Of a stretch of 64,000 bases of DNA, positions 1-64,000 are shown in pieces. The notes below the pieces were generated by a model. It worked only from the letters and a program-made list of their open reading frames with translations, did no database searches and was not told the origin of the DNA. Each line of letters begins with the position of its first letter. Positions within the stretch are counted from its first letter, which is position 1. Position numbers and translations under genes: made by a program. Source of the stretch: Malacoraja senta (taxonomy: Eukaryota); assembly GCA_038087875.1 (NCBI GenBank), contig CM075993.1, forward strand, positions 5,706,001 to 5,770,000, written 5' to 3'.

Positions 1-77
1 AACACGGAGGAGACCTGATACTACAGACTGGGACGTACACCTTTCAAAGATTCGTCGAGACCTTTGCAGACACTGAG
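1..77 (+). CDS. MAP1A: MAP1A coding exon, 5'-truncated by the window edge (..HGGDLILQTGTYTFQRFVETFADTE)
   Basis: The frame from nt 3 resembles the MAP1-family N-terminal segment (GxLILQSGxxxxQxF). It ends at a phase-0 donor GAG|GTGAGC (77/78) and joins in frame to 4115. Confidence 0.88.
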
Positions 78-289
78 GTGAGCTTGTGGACTATTAAACA
101 TTGCAATGGAGTCATACAGCACAGACATGGGCCCTTCAGCCAAAACATGTCCACATTGACCAAGATGCTCCATCTAAGATCCCTATCCCCATTTGCTCAC
201 TCATGTCCCAAATCCTTCTAATCTAAATCATCTACGCCATCCTACAATCTACCTCATCGGGGACCCTAGGACAACCTTTGATCGGACTT

Positions 290-774
290 AAGACACAAAA
301 GCTGGAGTAACTCAGCGGGACACGCAGCATCTGCAGAGAGAAGGAATGGGTGACATTTCGGGTCTCTATTCTTCAATTGGACCCGAAACGTCACCATTCC
401 TTCTCTCCGGAGACGCTGCCTGTCCCGCTGAGATACCCCATCATTTCTGTGTCTATCTTCGGTGTCAACCAGCATCTGCAGTTCCTTCCTACACATATGG
501 TCGGACTTTACTGGCTTTACCTTGCACTAAACATTATTCCCATATCTCGGGTGGATAAAAATGCTGGAGAAACTCAGCGGGTGCGCCGGCATCTATGGAG
601 CGAAGGAAATAGGCAACGTTTCGGGCTGAAACCCGGAAGGATAGGCAACGTTTCGGGGACGAAACCCGGAAGGGTTCGGCCCGAAACGTTGCCTATTTCC
701 TTCGCTCCATAGATGAGTTTCTCCAGCATTTTTGTCTACCTTCGATTTTCAGCATCTGCAGTTCCTTCTTGAAC
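290..774. mobile_element. Two Penelope-derived palindromic elements (about 290-495 and 551-774) interrupting a Rex1-type 3' tail
   Basis: Inverted arms GCTGGAG(T/A)AACTCAGCGGG..GAGTTTCTCCAGC and terminus CAGCATCTGCAGTTCCTTC; the host matches the reverse complement of about 17460-17640. Confidence 0.75.
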
Positions 775-1259
775 ATTCCATATCGTGTATCTGTACACTG
801 TGAGTGGCTCGATTGTAACCATGTATTGTCTTTCCGCTGGCTGGTTAGCGCTGAACAAAAGCTTTACACGTGGGCAATAAACGAAACTGAAACTACAGCA
901 CAGAAGCAGGCCCTTCCCGCCAAAACATCGACCAAGGTGTTCCATCTAAGCTACCTCGCGCATGTCCCAAATCCTTCTGAACCTATCTTTGCACGTGCAA
1001 TAATAGCGTGCAGGATAAAGGAGATGGTTTCAAAAATTAGTCACCAGCTTTAAGCATAGAACCAGGCACTCTGCCCCACTTCTGGGGCTTCTGCTGCACC
1101 CCTCCTCTGCTCCTCCATCACTAAGACCTCCTGCCCATTCTCCCTGTGTTTATCCAGCCTCCCCTCAAATGCCTTTGCCTGTCCACCACAACCACATGCA
1201 CTGGGAACAAGGTCCACACGCTGCCTTGTGTCGTCTGTTTCTTTTACCTCCCCAATTCA

Positions 1260-1612
1260 TCAGTGATAGGAGCAGAATTAGGCCCTTTGGCCCATCAAGT
1301 CTACCACACCATTCAATCGTGGCTGATCTATCTCTCCCTCTCGACCCCATTCTCCTGCCTTCTCCCCATAACCCCTGACACCCGTACTAATCAAGAATCT
1401 ATCTATCTCTGCCTTAAAAATATCCATTGATTTGGCCTCCACAGCTGTCTGTGGCAATGAATTCCACAGATTCACCACCCTCTGACTAAAGAAATTCCTC
1501 CTCATCTCCTTCCTAAAGGAACGTCTTTAATTCTGAGGCTGTGACCTCTGGTCTTAGACTCTCCCACTAGTGGAAACATCCTCTCCACATCCACTCGATC
1601 CAGGCCTTCACA
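1260..1612 (-). mobile_element. CR1-clade LINE 3' fragment
   Basis: RRNFFSQRVVNLWNSLP..FKAEIDRFL, typical of the CR1 ORF2 C-terminus. Confidence 0.85.
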
Positions 1613-2134
1613 ATTGTAGTGTGGGAGCGCCTTTCCTGTGTCAACCCCTATCTTACTATCTTAGACTGATTCTCACTCACTCTCACTCACTCATACTCAC
1701 TCACTCACTCACTCTCACTCACTCACCACCCACTCGCCCACTCACACAGAAAGGATCCCCAGTCAGTTCAATACCTCTCAGATCATAATATTGCAGAGCG
1801 TGGAGGTTGGCTTAAAGATATTTAATTAATCCCACTCTTTGGTTTTTCCCCCCGAGCCTTGTCATTACTTCCCCTTAATTTGTAATCCAATTTGCTTTAT
1901 AAATCTGCTCACTGTCCTTTCCTGACATTTATTCCAGACTAAAGCAAGTCGCTATTTAAAATTGTGTTTTATCATCTAGTTCTAAAAGAGCTAATGGGTC
2001 AGGCATTGCATCTAATTACTGGTCCTTCCATCACCGACATTAACCTTGTCAGTCTTGCCTTGATAACCCCATGTGCAATCAGGAGGCCTGACGTGGTGAT
2101 CTATATACTGTGATCTGGATGGTGCTTACAGTCA

Positions 2135-2900
2135 GAGTCATTGAGCTGTACAGCATGGAATCAGACCACGGCCCACCTTCGGCCCACCTTGTCCATGCCG
2201 ACCAAGTTGGGCATGTTGGGCCGGCCCCATTTGCCCCCATCTCAACCCTTCCTATCCATATATCTGTCCAAATATCCTCTCCCATCTGTCCAAAGTCGTA
2301 AATGTATCCACTTCTGTACAGCATGGAATCAGGCCCTTCGGCCCACCTTGTCCATGCTGACCAAGTTGGCATTCTGGATTGGTCCTGTTTGTCTGCATCT
2401 GTCCAAAGATCTTTATAAAAACATTATTTTATCCACATCTATACCTTCCTCTAGCAGCTCATTCCCCATATAGACTAGCCTCTGTGTGAAAAAGTTGCTC
2501 CTGGGGTCCCTCTTAAACTCTCCCCTCTCATCTTTAGCCTACGCTCTTTAGTTTTAGAACTAGATGCAGACTACTCTCGGGGTGAAAACATTGCTCCCGA
2601 GGTCCCTCTTCAAACTGTCCTCTCGCTTTATCCTCTTTCTACCTTCCTCGCCCATCAGAATTAGTCTGAAGAAGGGTCCCGACCCGAAACCTCCCCAATC
2701 CATGCTCTCCAGAATTATTCCAGCACCCTGTGAACTTAAATCTCCCCCTTTCAGCTCGAGTCTATGGCCTGTAGTTTCAGAATCCTCTCCTTTGGAGGGG
2801 AAAGATTGTGAGCGTTCACTTTATCCGTGCCCCCTCACGATCTTGTACCCCTCAGTAAGGTCACCCCTAACCTCCTACTCTCCAGAGAAAAAAAGTCGCA
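2135..2900 (-). mobile_element. Degraded CR1 3' fragments with an HE1-type tail
   Basis: Repeated CAGGCCCTTCGGCCCA..GTCCATGC(C/T)GACC tail and CR1-like body. Confidence 0.6.
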
Positions 2901-3253
2901 GCCTCACGGGTTCGATCCTGACCACGGGCGCTGTCTGTACCGAGTTTGTACCTTCTCCCCGTGACCCGCGTGGGTTTTCTCCGGGAGATCCGGTTTCCTC
3001 CCGCACTCCAAAGTTGTACAGGTCTGTAGGTTAATTGGCTTGGTGTAAATGTTAAACTGTCCCTGGAGTCAAGAGTGTTTTCTTGTCGTCTGTCCCAGAT
3101 AGAACAATGACATTCTTACTTGCTGCAGCACAACAGAATATGGAAACATAACACACTGAAAACAAAATGATAAATGAGAGAGAAAGAAAAAAGTCCAGTG
3201 TGTATACATACACATACTCACAAGTACACACACACATATTATAATATATATGT

Positions 3254-3497
3254 GTTTAAGAAGGAACTGCAGATGCTGGAAAATCGAAGGTACACAAAAA
3301 TGCTGGAGAAACTCAGCGGGTGCAGCAGCATCTATGGAGCGAAGGAAATAGGCAACGTTTCGGGCCGAAACCCTTCCGGGTTTCGTCCCGAAACGTTGCC
3401 TATTTCCTTCCGGGTTTCAGCCCGAAACGTTGCCTATTTCCTTCGCTCCATAGATGCTGCTGCACCCGCTGAGTTTCTCCAGCATTTTTGTGTACCA
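3254..3497. mobile_element. Penelope-derived palindromic element
   Basis: Long inverted repeat; flanked by TATAATATATATGT at 3240-3253 and 3498-3511. Confidence 0.85.
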
Positions 3498-3586
3498 TAT
3501 AATATATATGTATATGCGTGTGTGTATATATATATATATATATGTGTGTGTGTGGGTGTGTGTGTATATATATATATATGTGTGTG

Positions 3587-3619
<33 letters not shown>

Positions 3620-3632
3620 ATATATATATATA

Positions 3633-3692
<60 letters not shown>

Positions 3693-3694
3693 AT

Positions 3695-3752
<58 letters not shown>

Positions 3753-3753
3753 C

Positions 3754-3841
<88 letters not shown>

Positions 3842-3862
3842 TAGATAGATAGATATACATAC
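3498..3862. repeat. Compound microsatellite (TA)n/(TG)n/(GATA)n/(GACA)n
   Basis: Directly visible. Confidence 0.97.
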
Positions 3863-4114
3863 ATACTCAAAAAACAAACAATAGTGTGTGTAGGATAGTA
3901 TTAGTGTGCGGGGATTGCTACTCAGTGGGCCGAAGGGCCTGTTTCTATGCTATATCTCTAAACTAAACAAACTAAACTAGACTCTACCAAACCAAATCAA
4001 ACCAAAACTAAACTATCCAACCTGTCCCTATAACCCGAGCCCAGGCAAGGTCCTCGTGAATCTCTCCCTAGTTGTGGCCGCTTGTCTGATGCTGTGTACT
4101 TGCTGCCACTTCAG

Positions 4115-7100
4115 GTGACGGAGCTGCTGAGCAGCGCTGAAGCCGAGGCCAAGGCTTGCATCACCATCTGCCACCCTGGCGAGGGAGACTGGAGCAACCT
4201 CAAGCAGCACAACCTCCAGGGATTCATCCACATCAAGCTGAACCCAGCGGCCACACTGCCGGAGATGGACGGGGTCTCAGAGTTCACCGAGTACCTGACC
4301 GAGTCGGTGGAGGTGCCCTCGCCCTTCGACCTGCTGGAACCCCCCACCTCGGGGGGCTTCCTCAAGCTGTCCAAGCCATGCTGCTACATCTTCCCCGGCG
4401 GCAGGGGGGACTCCGCGCTCTTCGCCGTCAACGGCTTCAACATCCTGGTGGACGGCGGCTCGGAGAGGAGGTCGTGCTTCTGGAAGCTGGTCCGCCACTT
4501 GGACAGGATCGACTCCATCCTCCTGACGCACATCGGGGCGGACAACCTGCCCGGCATTAACGGGCTGCTCCAGAGGAAGATCGCGGAGCAAGACGAGGAA
4601 CAGTCGCAAGGCTCCACCACGTACAGTGACTGGATCAAGAACCTGATCTCCCCGGAGCTGGGAGTGGTCTTTTTCAATGTGCCCGAGAAACTAAAAATGC
4701 AGGAATCCTCTATGAAGGTCAAGCGGAGCATTGAAGAAGCTTGCCTGTCGCTACAGTACTTGACTAAGCTGGGAATCAAAGCCGAGCCCCTCAACAGGGT
4801 CGTCGGGGCCACTATTGACCCCATCTCACTGTTCCACAAAATGGGCGTTGGCCGATTGGACATGTACATCCTCAACCCAGTCAAAGACAGCAAGGAAATG
4901 CAGTTCCTGATGCAAAAGTGGGCAGGGAACAGCAAAGCCAAGACTGGCATCCTCCTGCCCAACGGCAAAGAGGGCGAGATTTCCGTCCCGTACCTGACGT
5001 CCATCACGGCCCTGGTGGTGTGGCACCCTGCCAACCCTTCCGAGAAGATAGTCCGGGTCTTGTTCCCAGGCAACGCTCCGCAGAACAAGATCCTGGAAGG
5101 GCTGGAGAAGCTGAAGCACCTGGATTTTCTCAAGTACCCCGTGGCTACGCAGAAGGACCTGGCTGGAGGCATCACCCCGCCCGCGGTGAAGCAGACGAAA
5201 GTGCGGCAGAGGACCGACAGCAAGGAGAGCCTGAAGTCCTCGCCCAAGCCCGCTGCGCCCAAGGCAGCGAGGAAGGAGGAGGCAGCCGAAGAAACAACAG
5301 TAAAGCACCCCGAGGTTAAGACGGAGGCGTTGAGAGAGAACAAGTTGGAGAAGAAAGAGGAGAAGAAGGCGAAGTCGGAGGTGGAGAAAGCCGCGATGGA
5401 CGCCGTTAAAACGGAAAAGAAAAAGCTGGCCAAGGAGAAGACGGTGAAAAAGCACGCCAAGGACAAGCTGGCAAAGTCGGAGGAGAAGAAGGACAAGGAG
5501 AAAAAAGAGATCAAGAAGGAAAAGAAGGAGGTGAAGAAGGAGGATGTGAAAAAAGAAGAGAAGAAGGAAGTTAAGAAAGATGAGAAGAAGAAGGAGGCCA
5601 AGAAGGAACCGAAGAAGCTGTTCAAAGCTGACTTGAAGCCTTTCACTCCTGAAGTCAGGAAAACTCTACACAAAGCCAAGGCACCAGGCAAGAAATCAGA
5701 CTCGGCCAAAAGCAAAGTGGCTAAAGAGGCGGTGGAGCCAAAGAGTGAGCCAAAGCTGGCCAAGAAACTCCCTGCAGAGCCCACCACGGTTCAGTTACAG
5801 GTGGAGAGATCTGTCATGTCATCACCAGAGGATCTGTCCAAGGACTTTGCGCAGCTGCGGACTGAAGAGGCGGCCAGGGTTGCAGAGCCCCCCCATCGCC
5901 CCGGCGAGACAGAGGAGATCGCCGCGGTAACGGCAGCGGAGGGAAGACCACCGGAGCTGCCCGACGTTGGTCCTCAGCAGGGGGAGACCCCTGAACCTCC
6001 CGCTTCTGACGCCAAACCCTCTCCCGAAGCTCCGGGCGGAGGGATAATCCCACCAGCCGCGGAGGACATCCCACCTCTCGAGGAGCAGGTGGTTCTCCAG
6101 CCTGAGCCCTCGATGGAGAAGGTTCTAGAAGATGAGGGTGCCGCGTTGGAGGAGTCCCTGGAAATGAGTGAGTTGGAAGAAAAGGTGGTGAGGACAGGGA
6201 AGGAGGAGGAAGGATTTGCTCAGGATGGACTAGAAACCCCACGGGATGAAGTGGGTGAGGAATATCCGTCTGAAGAGCAAGTAGGACTTCCTGAAGGATT
6301 GGGAAAAGAGGTCGGACGGAAGGAGGAAGAGGAGGAAATGGAGAAATGTGAGAGATACATTGAATCAATGGAGACGAGGGAGCAGAATGAGGAAAGCGAG
6401 GATGAAGAGGTGGTTGAGAAGGCAGAGCTGGAGGAAACAGTGGAAGGTGTTGATGAAGATAAGAAGGTGAAAGCCAAGGAAAAGGAAGACGCATTCTACG
6501 ATGAGCCAAAAGTCACGATACCCCCCAGTGAGAAACAAGACAAGGACTTACTCCAGCGTGAGTCGCTTGCAGCTGTGGAGAAGCAAACTCCAACACCGGA
6601 AGCCAAAGTGGCGAAGACCAAGGAAGAGTCGATGCCAACACCTGTGTTGCCCACTCCTGGCGCGGTGGGCGAGCCCATCTCCTACATCCAGGACGAGACC
6701 ATCCCCGGCTATTCGGAGACGGAGCAAACTATTTCCGACGAAGAGATACACGACGAGCAAGAGGACCACATGTCCCACCTGAAATACGAGGTGGACACCT
6801 TCAACATCTCCGTGCCGGACGACACCAGGTCCTTCGATGCCGTCCACGGGATGAAGGAGATCAGAGCCATGGCGGGGGCCGAGATGGCGGCCAAGGGCTT
6901 TGTGAGGATGGAGCCCGAAATAGTGGTCTACCCCTCGGAGATGGCCGCGGCTCCACTGGCTGAGGAGGAGCACATCTCCTCAGCGGCTTCCATCACCGAG
7001 TGCGATAAGCTGTCTTCCTTCGCCACCTCCGTGGCCGAGGACCAGTCGGTGGCCTCGGTGACGGCGCCTCAGACCGAGGAGACCGGGAAGAGTTCCCTGA

Positions 7101-10100
7101 TGCTGGACACTGTCAACAGCATGGCTTCCTCCAGGACAGAGGCCACCCAGGGCAGGGATTACATCCCGTCAGCGGGCACCATCTCCCCAACATCCTCCCT
7201 GGAGGAGGACAAGTACTTCAAGTCCCCGCCTTCCGAGGACTTCCGCCCCATTGCCGGAGCGGTTGCGAAGATGGGGGAGTGGGAGGAAGAAGAAGAAGAG
7301 GAGGAGGAGGAGGAGGATGAGGACCAGACGCCCAATGTTGAGATCCCCACTAAACTCAAAGAACAATACACGGCCATGTTCCCAGAAATGGGCACGCCGG
7401 CACCCTTACTAGCGGATGAGTTTACCGCTTACGACCAAACCACGGACCTTCAGGGCATGGACAACAAGCCCAAGCATTCCTTGCACTTCGAGGCTGACTT
7501 GCCGGAAAGCAACGAGAAGTGTATCAGCCCCGACGAAAGCACGGTGAAAATGGCCTCGCCAACGCAGTCGGGACCCACCAGCGCCGGGCACACGCCGTTC
7601 CACCAGTCGCCCGTCGAGGAGAGGACCGACTCCGTGGAGACGGAACTGGAGGACCAGGCTACACAGGAGGCATCACTCTTCACCGAGGAGCCACTTCGAA
7701 GCGAAGACTTGTCAAGTTCGGGGCTAAGCCCACTTGGTGACCTCCCACCCAAGCCTGTCTCCCAGGGTGAACTCGCCCTGCACTCTGACGTCTACCAGCC
7801 TGGCCTGACTTCAAAAGAGGACATGATGCACTCTCCGGAGTTCCGAGCGATTGAGAAGATGGAGCAAGATGCACACGAAACGGAACACACTGCAACTGAG
7901 AAGATGAAGAGGGACATTCAGGACTGGAAGTCTGCCCTGGCTAAGGCAGAGATACCCGAGGAGACACAGCCAGCCGCTGAAAAGGTTAGGGAAGAGTTCC
8001 TCAAGGAGAAAGAGGACATTGGAAAGATGGAAAAAGAACCAGCAAAGAAATCTGCAACTCCTGAAGTCGTCCCAGAATCGAAACCCACAAAAGATGAAAC
8101 GTTGTCTTTGGACGTTCTCAAGCAAGAACCCGCATCTATCGAAAAGACGGGCAAAGAGGAACCGTCCACCGTTCCCGACAAAATGACGAAAGAAAGTCCG
8201 GAGAAACAACCTGCAGCCGCTGAAATAGTCGAGCAAAAGACGATCTCTCTTGACGAGGCAAAGAGCAAGGAGGAAGACCTGGGGAAGATCTCGCTTGACG
8301 TGGGAAAGAGTGAGAAAGTGAGAAGTGGGAAAGATGATTTGGACAAGAGACCTGGCGACGTTGGAAGCATTGAACGAGAAATATCCGACAAGAAGTCCAT
8401 CGACGATAATAAAGTTGAGCAGAAAGAATTGGAGAAGGTCTCTCTCGAGGTTGGCACCTGTGAGAAGGTGGAATTGGAGCACAAGGCTTTCGAAGCTGAG
8501 CACATGGAAAAAGATTTGCAGAGAAGAGCTGGAGATACTGACAAAATTGTACACGAGGAATTGGAGAAAATGTCAACTGATGTTGGAAAGAGTAAGAAGG
8601 AGGAATTGAAGAAGGAGGAATTGGAAAAGGAAGTCTCCATTCACCATGGAGAGGAGGATAACAAGGAATTAAAGTCAACGCCTTTTGGCGTTGAACACCT
8701 GGAAAAGATTGACCATGAGTTGACAGAGAAGAAATCTATGGATGCTGGAAAATCCAAACCTGAGGAATTAGAAAAAATATCTATTGATTTTGGCAAGAGT
8801 GAGAAAGAGGATATGGAAAAGGCACCTGGAGACGTCAGAAAGGTTGAACAAGAAATGCAGGAGAAGTCTATTAATGACGGTAAAACTGAAGACAAGGAAT
8901 TGGAAAAGATGTCCATGGATATCGGAAAGAGTGAGAAGACAGAAAATGAGAAGAAGGATTTGGAAAAGATACCTGGAGATGTTGTGAAGGTTGATGAAGA
9001 GGCACCAGTGAAGAAGCCTGTTGGTGATGGAAAGATAGGACATGAAGAGTTAGAGAAGGTTCCTGTGGATGTTGGCAAGAGTGAGAGAGAGGATTTGGAA
9101 AAGGGAACTGAAGGTGTTGGGACGGTTGCACAAGAGACACCAGTGAAGAAGTCTAGCGATGATACTAAGATGGAAGACAAGCATTCAGAGAAAATCTCCA
9201 TAGATGTTGACACAAGTAAGAAAGTGGAAAGTGAGAAAGAAGACTTGAAAAAAAGCCCTGGAGTTGTGGAAAAAACTGAACAGGAGGTCTCGGAGAAGAA
9301 AACTATTGGTGATACTAAGATCGAACGCAAGGCATTGGAGAAGACCTGTCCGGCTGTTGGAAGGATTGAACAGGAGGAGCTGGAACAGGAATCGATCGAC
9401 ATTGAAAAGGTATCGAAACAGGTCGCAGTGGGTGAAAGCGGAAAGAAAATTGAGGACGTTGAAAAGATGGATCAGGAACTTCCAGAGAAAAATGCTGAAC
9501 GGAAGGAAATGGACATCTTGCAGTCAAAGCCTGCAGATATGTTGGAAAGTGGCATCGTGGCTTCTGGGAAAACGGAACAAGGTCCAGAAAAGAGACCTGC
9601 AGGTGTGGAGAAGATGGAAAAGTTTCTACTGGAAATGGAACGGACAACAGGAAAAGTGGACAAGGACATAGAACAAAAGGTTTCTGTGGAATCGAAGGAC
9701 ATGCAAGAGAAACTGCAATCTATCACCCAGAAAATCTCCAGTGGTGATTCGGAAAAGGGCTATGCAGCAACCGAAGATGTCCATATTACATGTGGCTACT
9801 TGCCAATTGTTACATCAGATACATACATCAGTGAGATAGAAGACAAATTAAAAGATCAAGCAGGAAAAATAGCAGAGGCAATCTATTCATCAGAAGATGA
9901 AGATCTATCTGATATTATAGAGCTAATGCCAACCACAGGGAAGTTCTCAAAGCCAATAAACGAAGAAGAACTTTCAAAGCAGCCGATCTCTAAAGACGTG
10001 ACCCCAACTGACAGTAAGGGCAAAGCAAGTCCCGTGGAGTTAAAAGAGACCAATGTCCTCAACAACTTGTCGCCATCTCTGTATCCAACGTGCGAGCCTG

Positions 10101-13100
10101 TGGCAGATGTTTCCACGGGTGGAATGAAGCCGAAGGAACAAGTAACGGATGAAGCAGAGTCCGTTCGCAGGCCGGAAGGCATGGCCGGCAAACTAGACAT
10201 AGGGGAACCCCCACACACCAGCCCCACTGGGGATCGAGTATCTCCTTCAGAGGCAGAGGGGCTTTCCAGAAGTGGAGTGATTGCCGACACACAGCCTCCG
10301 GTCGATTACAGCAAATGGGATCCATCTTCCTACCAATATTACTTGCAAGAGGATACCAAAGTTATTACCGCTCTGTCCCACACGCCATCTCCAGAGGACC
10401 TGCCGAGTGAAATATTTATGGCAGCGGATCGACTAGCCGGGAGCAAGGACAAGGAGACGGGCAGTGAGGCCAAGTATTCTTACTACACAGAGGAGAGGAA
10501 GGAGTCTACTGGAGGGTTTGACTATTCTTGGAGCGTTGAGCAAGGGAGCGAGTGGCCCATGCCTGCCTCCGATGGTGCCTTTGACAAAGCCTTTGAGTCA
10601 AAGCCTTCGGCCACGTCTCTCCCACATCCCGAGGACTCGTGGACCGCAGGGAAGTCCACCACAGTGGGGACAATTCTCAGCGCATCCAAAGAATCAGCTG
10701 GAGAGCAGGACGTAAAGATGTTGGAAGGACTTCGCGGGGAAATCCCGAGAGAAGAGGAGAGGAGTTTCCAAGAACGTGCGTACGTTCCCCCAGAGGGGAG
10801 TGTGCCCGCTGACGTACTGAGAGAAAGCACGGGCCTGACTTATGGGAAGGTCTTCACGTCTGATGAATACATCTTCAGCCGGTCAACTCCTTCTCCGACC
10901 GACGAACAAGACGTTCCTCTCACGCAGCTGGACTACCACGCTGCGATCTACTCAGAGGCTAAGTGGAGTGGCACTGGGCTTCACACCGAGGACTCCCACA
11001 CCACCGTGAGGAAAGGATATTCCTCGACGGAGGGAGTCAAGGACTTCGACGCTGGGATGAAGGCGTTCAGTTGCACCGAGGTGGACAAGAAGAGCACGGT
11101 CTCAGGCCTCGAGGACCTCTGCGAGTCACAGAAGGAGATCGAGCCTCGGGGCTTCCACCACCTATCGCGGCAGCTGGACTCACCGTTCGAAGTGGCGTGG
11201 GAGGCCAAGGAGACCGAGAGAGAACCTTCCCTCCACATGTCACCGATAGAGAAGGAGCCCTCCTGGTCCAGCGCCCTTGGACCCGTGCCCTCAACACATG
11301 TGACACCCGGTGAGCAGGAAGCAAGGACAGACGGGACAACGGGATACTCCGTAATCCCAGAACCTCCTACGACTCTCCCCCCGACCTCCAGAGATGTCCC
11401 GGCCACCTCTACGTGGTCGGACGCCAAGGGCAAGCAGCATTCCGGACCGACACTGGAGCACAGCTTGGGCGAAGATATCCAGGCGGACTCCCTCAGCCCC
11501 GTCTCACCGGATGGGAGGAAGACATCGGGTCTCAGCAGCCCCGAGTCCAAAGACAGCCTGTCGCCCTCGCTGCCCCACGCGGTGACGCCGCGGCTGGACG
11601 CCAACGTGTTTGGGATCGGCGCGGCGAGGCAGAACGAGCCCGACTCCAACATCCTGAGCTACTACCAGAAGGAAGCGGAGGAGAGCAGCAGCGACTCGGA
11701 GCTGGAGAAAGGCGCCAAGGAAAAGTCGGAGAAGGAATCCCCGGCCGGGCAGTGGGACACGGGGAAAGCTCAGAGCCTCGGAGCGGGAGCAGAGGGGCGA
11801 GCACGCGCCGTGTCCCCGTGGCCGGAGCAGTGGCTGGAGGAGAGACATCGGGAGCAGAGCCCGGCCGAATCGGAGAAGGACCGCACCTCGCCCGGCCAGC
11901 TGGAGCGCGACCTCCCTTGTCCCAGTGATCACAAGGACGATCTGCGGAGTTCTCCCTATGGACTTGACTACCCCTGCAGGAGAGATGAGGAGATGACCTT
12001 CACCACCGGGGAGTGGTCTACCACGGGTCAACTGGAGGGCACGGGGAGAGAGGAGGAGCAGAGACCCAGCAAAGACCCGCACCAAGAGGGGCCGGTCAAG
12101 CTGCCATGCCCTGACTCGGACGTCCCGACCCAGGAGGTCCCACCAACCACCCAGGGGCTCCCGACTGCCCATCCAGAGCACTTTGACCACTCCTTCACCA
12201 CCAAGGAGGCCGAGCCCTCTGGTGCTCAGTTTAAATACTCTTCCCGCAGCGAGGAGAGAACATTCGCTGCCCCTCTCCCACCTGAGGCCACAGGGGTGAA
12301 GGACGAATATTTGGAAGTATCTCAGCAAGGGGCACCCTCCCTGACCACCGGCTCCTCCACTGCGGCCCCGGCGCGGAGTCTTGTCGAGGTGTCGCCGCTG
12401 GTTCCCGCCGACGAGGCACCGTGCCAGGCAGCCGAGACGGAAGAGCCGGCCCAGGCCCCCGCCGAGCACAGCCCAGGCTACCTGTGCGACATCGAGGACT
12501 CCACCTTGTCCTGCAGGGTCGAGTGTCAAAGGTCGTCCCCCAAAACCGAAGGGGAGGGGACAGGGACAGCTGTCGAGGGGGTGAAGGTCGTACCGGGGGC
12601 AGAGGAGGCCCAGGCCTCGGGCCTACTGCCCTCGCTCTCAGGCCCTGAGGTGGCATCGGCCAATGGGCCTGCCGAAACAGGCTTCGCCTCAGCGCCGGCC
12701 CGGAGCCCACCAGGGAGGGACAAGGCCTCGGGCGTTGCCGCGGAGACGGGAACCCCTGCCCGGCCTTCTTCGATCGCCTCGCAGGAGCGGGGTTCACCCT
12801 GGCCCTCCAAGGACGATCTGTCGCCCTCCTTCATCAACCCCAGTCCCCAGCCGGAGTTGGAAGAGGGGCCGGTGGAAGAGAGCGGCCCCCAGAGCCGGCC
12901 TCGCGCGCCCCGGCAACCGCGGGGGGCCCAGGACAGCCCGCCCACCTCCGGCAGCGAGTCTCCCCCCCTCAACTCTGACTCCGACGTGCCCCCAGAGACG
13001 GAGGACTGCCCCTCCATCACGGCCGAGGCGCCCATCGACTCGGACGAAGACGGAGACGTCCTGCCCGTCGACAAGAGCAGCGGCCTCGGCCCGGACCCCC

Positions 13101-13508
13101 TGCCCGCCCCAGCCGCGGACCCCCAGCCCCTCCCCCCTCGCCCAGACGTCTGCATGGTGGACCCCGAGGTGCTGGGCCTCGAACCGGTCAAGCCGCTGAA
13201 GAAGGAGATGAAGGACAAGGCCAAGGGCGCCCGCAAAACGGCCAAGTCCAAGGCGGCCTCGCCGGGCCGCAAGCTGGACCCCAAGACCAAGCACCCCGCC
13301 AAGCCTGCCTCGCCCAAGGACACCAGCGAGAGGTCCCCCAAAGCAGCCTCCACCAAGAAGAAGGAGAGGGAGGCGGCGGAGAAACCCAGCCGGGCCTCCA
13401 GGTCCAGCGAGACTCAGGCATCGCGGGGCGAGGACAGGGATGACATCTCCAGGTCAAGCCAACCCAACCCAGGCAAGGCCCTGGTCAACGGCATCAAGCC
13501 TTCCTCAG
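4115..13508 (+). CDS. MAP1A: MAP1A giant internal exon (9,394 nt): conserved N-terminal domain, KKE-type microtubule-binding repeats, acidic projection region, start of light chain LC2
   Basis: Lies in the 3186-aa ORF. Acceptor TTCAG|GTG at 4114/4115; donor TCAG|GTAAGG at 13508/13509 (phase 1). MAP1A-type motifs: MQKWAGNSKAKTGI, DLKPFTPEVRKTL, SYIQDETIPGYSETEQTISDEEIHDE, SITECDKLSSFATSVAEDQSVAS, DSDVPPETEDCPSITAE, PPRPDVCMVDPE. Confidence 0.97.
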
Positions 13509-13625
13509 GTAAGGACCTGCCGGGTGCAACTCGAGCTAGCGTCTATACCGTCCCTCGAATCTTCCTTAAGGTCAAAGTACTCCACGCGGTCACGGTGGGT
13601 CGAATCTTGGGCATCAACTCTCAAA

Positions 13626-13925
13626 GAGTGGCTCAGTGGTAGACTTGCTGCCTTGCAGCGCCAGAGACCAGGTTCGATCCTGACCACGAGTGCTGTCTGT
13701 ACGGAGTTTGCACGTTCTCCCTGTGATCGCGTGGGTTTTCTCCAGGTGCTCCCGTTTCCTCCCACACTCCAAAGACGAACAGGTTTGTAGGTTAATTGGC
13801 TTTGGTAAAATTCCAAATTGCCCCTTGTGTGTAGGGTAGTGCTAGTGTACAGGTTGATTGCTGGTCGGCACGGACTCTGTGGGCCGAAGGGACCGTTTCC
13901 GCACTGTATCTCTAAAGTCTAAAGT
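13626..13925 (+). mobile_element. HE1/V-SINE-like tRNA-derived SINE
   Basis: A-box TGGCTCAGTGG, B-box GGTTCGATCC, core and CR1-type tail. Confidence 0.85.
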
Positions 13926-14114
13926 CCTAAAGTGCACACTGCAGCCACGATGCTGGTGGAGGCAGTGAATGTGCAGAGATGATCCATAATCCATTTATTG
14001 CCACATGTTCTGGAACGGAACAATGACATTGTTACAGCAGCAGCAGCAGCATAACAGAATATGTAAACTTTGTCAATATTCTGTACACAATGCATTAAAC
14101 GAGAAAAACATTCT

Positions 14115-14396
14115 GTGTATGTGTATATACACATATGTGTGTATATGTGTGTATAAATATACATACACGCCTATACATATATATACACACTGACGTTTTA
14201 TCTCATTTAATATATTGTTTACAGAGTACTTACTATGTTTACATATTCTACTATTTTGCAGTATGTGCACATATATATGTGTGTGTGTGTGTATATACAT
14301 GTGTGTGTGTATATATGTGTGTGTATATATATGTGTGTGTGTATATATATGTGTGTGTATATATATATATATGTGTGTGTGTGTATAGATATACTG

Positions 14397-14441
<45 letters not shown>

Positions 14442-14445
14442 GTGT

Positions 14446-14519
<74 letters not shown>

Positions 14520-14538
14520 CTGTATGTGTGTATACAGG

Positions 14539-14603
<65 letters not shown>

Positions 14604-14622
14604 CTGTATGTGTGTATACAGG

Positions 14623-14653
<31 letters not shown>

Positions 14654-14745
14654 ATATATATATGTGTGTATATATATATATATGTGTGTATGTGTGTATA
14701 TACACACATCTATACATTACATACACAAAAACACACACACACACA
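14115..14745. repeat. Compound (TA)n/(TG)n microsatellite with a higher-order unit
   Basis: GTATCTGTATGTGTGTATACAGG recurs at about 14516 and 14600. Confidence 0.95.
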
Positions 14746-14759
14746 AACAATAATATATG

Positions 14760-15183
14760 GGTAGACAATAATGCTGGAGAAACTCAGCGTGTGAGGCAGC
14801 ATGTATGGAGCGAAGGTATAGGTGACGTTTCGGGACAAGACCCTTATTCAGACTGATGTGGGGGGGGGGGGGCGGGAAGAAGAAAGGAAGAGGCGGAAAG
14901 CAAGGGTCTTGACCCGAAACGTCGCCTATTCCTTCTCTCCATAGATGCTGCCTCACCCGCTGAATTTCCCCAGTATTTTTGTCTACCTTCAATTTTTCCA
15001 GCATCTGCAGTTCTTTCTTCAACATAATGTATGGGTGATGTTTCGGGTCGAGACCATTCTTCAGTCCCTTCGAGTCTCGACCCGAAACGTCACCCATTCC
15101 TTCTCTCCGGAGATGCTGCCTGTCCCGCTGAGCTACTCCAGCACTTTGTGTCTATCTTCGGAGCATCTGCAGTTCCTTCCTGA
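14760..15183. mobile_element. Cluster of Penelope-derived palindromic segments
   Basis: Same arms as the other copies, with several CCCGAAACGTC motifs on both strands. Confidence 0.75.
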
Positions 15184-15761
15184 GCAATAACGAAAGTTGA
15201 CTCGTGTGAGTCGAGAGCGTTTTATTGTCATATGCCCCGAAAGGGAACAATGCCATTCTTACTTGCAGCAGCACAACAGCCATGTATCACCAGTGGAGAT
15301 CAGGTAAACACCAACATAATCTTGCAAATTCTTAAACAGTAACAAGCGCCCATTGTACCATTTATCTGTTGCAGACTCTGCCTGACATCTCTCTTTGTTT
15401 ACTCAGTGTGATGAAACAATTGTGTCTGTCCCCACTCAGAACTGGGATAGAGCAGCAACCCTTCTCCCCATGCTGGTCAGATGTCCCACAAACACAGCCT
15501 CTGGCTCAGCACTCCGTCCAATTTACTTATTTTTCAAAGCACGCGTCGCTGTCTTTTGAAAAAAAAAAAAGGCCCTTTGTTCAGGGAGTCGGCACGGAGT
15601 CGTGGCCGTGGTGAAGTGAAAGGAAGCCCTCTGCGATAGCACTTCCCACACAGAGCCAGCCTGAGATCTTTAACCCTCTTTCCCCTCAAGAAGCCCGTGG
15701 ACTCCTAGTCAAGTGGGGTCAAGGCCGAGTTTTTGTGATGCTGGAGAAAGGTGTTGAGTAA

Positions 15762-16384
15762 AGGGCCTGTCCCACTTGGCCGTCATTTACGTGACAGGCC
15801 GGTAGTGACGGTCCCGCGCGTCATCATGCGTCCGCACAGCCGTCTGGAGCGCGTGACATCATTTGAAGATGGACCCAAAATGCTGGAGTAACTCAGCGGG
15901 ACCGGCAGCACCTCTGGGGAGAAGGGATGGATGATGTTTCGGGTCGAGACTCTTCTTCAGTCCGATGAAGGGTCTCGACCCGAAATGTCACCCATTGCTT
16001 CTCTCCAGAGATGCTGCCGGTCCCGCTGAGTTACTCCTGCATTTTGTGTCTATCTCCAATCATCTTGGCTGGGCTGTGGGAGTAGGAGTGGGGGGCGGAT
16101 CCGGATCCGCAACGGCCGTGAGCCCCAGGCCGAGCTCGGCGATCGCTTGCCTGCTTCTGCTGCTGTTGGAGGTGAGAGATTGTGTCGCGCCAGGGTCTTG
16201 GGCCTGTCCCACTTTGGCCGTCAGTTACACGACAGGCCGGTGGCGCGCGAAGATTTCATGCTGGACGAAGTCCACACTCCGCCACGCCACTCCATGCGCC
16301 CGTCCCCGCGCTACCCACGTGCTACCCACACGCTAGCAGGTCGCGTAAATGGCGCGCGAATGACGCCCAAGTGGGACAGGCCCT
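15762..16384. mobile_element. Composite Harbinger-type MITE carrying a Penelope hairpin
   Basis: TIR AGGGCCTGTCCCACTTGG; flanks TAA/TTA; internal third TIR near 16200; reverse-complement copy at 56324-56934. Confidence 0.82.
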
Positions 16385-16460
16385 TTACACTTCAGCCGTG
16401 AGCAAGCAGTTCCCTGGGTCAATTGGCCACCTCTTCTGGGATGGAATCATAGAATAGTTC

Positions 16461-16766
16461 ATTTAGTTTAGTTTAGAGATACAGCGCGGAAACAGGCCCT
16501 TGGGCCCACCGCGTCCACGCCGAACAGCGATCCCCGCACATTAACACTATCCTACACGCACTAGGTACGATTTACAGTTACACCAAGCCAATTAACCTGC
16601 AAACCTGTACGTCTTTGGAGTATGGGAGGAAACCGGAGATCTCGGAGAAAACCCACGCAGGTCACGGGGAGAACGTGCAAACTCTGTACAGACAGCACCC
16701 GTAGTTAGGGTTGAACCCGGGTCTCTGGCGCTGTGAGGTAGCAACTCAACCGCTGCGCCACCACGC
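16461..16766 (-). mobile_element. HE1/V-SINE-like SINE
   Basis: Reverse complement of the same head, core and (CTAAA)n tail. Confidence 0.85.
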
Positions 16767-16871
16767 CCAACGTGGGCGAGAGGAGACCCAAACTGTGCCA
16801 CCGTTGCTCACTCCCTCGTTGGCGAGGAGTCCGTGGGTCACGTTGACGCTAACCTCTGCCTCTCTCACCAG

Positions 16872-17104
16872 CTGGCAGCAGTACAAAGACCAGCTCTGGC
16901 GTGCCGGCTGGTCCACCCGTCTACGTGGACCTGGCCTACGTCCCCAACCACTGCAGCGGCAAGAACGTGGATCAGGAGTTCTTCAAACGCGTCCGCTCCT
17001 CCTACTACGTGGTGAGCGGCAACGACCCTGGAAGCGGGGAGCCAAGCCGAGCCGTGCTGGACGCACTGTTGGACGGCAAGTCCCAGTGGGGGAACAACCT
17101 TCAG
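16872..17104 (+). CDS. MAP1A: MAP1A penultimate coding exon (LC2: ..PVYVDLAYVPNHCSGK..QWGNNLQ)
   Basis: Pyrimidine tract and CCAG| at 16871/16872, phase 1 matching the upstream donor; donor CAG|GTACCT at 17104/17105; conserved MAP1 light-chain sequence. Confidence 0.95.
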
Positions 17105-17159
17105 GTACCTACCGAGCCCGGCGTCGGCCTTGCTCTATTGTTACATGGGACAATAACTG

Positions 17160-17395
17160 GGCGTTAGAGGAATCAATACTCATACCGCTGGGTTGTAAAC
17201 TGCCCAAGCGAAATATGAGTAGGAAGGAACTGCAGACGCTGGTTTAAGCCGAAGAAAGACACAAAATGCTGGAGTAACTCAGCGGGAGAGGCCGCTTCGC
17301 AGGAGAGAAGGAATGAAGAAGGGTCTCAACCCCATTCCTTCTCTCCAGAGATGCTGCCTGACCCGTTGAGTTACTCCAGCTTTTTGTGTCTTTCA
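17160..17395. mobile_element. Short Penelope endonuclease remnant with an inserted palindromic element (17220-17393)
   Basis: CATACCGCTGGGTTGTAAACTGCCCAAG matches about 58363-58390; hairpin arms follow. Confidence 0.7.
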
Positions 17396-17454
17396 AGCAA
17401 TCTATGAGGTACATATGAGAAGCCGGGCTCCTCAGACCTTGCTGCTCACTTAGT

Positions 17455-18620
17455 TTAGTTTAGTTTATTGTCACGTGTATCGAGGTACAGTGAAAAGCTT
17501 TTCATTGTGTGCTAACCAGTCAGCAGAAAGACAATACATGATTGCAATCAATCCATTTACAGTGTATAGATACATGATAAGGGAATAACGTTTAGTGCAA
17601 GGTAAAGCCAATAAAGTCCGATCAAGGATAGTCCAAGAGACATCGAAGAAGTAGATAGTAGTTCAGCACTGGTTGTGGTAGGATGATTCAGTTGCCTGAT
17701 AACAGCTGGGAAGAAACTGTCCCTGAATCTGGAGGTGTGCGTTTTCACACTTCTGTACCTCTTGCCCGATGGGAGAGGGGAGAAGAGGGAGTGACCGGGT
17801 TGAGACTGGTCCTTGATTATGCTGCTGGCCTTGCCGTGGTGTAGATGGAGTCAATAGAAGGGAGGTTAGTTTGTGTGATGGCCTGGGCTGTGTCCACAAT
17901 TCGCTGCAATTTAAGTAAGTAAGTTTATTGGCCAAGTATTCACATACAAGGAATTTGCCTTGGTGCTCCGCCCACAAGTAACAACATGACATACAGTGGC
18001 AGTTACGAATGACTCAGAAAACACTAAACATTAATAATACTAATAAAACATTAATGATAAAACACCATTGATCAAGCATGTGAACCAACAAAATACCAGA
18101 TCAAAGGGAGGCTACAGATTTTTGGCTGTTGAGTAGAGCAACTACTCGTGGATAAAAACAGTTTTTATGTCTGGCTGTGGCAGCTTTGACAGTCCGGAGT
18201 CGCCTTCCAGAGGGAAGTGATTCAAAGAGTTTGTGGCCAGGGTGAGAGGGGTCAGAGATGATCTTGCCCGCTCGCTTCCTGGCCCTTGCAGTGTACAGTT
18301 CATCAATGGAGGGAAGGTTGCAGCCAATAACCTTTTCTGCTGATCGGATGATTTGCTGCAGCCTCCAGACCATGATGGAGAAGGTGAGGACCGTGTAGAA
18401 TTGGACCATGATTACCTGTGGCAGAATGTGCTTCCTCAGCTGCTGTAGGAAGTACATCCTCTGTTGTGCCTTTTTGACTGTGGAGTCAATGGCAGCCCCC
18501 CACTTAAGGTCCTTGGAGATGATGGTTCCCCGGAACTTAAAAGACTCCACAGATGTGACTGTTGTGTTGTTGATGGTGAGTGGGGTAAGGGGAGGGGGAG
18601 CTCTCCTCATTTCTTGTAGT
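17455..18620 (-). mobile_element. Two adjacent Rex1/Babar-type LINE 3' fragments
   Basis: KTHTSRFRDSFFPAVIRQLN and VESFKFRGTIISKDLKW..KKAQQRMYFLQQLRK..DPSHPGHKLFESLPSGRR; each has its own AATAAA plus short-repeat tail. Confidence 0.85.
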
Positions 18621-18739
18621 CCTGGATGGAGCTGTTGCTAGGCCAGGGGGTGACGCATGCTTGCGAAAGGCTATCTTGTTGGCTCTGTGTAATAGAGCGA
18701 CTCTTGTCTTTTTTTTTTGTGTCCCCCCCCCCACTCAAG

Positions 18740-18895
18740 GTGACGTTAATACCGACGCACGACACGGAGGTGACACGGGAGTGGTACCAGCAGACCCACG
18801 AGCGTCAGCAGGAGTTGAACATCATGGTGTTAGCAAGCAGCAGCACGGTGGTGATGCAGGACGAGTCGTTCCCGGCATGCAAGATCGAGTTTTGA
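18740..18895 (+). CDS. MAP1A: MAP1A terminal coding exon (VTLIPTHDTEVTREWYQQTHE..DESFPACKIEF*)
   Basis: Long pyrimidine tract, AAG|GTG acceptor, conserved MAP1A C-terminus, TGA at 18893-18895. Confidence 0.96.
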   Translation: MTLIPTHDTEVTREWYQQTHERQQELNIMVLASSSTVVMQDESFPACKIEF

Positions 18896-21800
18896 GCCAC
18901 ACCCAACCTCTCTCTCCCGGCCTGGCGGAGACACCCTGCTTCATCATTCCGTTCCCACACTAATTATTTATTTTCGTTCAATTAGGTTAATTTAAGGCTA
19001 GATTTGCAGCTTACTGCTAAGGAAACAAGTTGACATAATGTGACTCTCTGCGTTCTAGGGGACTAACTTGGAGACCAATTTGGTATTACAAGTGGCCGTT
19101 TGCTTGCGATTCCCCTCGTGTTTGTTGCAGCTTCAACGCAGTGAAGATTGGAGTTGGGACTCTCTTGGAGCGGCTGATTCGGCTCCCAGGACAAGGGTTT
19201 GTATCGTTGCTTGCTTTGAGGACCAGCACCAGGAAGACTCAGTGGGTTGGTTCGGCGGCTGCTGCGGTTTTCGCGGTGAAAGGTTGTTGTTTTGGGGGGG
19301 CGTTGTCTTGCCTCTCGAGGGACCTCGATGTGAGAACGCCTCTTGCGGAAGAAGTCTTCGTTGTGCCCCGCGGCAGCACTCCCACCTTGCCCACTGCCAG
19401 CCCAAAGGCAGAAAGCCAAGAGGAGCCTGAAGCCGAACAAAACTGGATGAGGGGGGGGGGGGCCAGCTTAACCGGCCCGTGCCTGACCTCTCTCCCCATC
19501 CCCCCCCCACCCACCCTGCTCTCAGAACTGCCCGCAGCCCAAAGTTGCCTCAGTGTTAAATCCAGGGGCGGTGGGTCTTCGATGGGGAGGGGTCGGTGTT
19601 GAAATGTGGCACCGTTTGGTGTAAGGATAATGGACAGGGCCTTCGGATAAAACTTGCATGTAGCTTGCGAGCGCCACAGACTTAACTGTGAGCTGGACAT
19701 TTCCTGACTGTGTTCCAAGAGGCATTTGCTCATCCTGTTTTCCCATTGTGACCGCTACTCTCGTAAAGCAGGAACATGTCTGAGATGACCCATGGCAAGG
19801 AAACAGGCAGTCAGACACGTTGAACGTTTGCCATGGATTACAATGCAAACTCGAACAATAGCAATCCACTGTGTTTAAAGAGACAGCACCCCAATGTGTA
19901 CTAGTGTAAGTGCATATCTAAACTGTCCCTGCACTAATACAGAACTTGCGGGAGGGACGGAAAGACCAATTCACTTTATTTGTACCTATACATTAATTTA
20001 AATTGTTTAATGATATTCTGAGTTGTATAACGAACTTGTGATGATCGAGTCTGAAAAGTTAACTTTTAAAGGGATGTTTTAAATTATTGAACACAGCCTG
20101 TCAAAGGCAAAGATAGGGGGCCTGTCTCTTTAAGAAGACAATGTCTGGCTTGAATTGAATTTAAAGTGCACACACAAAATGGTTCTGATCGCACGTGGCC
20201 ATGTTGGTTCGATGTGTTTAGGAGCAGAATTTCCCCGCGATGAAGGACTTTGAACACATTAGTACCAGTCTGCGGTGGGCAGGCGGTGTTGCTGATGGAA
20301 TGTGCAGCCTGCTTCACCCAGGCCGAGCAGACACATTGCCAAGACAAGTGCGTGAGATGGTGACCTTGCATCATTGCATGCTCTGGTGAGGGGACGAAGC
20401 ACTGTGTTCCCATCACAGTGCAGTGCCCTCCCGCTTATAACATCCACCCAAGCTTCATGATGGTTTCAATGGACGAACTCTGTTCCTTTCATCAAATAGA
20501 GATCTGTGGACGTGCTGTTGCTTTGATTGCAGGGCCCCGTCTTGCCCTGTGGTGAGATAGAGGGACACTGCGCGTTGTTCCACTGTATGTTTGTGGTCAG
20601 CTTAAAGAGAGACCAGGGCTTCCCCCACTTTGAACGTGAGGAGCAGTGGCTGAAGTTGGATATTGCCTTTTTTTAACAAACCAAAGTGTGCAAGTAGGCC
20701 TCTCTTAAGCGTAAATACCAGGTGTGGTTGCCTTAGACATTAGGATGAATGTAGCTATTTAATGCACTACTGCTGCTGCAGCAATGCAGGGCTGGGACTG
20801 GCTTTGTTTATGTTGCCAATTTACTGCACATAGGCATGTTGCAGGCAACGCCGAGCTGTCGCATCAACGTCCAGCGTTTACTTGTATTAATTGCCCTTCT
20901 TTAAACTCCCACAAGGTCAAGGCTGGCGGTACGGGGACCAGAGTGGAAGCGAGCTTGGTGTTTGCCGTGTTAGGGTGAGGTTGAAGGGGACAGTTTCGTT
21001 GAGGAGATGGACCATAGTTGGGGTCATCAGAACCCTAGTTCCAAGTCCAGTTTTGCCTTTCCCTGAGCGCTTGCTTGCAGCTGCATTTGGTCAACGTTGG
21101 CTCATTCCCCGCACCTCTATGCCCACCTCGCGGGACTCCCGCCGTTGGTTTGTGGGATTAGAGGAACAAGGGGTGCATGCACTCCATGCATCCTGTCTGC
21201 CCTCAGTCCCTGCACTGGTGGCTGCATTGCCCAGCTCATCCATCGCTCCTCCCCAACCAGTGAGAGGAAACATCGTCGCCGGATCAGTCGATTAGTCCAA
21301 CCAAATATAACTGGGTGTGTTCTCCCACCTGCCTGAAGCCCGAGAGCTTCATAGTCCAGCGTAGAAACCTGAAGGGAAGCCAAACTCCAAGCAGCTTGGA
21401 GGAAGAGGCAAGTGAAGGTTGCAATGGGAAGAGCTTGACGGTACATTGGTCTTGTCCTGAGCAGGTTTGACCCCTGCATGGAAGGGTGGGGTGGGGAGGG
21501 GAGATATGTTACTGGGACCATTCCCTGTCTGTGCTTCTTGGCTTGCTGCATGCGTAGTGTGCGTGGTGACTGTGTATATATTAAATGTACGTGACGTTAG
21601 GAAGCCCGATAGGAAGGTTTGAAGTGACCCAAGCATTCTATGCTGAGGTACTTAGATTTGCTGTAGGCCCTGACTTTAATATGGAGTGTACAATGTTTGT
21701 AGTTTCCGACCTGTTCCCATAATGGGCCGGCAACGGTAATGCTGGCTGGATCTTTCCGTCGGCAAATCTGAGGACGAAGCTAACGGATGGAACAGGTTTT

Positions 21801-22640
21801 GACGTGTCTTTGTGTGTGCGGTCAAGTCTTTGCAAGCTGTCATCGACGTGGGGTATTTAGATTAGCACAAGAAGTGTGTCACGTTTGTTGTGATAAGATG
21901 GTTGGGATATTAAGGGATTTGTACAGTAGTACGAGAAGTGTGCGTGAGTGAGAGAACTGACATTCGCCAGGAAACACTGGCGCTGTTGCTGAAATGGACA
22001 ATGGATTTTGGAAAAGTGATTAGCTGCGGGAGTCCATGGTACCAGAGACATTTCTCGGCACCACAATTCAGGTGGTCACTCATCGATAAGGAGACTCATT
22101 ACCTTTTGCCCCTCACCATTCCTCCCTCCCACGCATACCTGGACCACAGAAATGGGATTGCCTGATCTAGGAGGCTTTAATCTGCCATTCTTCCCCCATT
22201 GACCCAACGACAGAGGCTGACTACTGATGTGTGCATGGAGGAGATCAGATTTAAAAGATTGTATTTAAAGGGAATATTGTTCGTGTAGCCATGTTTATAG
22301 ACCTCTAGGCACTCCATCATTTGCTGTTATGAGACCATTTTCCCTCAAAAGGATCACATCACGGCTATCTTTGTTCGAGCTCCATCCTAACCAGTGCTTT
22401 TATTGCAACGATATGCGTGATTCTGCTCTGAAAAGTTCAAACTAATTTTTAGAAATTGGATGTTATACTTTTTAGTTAATAGTCTGGAAGTTGATTGGTC
22501 ACAAAAAAATCAAAGGAGGTGGAGTATGTTGGAAAAAAATAGCTTGATTTTTAATTGGTATAGATTAATTTTTAGTCTACAACAAAAATGCACTGGTTCT
22601 AACCATGTTAGACTTGGGTACCGATCCTTATACACATCTT

Positions 22641-22780
22641 GTGCAGGAAGGAACTGCAGATGCTGGTTTAAACCGAAGATAGACACAAAAAGCTGGAGTA
22701 ACTCAGCAGGACAGGCAGCGTCTCTGGAGATGCTGCCTGTCCCGCTGAGTTACTCCAGCTTTTCGTGTCTATCTCCTTGC
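22641..22780. mobile_element. Penelope-derived hairpin lacking the hammerhead-like core
   Basis: Near-perfect inverted repeat at 22677-22774; ACACATCTT flanks at 22632-22640 and 22781-22789. Confidence 0.8.
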
Positions 22781-23529
22781 ACACATCTTATCGCACCAGT
22801 CAGCAGACCAGGTTCTATCTAGCTGTTCAGTTGTCGGAACCAGACGTGGTCCATATGGATGCTAGTTCTCATGAAGCTTCATTAATAATTTATTTGTCTT
22901 GTAGTTTGTCGGTGTTATGAATAGATTTATATAGATTGGCGTACTTAATTTATAAGCACAACTCTAACCAGTATTGTACCCGCAAGTTGACATGTTTACA
23001 TAGAGTATGTATTTGCACTCCATTTGTTGTGGCTGCAGCCTGCTCATCCAAGGTTTTATTTGTATTTTTGAGAGACAATGGCACTCTTGACAATGAATGC
23101 TTTAAAAAAAAAAAAAGACATAGGTATAAGGGAAGCCGGATTTATTTCTGTGCTCTGTTGGAGTCGTTCTCCGAACCCAGACTTGCTGATGGGGTCCATG
23201 TTGTTCTGCTGCTGGTGGCCAGAATGTCCTCGTCGTACAGTGTTCTATCCACGACCACTCTCTGCCGCCCAGTTCACCCAGAGCGAGTTCTGTACGAATA
23301 ATCCAGCACTCGCTATTAATTCCTTCCATCTAGGCTGTGAACCCCATCGCCTAGAGTTCCATGTAAATTCTGTCCAAGGTCACCAAAAAACCTCTTCAAC
23401 TTCAACTCGAGAGTGAGATCTTCGTACATTCGCTCTGCAGGGCCTCCACTGGTCGGGGAACTATCTGCCTTCGACTCCTGGACCGTAATCACGGCAAATT
23501 CCCTCTCGCCGTATCCCAACCTGATCCCA

Positions 23530-23790
23530 TCAATCAATCAATCTTATTTGTATAGCACATCTAAAAACAACTCACGTTGACCAAAGTGCTGTACATCAGT
23601 TCAGATACGAATGTGCTACATACAATGGTAGGCAGACCCAACAATACATACATAAACTGTTTACAGCGCCCCCTCAGAGGGCCTCAAAAACACGAGAGAG
23701 TAGAAATAGGTTTTAAGCCTCGACTTAAAGGAGTCGATGGAGGGGGCAGTTCTGATGAAGAGAGGGATGCTGTTCCAATCTAGGTGCTGT
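23530..23790 (-). mobile_element. L2-type LINE 3' fragment
   Basis: WNSIPLFIRTAPSIDSFKSRLKTYFY and (TTGA)n tail. Confidence 0.75.
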
Positions 23791-26269
23791 CTAGACATCA
23801 GACAGTGATGAATAGACATCAGACCCAGCTCTTCCAAGAACCATTCCCAGGTTAGGTGGGTTTCCATTGCCTAATTTTCAGCATCCATCTACCCCTTAGG
23901 AGCCATGCCCACACTATCGTCACCTTGATTCTCCTGCAGAGGTGAGAATAAGAGGTGGGTTGAGTGTACGCGTGTGTGACAAGTTTGCGTGGGATTTTAA
24001 ACTTTTCCAACTTTGCTGATTTCAAAGGGTTACGGCGTTAATACGGTGGAGGGGGAAAGGGGAAGGTTCTGCTGCCCAAGATGATTTCTGTAATGGCTGT
24101 AATTCCGGAGGAGAGGCGGAGGTTGGGATCTCTTAGATTATGGAGAGAGAGAGATAGCGGCAGAGGAAGCGAGAAGGCCGGGAAAGTGAGGGTACAGAAA
24201 GTGGAGAAGCCTCGGAGAAGGAGACGGTGTTTTGGAAAACTGGGGAAAGAGGGTGAGAGAAAATACGAGGAATGGGTAGGGAAGAGAATGAAAGGAAACT
24301 GTGGGATTCCAGATCTGAGATGGCTTTTTGGGAGATGATAAGGTGCTCAGCCTCATGAGATTAGTCACGGAATTACAGTATGATTTAGGTGAAATACCTG
24401 CAAAAACAGACACCTACAACGCCAATTGAGTTGGGAAGATGGTTTCCAACAAGAAAAGGCCTTGGGAGTTGACAATCAGATATCTGGGTTAGATTCTAGC
24501 TGCGGAGAGGATATTTCATTGTAAAGGTTTCCAGCATTCGAGGTGAAATAAATCAGGACAGAACAGAGAGAGGGTTTAGATTTTGGATCTCAGCAGAAAG
24601 GGTGTGTATGAGGGGTGTTAGTATGTTTAGGGTACATAATGGGTTGGGAGGGTATGAGTGAGGGGGTTTTAGTTAGTTGAGGGTTTGGGGGGGTGGGAGT
24701 GTGTGAGTGAGGGGTAGTAGTGCATGCAGGGTGCATAAGGGGTTGGAGGGAAGGGTGGGAGGCTCTAGAAGGGAGGAAGGTGACCCCCCCCCCCCCCCCC
24801 CGCTTTTTGGTTGCTTGAAAAATATGGCTGGATTTGGGCTGCGGGAGTGGGGTGGTGGGCAGCAAGACACGGACTGCATGATGCCTCCAGCTGTCTTGCA
24901 GGAATTGTCTACACAGCACTAAAGGTAACGCTCATTAGTCTAGCGAAGATGAATCCAGATTGTAAGAACCTTAACAGCTTCATGGAAGGGGCTACAATGG
25001 AAATCTCTGCTGCTGTCTTTTATTAAGCCAGTCTTACTCCATTCTGCAGTCAGACAGCCCTGGCCGAGTGATTATTCTGTACAAAGTCCTCCTGTCCTGC
25101 AGAGTGACCTTTGAATGTGTATTCCAGTATTATCTAAAAGGGACCCATCCACCTGTTTAGCCACAAGTGTCCTCGCTGAGTTACCCGAGAGAGCACCTTG
25201 TGATCAAGATTGAAGGAGGGAAGAGGCCAAATTCCCTTGTCCTGGAGTTCAGAACACTCTTAGTTCTCTTGTCCAGTTAGAAAACTGCTAGCTGCTTACT
25301 AATCATGAAAGACAAAAGTCCCGTCCCAAACCGGTGAAAATTCTCTCTGTTGCAAGACGCAACAGAATTGATCCATCACTTGCCCTATTTCACCGAACCA
25401 TACCAATAATAATGAGCAGAATTAAGAGTAATGCACTGTTTACTTGAGGTGGGGAAAGTGCCACTATGAATGTTATCTACTTACCCAACGAACACCATCT
25501 GCCTCTTCCAATCTTTAAAGATATATATATAGAAAGCTGTTCGACTTTTTAAATGTATTGACATGTCTGGAATTTTCAATTGATGCGGTTGAATTAAAAA
25601 ATAAGGAAATGTATTTAAGACTGTACATTGGGTTTAGAAGCTGAGACCAACTTAAAGAATTTGTCACAAGTTAATACTTTAGCTAGGAAACCAGAAACAT
25701 AGGTTCAGTAAGCAAATCCCTGTTCATTTTTGGCCTCATCTAACTGTGAATAAATCGAGCCCTTAATCTCGTGGAAGATTTAACCGGGCTAAATTAACCC
25801 CGTGCCTATGTCAGTGGGATTTTTTGAACAAGAGGATTTAAACACAAAAAAAAAAGAATTCCGTTTAGGAAATAAAAAGTCTTCCAGATACATTGGGAGA
25901 TTAAATCCAAGGATGAAACCGTATTCCAGGGACACTCTGCTGAGGAGTAATCCATTGGGAATTTAATGAAAACCTTTTTTCAGAAAAGTCCTCTTGCTAG
26001 TTCTGCATGCGCACATTTATTCCTATGTTATTCCTGTATGTAACGGTTTAAAAAAAATGGAAAAATTATATAAAAAGCAACTTGTCTTAACTCGAAGGAC
26101 CTGTAAACTTACTGAAATTCTCCTCGTTCAGTTCCATGGTGTAAAAACAACAAGACTGTAGCATTCATCTCCGCGCAATATTAATATTTAGTTCTCCAGA
26201 TTCTGTGTGCAATATTCGGTATCTCTTTAACTGCAAACTACTGAGATTTATTGAGTCTGATTGTTGCCC

Positions 26270-26275
26270 AATAAA
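26270..26275 (+). terminator. Candidate distal polyadenylation signal of MAP1A
   Basis: AATAAA after an AU-rich stretch, followed by GT/T-rich sequence (GTTGTGTATGACTCTTTGACTTTTTTT); repeats resume right after it. Confidence 0.55.
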
Positions 26276-26349
26276 ACACATCTATTGAGATCAGTTGTGT
26301 ATGACTCTTTGACTTTTTTTTCCCCAGTTTCAGATTAGTTTATTCGTCA

Positions 26350-27690
26350 AGTCATATTTATTTATATAGCACATTTAAAAAACAACTCTCGTTGGCCAAA
26401 GTGCTTTACATTTGTTATAAGAATAATAGAAACATAGAAACATAGAAACATAGAAATTAGGTGCAGGAGTAGGCCATTCGGCCCTTCGAGCCTGCACCGC
26501 CATTCAATATGATCATGGCTGATCATCCAACTCAGTATCCCGTACCTGCCTTCTCTCCATACCCCCTGATCCCTTTAGCCACAAGGACTGCCAATCACAC
26601 CCCCCCCCCCCTGACACTCCTCCCACCAGGATTTATTAGATTAGATTTATTTATTTACTGCTCATATTTATGTCGCTCTTCTAGGGAGATGCTAACTACA
26701 TTTCGTTGTCTCTGTACTGTACACTGCACAATGACAATAAAGTTGAATCTGATCTGAATCTAACTCCCTCTTAAATATAGCCAATGAACTGGCCTCGACT
26801 ACCCGCTGTGGCAGAGAGTTCCAGAGATTCACCACTCTCTGTGTGAAAAAAGTTCTTCTCATCTCGGTTTTAAAGGATTTCCCCCTTATCCTTAAGCCGT
26901 GACCCCTTGTCCTGGACTTCCCCAACATCGGGAGCAATCTTCCTGCATCTAGCCTGTCCAACCCCTTAAGAATTTTGTAAGTTTCTATAAGATCCCCTCT
27001 CAATCTCCTAAATTCTAGAGAGTATAAACCAAGTCTATCCAGTCTTTCTTCATAAGACAGTCCTGACATCCCAGGAATCAGTCTGGTGAACCTTCTCTGC
27101 ACTCCCTCTATGGCAATAATGTCCTTCCTCAGATTTGGAGACCAAACTGTACGCAATACTCCAGGTGTGATCTCACCAAGACCCTGTACAACTGCGAACA
27201 AACAAACTACATACATATATACATATAGCCCTCGCTCAGAGGACGTCAACAAAGGCTTGGGAGTAGAGAAGAGTTTTTAGTCTCGACTTAAAGGAGTCGA
27301 TGGAGCGGGCAGTTCTGATGGGAAGGGGGATGCTGTTCCACAGTCTAGGAGCTGGAACCGCAAAGGCGCGGTCGCCCCTGAGCTTATGCCTAGACCGCGG
27401 GATATTCAGCAACCCCAAGTCGGCCGATCTGAGGGACCTGGAGGTGGAGTGGTGGGTGAGAAGACTTTTAATGTAGGTGGGGGCAAGCCCATTGAGGGCT
27501 TTGTGGACATGGAGGAGGATCTTGAAATGTGTACGGAACCGCACAGGGAGCCAGTGGAGAGAGGCCAGGATCGGGGTGATGTGGTCCCTTTTTCGGGTGC
27601 CCGTCAGGAGTCTCGCTGCGGCGTTTTGGACCAGTTGCAGGCGGGACAGGGAAGATTGGCTGATGCCAGTGTTTAGGGAGTTGCAGTAAT
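26350..27690 (-). mobile_element. L2-type LINE fragment interrupted by a CR1 fragment (about 26429-27193), itself interrupted by a + strand Rex1-like tail (about 26586-26757)
   Basis: L2: FKILLHVHKALNGLAPTYI..RSLRS..GDRAFAVPAPRLWNSIP. CR1: EGVQRRFTRLIPG..RRLRGDLIETYKIL. Confidence 0.82.
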
Positions 27691-27809
27691 CTTGTCACGT
27701 GTACCGAGGTACAGTGAAAAGCTTTTTGCTGCGTGCTATCCAGTCAGCAGAAAGACAATACATGATTACAATCGAGCCATTCACAGTGTACAGATACACG
27801 GTAAGGGAA

Positions 27810-28600
27810 TGTGTAGGAAGGAACTGCAGATGCTGGTTTAAACCGAAGATAGGCACAAAAATGCTGGAGTAACTCAGCGGGACAGGCAGCATCTCTGGAT
27901 GTCTGAAGAAGGGTCTCGACCCGAAACGTCACCCATTCCTTCTCTCCAGAGATGCTGCCTGTCCGCTGAGTTACTCCAGCATTTTGTGTCTATCTTCAGC
28001 CATAAAGAGGGGTTGGACAAACTTGGATTATCATATTCCAAAGAGCATGGCTTTAAGGTGAGAAGGGAAAAACTTAGACTTATGTGGCGGGTGTCTAGAA
28101 GGGACTGCAGGGAAATAGGTGAAGGCAGATACAATAACAATGTTTAACAAAGCATTTAGATACATACCCAGGCTGGAAATAGTATGAAATAGGTCTGAAG
28201 ATGGGTCTGGACCCAAGACGTCACCCATTCCTTCTCTCCAGAGATGCTGCCTGACCCGCTGAGTTACTCCAGCATTTTGTGTCTACTGGCTATAGACCAT
28301 GTTGCACCTTAAATTCCCATCGTGGTTGCTGCAGCCAGGTCGGGGGGAGGCATGTTCCTGTGCTGTATTGTTCCATGTTCTCGGACTCTGGCACCGTGAA
28401 CACTCCCAGCAAGACGTTTGATATGTGTAGGAAGGAACTGCAGGTGCCGGTTTAAACTGAAGATAGACACATAAAAAGCTGGAGTAACTCAGCGGGACAG
28501 GCAACTGGAGGAGGGCCTCGACCCGAAACGTCACCCATCCATTCTCTCCGGAGATGCTGCCTGTCCCGTTGAGTTACTCTGGCTTTTTGTGCCTATCTAA
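27810..28600. mobile_element. Three Penelope-derived elements (about 27810-27998, 28192-28284, 28424-28598) with a CR1 remnant between them
   Basis: Shared arms; intact CTGAAGAAGGGTCTCGACCCGAAACGTC at 27903-27930. Confidence 0.78.
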
Positions 28601-28644
28601 GGCATCTCTGATGGCCTGCGCTGGTTTTGAGGCCAACCCCTTCA

Positions 28645-29031
28645 ACATAGAAACATAGAAAATAGGTACAGGAATAGGCCATTTGGCCCTTCGAGCCTGC
28701 ACCGCCATTCAATGTGATCATGGCTGATCATCCAACTCAGTATCCCATCCCTACCTTCTTTCCATACCCCCTGATCCCTTTAGCCACAAGGGCCACATCT
28801 AACTCGCTCTTAAATATAGCCAATGAACTGGCCTCAACTACTTTCTGTGGCAGAGAATTCCACAGATTCACCACTCGCTGTGTGAAACAAAATCTTCTCA
28901 TCTCGGTCGTAAAAGACTTCCCCCTTATCCTTAAACTGTGACCCCTTGTTCTGGACTTCCCCAACATCGGGAACAATCTTCCTGCATCTAGCCTGTCCAA
29001 CCCCTGAAGAATTTTGTAAGTTTCTATAAGA
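28645..29031 (-). mobile_element. CR1 LINE 3' fragment
   Basis: LIETYKILQGLD..RVVNLWNSLP; (TTTCTATG)n tail. Confidence 0.87.
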
Positions 29032-29092
29032 TATTTCCCTACATAAAGCACAGCACAGAAAAAGACACTTTGCTGTTCTATGTTAAAAAAAA

Positions 29093-29500
29093 ACAAGGAA
29101 CTGGAGATACACAAAAATGCTGGAGAAACTCAGCGGGTGCAGCAGCATCTATGGAGCGAAGGAAATATTTCCTTCGCTCCATAGATGCTGCTGCACCCGC
29201 TGAGTTTCTCCAGCATTTTTGTGTACCTTCGATTTTCCAGCATCTGCAGTTCCTTCTTTAACACAAGGAACTGGAGATGCTGGTTTACAAAAAAAAAAGA
29301 GACAAATCGCTGGAGTAACTCAGCGGGTCAGGCAGTATCTCTGGAGGACATGGATAGGTGATGGTTTGGGTTGGGACTGTTCTTCAGACCTAGAAAGTCA
29401 CCTACCCATGTTCTCTGGAGATGCTGTCTGACCCGCTGAGTTACTCCAGCACTTTGTCTCTTTTTTTTGTTGTAAACCAGCATCTGCAGTTCCTTGTTGT
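29093..29500. mobile_element. Nested Penelope-derived hairpins
   Basis: The inner hairpin 29109-29262 is flanked by a perfect ACAAGGAACTGGAGAT (29093-29108, 29263-29278), which is itself the end of the outer hairpin. Confidence 0.82.
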
Positions 29501-30193
29501 TTTTTTTACATAGAACAGCACAGGATCAGGCCTTTTGATCCACATGTTGCCAAACTAATCTCCTTGGCCTGCGTGTGATACATATCCCAGCCTCCATTCC
29601 ATGCGGTCCAAGTTACTGTCTAAAAACCTCTTAAATGCCACTATTGTGCGGTGATGGTCAGATTCCGATCAGGCCAGCAACTGGCTGAGATCATCCGTAC
29701 AACTCTGTTGTTTCGGAATGGCGAGACGTTGGACTGGGCTGGAACGGAGGGACAGGGTCTGATGTAATGAAAGTTCCTGGGAAATTTCCAGCGCTCCATG
29801 GAGAAGAATAAAGCGCAGACTTGTCAATTCAGGAGGCTGGTCTTTGTCGAGGATAAACCAAGGGGTTATTTATTCCACAGTGATTACTTAATGCTTCAAT
29901 GAGAGGGAGAAAAATAATCCCTGAAAATGTTTGCTCAATGGCAGGCTCTGAGTGTGGCCCCAACTCGCTCGTTCGTATTAATTCAGGACACAATAGCAGG
30001 ACTAGCGGTGGGTAGTGTCTGGTGGGTCTCATAGAGACGGGTAATTAGAGAGAGTGCAGACCGTGACCGAGTTACATCACCCGTTGACGCGGGGGTCTGC
30101 ATTCGTTTGCGGGATTGGGGGGGGGTTGGGGGGGGGGGGTCAACACAACTCTCATTCATCCTTGCAGAAAACACTTTCAAAAGAAGTGTTTTC

Positions 30194-31330
30194 AGAGAGA
30201 GAGAGACAGAGACAGGGAGAGAGAGAGAGAGATACAGAGAGACAGAGAGAGACAGAGAGAGACAGAGAGAGACAGAGAGAGACAGAGAGAGACAGAGAGA
30301 GACAGAGAGAGACAGAGAGAGACAGAGAGAGACAGAGAGAGACAGAGAGAGACAGAGAGAGACAGAGAGAGACAGAGAGAGACAGAGAGAGACAGAGACA
30401 CAGAGAGAGACAGAGACAGACAGAGAGATACAGACACACAGAGAGAGACAGAGAGAGAGAGACAGGGAGAGAGACAGACAGAGAGAGTGACGGAGAGATA
30501 CAGAGAGAGTGACGGAGAGATACAGAGAGAGTCACAGAGAGAGAGACAGGGAGAGAGAGGGAGAGAGAGGGAGAGAGAGGGAGAGAGAGGGAGAGAGAGG
30601 GAGAGAGAGACAGAGAGAGACAGAGAGAGACAGAGAGAGACAGAGAGAGACAGAGAGAGACAGAGAGAGACAGAGAGAGACAGAGAGAGACAGAGAGAGA
30701 CAGAGAGAGACAGAGAGAGACAGAGAGAGAGAGAGACAGAGAGAGAGAGAGACAGAGAGAGAGAGAGACAGAGAGAGAGAGAGACAGAGAGAGAGAGAGA
30801 CAGAGAGAGAGAGAGACAGAGAGAGAGAGAGACAGAGAGAGAGACAGAGAGAGAGACAGAGAGAGAGACAGAGAGAGAGACAGAGAGAGAGACAGAGAGA
30901 GAGACAGAGAGAGAGACAGAGAGAGAGACAGAGAGAGAGACAGAGAGAGAGACAGAGAGAGAGACAGAGAGAGAGACAGAGAGAGAGACAGAGAGAGAGA
31001 CAGAGAGAGAGACAGAGAGAGAGACAGAGAGAGAGACAGAGAGAGAGACAGAGAGAGAGACAGAGAGAGAGACAGAGAGAGAGAGACAGAGCGAGAGAGA
31101 CAGAGACAGAGAGAGAGACAGAGACAGAGAGAGAGACAGAGACAGAGAGGGAGACAGAGACAGAGAGGGAGAGAGACAGAGAGGGAGAGAGACAGAGAGG
31201 GAGAGAGACAGAGAGGGAGAGAGACAGAGAGGGAGAGAGACAGAGAGGGAGAGAGACAGAGAGGGAGAGAGACAGAGAGGGAGAGAGACAGAGAGTGAGA
31301 GAGACAGAGACAGAGACAGAGAGAGACAGA
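30194..31330. repeat. GA-rich array of about 1.1 kb (GAGAGAGACA-type 10/12-nt units)
   Basis: Directly visible. Confidence 0.97.
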
Positions 31331-31759
31331 GTTCTTGGTCCTTTCAGGAGACTTATCATTCTCTTTTGTGCATGCGGATGGCACCACTGCGTCAAGGCCA
31401 GAAGCAATTCAGAGCCGAGACTTTTGGTACAAAGGAGAAACAAGGAACCCCAGATGCAGGACGGAACTGCAGATGCTGGTTTAGACCGAAGATAGGGACA
31501 AAAAAGCTGGAGTAACTCAACGGGACAGGCAGCATCGTTTTGGGTCGAGACTGAGAGTCAGGGGAGAGGGAATCGAGAGATATAGACGGTGATATAGAGA
31601 AAAGTAGAACAAATGAATGAAAGATATGCAAAAACAATTCCACACAGACAGCAGCCCTAATCAGGATTTGATGCTGTGAGGCTGCAACTCTACGGCTGAA
31701 GGCACCATTTTCAACACAGCACCATTTTCCTGCACAACCTCCATATTCCCTGAATACTC

Positions 31760-32490
31760 TCACAGCACAGAATCAGGCCCTTCGGCCCAACTTGCCCATG
31801 CCAACCAAGAAGCCCCTTCTAAGTTGGTCCCTTATGCCCACGTTTGGTCCGCATCGCTCTAAACCCTTCCTATCCATGCACCTGTCCACAGGTCTTTTAA
31901 ATATTGTTATCGCACCTGCCCCAAGTAGCTCCTCTGGCAGCTCGCTTCGTACACCCACCAGCCTCTCAGGGAAAAAGTTGCCCCACAGGTTTCCATTTAA
32001 TATTTCCCCTCTCACTGTAAACCTATATCATCTGGTTCTTGACTCCCTTGCCCAAGGTTCAAGATCCCGCGTATTCCCCTCTTGGTTTAGACGGAGATTT
32101 ATACAGAAATAGGTTCACAAGTGATAGGTGCAGAATTAGGCCTTTCGGCCCATCACGTCTATCCCACCATTCAATCATGGCTGATCTATCTCTCCCTCTC
32201 AGCCCCATTCTCCTGCCTTTTCCCCATAACCTCTGACACTCGTACTAATCAAGAATCTATCAATCTCTGCCTGAAAATATCCAGAATGTCCAGAAATTTA
32301 CCAGTCTGTTTCCGATGAACCTCGGTGACTGAGGTGGAGGATTTCCAGCACTCCTGACCCTTCGAGTGATGATGTTTCTCCTCATCTCAGCCCTACGTGG
32401 GCCAGCCCTTAGACGGAGACTAAGGCCCTGGTTCTGGAATCCTGAGACAGGGAAATATCCCCCCCCCCACCTCCCTCCATCCATGCTGTC
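31760..32490 (-). mobile_element. Two degraded CR1 3' fragments
   Basis: Both CR1 tail types recognisable (about 31765 and 32120). Confidence 0.65.
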
Positions 32491-32611
32491 CAATTAAATT
32501 AGATTATTCTGGGCCCAGTATAGTCTAGTCAACCGTACCTGACCTAAATTAGATTATTCTGGGCCCAGTATAGTCTAGTCAACCGTACCTGACCCCATCC
32601 CAAGAAGCAGC

Positions 32612-32886
32612 TCACGGTGGCGCAGCGGTAGAGTTGCTGCCTTACAGCACTTGCAGCGTCGGAGACCCGGGTTCGATCCCGACTACGGGTGCTGTCTGTA
32701 CGGAGTTTGTACATTCTCCCCGTGACCACGTGGGCTTTCTCCGAGATCTTTGCTTTCCTCCCGCACTCCAAAGACGTACAGGTGTGTAGGTTAATTGGCT
32801 TGGTGTAAAGTGTGAAATTGTCCCTAGTCGCGGACTCGGTGGGCCGAAGGGCCTGTTTCCATGCTGTATCTCTAAACTAAACTAAA
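32612..32886 (+). mobile_element. HE1/V-SINE-like SINE
   Basis: CACGGTGGCGCAGCGGTAGAG..GGTTCGATCCC..CTAAACTAAACTAAA. Confidence 0.87.
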
Positions 32887-32890
32887 CCAT

Positions 32891-33642
32891 TCATAGAAAC
32901 ATAGACAATAGGTGCTGGAGTAGGCCATTCGGCCCTTCGAGCCCGCACCGCCATTCAATATGATCATGGCTGATCATCCAACTCAGTATCCTGTACCTGC
33001 CTTCTCTCCATACCCCCTGATCCCTTTAGCCACAAGGGCCACATCTAACTCCCTCTTAAATATAGCCAATGAACTGGCCTCAACTACCTTCTGTGGCAGA
33101 GAATTCCACAGATTCACCACTCTCTGTGTGAAAAATGATTTTCTCATCTCGGTCCTAAAAGACTTCCCCCTTATCCTTAAACTGTGACCCCTTGTTCTGG
33201 ACTTCCCCAACATCGGGAACAATCTTCCTGCATCTAGCCTGTCCAACCCCTTAAGAATTTTGTACGTTTCTATAAGATCCCCCCTCAATCTTCTAAATTC
33301 TAGCGAGTACAAGCCGAGTCTATCCAGTCTTTCTTCATATGAAAGTCCTGCCATCCCAGGAATCAGTCCGGTGAACCTTTTCTGTACTCCCTCTATGGCA
33401 AGAATGTCTTTCCTCAGATTTGGTGACCAAAACTGTACGCAATACTCCAGGTGTGGCCTCACCAAGACCCTGTACAACTGCAGTAGACCTCCCTGCTCTT
33501 ATACTCAAATCCTTTTGCTATGAATGCTAACATACCATTCGCTTTCTTCACTGCCTGCTGCACCTGCATGCCTACTTTCAATGACTGGTGTACCATGACA
33601 CCCAGATCTCGTTGCATCTCCCCTTTTCCTAATCGGCCACCA
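32891..33642 (-). mobile_element. CR1 LINE 3' fragment, relatively young
   Basis: QRDLGVMVHQSLK..KKANGMLAFI and LVRPHLEYCVQFWSP..RRLRGDLIETYKIL. Confidence 0.9.
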
Positions 33643-33932
33643 GTGGTCCTGGGGTCTCCTGGCAACCACAGAGCAGGGAACCATCTCACATGTAGGGAAT
33701 AAGAGTGCCTTCAGCCCTTCAGAATTCTGCTAGGATAACAGAGAGAAAATAATTCTGCGAGAATTACTGAAAGAACAGCTCTTTTGCATATACCAAAGAT
33801 GACACAAAATGCTGGAGTAACTCAGCCGTGACAGGCAGATCTCTGGAGAGATGGAATGGGTGATGTTTCGGATCAAGACCATTCTTCAGCTTGTCACTCC
33901 AGCATTTTGTGTCTATCGTTGGTGTAAACCGG

Positions 33933-34163
33933 CATAGACAATAGACAATAGACAATAGACAATAGGTGCAGGAGTAGGCCATTCGGCCCTTCGAGCCAGC
34001 ACCGCCATTCAATGTGATCATGGCTGATCATCCCCAATCAGTACCCCGTTCCTGCCTTCTCCCCATATCCCCTGACTCCACTATCTTTAAGAGCCCTATC
34101 TAGCTCCCTCTTGAAAGCATCCAGAGAACCTGCCTCCACCGCCCTCTGAGGCAGAGAATTCCA
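33933..34163 (-). mobile_element. CR1 3' end inserted into a Penelope hairpin
   Basis: (CTATTGT)n tail; the hairpin terminus resumes as CTGCAGTTCCTTCCTACACA at about 34164. Confidence 0.75.
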
Positions 34164-34202
34164 CTGCAGTTCCTTCCTACACAATGATCAGAACCACCTC
34201 AC

Positions 34203-34351
34203 ACCCATGGGACCCACTCTGCCAGTAATGCCCCCCGGACTAGCGTGGCGAGTTGGTAAGGCTTGAGTGTGTGTGGCTCTACTGTGGCAGAGTGGGTGTG
34301 AGCCAGTGTAACTCAGTGTAGCCGTGCCCAGCCAGCACCTGCTAGATGGTT
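34203..34351 (-). CDS. Candidate divergent PPIP5K1 3' exon
   Basis: Unique-sequence island between repeats with CCTTTCAG| acceptor, GTGAGG donor and an open phase-1 frame (EPSSRCWLGT..GRVGPMG); no homology recognised. Confidence 0.3.
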
Positions 34352-34713
34352 CTGAAAGGACAGCTCCCATGCAGGAAAAAATGTGAAAGAAGGAACTGCA
34401 GATGCTGGTTTATACCGAAGATAGACACAAAATGGAGGAGTAACTCAGCGGGACAGGCAGCGTCTCTGGAGATGTTGTTGTTGATGTTTTGGGTTGGGAC
34501 CCTTCTTCAGATTGAAAGTAGAGGGGGAGGAGGGAGGAGGGAGGAGGGAGGAGGGAGGAGGGAGGAGGGAGGGGGGGAATAAACTGGAGGTGAGGAAAGG
34601 CCAGAACAAATCATGGCCAGAAACAGATGACCTCATGAAGGATGGAGTCCATAATGGTCCATTGTTGGTTGGGAGAGGTGCGATAGCAAGAGGGATACAA
34701 GGAAGTGACCAGT

Positions 34714-35256
34714 GAGGGAGGGGGAGAGGGAGGGGAGGGGAGAGGGAAGAGAGGGAGGGGAGAGGAGGGGAGAGGGGAGAGGAGGGGAGAGGGGAGGGGA
34801 AGGGAGGGCGGGGAGAGGGGAGGGGAGAGGAGGGGAGGGGAGAGGAGGGGAGGGGAGGGAGTGGGAAGAGAGGGGAGGTGAGAGGGAGGGGAGAGGGAGG
34901 GAGAGGAGGGGAGGGAGGGGAGGGGAGGGGAGGGGAGGGGAGAGGAGGGGAGGGGAGGGAGTGGGAAGAGAGGGGAGGGGAGGGGAGAGGAGAGGGGAGG
35001 GGAAGAGAGGGAGGGGAGAGGAGGGGAGGGGAGAGGAGGAGAGGGGAGAGGGGAGAGGAGAGGGGAGGGGAAGAGAGGGGAGGGGAGAGGAGGGGAGGGG
35101 AGAGGAGGGGAGGGGAGAGGAGGGGAGGGGAAGAGAGGGAGGGGATTGGAGGGGAGGGGAGAGGGGAGGGGAGGGGAGAGGGGAGAGGAGGGGAGGGGAG
35201 GGAGGGGAGGGGAAGAGAGGGAGGGGAGAGGAGGGGGAGAGGGGAGAGGGGAGAGG
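34714..35256. repeat. Polypurine (GGGAG/GGAGA)n array running into the gap
   Basis: Directly visible. Confidence 0.95.
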
Positions 35257-35456
35257 NNNNNNNNNNNNNNNNNNNNNNNNNNNNNNNNNNNNNNNNNNNN
35301 NNNNNNNNNNNNNNNNNNNNNNNNNNNNNNNNNNNNNNNNNNNNNNNNNNNNNNNNNNNNNNNNNNNNNNNNNNNNNNNNNNNNNNNNNNNNNNNNNNNN
35401 NNNNNNNNNNNNNNNNNNNNNNNNNNNNNNNNNNNNNNNNNNNNNNNNNNNNNNNN
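35257..35456. other. Assembly gap (200 N)
   Basis: Run of N; true size unknown. Confidence 0.99.
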
Positions 35457-36019
35457 AAAATAAAATTTAAAATAAAACCCATTAACAGGGGGTTGGGTTA
35501 TTAATAGGAGTAATATCCAAGTCAGAAATATCAGCCTGTTTGGTGCAACCAAAACCCCAAAGGTGTTGGATTATCAGAGTTTTACTGTAATTGTGACATT
35601 TTTAAAGAGATAGCAATGGATTCGACTATCACAACATGAAAATAAGATTCTGCTGGAAAGCTAAGCCGAATTTTGTCACCAGTGTGTTCAAGATAAAGTA
35701 GTAAAATCCGTTCCCACTGGGCTGCTGACCAAGCAACCTGTTCTTGAAACCCTGCATCGTGCAGCACTTGTTATTTGCTTGAGATAGAAACAATTCACTT
35801 GTCCCCAACAACCAAATGGGAGAGGGAGGGAGAGGGGGAGAGGGAATAGCGTATAAACATTGGTCTCATTGATTTTGTTTATAAGAGATGCCATGGGGGA
35901 GAATTCTTGTGACAAAATGAAAGACCACTGACTGTTATTCGGATCACTTTCTGAATGTTAGGCCTGGTGTCCTTAAAAAGTCTAATTTGAGAATCATTTG
36001 TAAAGACAACACTAAAAGC

Positions 36020-37200
36020 AATGTATAGATGGTAAATAAGGCATATGATATGCTTGCCGTCATTGCTAGGGACAGTGAGTGCAAGAGTCGGGAAGTTATA
36101 ATGCAGCTCTATAGGACCTTGGTTGGGCCACTTTTGGAATATTGTGAGCTGTTCTGTTTGCCCCATTACAGGAAAGACATGGAAGCTATGGAGAGGGTGC
36201 AGAGGAGGTTTACCAGAAAGCTGTCAAGATTAGAGGGTTTCAGCCACAATGGATAGACTTGGATTGTTTTCTCTGGAACGTCAGAGGTTGAGGGGAGACT
36301 TGATAGAAGTCCACAGAATTATGGGAGGCATAGGCACGGCAGACAGTCAATACCCCCCCCCCCCCCCCCCTCCCCTCTACAAACTACTTAAACAAATGTT
36401 AATTGAAAATGATTTCCGGTTACCTTATGGAAAAGTGGGCCACAATTTAATAGAATATTTATCATCATTTTATTTAATGGAATTTTGGCTTAATGGGTTT
36501 TGGAATACTGTATTTCATTGTCATCTGGTACTTTTTCCCCTCTAATTATATTCTCCCACAAAAAGGGAAGCAATGACAAACAAAATTACCATTGATTTCC
36601 AAAAGATTTGGGTCAAAAGCTGAAAAAAAATCCAATCCACCTGGATCAGAGTAACAGCAACTGCATGGTAGCAGGGAACTCAAAAAATAATGAATGCACT
36701 AAATGCAACTGTGATTTCAAATTACAGACAATTGGAAAGAGGGCAAAAGCAGTTCGCCTGGAATTTACCTAGACTTGAGTGCTTGAATTATAAGGAGGGA
36801 TTGTAACTTTTTTTGGAGAGTGTAGGAGGCTGAGGGGTGACTTACGCAGCTGTAAAAGATGACCACAGGCATGGATAAAGTGAACTCTCAGTCTTTTATC
36901 CCCAGTGTAGAGAATTCTAAAACTAGAGGGCAGAGGCTTAGGTGAAAGGGGAGAGACTTAAGAGGGACTCCAGGGCAGTTTTGTTTTTATCCGGGAGTAG
37001 TCCATATCTGGAATTAGCTGCCTGAGGAAGCCATAGACGCGGATACAATTACGACTTTCAAAAGACTTTTGGACAAATATATGGTTAGGAAGTGTTTAGA
37101 TGGCTCTGGGCCAAATGGAACTAGTCCAGCAGGCCAACTTAGTCAGGATGGACCAGATGGGCTGAAGGGCCTGTTTCCGTATTGTACAGCTCTAAGACTA
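36020..37200 (+). mobile_element. Older CR1 fragments (about 36020-36350 and 36755-37200)
   Basis: LYRTLVGPLLEYC..ERVQRRFTR and LGLFSLERQRLRGDLIEV. Confidence 0.75.
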
Positions 37201-38808
37201 TTATTACTAGAAGAGAAATTTAGGAGGGATGCAAATGACTACGTTTGAAACGCTGTGGGAAAAATCTGATTAGACTCCTATCTGCAATTAATAATTTTAT
37301 CCACTCCCATTTCATCCAATTCAATTGGTCCATTACCCATTCTCCCACCTCAGGGCAAGATTAATGTTGAGACCGACATTGGTTAGGTAAAGCACGGATA
37401 GAATGTGGGGCAGTTCCATGTGCAAGACTCAAGCATGCAGTGACTATCATTCAAGTGTCAGATGAGCTTGCAGGAGTCCCCATGCCCTTAATACGTTAGC
37501 TCCTTTAGAGATTTATTTTTAAATGGATGCTGGGTTCTAATGCTTCCATTTGTACAGTTACAATGCCCTGATTGCAAGGTTGGATTACAGCCAGCAGAAA
37601 AATAAAAAGTGATTTGTTTGGAATTAAATTCAGCAAACTTTCCACTTAATAGCTCATGCCCAAAATGGATTTAGTTTAGAATTGTTTTTTTTATTACTTT
37701 GCATTCACTTTGCTAAGTACTATTGATTACGTTGGAAATTGCAGGATCATGCAACTTTCGTTGACTTTGGCTGCTCTTCAGCAGTACTGCCTTCCCATTC
37801 TTTTATGAGAAACTCATTGACAGCTAACTAGAGGGTTTGTTGGGAAGGATAGAAGGAATCAAAAATATCGCCATATTCCTTGCACAAAAACCCTTGCCAA
37901 CAACCGGCCTGCAATTTTAAATTGTAATCACTTAAAGCTCGCTGGGGGTGAAGCAAAATCGGCAGGCGTAGAGTCACAACACAAACGCAAAGCATTACTG
38001 CTCCCCTTGATGATAAGGAGAACTATAAGTCTTTGTCACCAAACATGCCAAAAGTAGCCTACACATTGTGCAGTCCAGCATGTGACCCAACAGGGCCCCA
38101 GTTCACCACCGCCTCCAATAAATAACAGTATATTATTTACCTGCAGTTAAAAATCAGACTCACAAAGCAAAAAAAAGATTTAGACTTTAGAGATACAGCG
38201 TGGAAACATACCCTTAGGCCTACCGAGTCCATGCCGACCAGCAATCACAACCTAGACTAGCACTATCCTCACACACTAGGGACAATTTGCAACTTACAGA
38301 AGCCAATGAACCTATAAAGATGGTGAAAAATTGTGTCAATAACCAGACCTGGTATTAAAGTCGCCTCGTGGCAGTAAAAAAATATGCTGAAAATTGATAT
38401 GTAGGTGTCCGGTAAAGAGAGAGCTTATATGTTTCCAGAGTCAGGGTAGCAACAGGACAAGGGTCGTCCAGTGAAATGTTAGCTCATTTTTTTTGTACGT
38501 CCACAATTTTCTGTGGGATCAGTATCCTGAGATTAATCTCTGGTAATCATCTAAATGCATCTGTACAATGGTGAAGTCTGATTTTTAACCATGTTAACAT
38601 TGCCGGCTTTCTGCACACAATCCAATACCCAGCAAGCAGCTTTAGTCTTTATATTTGTAATAATAAAATGCGGCAGGAGACTTTCCCCGACGATCTAGCT
38701 TAGCAAAGCTCACGTGGATTCGGATCTGCAAGCCACGTCACAGGTGCAATGGCCTGAAAACAAGATTGATCCATAGCCAACCATGCGGCAGCAAGGTGCA
38801 GGTGATAC

Positions 38809-38988
38809 CGTAGAGGAAGTCGATATCATCCTGCTCCGACATCAGCCAGTTCTTGACGAGACGGATATGGTAGGAGCACTGCTGGAGGTGCCGAGCCAAG
38901 GCGCCGTCAAGGGCTAGACTCTGGGCGAAACTGTAGTCTGCAGAGAGGCGCCTCAGCAACTGAGCCACAGAGCGATTATCCAACATAT
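38809..38988 (-). CDS. PPIP5K1: PPIP5K1 180-nt exon (DMLDNRSVAQLLRRLSADYSFAQSLALDGALARHLQQCSYHIRLVKNWLMSEQDDIDFLY)
   Basis: TAG| acceptor and G|GTATCA donor; phase 1-1 and open; resembles, from memory, the alternative PPIP5K1 segment SLDATLAHHLHQCSYHLRLFRNWL..QDD. Confidence 0.8.
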
Positions 38989-39342
38989 CTAGGGAGTGGG
39001 CACCAGTAGGAAGAGGACAGAAATTAAAGAGGTAACTGAAAGAACACAATTCCCATTGCTTTGACAGAAAATGTGGAAGCATTTGCAAAAACCCCAAATA
39101 TCCAAGAACTTAATGTGCCAGATGAAGAGAAAAAGACCATCGGTCACAACCCAGACCAAAATGAACAAGCATATTTCTTAAACTGGAAGAGCAAAAATAA
39201 AATAAAAGTTGATTATTTATTGTTTAAACACAACTTCTGAATGTCTTGGTGGTTCATGAACTGATTTTTGATGTACAGATCCCACAAAATGTTAATGCAT
39301 CAATGATTGAGGGAGGCGCTGTGGAGATATATGGGGACGTTT

Positions 39343-39497
39343 TTAAGAAGGAACTGCTGATGCTGGAAAATCGAAGGTACACAAAAAAGCTGGAGAAACT
39401 CAGCGGGTGCAGCAGCATCTATGGAAACGTTGCCTATTTCCTTCGCTCCATAGATGCTGCTGCACCCGCTGAGTTTCTCCAGCTTTTTTGTGTACCT
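39343..39497. mobile_element. Penelope-derived palindromic element
   Basis: Inverted arms; flanked by TATATGGGGA(C/A)GTTT. Confidence 0.82.
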
Positions 39498-40536
39498 TAT
39501 ATGGGGAAGTTTATGTTTTTTTCATTTAGCAGGGTGGTTGACATCACATGATAGGGTCTACAGCTAAACACTTCATCAGGAAGTTAGCACTCAAGGCATT
39601 GCTGAATTCCTTTAGCATTGCACTGGGTACCAGTCAGCTTTCCACACAACTCCTCGAGAGCCAGACATGAGAGGGTCCTCTTTCACCCAGAAGCAAGTGA
39701 TCAAGGTCTGTAAAAAGTGTAAACACTGCATTACAAACCTTACAGTCCTGGCAAGAGGTTAGAAAGCAATCTCGCACAATGTCAGCAAAGGGGCTTCCAA
39801 CGTGATCAAGATGCTTTAAAAAAAATTGTATTTACTTGGGGTCTTTTATAGCCTTGAACATGAGGGCAGGCTTGCTGTCATTTAAGGTCTGATCTAATCT
39901 CGGACAGTGTAACACACTCCAAGCGCTACATTGGAATGCTAGCCAAGACTAGAGTCTGAGCCTCCTCTGTGAAACTTCAACGCACATTGCTCTCACTGGG
40001 AGAGGAGCATGTGGACCAGTGTACAACATCATGCCGATGAAATAAAAAACAGCTAATTAACAAAGTACGAGGATCCCTAATATTATTTAAATGCAAACAT
40101 GGCAATTAAATTATTGGCAAATTGATTATGTTAAAGTCAGATTGGTATTGGAGATCAGGAAGGTTTGTGAACCATTGGAGATAGATTACAAGGACTGACC
40201 TGTCCCACACTGCAGGCCGTATCTTGGTTCAGCAGCTTTAAAATATTTCACTTTGCTAATAAATGGCAAACGTTTCCAATCAAATGTAGAGTCAATCTAA
40301 CCCTTTCCAGCACGGACCATCCAAGGGAGGCCTCCCTCTTTTGTGCATCAATACAACACATTGATCCTGCAGCAACAAGGCTCCAGGCAAGGCAACTCGG
40401 ATCAGTTCATGATCATCCTCTTGCTGAAAGAAAGCTGAACATGCTGTGGTGGGAAACTCAATATTCGATCTAAAATCTGAAAGCACGGAGGAAAGACTCT
40501 GCTAATGTAGCTACTAGGGAAGTGTTTTATATAACT

Positions 40537-40811
40537 TTAGTTTAGAAATACAGCGTGGAAACAGGCCCCTCTGTCCACCAAATCCGCACCGACCAGCGAT
40601 CCCAGTAGAAAGGCACAAATCTACACACTAGGGACGATTTACGATCTTTACAGAAGCCAATTACCCTACAAATATGTATGCATTTGGGATGTGGGAGGAA
40701 ACCCATGCAGTCACGGGAAGAACGTGCAAACTCCGTACAGACAGCACCAGTAATCAAGATCGAACCCGAGCCTCTGGCGCCGTAAGGCAGCAACTCTACC
40801 GCTGCGCCACC
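40537..40811 (-). mobile_element. HE1/V-SINE-like SINE
   Basis: Same family on the reverse strand. Confidence 0.82.
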
Positions 40812-41352
40812 CTCAACTAAATAAAATTCAATGAAAAGGAGCCTCCATGAAAATGCAGAAGCAACATGAGTAGACAAAGGTATTTGTGGAAAGGGATCTG
40901 GTACATTGTGGGCACAGAGGCTCGAGGATGGTAATGGTCAAAGTTGACCTGATGAAATCTACATAGGGAAGCTCACAATGTCTTGAATCTCTTTGTTTCT
41001 ATTCTTTAAATGGCAGGTGCAATGTTTCCTCACCACTTAAGTTTAGATAGTTGCATCCTCATTGCTCAATGATGTTTCCACTAAACAGAAGACTCTCTCA
41101 AAGATTCAGATTTGCTGCAAACAAGGAAAAATACGTACAAGAACTGACCACTTATTTTTGTTAATAGGACATCACATGACAGGGTCAACCAAAAAGGGAA
41201 AGTTGATCCTTTGCTGACTAACAAGTCTTGGGCAAGCCATAGGTCAAGGCACAATGGTGGGCCATATCTCTCATTTTAGGAGGGAGAAAATGCAATGTTC
41301 TCTGAAAAGGTTCTTTGTAAGGAAGCTTTGAGGACAACTTGGCACAGTCTAG

Positions 41353-41556
41353 TGTGTACAATGGAACTAGAGATGCTGGTATATACCGAAGATAGACACA
41401 AAGTGCTGGAGTAACTAAGCGGGTCAGGTAGCATCTCTGGAGAAAACGGATGGGTGACATTTCTGAAGAAGAGTCCTGTTCCGAAATGTCACCCATCCTT
41501 TTTCTCCAGGGGTGCTGCCTGATCTACTGAGTTACTCCAGCACTTTATGTCTATCT
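41353..41556. mobile_element. Penelope-derived palindromic element
   Basis: Inverted arms with CTGAAGAAGAG..CCGAAATGTC; flanked by TTGGCACAGTC(T/C)AG. Confidence 0.8.
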
Positions 41557-43082
41557 TTGGCACAGTCCAGCATCTAGATCCCATCACCACCTTCAGAAGG
41601 AGAGGTTGCGATTATTAACGGGGGGAAAAAAATGAGCGCTCCATTTGAAAGACACACATGGAACAGAGCTATCCAGTTACAAACACTAGCAGAAGTGTGA
41701 GTGATAAACACTTTGTTTAACCAGTCAGAAAATGTTCTTTCCAATTTAATTTTCTTTGGTGAACGCATTTAAAAAAAAAAAAAAAAAGAAGCGTGCAGCC
41801 AGAAATAATCTCAGATTGTGAAGAGAATTTTGGTGACTAATGCAAGCAGGGTAGATTATAATGAATTCAAACTTGACTTTCTTGCGAGGTTTTCAAATTG
41901 ATCATTTTCAAAAAGAAATGCATGACATTTCAATAAATAATGTTCTGGTCAATATTTCTCATTTAGATGGAGATTCGGTGTGTTTGCACAAAACTAAATG
42001 TACTGCCCGTTTTTAATGGATGCAGTCGAGTGCATTATCGAGTTTGATTTATTCTTCTGGCGATGTCTAATGCAAAACTGAATTGTATACAATTACCTTT
42101 TTCTAGTCGCCCTCTTTCTTACTGTAGTGCACCACACAGGAGTGTAGATCCCACCTACTCCCCCCCCCCCCCCCCCCCACCCACCCATGCCCTCATTCCT
42201 CCCCAACTCCAGTGTCCTACATGAATTACAAAAACTTATGGCAAAAGAGGCAGCAACCACAGTTGTCATAAGCATAACAAAAGACTGCCCCTCGTCTTCA
42301 CAAATATCGAGAGACATGCACTTTCTTTCTTGTATTTCTGGCACTGTGATGCAGGTTAGGAGACCTGGTCAACTACTGTTCTCCCCAAGTGTCTCATTCC
42401 ACCCACCAACCCCATCTCCTTTGGTTGATAGCACATTGGCTGAGATCAGTTCAATCAACGTGCAGCAAGAACAGCATCTGGTCTGTGGGCTTCAGCAACA
42501 CTTAGAATGAATACACTTCGGATTGAGGTGCAAAGGTACCAAGACTTGAGCACGGCAGGCTAGCCGAACAACGATCTCCTAGCATGGACACCAGCCCCTC
42601 TGGTGACCTTGGTCACCAACTGACCCACTCGATGGAAAAAACGACCATGCATCCAAAAAACCTGTAAAAGACAGTCAAGTTCTCCGATGGTTAACTGTGG
42701 ACAGTGAAGTAAAATCAAGAGGTGCAAATAGTCACCAGTGAATGCTTCACAACAGGTGAAATGGAATGATCGACTGGTGTGACTGCCATTCATAACTGAT
42801 GGAGATTTATCGGGAGGAAACGTCACCAACATAAAAGGTTTAAAAAACAATGTGGAACTCTTCTTGGGAAGAAGAACCACTGAATCATACTAAAAGATTT
42901 TTGTGTGGTAGTGCTGAAATCGTGAAAAAAAAAAAATACAAAGACAAAAAGAGAAATCGAGAAAGATTGTAGTGGACATTTAAAAGATTTTTTTTTAAGC
43001 ACGAGTGCATTTAAGAACCATGCAAAAACAAAAAGTCAAAAAGTTAGGACTGTAAAGGATAATTGAAAAGAAGCAAACATAC

Positions 43083-43145
43083 CATTAGTCGGATGCTTTG
43101 CAAACGAGACAGAAAATCTTTTAACGGCTGGCATAGATAACATTT
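43083..43145 (-). CDS. PPIP5K1: PPIP5K1 63-nt exon (EMLSMPAVKRFSVSFAKHPTN)
   Basis: CAG| acceptor and G|GTATGT donor; phase 1-1; conserved AVKRFSVSFAKHPTN motif. Confidence 0.92.
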
Positions 43146-44315
43146 CTGAGGAAACAAAAAGGACTGAAGTTAAAACTAACACCACTTCAGTTTTAACATA
43201 GAACCTCCTACATCAGATGAGGGTGACAACTGACTGAAAGAAATGCAATCCCGATCCTTTCTCACCCAGGCCACCTGACATAACATCCTCCCTGTTTGGG
43301 AGAGATGCCTGGGACATCAAGACAGATCAGTATTCAGGAATAAAACCAGGCAGGCCTACACGTGGTCAGTAATGAGTCTTTCTCCATCCAATAAACCACA
43401 TGTGTCATCCAATGTGACCATTTGGGTGACAGGCACAGAGCCTAGCTCAAGTACTGAAAGTCATCATCCCAGGTTGGGGGGAGGGGGGGCAGATATTTCA
43501 AATGCAAACAAGCTCGGAGCTTCAAAAAGAGGAAAATGGACACCTTAAACGGCTGGAAGCCATTCTAAGAGTCAATGTTCTTTGTGGTGTTGATAGCCCC
43601 GTTAATTGTAAACTGGAACTGGTCAGGTTGCTGTGAAGTGGCAATGTCACAACAGTAAGTGTGATCTAACAACAACTTCACTCAGATGCATCCAAGAGAC
43701 CAGGCGATGGACAGCTGGGACTCTTAGCCTTGGCCCAGTCTCATTGACTTTTCCCCAAGCCACCTCATACTAGCTCAGAATGTTATTCCATTCTTGACTG
43801 CTTCCAAAATTCCCCCATACACTTCCATACCAACTTATTTAGTATCAATAGCTCACATTTACCACAGAATGAAATACGAGGACCAAAATTATAATCTGTA
43901 CACTTCCTCTCATAACAGGCATGGTCATGACCAAGAACTATGTTTCCAAGAGGATAGAGTGAACAGGATGTTGGAGTAACAAATAAAACACAGGACACTC
44001 AACCGATGACTTGATGATCAGATCACAGATGAATGAAAAAGTTGAAGCTGAGGCTGCACTCAAGCACATCCACTGCAGGAGTTTAGTCAGTTTGTTCCTC
44101 TTTTGCTGATTCTTGCCATCTCAAGGTTACCTTTGGCCCAGTGACAATGTCAGAAGCAAGTCCAGACAGTATCGGCAGGCAGTCTGCCCAAGAAAGGGCA
44201 GAGTCACACTGGAGATCATCAGTGTTCATGCATGCCCAAGAAAGACAAACACACAGACAGAACAAACAAGTTTCCAGTGTGAAAGTTAATCAGTGATCAA
44301 AAGTGATAAGACTAA

Positions 44316-44621
44316 AGGGCCTGTCCCACTTATTCAATTTTTTCCGCGACTTGCCGGCACCCGTCATAGTTGCAGCAGGTCGCCGAAAATTTTCAATATG
44401 TTGAAAATCCAGTGGCGACCAGAAAAAGGTACGACTCTTTGGGTGACTACTCAAGACCAAACAGGCATCACCCCGTGACATGTAGCGGGGGTGACGCATG
44501 TATGGTCATGAGCAGTCGCCCAAAGAGTCGTACCTTTTTCTGGTCGCCGCTGGATTTTCAACGTTTCGAAAATTTTCGGCGGCAAGTCACTGAAAAAAAG
44601 TGCGTAAGTGGGACAGGCCCT
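44316..44621. mobile_element. Harbinger-type MITE, internal type B
   Basis: TIR AGGGCCTGTCCCACTTA; TAA/TAA flanks; long internal inverted repeats. Confidence 0.82.
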
Positions 44622-44731
44622 TAAAGACCTACTTTTTCAGTTTAGTTTATTGTTACGTGTACCGAGGTACAGTGTAATGACGCCATGCTTAATGCCTCCA
44701 CTGTTGTCCCAGCTATGACCTGCCAACTTAA

Positions 44732-45048
44732 TGGGCCTGTCCCACTGTAAGAGCTCACTCAAGAGCTCTCCCGAATTTAAAAAAAAAATCTAACTCGTAG
44801 AAGCACGTAGAATGTACGTAGCGGGTACGTCGGAGCTCGGGACGTCTCTTAGCGGCTCGTAAAGCTAACGTCAAGTACTTGGGAAACGCGGTAAGCTCAG
44901 GAAGACTCGTGAAGATTTTTCAACATGTTGAAAAATGACCACAAGAGCCCCGAGTACCTACGAGCGGCCATTAACGTAAATCTCCGAGTTCGAATCAGGG
45001 CAAACTCGGGAGAACTCTTGAATGAACTCGTACAGTGGGACAGGGCCA
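44732..45048. mobile_element. Harbinger-type MITE, internal type C
   Basis: Imperfect TIR of about 40 bp starting TGG(G/C)CCTGTCCCACTGTA; inverted copy at 50914-51223. Confidence 0.8.
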
Positions 45049-47304
45049 TTATGTAGACAAAGGGTCGAGTGACTCATGGATGTAAACAGTTGCCCACTGG
45101 AAGCATCTGTCACCCCCGAAATCTCTACCCTTCAGAGTTTGGAGGAGAATGGGTTATAGCCATTAATGGTATCAAACCTCTCAAATATTTTCAATCCTAG
45201 TTCTTTAATCCTTTTGTTTGGGATGGACAATCCAGCCAGTGATCTGGCCAGGTAATCAATTTGCATTCATATTGTTTTGTTGCTTCTGATGATGATGAGG
45301 AAACTTTGTGCAGCATTAAAACTCAAATCAACTTGGATTAGTTCTGTGATGACAACAGAACCACCTGCAAGTGTGATAAACCGCTTTAAAATCAACTTTG
45401 CAACTGCTGGATAGGATGCATCTCGAAAACAAAAGAAATCGAAAGGAAACAAATCGCAAGAAGGAACAAAATTATATTAAATAAACCACTTCTAATCTTT
45501 TATGAGGTGAGGAGCAGCTTAGAGCTCAGATGATCACACTTTTAAAATGGCTTGGCTACATAATAATTTCCCGTGCACTTGATGAAAGATCCAGCATTAG
45601 GATGCTCGGGTGGTGGAGACAGCCAAGGCTCGGGTTCAAGAAGTCCATGGCTGTGGGAAAGGGAATAATTGGTGCTGGAATTTTTCAGCTGGAAACATTT
45701 ACTTAAACCCAGTCCAGTTCTTTACATTAACATTTTTGCTGATATCCAGACTGGATTTGATTATTAGACTACATTAAAATGATCACAAACGCAGTCAAAA
45801 CTGGACACAGACAATCGGAATAGTCTGCAGTCTACTTCAAAGCACAAGGATGAGACTGAAGATAAGGACAAAGGCAAAATAAAAGCCAGGACTAAAATGA
45901 ATGATCTAACTCATCGCCAGGCATACAAGCAACATTGACAATTTAATTATCAAGAAAAAATACTGAGTCAGAGCCAGAAGACTTCTTGCCAAAGGCAACA
46001 ACATGTCCTTGTCTCCCTTTACTCTGTTCCAACTACACTTTGTATTAATTGACAGCAGCTCACACAGCTTTGGCACACAAAGTACACAATTTTAAAAAAA
46101 TGATTCTCAAACTATAACCTTAGTAGCTAGATAAGATTATTACCAAACGTTAATGGGTTTTGATATTTTCTCATGGAAGAGGGCACAGGATTAACAGAAA
46201 TCCCCAAACGCACTCAAGAAGAGTTGAGCCACTTTAGTCATAGAGTTGTACAGCACAGAAATGGGCCCTTCAGCCCATCATGAACATGCTGACCTTTATG
46301 CCCAACTACTCATCCCATTTGCCTCCACTTGGTCTATTCTTCTATATCCTGCGTATTCAAGTGCCCATCTAAAATATCTCTCAAGCATTGCAATTGTTAT
46401 TTAACTACCTCTTCTGGCAGAGTGTTCCAGATATCAATTGCTCTGTAAAAAAAAAAACGTTCTCCTCAAAGCCCCTTTAAAACTCATTCGCACCTTAAAC
46501 CTATGCCTTTTTGTTTTTGATACTTCTACCAATGGAAAATAATTCTGACTACCTACACTATCCATGCCTCTCATAATTTTATCTACCTATAACAGATCAC
46601 TGCTCAGTCTCCTTCACTTCAAACACAGTCTATCCAATCTCAACCCATGACAAAAGACGTCCAATCATTCTTGAATGTATTGTCAAGATGCTACTGAATA
46701 GGACGATTCTGGTTTAAGACCCGGCATTGATGAAGGAATGGTGAAAAATTCTCAGGTGATAATGATCCGTGATCCAAATGGAAAACTGCAGGGCGTGGGT
46801 AGTCTTCTCACAAGGCTTTCCCCCTGATCCTTCAATGCATACAGATAATGTAAAGGTTGACTATTCGCAAGTTGCTGCAGACAATCCTATAGCCAGTATG
46901 CACTGTAACTAACGGTGGTGAATAAGGTGCTGATTAATTTGGCTGTTTTGTACTAAAAGGCATCAAGCTTCAGGAGCTGTTGGAGCAGCGCTCATCCAAA
47001 CTGGTGGAGGTAATGCTCATCGCATACCTGACGCCTTTTCCATTCATCTTTATGAGACATGGACATTGCTGATAGCATCTCCAAATATCTTTGAGCTTGT
47101 GACAGTGAGCTGCCTTCTTGAACCATTGCATTTTTTTCTGGTTTCGACACACACACACACACTTTAGGGTGTATCTTTAGGTCTGAAGAAGGTTCTCAAC
47201 CTGAAACGGCCACCTATTCTTGTTCTCCAGTACTTGGGTGTCCTTTTATGTAAACCAACATCTGCAGTTCCTTGTTTCCCCACTTTAGGTGTTGGAAAGA
47301 CTAA

Positions 47305-47513
47305 AGGGCCTGTCCCACTTGGGCGTCGTTTGCGCGTCACGCAGATGGCGCGCAAAGATTTTGTACATCCCAAAATCCTGGGGCTCGTAGTGACGTAGGC
47401 CGTGCGCGACCGCCTACGTCACCATGCACCATGTGCGCATCACATGCACGTCACGCGCTCGCGTTGTGACACGTAAATGATGTTGCGTAAATGACGCCCA
47501 AATGGGACAGGCC
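47305..47513. mobile_element. Harbinger-type MITE, short and CpG-rich
   Basis: GGCCTGTCCCACTTGGGCGTC..GACGCCCAAATGGGACAGGCC; the right flank is degraded. Confidence 0.75.
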
Positions 47514-47864
47514 AAGGGTTCAGGAGGTGAGTCACAATCCATTTTAAACGTTGCAATACCACATTTACCAGATTTGTGCAAATCTCACAGGAATTAACAA
47601 TTGCACAGAAGATGCCTTGTTTTCTTGCATCCAGATACTTCTATATTATTTTAATTAAATTAAAGCAAGCAGTCCAAACAGACAGGTACTTTATCAAATA
47701 ATTAAATACTGCAATTAACAAAGACTCAAACCAGTAGATCACTTAATTTGCCCAGGAGAATACAGTGAGTGATGTATGAGTTAATTATGGATAAGTAGAC
47801 AAGCTGCCCTTGCTTGTGATGCCCATATTCCAATCATCTGGATCATATTTGGTCTCACAATTCA

Positions 47865-48580
47865 AGGTTTCAAGATCAGTTTATTGTCACATGTACCAAT
47901 TAAGGCACAGTGAAATTCCAATTACCATACAGCCATACTAAAAAAAAAAGCAACAAGACACACAGCTACCTAAAAGTTAACATAAACATCCACCACAGTG
48001 GATTCCCCACATTCCTCACTATGATGGAAGGCAATAAAGTCCAATCTCCTGCCTCTTTATTCTCCCGCGGTCGGGGCAGTAGAACCATCCGCAGTCGGGG
48101 TGATCGAAGCCCCCGCAGCCGGCGGTCGAAGCCCCCATGTCGGGGTGATCGAAGCTCCCGCGGTGGGGCGGTCGAAAGCTCCTGCAGCTTGGAGTTCCCC
48201 GAAGTCGGTCTCTAACCAGAGACCGCGGGCTCCCCGATGTTAAAGTCCCGCAGGCTCTCACGGTTGGAGCCCCAAAGACGACCCCCGACGGGGATCGCAA
48301 GCTCCGTGATGGTATGTCCTGCAGGCTCGCGCGATGGAGCTCCAGGTCGATCTCCAGCAAAGGCCGCCAACTCCTCGGTGTTAGGCCGCAGTGCGGACAG
48401 AGATACGATACGGAAATAAATCACATCTCCGTCGAGGTAAGAGATTAGAAAAGGTTTCCAACCCCTCCCCCACATAAAACAAGCTCAAGAACACAAAAAA
48501 ACATATTTAACACATACAAAACAGACACAAAGGAAAGGACAGACAGACTGTAGGCGAGGCAGCCATTGCCGGCGCCAGCA
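47865..48580 (-). mobile_element. GC-rich non-coding interspersed repeat with a Rex1-like tail
   Basis: Its 5' region of about 250 nt is similar to 59675-59900; internal tandem GATCGAAGC(C/T)CCC repeats; tail GTGACAATAAAC. Confidence 0.6.
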
Positions 48581-49747
48581 AAATTCATTCAAATTTGTAA
48601 TATTTCAGCACATATCGGCTAGATTACAAATATTAAGCAGGTGTTAGAAAAACCAAGTACAACACCTCTTCCAGCATCCAAACACATGCATTAAGATTAA
48701 CAACCCCCAAGCAGAAAGTAGGAACCAGCACTATCTGAACGGCCTCGATCCAAAACGTCACCCATTCATTCTCTCCAGAGAAGGCTGGCCTCTGAGATCA
48801 ACATCTGCTAAATTAGTCATCTTTTCACAGGGAATCATAGTTCCTTCAATGGAAGATGGAGAGGGAGGTCATGTACATAAGATCATAAGTTATTGGAACA
48901 GAATTAGGCCATTCGGCCCATCAAGTCTACTCTGCCATTCAATCATAGCTGATCCATCTTTCCCTCTCAACCCCATTCTCCTGCCTTCTGCCCCATAACC
49001 CGTGACATCCGTACGAATCAAGATGTCATGTTATTTTGCCTCATGATTAACATAGTGATTGCCTGCTTACTTTCATCCCTCCAGCCTCCAGCAAACTACT
49101 CAATTGGGCCATGGTCACAAAACAGATAACAGACCCTTCATCTTGAAACTCTAACATACACAGTCATTACCCTAATTAAAGCACACATCCGATAATTCGT
49201 CAACCACATCAGCCTGGGAGCCCCATTTCTCCATTTCCTCTTATCTCCAAGTCTCCTGTATCCTTCTCTTGATGGTGCCAACATTTCTCGAGGGTGTAGA
49301 GCCAAGGGTACCAGGAGCAACTGGCCAGTCGCCCACCATCAGCACAGGTGATGACACCAAAGGCAAGTTGGAAGAGTATCAGCAGATACTCAGCAGATCA
49401 GAAGAGTAATCAGCAGCAGAATAATGGCATCCTGTGGTATTCCCAACACTCCAGCTAAGCTTGGTCATCTAGCTTGGTGAGAGCAGTTCACTTCCTTTAT
49501 GTCTCCGTATCACAATGCCACATAGCCCACTAATCCCATTTCTAGTTGGTACAATGTTAACTAACTAATGAGCTCTACATTCACCACACATAGCTGGTTA
49601 ATTGATAACTGAATTATGTATAGGAAACATATTACACGAACAACAACATTGAAGATCATTTGCTTAATGTTGGAAGATGAGGGTTGATGCCTATGAATTC
49701 CAACGGGCAATTTTCTAGAATCTCCTAAATCAATTGTATTAAAGGCA

Positions 49748-50194
49748 TTTACGATGAGAGAATGGAGCAGCTGGGCTTGTACACTCTGGAGTTTAGAAGG
49801 ATGAGACGGGATCTCATTGAAACATATAAGATTGTTAAGGGCTTGGACACACTAGAGGAAGAAAACATGTTCCCGATGTTGGGGGGAGTCCAGAACCAGG
49901 GGCCACAGTTTAAGAATAAGGAGTAAGCCATTTAGAAGGGAGACGAGGAAACACTTTTTCTCACAGGGAGTGTTGAGTCTGTGGAATTCTCTGCCTCAGA
50001 GGGCGGTGGAGGCAGGTTCTCGGGATGCTTTCAAGAGAGAGCTAGATAGGGCTCTTTAAAAATAGCAGAGTCAGGGGATATGGGGAGAAGGCAGGAACGG
50101 GGTACTGATTGAGGATGATCAGCCATGATCACATTGAATGGCGGTGCTGGCTCGAAGGGCCAAATGGCCTACTCCAGCACCTATTGTCTATTGA

Positions 50195-50195
<1 letters not shown>
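49748..50195 (+). mobile_element. CR1 LINE 3' fragment
   Basis: CR1 ORF2 end and 3' UTR ending CCTATTGTCTATTG. Confidence 0.82.
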
Positions 50196-50234
<39 letters not shown>

Positions 50235-50316
50235 CGTAGTGTGTGTGCGTGTGTGTGTGTGTGTGTGGTGTGTGCGCGTAGTGTGTGTGCGTGTGCGTGT
50301 GCGTGTGCGTGTGTGT
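50196..50316. repeat. (TG)n/(TGCG)n microsatellite
   Basis: Directly visible. Confidence 0.92.
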
Positions 50317-50740
50317 TTTTACTGCACTGGAGAAGCTTCCAAATTAATTGTAATTGTGTCAGCACTTCATAAAAATAGCATTCAAGAAAAAATAGATGCA
50401 CTTTGAGTCTCACAATACCACGTGACTCAGCTACAATTATCTTAAAAGATTCTCCAGCGATAGGTAGGCAGAGAGTCTTGGCAGAATCAGAACAAACTCA
50501 CAATTGTCCTCTGATCTTACTGCACAAATGTGTACTACATACAACCAGATGGTGGCTTTGAATGAAAAGTCATGATTTTTAAAGGACATTCCCACAAAAC
50601 CCACCTCCACCCTGCCCCATAATGGGAAAATTCTTACTGAAATGGTTTGCATGAAATGAGAACGCTCAAAGATGGCAGCAATAGGACCTCTTCCAACATA
50701 GTTGAGGCAGCAAATTGAAGACAATTCTCAGCAAACCTAC

Positions 50741-50866
50741 CATCCTTCAGAGAAAAGTAATTGGAGCCACTTTTTCTGCGGTGCAAGCGGGCGTAGTCTT
50801 GGAGGTTGGGGGCACTGGAAGAGCCACCAAGTACTGTGGTACTGAACAAACCAGCACATTGGGAAC
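50741..50866 (-). CDS. PPIP5K1: PPIP5K1 exon ([42 protein letters not shown])
   Basis: CAG| acceptor and G|GTAGGT donor; 126 nt, phase 1-1; contains the PPIP5K signature [22 protein letters not shown]. Confidence 0.93.
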
Positions 50867-50913
50867 CTGCACAAGATGGTTAGGTGTTAGGTCAAAAAGA
50901 AAACATTTAGTAA

Positions 50914-51223
50914 AAGCCCTGTCCCACGGTACGAGTTCATTCCAAGAGTTCTCCTGAGTTTGCCCTGATTCGAACTCGGAGATTTACGGTAATGGCCACT
51001 AGTCTGTACTCGGGGCTCTCGTGGATATTTTTCAACATGTCTTCCGTAGCTTACCTGCGTTAGCGAGTCTTCCCGAGTACCTGCCGTTAGCGTTACGAGC
51101 CGCTAAGAGACGTCCCCGAGCTCCGACGTACCCGCTACGTTCATTCTCCGTGCTTACCACGAGTTTGATTTTTTTTTACTCGGGAGAGCTCTTGGAATGA
51201 ACTCGTACCGTGGGACAGGGCTT
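50914..51223. mobile_element. Harbinger-type MITE, internal type C (second copy)
   Basis: TIR AAGCCCTGTCCCACGGTACGAGTTCATTCCAAGAG; TAA/TAA flanks. Confidence 0.83.
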
Positions 51224-51754
51224 TAACAATCCCTCATGCTACATGCATTTGTAAGTTGTAGGAAACATGTTTGTGCAGTACAGGTAAGAGATAGAAACAC
51301 CTCAGAATTTCAGCAATGCAAGTTAGAAAACGCATTAAAACAGAAATGAAAATAAGTTTCATTCTATTTCAGTGTCTGAAAATAAAAGTCTCCAATTACA
51401 CCTATTCTATGGTTGGTTTACACAACAAAACATGTTATCTAAATAGAGCTCAGGTATGGAACTAGAGTCAGAACACTTTATACATGATGCAAATAGTGAA
51501 CATTAAATCAGCTGGTAGAATCTTGGCTCTGCGGGATCAGGGGAAAAAAAAACATTCAGCCCTTTGAGCCTGTTCCTCCATTCAATCAGATCACAGTCGA
51601 TCTGTATTTTTTCACACAGGCGAACCATCTTTCCCTGCCCCGTGCTAGACAACAACCAACACCAGCAAAGTTGAGAAGTGCTCCAGCAGCTGAATCACAA
51701 GTTCGTCGGGAAGGCCCGAGTAGTTATGGCAGCAAACAACTCATTAGTTTTCAT

Positions 51755-53140
51755 TGCAAAGGGATTGGAGGTTAAGAGTAGAGAGGTTGTGTTATTAGAG
51801 TATATCATTATACAAGAGTAGAGAGAAGATATTATCACACCTGGAGGCAAGACGACATAAATATAAGATAAGGGTCAGTCATTTAAAACTGAGGTGAATA
51901 GAAATTTCTTCTCTTAGAGGACTGTATATCACTGGAATTCTTTGCCTCCGAGGGTAGTGGAGAGCAGATAAACAAGGTGGAGATAAATAAATATTTGATA
52001 AAATGAGGAGGAATTGATGGTTATCGGGGACAGCACAGAAAGGGAGTTGAGACCAGCGTAGATGCCTTGATCACAGGGTTGAATGACGGGATAGTCTTGG
52101 GGGCCCGGTAGCCTATTCCTGCTCCTATTTCCTCGAGGTCTTGTTATGTCCCTAATTAGAATTCCAACCTCAACGTCCATACGGAGGAGGCGGACTCCAG
52201 ATTTCCACTGACTGCCCACTGAGTGAAGAATACTCCTTGACATTAGTCTTGAACATAGACACAAAGAGCTGGAGTAACTCAACATGTCAGGCAGCTTCTC
52301 TGGAGAAAGAGGTGATGTTTCAGGTCGGGACCCTTGATCAGCCTAGTTACAAACAACATTACCTTTACCGGGAAGCCTCCAGCAGAGGGACTGGTTTCTC
52401 TCCATTTACTCTCAACTCCTTTCTTCATATTCTGCTGGTAGCCCTTCAACGGGGTGCATTGCCCCAAGAGATCTCCCCCTATGGTATCTCTGCCGTCTGG
52501 TGCACCCCTTTCTGACGGCATGCCACAGGCACTCTCAGAGTACCTCCACCACAGCCATCCTGTGAGCTCCAGTTAAATAAAGTGATCTTAATCCCGAGGA
52601 CAACTCTGGTCACTTTCACAAGTTAACAAATCATAGGAGCAGACTTAGGCCAGTCGGCCCATGGCGTCTACTCCACCATTCAATCATGGTTGCTTTATCT
52701 TTCCCTCCCAACCCCATGCTCCTGCCTTCTCTCCATAACCTTTGACGCTCTTACTAATCAAGAATATGTCAATCTCAGCTTTAAAAATACCCAATGACTT
52801 GGCCTCCACAGCCGTCTGTGGCAATCAATTCCATAGATTCACCACCCGCTGGCGAAAGAAATTCCTCATCATCTCCTTTCTAAAGGTACGCCCTTTTATT
52901 CTGAGGTTGTGCCCTCTGGTCCTAGTCTCTCCCGCCAGTGGAAACATCCTCTCCACATCCACCCTTTCACCATTCGGTATGTTTCAATGAGGTCGTCCCT
53001 CATCCTAATCTCTAGCGAGTACAGGCATCAAACACTCATCATACGTTAACCCAATCATCCCTGGGATCAATCTCGTAAACCTCCTCTGAACCAACACATC
53101 CCTCCTCAGATATGGGGCCCAAAACTGCTCACAATTCCAG
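51755..53140. mobile_element. CR1 fragments (about 51755-52145 on + and 52615-53140 on -)
   Basis: CR1 3' UTR and ORF2-end similarity to the other copies in the window. Confidence 0.68.
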
Positions 53141-53643
53141 TAGAAGTCAACATGGTCGTGGGAGGGAACATCTGAAACACTAAAAGCAATTGCTCCCTTT
53201 TCAAAATGTGTCTGCCCCAGTCCACATTTACAAGTTTCACAAAATTATCATACATTTGATCACTTTCATTAAAAAAACTATAAAAACGACACCATTAAGC
53301 AAAGATGTTTTGGAAGCAAATTAAACAGCTTTGTAACATGACATATTTTAAGTGAGATGACACAAATGCTGCATTGTCAAAAGCGGTAAAGTAAAATTCA
53401 GACAAGGCGGGAGGTGTCACCGATTGCGGGGGAGAGGAGACGGTGGCAGTGGAGGGGGGGGGGGATGCAAATGCGGACGGGAAGTTGCTTCACCTGGTGA
53501 GATGAGGGAACCCCACGGTGACAGAGGGCATCCTGTCGGCAGTGGCAGCCTGAAGAAAGTGCCGTTGGCCAGGGGCAACAACGTGAACCGCAACAACAGC
53601 CACGTCAACTGGACAGTGCGGCAGCTGGTGAAGGGCTTGCTAA

Positions 53644-53767
53644 AGATGGAGGCTTGAAGAAGATTCAGTCTGAAGAAGGAACGGGCGTCCGAATAACGTC
53701 GCCCATCCCTTCTCTCCAGCGATGCTGCCTCACCCGCTGAGTTACGCCAGCATTTTGTGTCTACCTA
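53644..53767 (+). mobile_element. Penelope 3'-end single-arm insertion
   Basis: Degenerate CTGAAGA..GTC core plus tail; perfect TGAAGGGCTTGCTAA at 53629-53643 and 53768-53782. Confidence 0.78.
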
Positions 53768-54349
53768 TGAAGGGCTTGCTAATGTACATTGTAGAATATG
53801 TTGGCGACCCTACCAGGTGTCGCTCTCCACTGCCTCCCTCGTCCTTGTTGCCTTCTCAGAGTCACTGTCAGGCCATTCTGCCCAACTCATCAATGCCGAA
53901 CAATATGCCGTATCTAAGCTAGTCTCATTTGCCCACATATGGCCCATATTAATCTAAATCTTCCCTATCCATGCAACTGTCCAAATGTCTGTTAAATGTT
54001 GTAATTGAATCTGCCTGCATTACTTCCTGTGGCATCTCATGCCATATACCCACCATCCTATTTATGAAAAAGTTGTCCCTCAGGATCCTATTACATCTTT
54101 CCCCTCTCACCTCGCCCCATGTCGTCTAGTTCTTGATTCCCTTACCCTGGGGAAGAAGATTCCTCTCATGATTTGATACACCTCTAAAAGGTCACTCCGC
54201 AAAGGTTATTGTAAGGCAAGGCTGTTATATCTTATCGACTTGTACGGAATTAATTATCTTGGACTGTTCTTATAATTAAAGAACTTGACTGTGAAGCTCT
54301 TCATGCTTGGAGGTGGAGAGATATATCAAAATCAGCATTGAATAGAAAA

Positions 54350-54605
54350 TACAGCACCAGGTTTGATCCAGAGTTGTCTATACGGAGTTTGTATGTTCGC
54401 CCCCTTTACCTGCATGGGTTTTCTCTGGGTATCTGGTTTCCTTCCACACTCCAAAGACATACAGGTTTGTAGGTTAATTGGCTTGGTATCATTGTAAATT
54501 ATCCCTAGGGTGTAAGAACCAGCGTTGGTGTGTAGGGATTGCTGGTGGGTGCAGGCTGGGTGGACCGAAGGGCCTGCTTCCACTCTGTATCTTTAAACTA
54601 AACCT
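54350..54605 (+). mobile_element. HE1/V-SINE-like SINE, diverged
   Basis: Core and tail recognisable. Confidence 0.72.
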
Positions 54606-55293
54606 AAGTTGTAAGTTGGATGAAATGCAAGACCCACCCATAATATCCAAAAGATTATTTTAAATCACAATTTACAAGGAAACTTTTAAGTCAAACTTTA
54701 AATAACTTATTCGTAAATAACATTCAATTTGTTTCCAGCTGGTAGTGTAGTTACAGAGGCTCCAGTGTCCCTCACAAGAGTCCCTTCATGCAAGAGTTTG
54801 GACATTGAACTTTAACAGGCTACTACTTAAATGAGTCTGTTAAAGCTCAGCAGTCTGGTTCACAGTTGAAAAATGTCACTGGGGTAAAGCAGCAGAGAAA
54901 GCACTGAACTGATTGCACTCAGTGAAGGGATGGAGCAGGCAGAAGAAACTGACAAAACATTTAAATTACAATTCTATTCAGTTAGGGAAATACAAAAATG
55001 GTTGTGGATTACACCCTCTTGAAGAAATCCACAAAGGATGTACAAGACAGCAGGGTAATGCCAAAATGAAAATTGATTTTACTTTGAATCTGTCTCTTTA
55101 TTTTTAGTTAATAGCACTGCGTCACAAAAAAATCCTCTAAACCAGTACTCCAACTCCAAAACATGAAGTTCAAAAGTGCAATTTCCCATATTATCACTTC
55201 AAATATCCTCACATATTTGCAGATTTTCTGTTACCAGAATGGACTGCTGTTCTGCAAGATGACATTGAACAAACTGAAGTCTCCAACTGGTAA

Positions 55294-55503
55294 AGGGCCT
55301 GTCCCACTTTCACGACCTAATTCACGACCTCTGCCGAGTTTGCCCTTGACTCATACTCGCAGCATGGTCGTCACGAGGTTGTAGGTGGGTCGTGATGCTA
55401 GTCCTGGGTACTCATGGCATCAAGTAGGTCAGGGCGTTTTTTCAACATGAATTACACGAGTAAAAAAGGTCGTGAATTAGGTCGTGAAAGTGGGACAGGC
55501 CCT
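55294..55503. mobile_element. Harbinger-type MITE, internal type D
   Basis: TIR AGGGCCTGTCCCACTTTCACGACCTAATTCACGACC; TAA/TAA flanks. Confidence 0.83.
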
Positions 55504-55769
55504 TAAGAGTGAGGAATCATTCAAAACTCAGTGTGCACATTTCTTCTTTTCACTTAACTTGTTTCCAGCTATTCCAAATGCACTGATATGGAAGTGTGCA
55601 GAAACAAGTAGTTGTGATGCGGTGTCATTTCTCCCGTTAAATCACTGTGCTGCACAATCATCAAGGCTGCTCCAGGGGGAAACTTTCAGCAAACGCAAGA
55701 TAAGCTAATAAACCAGGCCCATCAATAGAATAAAGGTACTAAACCGTTTAATACAAACTCAATTCCTCA

Positions 55770-56160
55770 GATAGACACAAAATGCTGGAATAACTCAGCG
55801 GGTCAGGCAGCACCTCTGAAGAAAAGGAATATTGACGTTTCAGGTTGGAACCCTGCTTCAGACTGAAAGACAGAGAAGGCCAGAACAAAACAGGGCTGGC
55901 AACACATGGCCTCAGGAAGGGTGGAGTCCATAATGGCCCACTGTTGGCTGGGATAAGAGGTGCTGGGGGAAAGACTCCACCCTTCCTCAAGGTTATCTCT
56001 TGCTGACCCCATTTTGTTGACCTTTCCTCTTTCAGTCTGAAGAAGGTTCTGACCCGAAACGCCACCTATTCCTTTTCTCCAAAGATGCTTCCTGACCCAC
56101 TGAGTTACTCTAGCATTTTGTGCCTCTCTTCAGTATAAACCAGCATCTGCAGTTCCTTCC
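55770..56160. mobile_element. Penelope-derived inverted element with a longer spacer
   Basis: Arms at about 55770-55865 (-) and 56030-56160 (+); the spacer resembles 34600-34670. Confidence 0.7.
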
Positions 56161-56323
56161 GTCCTCAATTGGTTAACAAGTAAGCAGGTTCTAAGATAAT
56201 TACTCTATTGAACTTGTGTCCATCAGCATCCATCCCGGAGACTGGAGATTCTAAACTAGCCCATGTAGCCTGCAGTAGGGAAGGCAGTCAGAGTCTCTTG
56301 ATCACTCATGCAGTGATATGTTA

Positions 56324-56934
56324 AGGGCCTGTCCCACTTGGCCGTCATTCGCGCGCCATTTACGTGACCTGCTAGCGTGTGGGTAGCGGGTGGGTAGCGT
56401 GGGACGGGCGCATGGAGTGGCGTGGAGGAGTGTGGACTTCGTCCTGCACGAAATCTTCACGCACCACCGGCCTGTCGCGTAACTGACGGTCAAAGTGGGA
56501 CAGGCCCAAGACCATGGCGCGGTGAACGTCTCACCTCCAACAGCAGCAGAAGCAGGCGATCGCCGAGCTCGGCCTGGGGCTCACGGCCATTGCGGATCCT
56601 GATCCACCCCCACTCCCAGAGCGGGGCCAAGACTATTGGAGATAGACACAAAATGCTGGAGTAACTCAGCGGGACCGGCAGCATCTCTGGAGAGAAGCAA
56701 TGGGTGACGTTTCGGGTCGAGACCCTTCTTCAGACTGAAGAAGAGTCTCGACCTGAAACATCATCCATTCCTTCTCTCCAGAGATGCTGCCGGTCCCGCT
56801 GAGTTACTCCTGCATTTTGTGTCTATCTTCAAATGACGTCACGCGCTCCAGACAGCTGTGCGGACGCATGATGACGCGCACGACCGTCACTACCAGCCTG
56901 CCGCGTAAATGACGGCCCAAGTGGGACAGGCCTT
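56324..56934. mobile_element. Composite Harbinger-type MITE, second copy in opposite orientation
   Basis: Same TIRs, TTA/TTA flanks, same internal hairpin (about 56640-56830) and internal TIR. Confidence 0.82.
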
Positions 56935-57664
56935 TTAGAAAGCATACAAGTACGGAATCACTGGAATTGGGTTGGCAACAATGCCTTTGGTGTTAATTGA
57001 TACGTGGTCTAGACTTGCATGCAGAGTACAGAAGTGGCGAAGTCGGCAGAGAAAAATAATTTGCTCCTAGAATTTGCCTTTTTCAGAGCTCTGGATGTGC
57101 CAAGCCAGTGAAATACTGATGAAGTGTGCCTGATTGTTTTTGCAACCTCAAACCACAGGATCCATGGCCAAGTCACTTGGAGTTGTTGCTCGCCGTGTTA
57201 CACTGGCCGAGCCTTTACCAACCGAGCCTCCGTTTGCACACAACTCTTTGACCATTGATTGCTGTTCTATGAATAGCACTAAAAGCCTCTTCCCAATGCA
57301 AGCAATGTTTTTTTATCCAGGAATGCTCAAGAACAAAGAGCCTAAAGAACACTCGACAATGCTTTCCTTCTATCCTGCCATTCACTCGGCAGCTTAAAAT
57401 CCCAGAAGGGTGTAACAGAGTGCCAAAGCTTAAACAAGGCTTCGCATTCCACTTTGGCAGCTGCATGAAGAGTGAGCGGTTTGGCGGTGTTCTGTATTTT
57501 CTTTTCACAGGGCTCTTCTTGGAAAACAAAATGAGATGGAAAAGAAAATTCACAGACTGTTTTGCAAATTTAAAGCCTCGCACAGTTTGCCATTTGTGAA
57601 CTTGTTGTGGAGGAAGAAAAATAAATGGAGTTGATACAGATTCCAAGATGGCTCCGTGTTTCTA

Positions 57665-58145
57665 TTTAGATAAACTGACGTTGATAAGAGTATAGAAGTT
57701 GGACAGTCATGTTTCAGTTGTATAAGTCATTGGTGAGGCCACATTTAGAGTATGGTCTTCAGTTTTGGTCACCATGTTATATGAAAGATAGAAAGAGTGC
57801 AGAGGATGTTGCCAGGATTCGAGGGACTAAGCTATAGGGAGAGGTTGAGTAGGCTAGGACTTTATTCCTTGGAAAGCAGGAGGATGAAGGGCGATCTTAT
57901 AGAGGTGTATAAAAATCATGGGAGGAATTGATTGGGTAAATGCAGTCTTTTGCCCAGAATAGGGTAATCGAGAACCAGAGGACATAGGTTTAAGGTGAGA
58001 GAGGAAAGATTTAATAGGAACCCGAGAGTTAACTTTTTTTAAATACACAAAGGGTTGTGGGTATATAGAACGTAGGAGGTAGTCGAGGCAGGTATATTAT
58101 CATAACATTTAAGAGACATTTGGACAGGAACATGGAATGAGTAGA
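57665..58145 (+). mobile_element. Degraded CR1 fragment, split by the Penelope insertion (tail resumes at about 58720-58830)
   Basis: TTGTATAAGTCATTGGTGAGGCCACATTTAGAGTA..; HE1-type tail downstream. Confidence 0.7.
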
Positions 58146-58149
58146 TTTA

Positions 58150-58692
58150 GGTAGACAAAAGTGCTGGAAAAACTCAGCGGGTGCAGCAGCATCTATGGAG
58201 CGAAGGAAATAGGCAACGTTTCGGGCCAAAACCCTTCTTCAGACTGATGTAGGGTGGGGGGGCAGGGAGAAGAAAGGAGAAAGGAAGAGGAGCCAGAGGG
58301 CTGAGGGAGAGCTGAGAAGGGGAGGAAATAGCAAGGGCTACCGGAAATTGGAGGTCAATGTTCATACCGCTGGGGTGCAAACTGCCCAAGTGGAATATGA
58401 GGTGCTGCTCCTCCAATTTACGGTCGTCCTCACTCTGGCCATGGAAGAGGCCCAGGACAGAAAGGTCGGATTCGGAATGGGAGGGGGAGTTGAAGTGCTG
58501 AGCCACCGGGAGATCAGGTTGGTTAATGCGGACCGAGCAAGGTGTTCGGCGAAACCATCGCCAAGCCTACGCTTGGTCTCACCGACGTAGATCAGCTGAC
58601 ATCTAGAGCAGCGGATGCAATAGATGAGATTGGAGGAGGTGCAGGTGAACCTCTGTCGCACCTGGAACGACTGCTTGGGTCCTTGAATGGAG
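58150..58692 (-). mobile_element. Penelope-like element 3' fragment: frameshifted GIY-YIG endonuclease plus 3' terminal region with hammerhead-like motif
   Basis: Translations IQGPKQSFQVRQRFTCTSSNLIYCIRCSRCQLIYVGETKRRLGDGFAEH and AQHFNSPSHSESDLSVLGL..RKLEEQHLIFHLGSLHPSGMNID, followed by CTGAAGAAGGGTTTTGGCCCGAAACGTT and the tail shared with the hairpin elements. Confidence 0.88.
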
Positions 58693-59659
58693 TCGGGGGG
58701 GGGGGGGGGGGGTAAAGCGACTAAGGATGGATATGGGCCAAGCGCTGGCAGATGGGACAAGTGTAGATGGGGCACGTTGGTCGGCATCAGCAAGTTGAGC
58801 TGAAGGCCCCCTTTCCACACTGTATGACCGAGTTTGGGCAAGCATGGGACGCTGCGAATACCTGCAGGAGAGTTATTGTTATTCAGTCAGTCAACCAAAC
58901 AGTTGATTTTAATGCTGATGGGTAGCTCACTGCTTGAAGGAGGGGAGTGGGGAGCAGAAGCCAGCTGGGCATTCACAGAGCACGAGTCGGGTCAGATTGC
59001 AGTATGGGGTAGGTATAGATGGAGAACATCCAATGTGGGGATGGGTGAAGTAGCAAGGATCACCAGTCAGCTAAACCTCATTAAAACAGAGCTGGAATCC
59101 TACCAGCATTTGATCCTAACCATATCACTGGAGCAGATGAAGGTCTCTAGAAATCCCCTCCTTGCCAATCTACAATCATGGTCTTTGCCGCGCTCCTGTG
59201 TAATCTCCTTCAGCCCGACAGCCCTCCAAAAACTAAAGGGAAGATATTGGCTTTGATCAACAACACTCAATGTGCTCAAGAACAAAGGCTACAAGGTGTA
59301 CTCAGCTCTATAATATTTGATTGCATTGAAGACACTGGAACCAAATGTCTAAACGAGTGTCACTGATAGCTGTTACACATGCATTCAATTAGCAATATTA
59401 ATCAAGAATCAACCTTTCCCCAAAGGCGTTACTCCAATGCCAAGATTACATAGTGCCCATGGTTCTCGTTCCAACTAGACCAAAAGCTCTGCCATCCTTC
59501 CCTCACCCTCTAATCTTCTCTACCACCCTTGCACTTGCTAAGATGCTCCTTTTTGCTGTGGGCAACATTCATTCATATATATTTGTATATCAGAACTAAC
59601 AGGGCAGGTGATCAATAGTCAGAATGGACTCAGTGGGTTGAATGGCCTGTTTCCACCGT

Positions 59660-60410
59660 GTGGAGCCGTCATCGATGGCAGCCTCGCCAACGGTCGGCAT
59701 GTCTTTGTCTTTTTTATTATTTTTAGTGTGTTTTTAAAAGTTCGTGTTAATGTTTTCTGGTTTGTTTTATGTGGGGGGTGGGGGGGGGGAAACTATTTTC
59801 AATCTCTTACCTTGCCGGAGATGCGATTGTTTTCTGGATCGTATCTCCGGTCGCTCTGCAGCCTAACATCATGGAGCTGGCGGCCTTGCTCGAGACTGAT
59901 TTTGAGCCCCACCGCGGGGCCGTGGACCTGCCATCGGAGCCTGCGATCCCTTGCCTGTGATCTACGCTCCAACCGCGGCCTGCTGATTCCAACATCGAGG
60001 AGCTCGCAGTCTCGGGTAGAGACTGATGTCGGGAAGCTCCAAACTTGTAGGCGGTTCGACCAGCCCGGACCCGGGGTCCGATTGCCCGGCGCGGGGAGCT
60101 GAGATCCCCCCCCCCCCCCAATGCAGGGGCTTAATCGCCCCGATGCGGAGTGCCCGACCTCCAGCTACAGGAGCCAAGATTGTCCCGTCAACAGAAGGCT
60201 CGAGGCCCCAGACCGCGGGAGAACAAAGAAGAGATTTAACTTTTTTTTTCGCCTTCCATCACAGTGAGGAACGTGGAGGGGTCACTGTGGTGGATGTTTA
60301 TGTTTAAATGTATTTTGTGTGTTTTGCTTTTTATTGGTATGACTGTATGGCAAATCAAATTCCTCGTATGTTGCAACACATACTTGGCTAATAAAGTATG
60401 ATTATGACAC
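59660..60410 (+). mobile_element. GC-rich non-coding interspersed repeat with a Rex1-like tail
   Basis: ATGGCAGCCTCGCC..AATCTCTTACCT..GGAGATG head shared with the 48.5 kb copy; tail ATACTTGGCTAATAAAG(TATGAT)n. Confidence 0.6.
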
Positions 60411-60715
60411 TGTATCTTTCAAATCAAGTTAATCAAGTGTGCACATACAAGCCAAGCAATTATTACAACATATTCCACCTCTAATTCCACTTTATTTGTG
60501 TTTGTCAAAGGAGGGGCTACTAACGCCTGTAAACAGACCATTTGTGGGTCCGGGCATCTCATGTCTGCATCAAACATTCCCAGGGTGGCACAGCCCAGTA
60601 ACATGGGAAGTAACACACTGCTGAAGAATGAATGCTGGTTAACCCCAACCCTGCAGCAGCACTTCCTGTCCCACACTGCTCCAAATGCCACACAATGTAT
60701 CCTGACTGACTGATC

Positions 60716-60768
60716 AGTCTGAAGAAGGGTCTCGACCCGAAACGTCACCCATTCCTTCTCTCCAGAGA
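60716..60768 (+). ncRNA. Minimal type-I hammerhead-ribozyme-like motif in a short Penelope fragment
   Basis: CTGAAGA-A-GGGT(CTCG)ACCC-GAAA-CGTC at 60719-60746. Helix I is only about 2 bp, so activity is unproven. Confidence 0.55.
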
Positions 60769-62019
60769 CCACTAATAGTCATAAAACATTCATTCCAGAT
60801 TCCACACCTGTATTCCCAGAGTAAAAAAAAGCCCAGAAGCCTAATCTCCCTGATATTCAATTACAGGGAGTGTTATCATGCAATTATGTGATGTATTCGG
60901 CAACATGACTATTTCTAAATGCAGTCACGACGCTTTAAAAAAAAAGATTTTATGGTGTAGAAACAGTCTGATCTAGGTTATCAAAGAGCTTCCACTTCCT
61001 CCTTAACTTTGAGTTTCTCTACTCTGCCAGTACACTCCATTCATTAAAATATCTTCCTAATCTCACAGTTCCTTCAAAGATCTTGTATCTTTCCCTCAGT
61101 TATTAAATTAATACCACTGGCAAATTTCTCTATTTATCTTGCAAAATATTAACTTTTATTTCAAAGCTCCTCTTAATCTTCATCTAATGAAAAGTTATAC
61201 TATTTTTATCTGCCCAATGTACCACGATAATGCATCTTAATCCGACACTTCCAGTGGCCTTGACATTATTCCTGCAGGACATAATAAGCTGGAGACAAGA
61301 TTCTAACTATAACAGAGTCTATAATTATATTTTCTCTTCTGTACTTATTTATAAAATGGAGGATGTTGTATGTTTCTCCCCCTTCCAAAAAATAAATCAG
61401 TCTGAAGGAGGGTCTCGACCCGATACATCACCCATTCCTTCTCTCCAGAGATGCTGCCTGTCCCGCTGTGTTACTCCAGCTTTGTGTCGATCTTAGATTT
61501 AGCATAGAAATGGATTACAGAAAACCTACAGCACAGAAGGCCATTCGGCCCATCTTCTTAGTGCCAGTCATACAAGAGCTACCCAGGTCAATCCCACCTT
61601 CCATCATGGGGTCTACAGCCCCACAAGTCAAATCATCCTCAAATTAATGTCCAATTCCAAATGTGCCCCCTGTGGCGGCACCTGGTGGTAGGCCACAGGC
61701 AGAGCGAACTCTCGGCTCTGGAGCGAGCCAGTACAGGTGGCTCAACCTCCCCGTCGTGGGCGCCCGCCGACCCGGGACACCTTGAATTATTCCAGATCGG
61801 GCAAGTTCCCTGTGCGGGGGACGTATCTATGCGATCTGGCTGCCTCATTCGGCATCCTGTCCGTTTTGGTGCCTCTGGTTCTGTGGGGAGGAGCGGGGGG
61901 GGGAATACTGTGGCGGCACCTGGTGGTAGGCCATGGGCAGAACGGAGGAGTTAGATGTGTCGGTGTGGGAGGCACAGGTCACGGGGTTGACCCTTGGGGG
62001 TATTTTGTTTTAATTTTTA

Positions 62020-62600
62020 ATTAAAAAAATAATTATTATTTATTAGAAGTACATTAGATTACAACCAATTACATTAGTACTCGTCACATATATCTTATTA
62101 CAATTAATGTACTCCGTTTATTTTTTACACTAATAAAGGGAAAGGATGAGATTGAGAGAAAGAAGAAAGTGAAGGAAAAAAGTGAAAGTGTAAAAAACGT
62201 GACGACACAAAAACAAAAAACAAAGACCCTATAAGAAAGAAATTAAAAAAAAGAGTTAAGAAATAGACCCTAAAAAAGAGAAAGAGGGAAAAGAGAAAAA
62301 CAAATACTTTTTTGTAAGCATCACGCAAATGGGACATACCAACTCTCCAGCTTTCATCCCCCCTTACCTGACCTCAGTTTTTTTTTAGTACTTTTGCACC
62401 CTGTACTTGTAATAATTCTATAAATGCAGACCACGTCAGGTGGAAGTGATCTGGTTTACCTGCCAGGAGGAGTCTTATCTCTTCTAGGTGTAATGTTTCG
62501 AACATATTTGAAATCCACATGTTTATAGTTGGTATTGGAGCATTTTTCCAGAATTTTAGGATTAACTTTTTTCCAGTTATTAACCCATAGTCTATCCCTT
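62020..62600 (-). mobile_element. L1/Tx1-type LINE 3' fragment
   Basis: GLITGKKLILKFWKNAPIPTINMWISNM..W resembles fish L1 ORF2 C-termini; followed by a T-rich 3' UTR and AATAAA/A-rich end. Confidence 0.65.
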
Positions 62601-63118
62601 GGGGGTATTTAAGGTCGGGCAACGCCCGTGCCCATTTGACGAGTAGGGAGCAGCACTGTAATAATAATAATAAATATGTTTCGTTCACACAACTTTGTGC
62701 TCCGACTGATTCTTGGCTGGACTCCTGCTAGTCCTTTATACCATGGGTATGTTAATACTTTGCCTCAAATCTCCAGCTGAATTTTGAAAATCAGGAACAG
62801 CTCTTCAACCTGATGCTGATGAAAGGTTCCTCAGTGAAGTTTGGTTGAAATCTCCTTTATAACAAGTACTGCCATTCCATGTTGGCATTCAAGGCTCTGG
62901 TTTGCAAGCACAAGGTCACTTTATAAGTTCATAAGTGATAGGAGCAGAATTAGGTAATTTGGCCCATTAAGTCGAGTAGCCATTCAACCATGGCCCATCT
63001 ATCTTTCCCTCTTAACCCCATTCTCCTGCCTTCTCCCCACAACCCCTGACACCATGTGGATAGTTAGACCATATAACAATTGTCATTCTAGATACTCCAG
63101 CAAATCAAAATCTCTTAC

Positions 63119-63212
63119 CTAGTCCGCTCTGCTTCACGTCAGAGATCTGCTTGGAATATGGTGGAACCAAGAGCCGGTATCCAGTGTACTTAGGGGAACT
63201 TTCCGACAGCAC
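63119..63212 (-). CDS. PPIP5K1: PPIP5K1 exon (VLSESSPKYTGYRLLVPPYSKQISDVKQSGL-G)
   Basis: TAG|GTG acceptor with pyrimidine tract and G|GTAAGA donor; 94 nt, phase 0 to 1; resembles the vertebrate PPIP5K1 segment VLSETSS..GYRL..MKQSGLG. Confidence 0.88.
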
Positions 63213-63400
63213 CTAGCAACAAAAAGAGAGATGCTTTACATAGAAGAGAAAACAATTGGACAATTTCAAGGTAATTTCTGATTTGAAAATACTTTCTTTG
63301 TCAAAAGGTCCTGCAGCAGCAAGTGGAGCGGGAGGAACAAGGTGAGGCACAACCGCAGAGACAGTCCCTTCAGACAGGCGAAACAAAATGCAGTGTTTAA

Positions 63401-63698
63401 GGGCGGCACGGTAGCGCCGCGGTAGAATTGCTGCCTTACAGCACCAGAGACCCCGGTTCGATCCTGACTATGGGTACTTATCTGTACGGAGTTTGTTCGT
63501 TCTCCCTGTAACTGCTGTGGGTTTTCCTCAGGAGCTCCAGTTTCCTCCCACACTCCAAAGAGGTACAGGTTTGTAGGTTAATTGGCTTGGTAAATGTAAA
63601 AATTGTCTCTAGTGTGTGTAGGATAGTGTTAATGTGCGGGGATCGCTGGTCGGCGCAGGCTTTGTGGGCCGAAGAGCCTGTATCTCTAAATTAAACTA
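63401..63698 (+). mobile_element. HE1/V-SINE-like SINE
   Basis: GGGCGGCACGGTAGCGCCGCGGTAG..GGTTCGATCCT..tail. Confidence 0.87.
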
Positions 63699-63925
63699 CA
63701 CAGGAAGACTCAAGCTAACCACTGTGATCATCGAAACAACAGTGTCGCATCCCAAGATGAATAATTTCATAGTACAACAACCCTGCTGACTCACAAAAAT
63801 GTATCACTATATACTTCATCGTATTAAGGTGTTTTCATTGTGAAACTTTGAATTGCAAGGCTGTTCTCACTCCATTTTCATTATTATGCAGTCTACATTC
63901 CACATTACCAAATGGAGTCAAGTTA

Positions 63926-64000
63926 AGGGCCTGTCCCACTTGGCCGTCATTTGCACCTCATTTACGCGTCATATGTAAAATAGGTCAACGTCGCACGCAA
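63926..64000. mobile_element. Left end of a Harbinger-type MITE, truncated by the window edge
   Basis: TTA-AGGGCCTGTCCCACTTGGCCGTCATT. Confidence 0.7.

What the first reader, a model, noticed from the sequence alone, without database searches (positions are those of the whole stretch)
15762..16384. A DNA-transposon MITE has captured the ribozyme hairpin and moved it as cargo
Seen: 15762-16384 and 56324-56934 are reverse-complement copies with unrelated flanks. Each has an outer TIR, a Penelope hairpin with back-to-back cores (CTTCTTCAG-A-CTGAAGAAG in the second copy), a GC-rich spacer and a third internal TIR that makes a smaller MITE of about 185 bp at one end. Inference: a class I fragment was captured in a class II element, which then transposed; the three TIRs allow two alternative mobile units.
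Basis: partly seen in the sequence, partly recalled or inferred. Interest (0 to 1): 0.7.

Follow-up and report, generated by a model that had tools for sequence, protein, structure and literature searches.

The report
DNA transposon carrying Penelope ribozyme hairpin
In this skate-like genome, two copies of a short DNA transposon, likely of the PIF/Harbinger type, carry the same folded-back scrap of a Penelope retrotransposon, whose ribozyme motifs are mostly damaged and predicted to be locked shut, so this is likely an ordinary case of one jumping gene riding along inside another.

Summary
Observation confirmed. 15762-16384(+) and 56324-56934(-) are 90% identical, similarity stops at the terminal inverted repeats (TIRs), and both hairpin junctions are the same. 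Five more elements in the window share the TIR; TWA flanks 14 of 15 ends, pointing to a PIF/Harbinger-type MITE family (no transposase found). The hairpin is two head-to-head Penelope pLTR arms with minimal hammerhead motifs; a homologous arm follows a GIY-YIG-like fragment at 58149-58690. Shared rare variants and diverged copies in four organisms show one hairpin that was then copied by DNA transposition. It more likely inserted into the MITE than was picked up with host DNA. Only 1 of 4 cores is intact, and freeing a core costs 33-40 kcal/mol. The third TIR is a duplicate left end without a TWA flank, fixed to the spacer in all four organisms; a free 185-bp unit was not seen. Copy A's flanks are TAA/TTA, not a perfect duplication. 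Penelope cargo in non-autonomous class II elements is already described in Anolis (PMC3014272). New member of a known kind.

The parts
15759..15761 (+). left flank TAA of copy A (target-site triplet)
15762..15864 (+). copy A left end: outer TIR (AGGGCCTGTCCCACTT) plus subterminal segment, ending in CATTT
15865..15960 (-). copy A hairpin left arm: Penelope pLTR fragment, sense on minus strand; min-HHR core with a stem II mismatch and G16.2 changed to A
15962..16057 (+). copy A hairpin right arm: pLTR fragment, min-HHR core 15962-15989 with U4 changed to C and C15.2 to U; no Penelope tail
16058..16198 (+). GC-rich spacer, begins AAT; a high-depth repeat in four organisms, not unique host DNA
16199..16241 (+). 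internal TIR: duplicate of the left end (42 bp, 90%), preceded by TCT, not TWA
16242..16384 (+). right part of the MITE-like module and right outer TIR
16385..16387 (+). right flank TTA of copy A (middle base differs from the left TAA; also read in organism C contigs)
   Evidence: (record 24)
56324..56934 (-). copy B of the whole composite, TSD TAA/TAA; hairpin about 56638-56830, centre 56734; internal TIR starts at 56508
56706..56733 (-). the only core of the four that keeps both catalytic boxes, a 5-bp stem II and the CG palindrome
47305..47515 (+). free 211-bp MITE of the same TIR family whose first 57 bp are 81% like the internal-TIR module; right end damaged
58149..58690 (-). Penelope 3' fragment: GIY-YIG-like frame, 3' UTR, then a min-HHR arm 77% like the composite arm (source family of the hairpin)
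13509..16871 (+). intron of a MAP1A/MAP1B-like gene that hosts copy A

Best explanation
15762-16384 and 56324-56934 are two copies of one roughly 620-bp non-coding element with terminal inverted repeats and TWA flanks, likely a PIF/Harbinger-type MITE, into whose ancestor a head-to-head Penelope pLTR hairpin likely inserted once and was then likely copied as passive cargo. Steps. (1) Shown: a MITE family with this TIR and TWA flanks populates the window and four organisms. (2) Inferred: a Penelope enzyme cut an AT-rich point in one copy (left flank ends CATTT, right flank starts AAT) and wrote two short pLTR copies that joined at the natural TCAG-W-CTGA palindrome overlapping the hammerhead core, giving a 193-bp hairpin like the 11 free ones in the window. 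(3) Shown: that single hairpin copy, with arm-specific changes, now sits in at least two unrelated sites here and in diverged copies in other organisms. (4) Inferred: a trans-acting Harbinger transposase used the two outer ends. (5) Inferred: the internal TIR is a relic left end, probably from a shorter ancestral MITE, that lost its TWA flank and travels as internal sequence. (6) Predicted: the ribozyme motifs do not cleave here, because the antisense arm is always transcribed first and the hairpin buries the core. The family looks old: site A is occupied in at least two other organisms.
For: Homology ends at the TIRs. TWA next to 14 of 15 family ends (background 2.7%); identical TWA on both sides in 4 of 7 two-ended elements, including B. 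Same junctions in A and B; rare variants shared arm by arm: right arms C>G in 0 of 25 other arms, left arms C>T in 1 of 25. Contigs 9-13% different from A cross the hairpin|spacer joint (1 by 31+ letters, 7 more by 16-30) and the spacer|internal TIR joint (12 of 32 listed records, all 4 runs); two organism D contigs carry the right part next to 192 and 85 letters of other flank. Penelope origin: homologous arm directly behind a GIY-YIG-like fragment; descriptor finds 6 min-HHR cores in the window against 0-1 in each of 20 shuffles; head-to-head pLTRs with a junction palindrome and an optional tail are described for Penelope (PMC3846280, PMC8557442 passages); Anolis Poseidon protein cuts and extends both strands at ATT (PMC11167929, section 3). 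Freeing a core costs 33-40 kcal/mol; 1 of 4 cores intact.
Against: No transposase was found, so the superfamily rests on ends and flanks (0 transposase hits in 58 frames; only 36-64 kb and two exons scanned). Copy A has TAA/TTA, not a perfect duplication. No hairpin-less parent was seen: no joint skipping the hairpin among 15 listed of 2271, and no listed contig crosses the left|hairpin joint. The hairpin has no TSD and no tail at either end, whereas 11 of 11 free hairpins have a tail on at least one side. Whole-arm distance does not group A and B cleanly: a free arm at 27901 is closer to B's right arm (3%) than A's is (4%). GIY-YIG scores are below Pfam's cut-off, and Rfam gave no hammerhead family among 57 hits.
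Confidence: 0.7

Rival explanations
1. True capture: a MITE end picked up a stretch of DNA that already held the hairpin (template switch in gap repair, or recombination between elements), as proposed for hobo elements in Anolis.
For: No tail and no TSD at the hairpin; a 7-bp direct repeat (GTCTTGG in B) at both ends of the spacer could mark a template switch; PMC3014272 passages favour incorporation of genomic DNA for hobo_AC.
Against: Both neighbours of the hairpin are repeat-family sequence with very high depth, not unique DNA; both arm ends match tail-less Penelope ends seen in free copies; the insertion point is one of few AT-rich spots.
Confidence: 0.17
2. The internal TIR is a working end, so the 185-bp module and the 620-bp composite are both mobile.
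For: The internal TIR is conserved in both copies and pairs with the right TIR; a free 211-bp relative with an 81%-similar left end exists at 47305-47515.
Against: It is preceded by TCT in both copies; in mPing a changed third base of the flank strongly lowers transposition (PMC4561436 passages); 0 of 32 listed contigs show it next to foreign DNA, 12 show it joined to the spacer; the module's own right part is the lowest-depth part of the element. The 211-bp relative differs in its interior.
Confidence: 0.12
3. The vehicle is a TIR element of another superfamily (TA-duplicating Tc1/mariner-like, TTAA-duplicating Kolobok/piggyBac, or a TSD-less Spy-like element).
For: A and 44732-45048 fit a TA duplication if the TIR is read one base longer; A alone also reads AAA|TTT.
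Against: TA fits 2 of 7 elements, TTAA on both sides 0 of 7, TWA 4 of 7. The TSD rules for Kolobok, piggyBac and Spy are recalled, not from a call.
Confidence: 0.1
4. Segmental duplication, or two independent hairpin insertions into the same spot.
For: The two copies lie only 40 kb apart and inverted; hairpins are very common (13 in the window).
Against: Flanks unrelated; identical junctions and shared arm-specific variants; B has its own TSD.
Confidence: 0.02

Closest known systems
Anolis hobo-N non-autonomous hAT families and Helitron-2N3_AC (PMC3014272, passages read)
   Same: Non-autonomous class II elements in a vertebrate that carry a fixed Penelope/Poseidon fragment and amplified with it.
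   Different: Here the vehicle has TWA flanks and GGGCC-type TIRs (Harbinger-like, not hAT or Helitron), and the cargo is a self-complementary pLTR pair with two hammerhead motifs.
PIF/Harbinger Tourist-like MITEs such as mPing (PMC4561436, PMC3014272 passages)
   Same: Short, non-coding, TIRs of about 15-25 bp, TAA/TTA target duplication, many copies.
   Different: Animal host, internal duplicate of the left end, retroelement cargo; transposase partner not identified; 2 of 7 elements have TAA/TTA mismatched flanks.
Penelope/Poseidon pLTR with minimal hammerhead (PMC4209133 parts 1-2 of 4; PMC3846280, PMC8557442 passages; PMC11167929 section 3)
   Same: CUGANGA box, extra base before stem II, GAAA-C-G-UH with palindromic 15.2/16.2; head-to-head inverted pLTRs with a palindrome at the joint; optional tail; position behind a GIY-YIG frame.
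   Different: No ORF, no tail, no TSD; stem II is 5 bp and helix I only 2 bp; spread here is by the DNA element, not by reverse transcription.
Non-LTR retrozymes (10.64898/2026.07.22.740005, part 1 of 5 and passages)
   Same: Non-autonomous, pLTR-derived, type I hammerhead motifs.
   Different: Retrozymes are tandem direct repeats that allow dimer cleavage; this is an inverted pair that buries the cores.

Membership tests
PIF/Harbinger MITE | TIRs of about 14-25 bp | tested here: met
   25-30 bp inverted match between the ends
PIF/Harbinger MITE | 3-bp TAA/TTA target-site duplication | tested here: met
   B TAA/TAA; 4 of 7 family elements perfect, 2 of 7 (incl. A) TAA/TTA, 1 damaged; TWA at 14 of 15 ends
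PIF/Harbinger MITE | multi-copy, independent flanks, non-coding | tested here: met
   0 Pfam hits in 3 frames over copy B
PIF/Harbinger MITE | autonomous partner with Harbinger transposase and Myb/SANT protein sharing the TIRs | not testable with these tools
   no genome held; 16 pattern hits in metagenome and viral contigs gave no such element
Chapaev3 (also TWA) | TIRs begin with CAC (PMC3014272) | tested here: not met
   ends begin AGGGCC, AAGCCC or TGGGCC
Kolobok / piggyBac | TTAA duplication (recalled) | tested here: not met
   0 of 7 with TTAA on both sides
Penelope pLTR derivative | homology to the repeat behind a GIY-YIG endonuclease frame | tested here: met
   77% over 108 bp to 58149-58255, behind a frame whose relatives score GIY-YIG below cut-off in 4 of 5 cases
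Penelope pLTR derivative | head-to-head inverted pLTRs with a palindrome at the joint | tested here: met
Penelope pLTR derivative | optional 30-40 bp tail or TSD at the insertion | tested here: not met
   neither end has the tail or a TSD; 11 of 11 free hairpins have a tail; both features are optional in PMC3846280
minimal type I hammerhead | CUGANGA and GAAA boxes, stem II, NUH, palindromic 15.2/16.2 | tested here: met
   met by 1 of 4 cores (B, minus strand, 56733); the other three carry damaging changes
minimal type I hammerhead | able to adopt the ribozyme fold in context | tested here: not met
   predicted stem II pair probability below 1e-16; 33-40 kcal/mol penalty; prediction only
minimal type I hammerhead | self-cleavage | not testable with these tools
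   needs an in vitro assay
non-LTR retrozyme | tandem direct repeats each with an intact HHR | tested here: not met
   inverted pair, single unit
independent 185-bp sub-MITE | own TWA duplication or free copies | tested here: inconclusive
   left flank TCT in both copies; 0 of 32 listed contigs show a free left end, but 534,664 records were not shown

The most novel reading that the evidence does not exclude
The cargo is not neutral and the vehicle is modular: a Harbinger-type element with a usable internal end spread hundreds to thousands of near-perfect 96-bp RNA hairpins, some into introns (copy A lies in a MAP1-like intron), where they form double-stranded RNA that is edited or diced and helps silence the parent Penelope family; and the frozen hairpin records two-strand priming with annealing at the hammerhead palindrome, the missing step in how Penelope inverted repeats form.
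Probability: 0.08. Interest if true: 0.55.

Novelty: new member of a known kind. Interest (0 to 1): 0.27.

Why it matters
It is a clean example of a retroelement fragment being re-mobilised by a DNA transposon, so hammerhead and Penelope counts in cartilaginous fish will include copies spread by the wrong class of element, and repeat libraries may mislabel the family. The shared insertion at site A is a usable phylogenetic marker. The concept is not new (Anolis hobo-N and Helitron families), and no host function is shown. The side findings may matter more: very large numbers of Penelope hairpins with varied centres are natural material for testing how Penelope inverted repeats form, and the TAA/TTA mismatched flanks are a testable oddity of this TIR family.

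Tried and rejected
No whole genome is held, so the genome-wide count was not possible. Rfam scan of the window: 57 hits at E up to 1, none a hammerhead family; the microRNA hits reflect generic hairpins. Family TIR pattern in metagenome contigs: 0; shorter pattern: 14 metagenome and 2 viral loci, none with more than 32 bp of similarity or an inward-facing second TIR, treated as chance. Earlier findings: nothing by sequence, words or place. TIR strings in papers: 125 papers, the 25 listed are unrelated to transposons. Searches for a skate Harbinger MITE or a hammerhead-bearing MITE gave no direct description in the listings; Repbase and Dfam could not be searched, so the family may already be catalogued, and no supplementary files were opened. 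Pfam on 58 frames (56 of 69 candidates from 36-64 kb plus two exons): no transposase. PDB search with P0001: 0. The RT domain in P0005 looks like a fused gene model and was not used as a Penelope link. Read depth is not a copy number and is used only as a rough order. Rejected: segmental duplication, TTAA and CAC-type superfamilies, retrozyme.

Full report
Observation. The two stretches are real inverted copies: 90.3% over 632 columns, or 46 mismatches in 610 aligned columns with 22 CpG-type transitions. Similarity stops at the outer TIRs; 300-bp flanks score only 18, and the one higher score within 1 kb is a free repeat arm at unrelated offsets. Each copy has, in order, a left end of about 100 bp, a 193-bp hairpin, a 141-bp GC-rich spacer, an internal TIR and a right part ending in the outer TIR. 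The hairpin folds at -163 and -176 kcal/mol, z -22 and -25 against 200 shuffles. Copy A lies in an intron (13509-16871) of a MAP1A/MAP1B-like gene. The closest named relatives of a retroelement frame in the window are little skate proteins, so the host is skate-like.

The vehicle. The same TIR bounds five further two-ended elements (44316-44621, 44732-45048, 47305-47515, 50914-51223, 55294-55503) and one cut by the window end (63926). TAA or TTA lies next to 14 of 15 ends, against 2.7% background. Four of 7 elements, B among them, have the same triplet on both sides; A and 44732-45048 have TAA left and TTA right; one has a damaged right end. A's TTA is also in organism C's contigs (record 24), so it is not an assembly slip. 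TIR length and TAA/TTA duplication match the PIF/Harbinger description in PMC3014272 (passages) and mPing (PMC4561436 passages). TTAA fits 0 of 7, TA 2 of 7, and the CAC start of Chapaev3 none. No transposase was found, so membership is likely, not proven.

The cargo. At 58690-58149 on the minus strand a frame with a weak GIY-YIG match (E 0.02, below cut-off) is followed by a 3' UTR and one arm of the same repeat (77% over 108 bp). Five database relatives of that frame were found; 4 of 5 score GIY-YIG below cut-off, and P0002 has an RYIDD motif upstream (its meaning as an RT motif is recalled). A minimal-hammerhead descriptor hits 6 places in the window, including this arm and B's minus-strand core, against 0-1 in each of 20 shuffles. 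The motif has the features listed in PMC4209133 (parts 1-2 of 4): an extra base before stem II, G10.1-C11.1, palindromic 15.2/16.2. Rfam has no match to it. The arms point outwards from a TCAG-W-CTGA centre, the head-to-head form with a junction palindrome described for Penelope (PMC3846280 and PMC8557442 passages). An anchor scan finds 13 such arm pairs in the window, 2 in the composite and 11 free; by my reading of the printed flanks all 11 free ones have the optional tail on at least one side, the composite on neither.

One hairpin, then transposition. A and B have the same two junctions. Their right arms share a C>G seen in 0 of 25 other arms, their left arms a C>T seen in 1 of 25, plus commoner shared changes. 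Whole-arm distance is less clear, since a free arm at 27901 is nearer to B's right arm than A's is. Fourteen of 23 listed runs, from seven coded organisms, hold half or more of the element's words; I laid 4 of them. Organism C is identical to the window's flanks and is not independent. Of 32 listed contigs (534,664 not shown), one crosses the hairpin|spacer joint by 31 or more letters and seven more by 16-30; twelve, three per run, cross the spacer|internal TIR joint; they differ from A by about 9-13%. Two organism D contigs carry the right part next to other flanks. None listed crosses the left|hairpin joint, and no hairpin-skipping joint is among 15 listed of 2271, so a hairpin-less parent was neither seen nor excluded. 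Site A is occupied in other organisms: an organism A contig bridges the right junction (32 letters inside, 9 differences), and an organism D contig runs from the left flank 19 letters into the TIR (16 differences; short of the tool's 31-letter rule). The insertion therefore likely predates those splits. Summed depth, which is no copy number, divided by single-copy depth in organism C gives 9,000-12,000 for the left part, 3,900 for the junction bin, 19,000-42,000 for the spacer, 2,000-8,000 for the right part and 70,000-990,000 for the hairpin. Read only as an order, the composite is a minor route of spread for the hairpin, and the spacer with its internal TIR belongs to a larger family; six listed contigs stop at 16250-16257, which suggests other right halves.

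Insertion or capture. Both neighbours of the hairpin are family repeat, not unique DNA, both arm ends look like tail-less Penelope ends, and the site is AT-rich (CATTT left, AAT right) in a 63-65% GC element. Anolis Poseidon protein cuts and extends both strands, preferring ATT (PMC11167929 section 3). I therefore infer a direct Penelope insertion into a MITE copy, with two short cDNAs annealing at the core palindrome; self-priming, as proposed in PMC3846280, would give the same product. Capture by template switching stays possible: there is no TSD or tail, and a 7-bp repeat flanks the spacer in B.

The third TIR. It matches the left end over 42 bp at 90% but the right end over only about 24 bp, and it is preceded by TCT in both copies. 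In mPing, changing the third base of the flank strongly lowers transposition. A free 211-bp relative shares its first 57 bp at 81% but not its interior. The best reading is a relic left end of a shorter ancestral MITE. A second mobile unit is not shown.

Ribozyme. One of four cores is intact. A's right core has U4 changed to C and C15.2 to U; both left cores have a stem II mismatch and G16.2 changed to A. On either strand the antisense arm comes first, and forcing the ribozyme fold costs 33-40 kcal/mol. Metazoan minimal hammerheads cleave weakly and as dimers or need the element's protein. Activity here is predicted to be nil; it was not measured.

Comparison and verdict. Non-autonomous class II families with a fixed Penelope or Poseidon fragment are described in Anolis (hobo-N, Helitron-2N3). 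I found no paper on this skate family or on a hammerhead hairpin in a MITE (listings), but repeat libraries and supplements were not seen. It is not a retrozyme. The finding is real and the core inference holds, but it is a new member of a known kind, with no function shown. Interest 0.27.

Noticed in passing
window 15759-16387 and 44729-45051: Two of seven elements of this TIR family have TAA on the left and TTA on the right, a mismatch at exactly the middle base; more than a few percent divergence should give, and unexplained.
   Followed up: partly
window 301-41575, 11 sites: Free Penelope hairpins of two subfamilies with different centres, several at natural micro-palindromes of the pLTR; all carry the 30-40 bp tail on at least one side.
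   Followed up: partly
window 58149-58690 (-): Penelope 3' fragment with broken GIY-YIG-like frame, 3' UTR and a minimal hammerhead arm.
   Followed up: yes
window 44316-44621: 306-bp MITE with the same TIR whose interior is itself a 202-bp palindrome; it lies 110 bp from another family member at 44732-45048, which has an 84% sister at 50914-51223.
   Followed up: partly
window 4034-13508, 16872-, 18740 region (+): MAP1A/MAP1B-like gene with a very large exon (Pfam MBL_MAP1B E 4e-149) and two downstream light-chain exons; copy A is in its intron.
   Followed up: partly
window 16455-16770 (-) and about six other sites: A very abundant ~300-bp repeat ending in TAAAC-type repeats, SINE-like (label recalled); many joints link it to hairpin and MITE ends.
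   Followed up: no
window 26358-27694, 28644-29032, 32892-33481, 49749-50193: LINE 3' fragments (CR1/L2-like by translation, label recalled), 92-94% identical between some copies.
   Followed up: no
window 47914-48577 and 59661-60361: Another inverted pair of a ~700-bp repeat, 67% identical, not classified.
   Followed up: no
window 63926-64000: Left end of a further family member, cut by the window end, with tandem subterminal CGTCATTT-like motifs.
   Followed up: no
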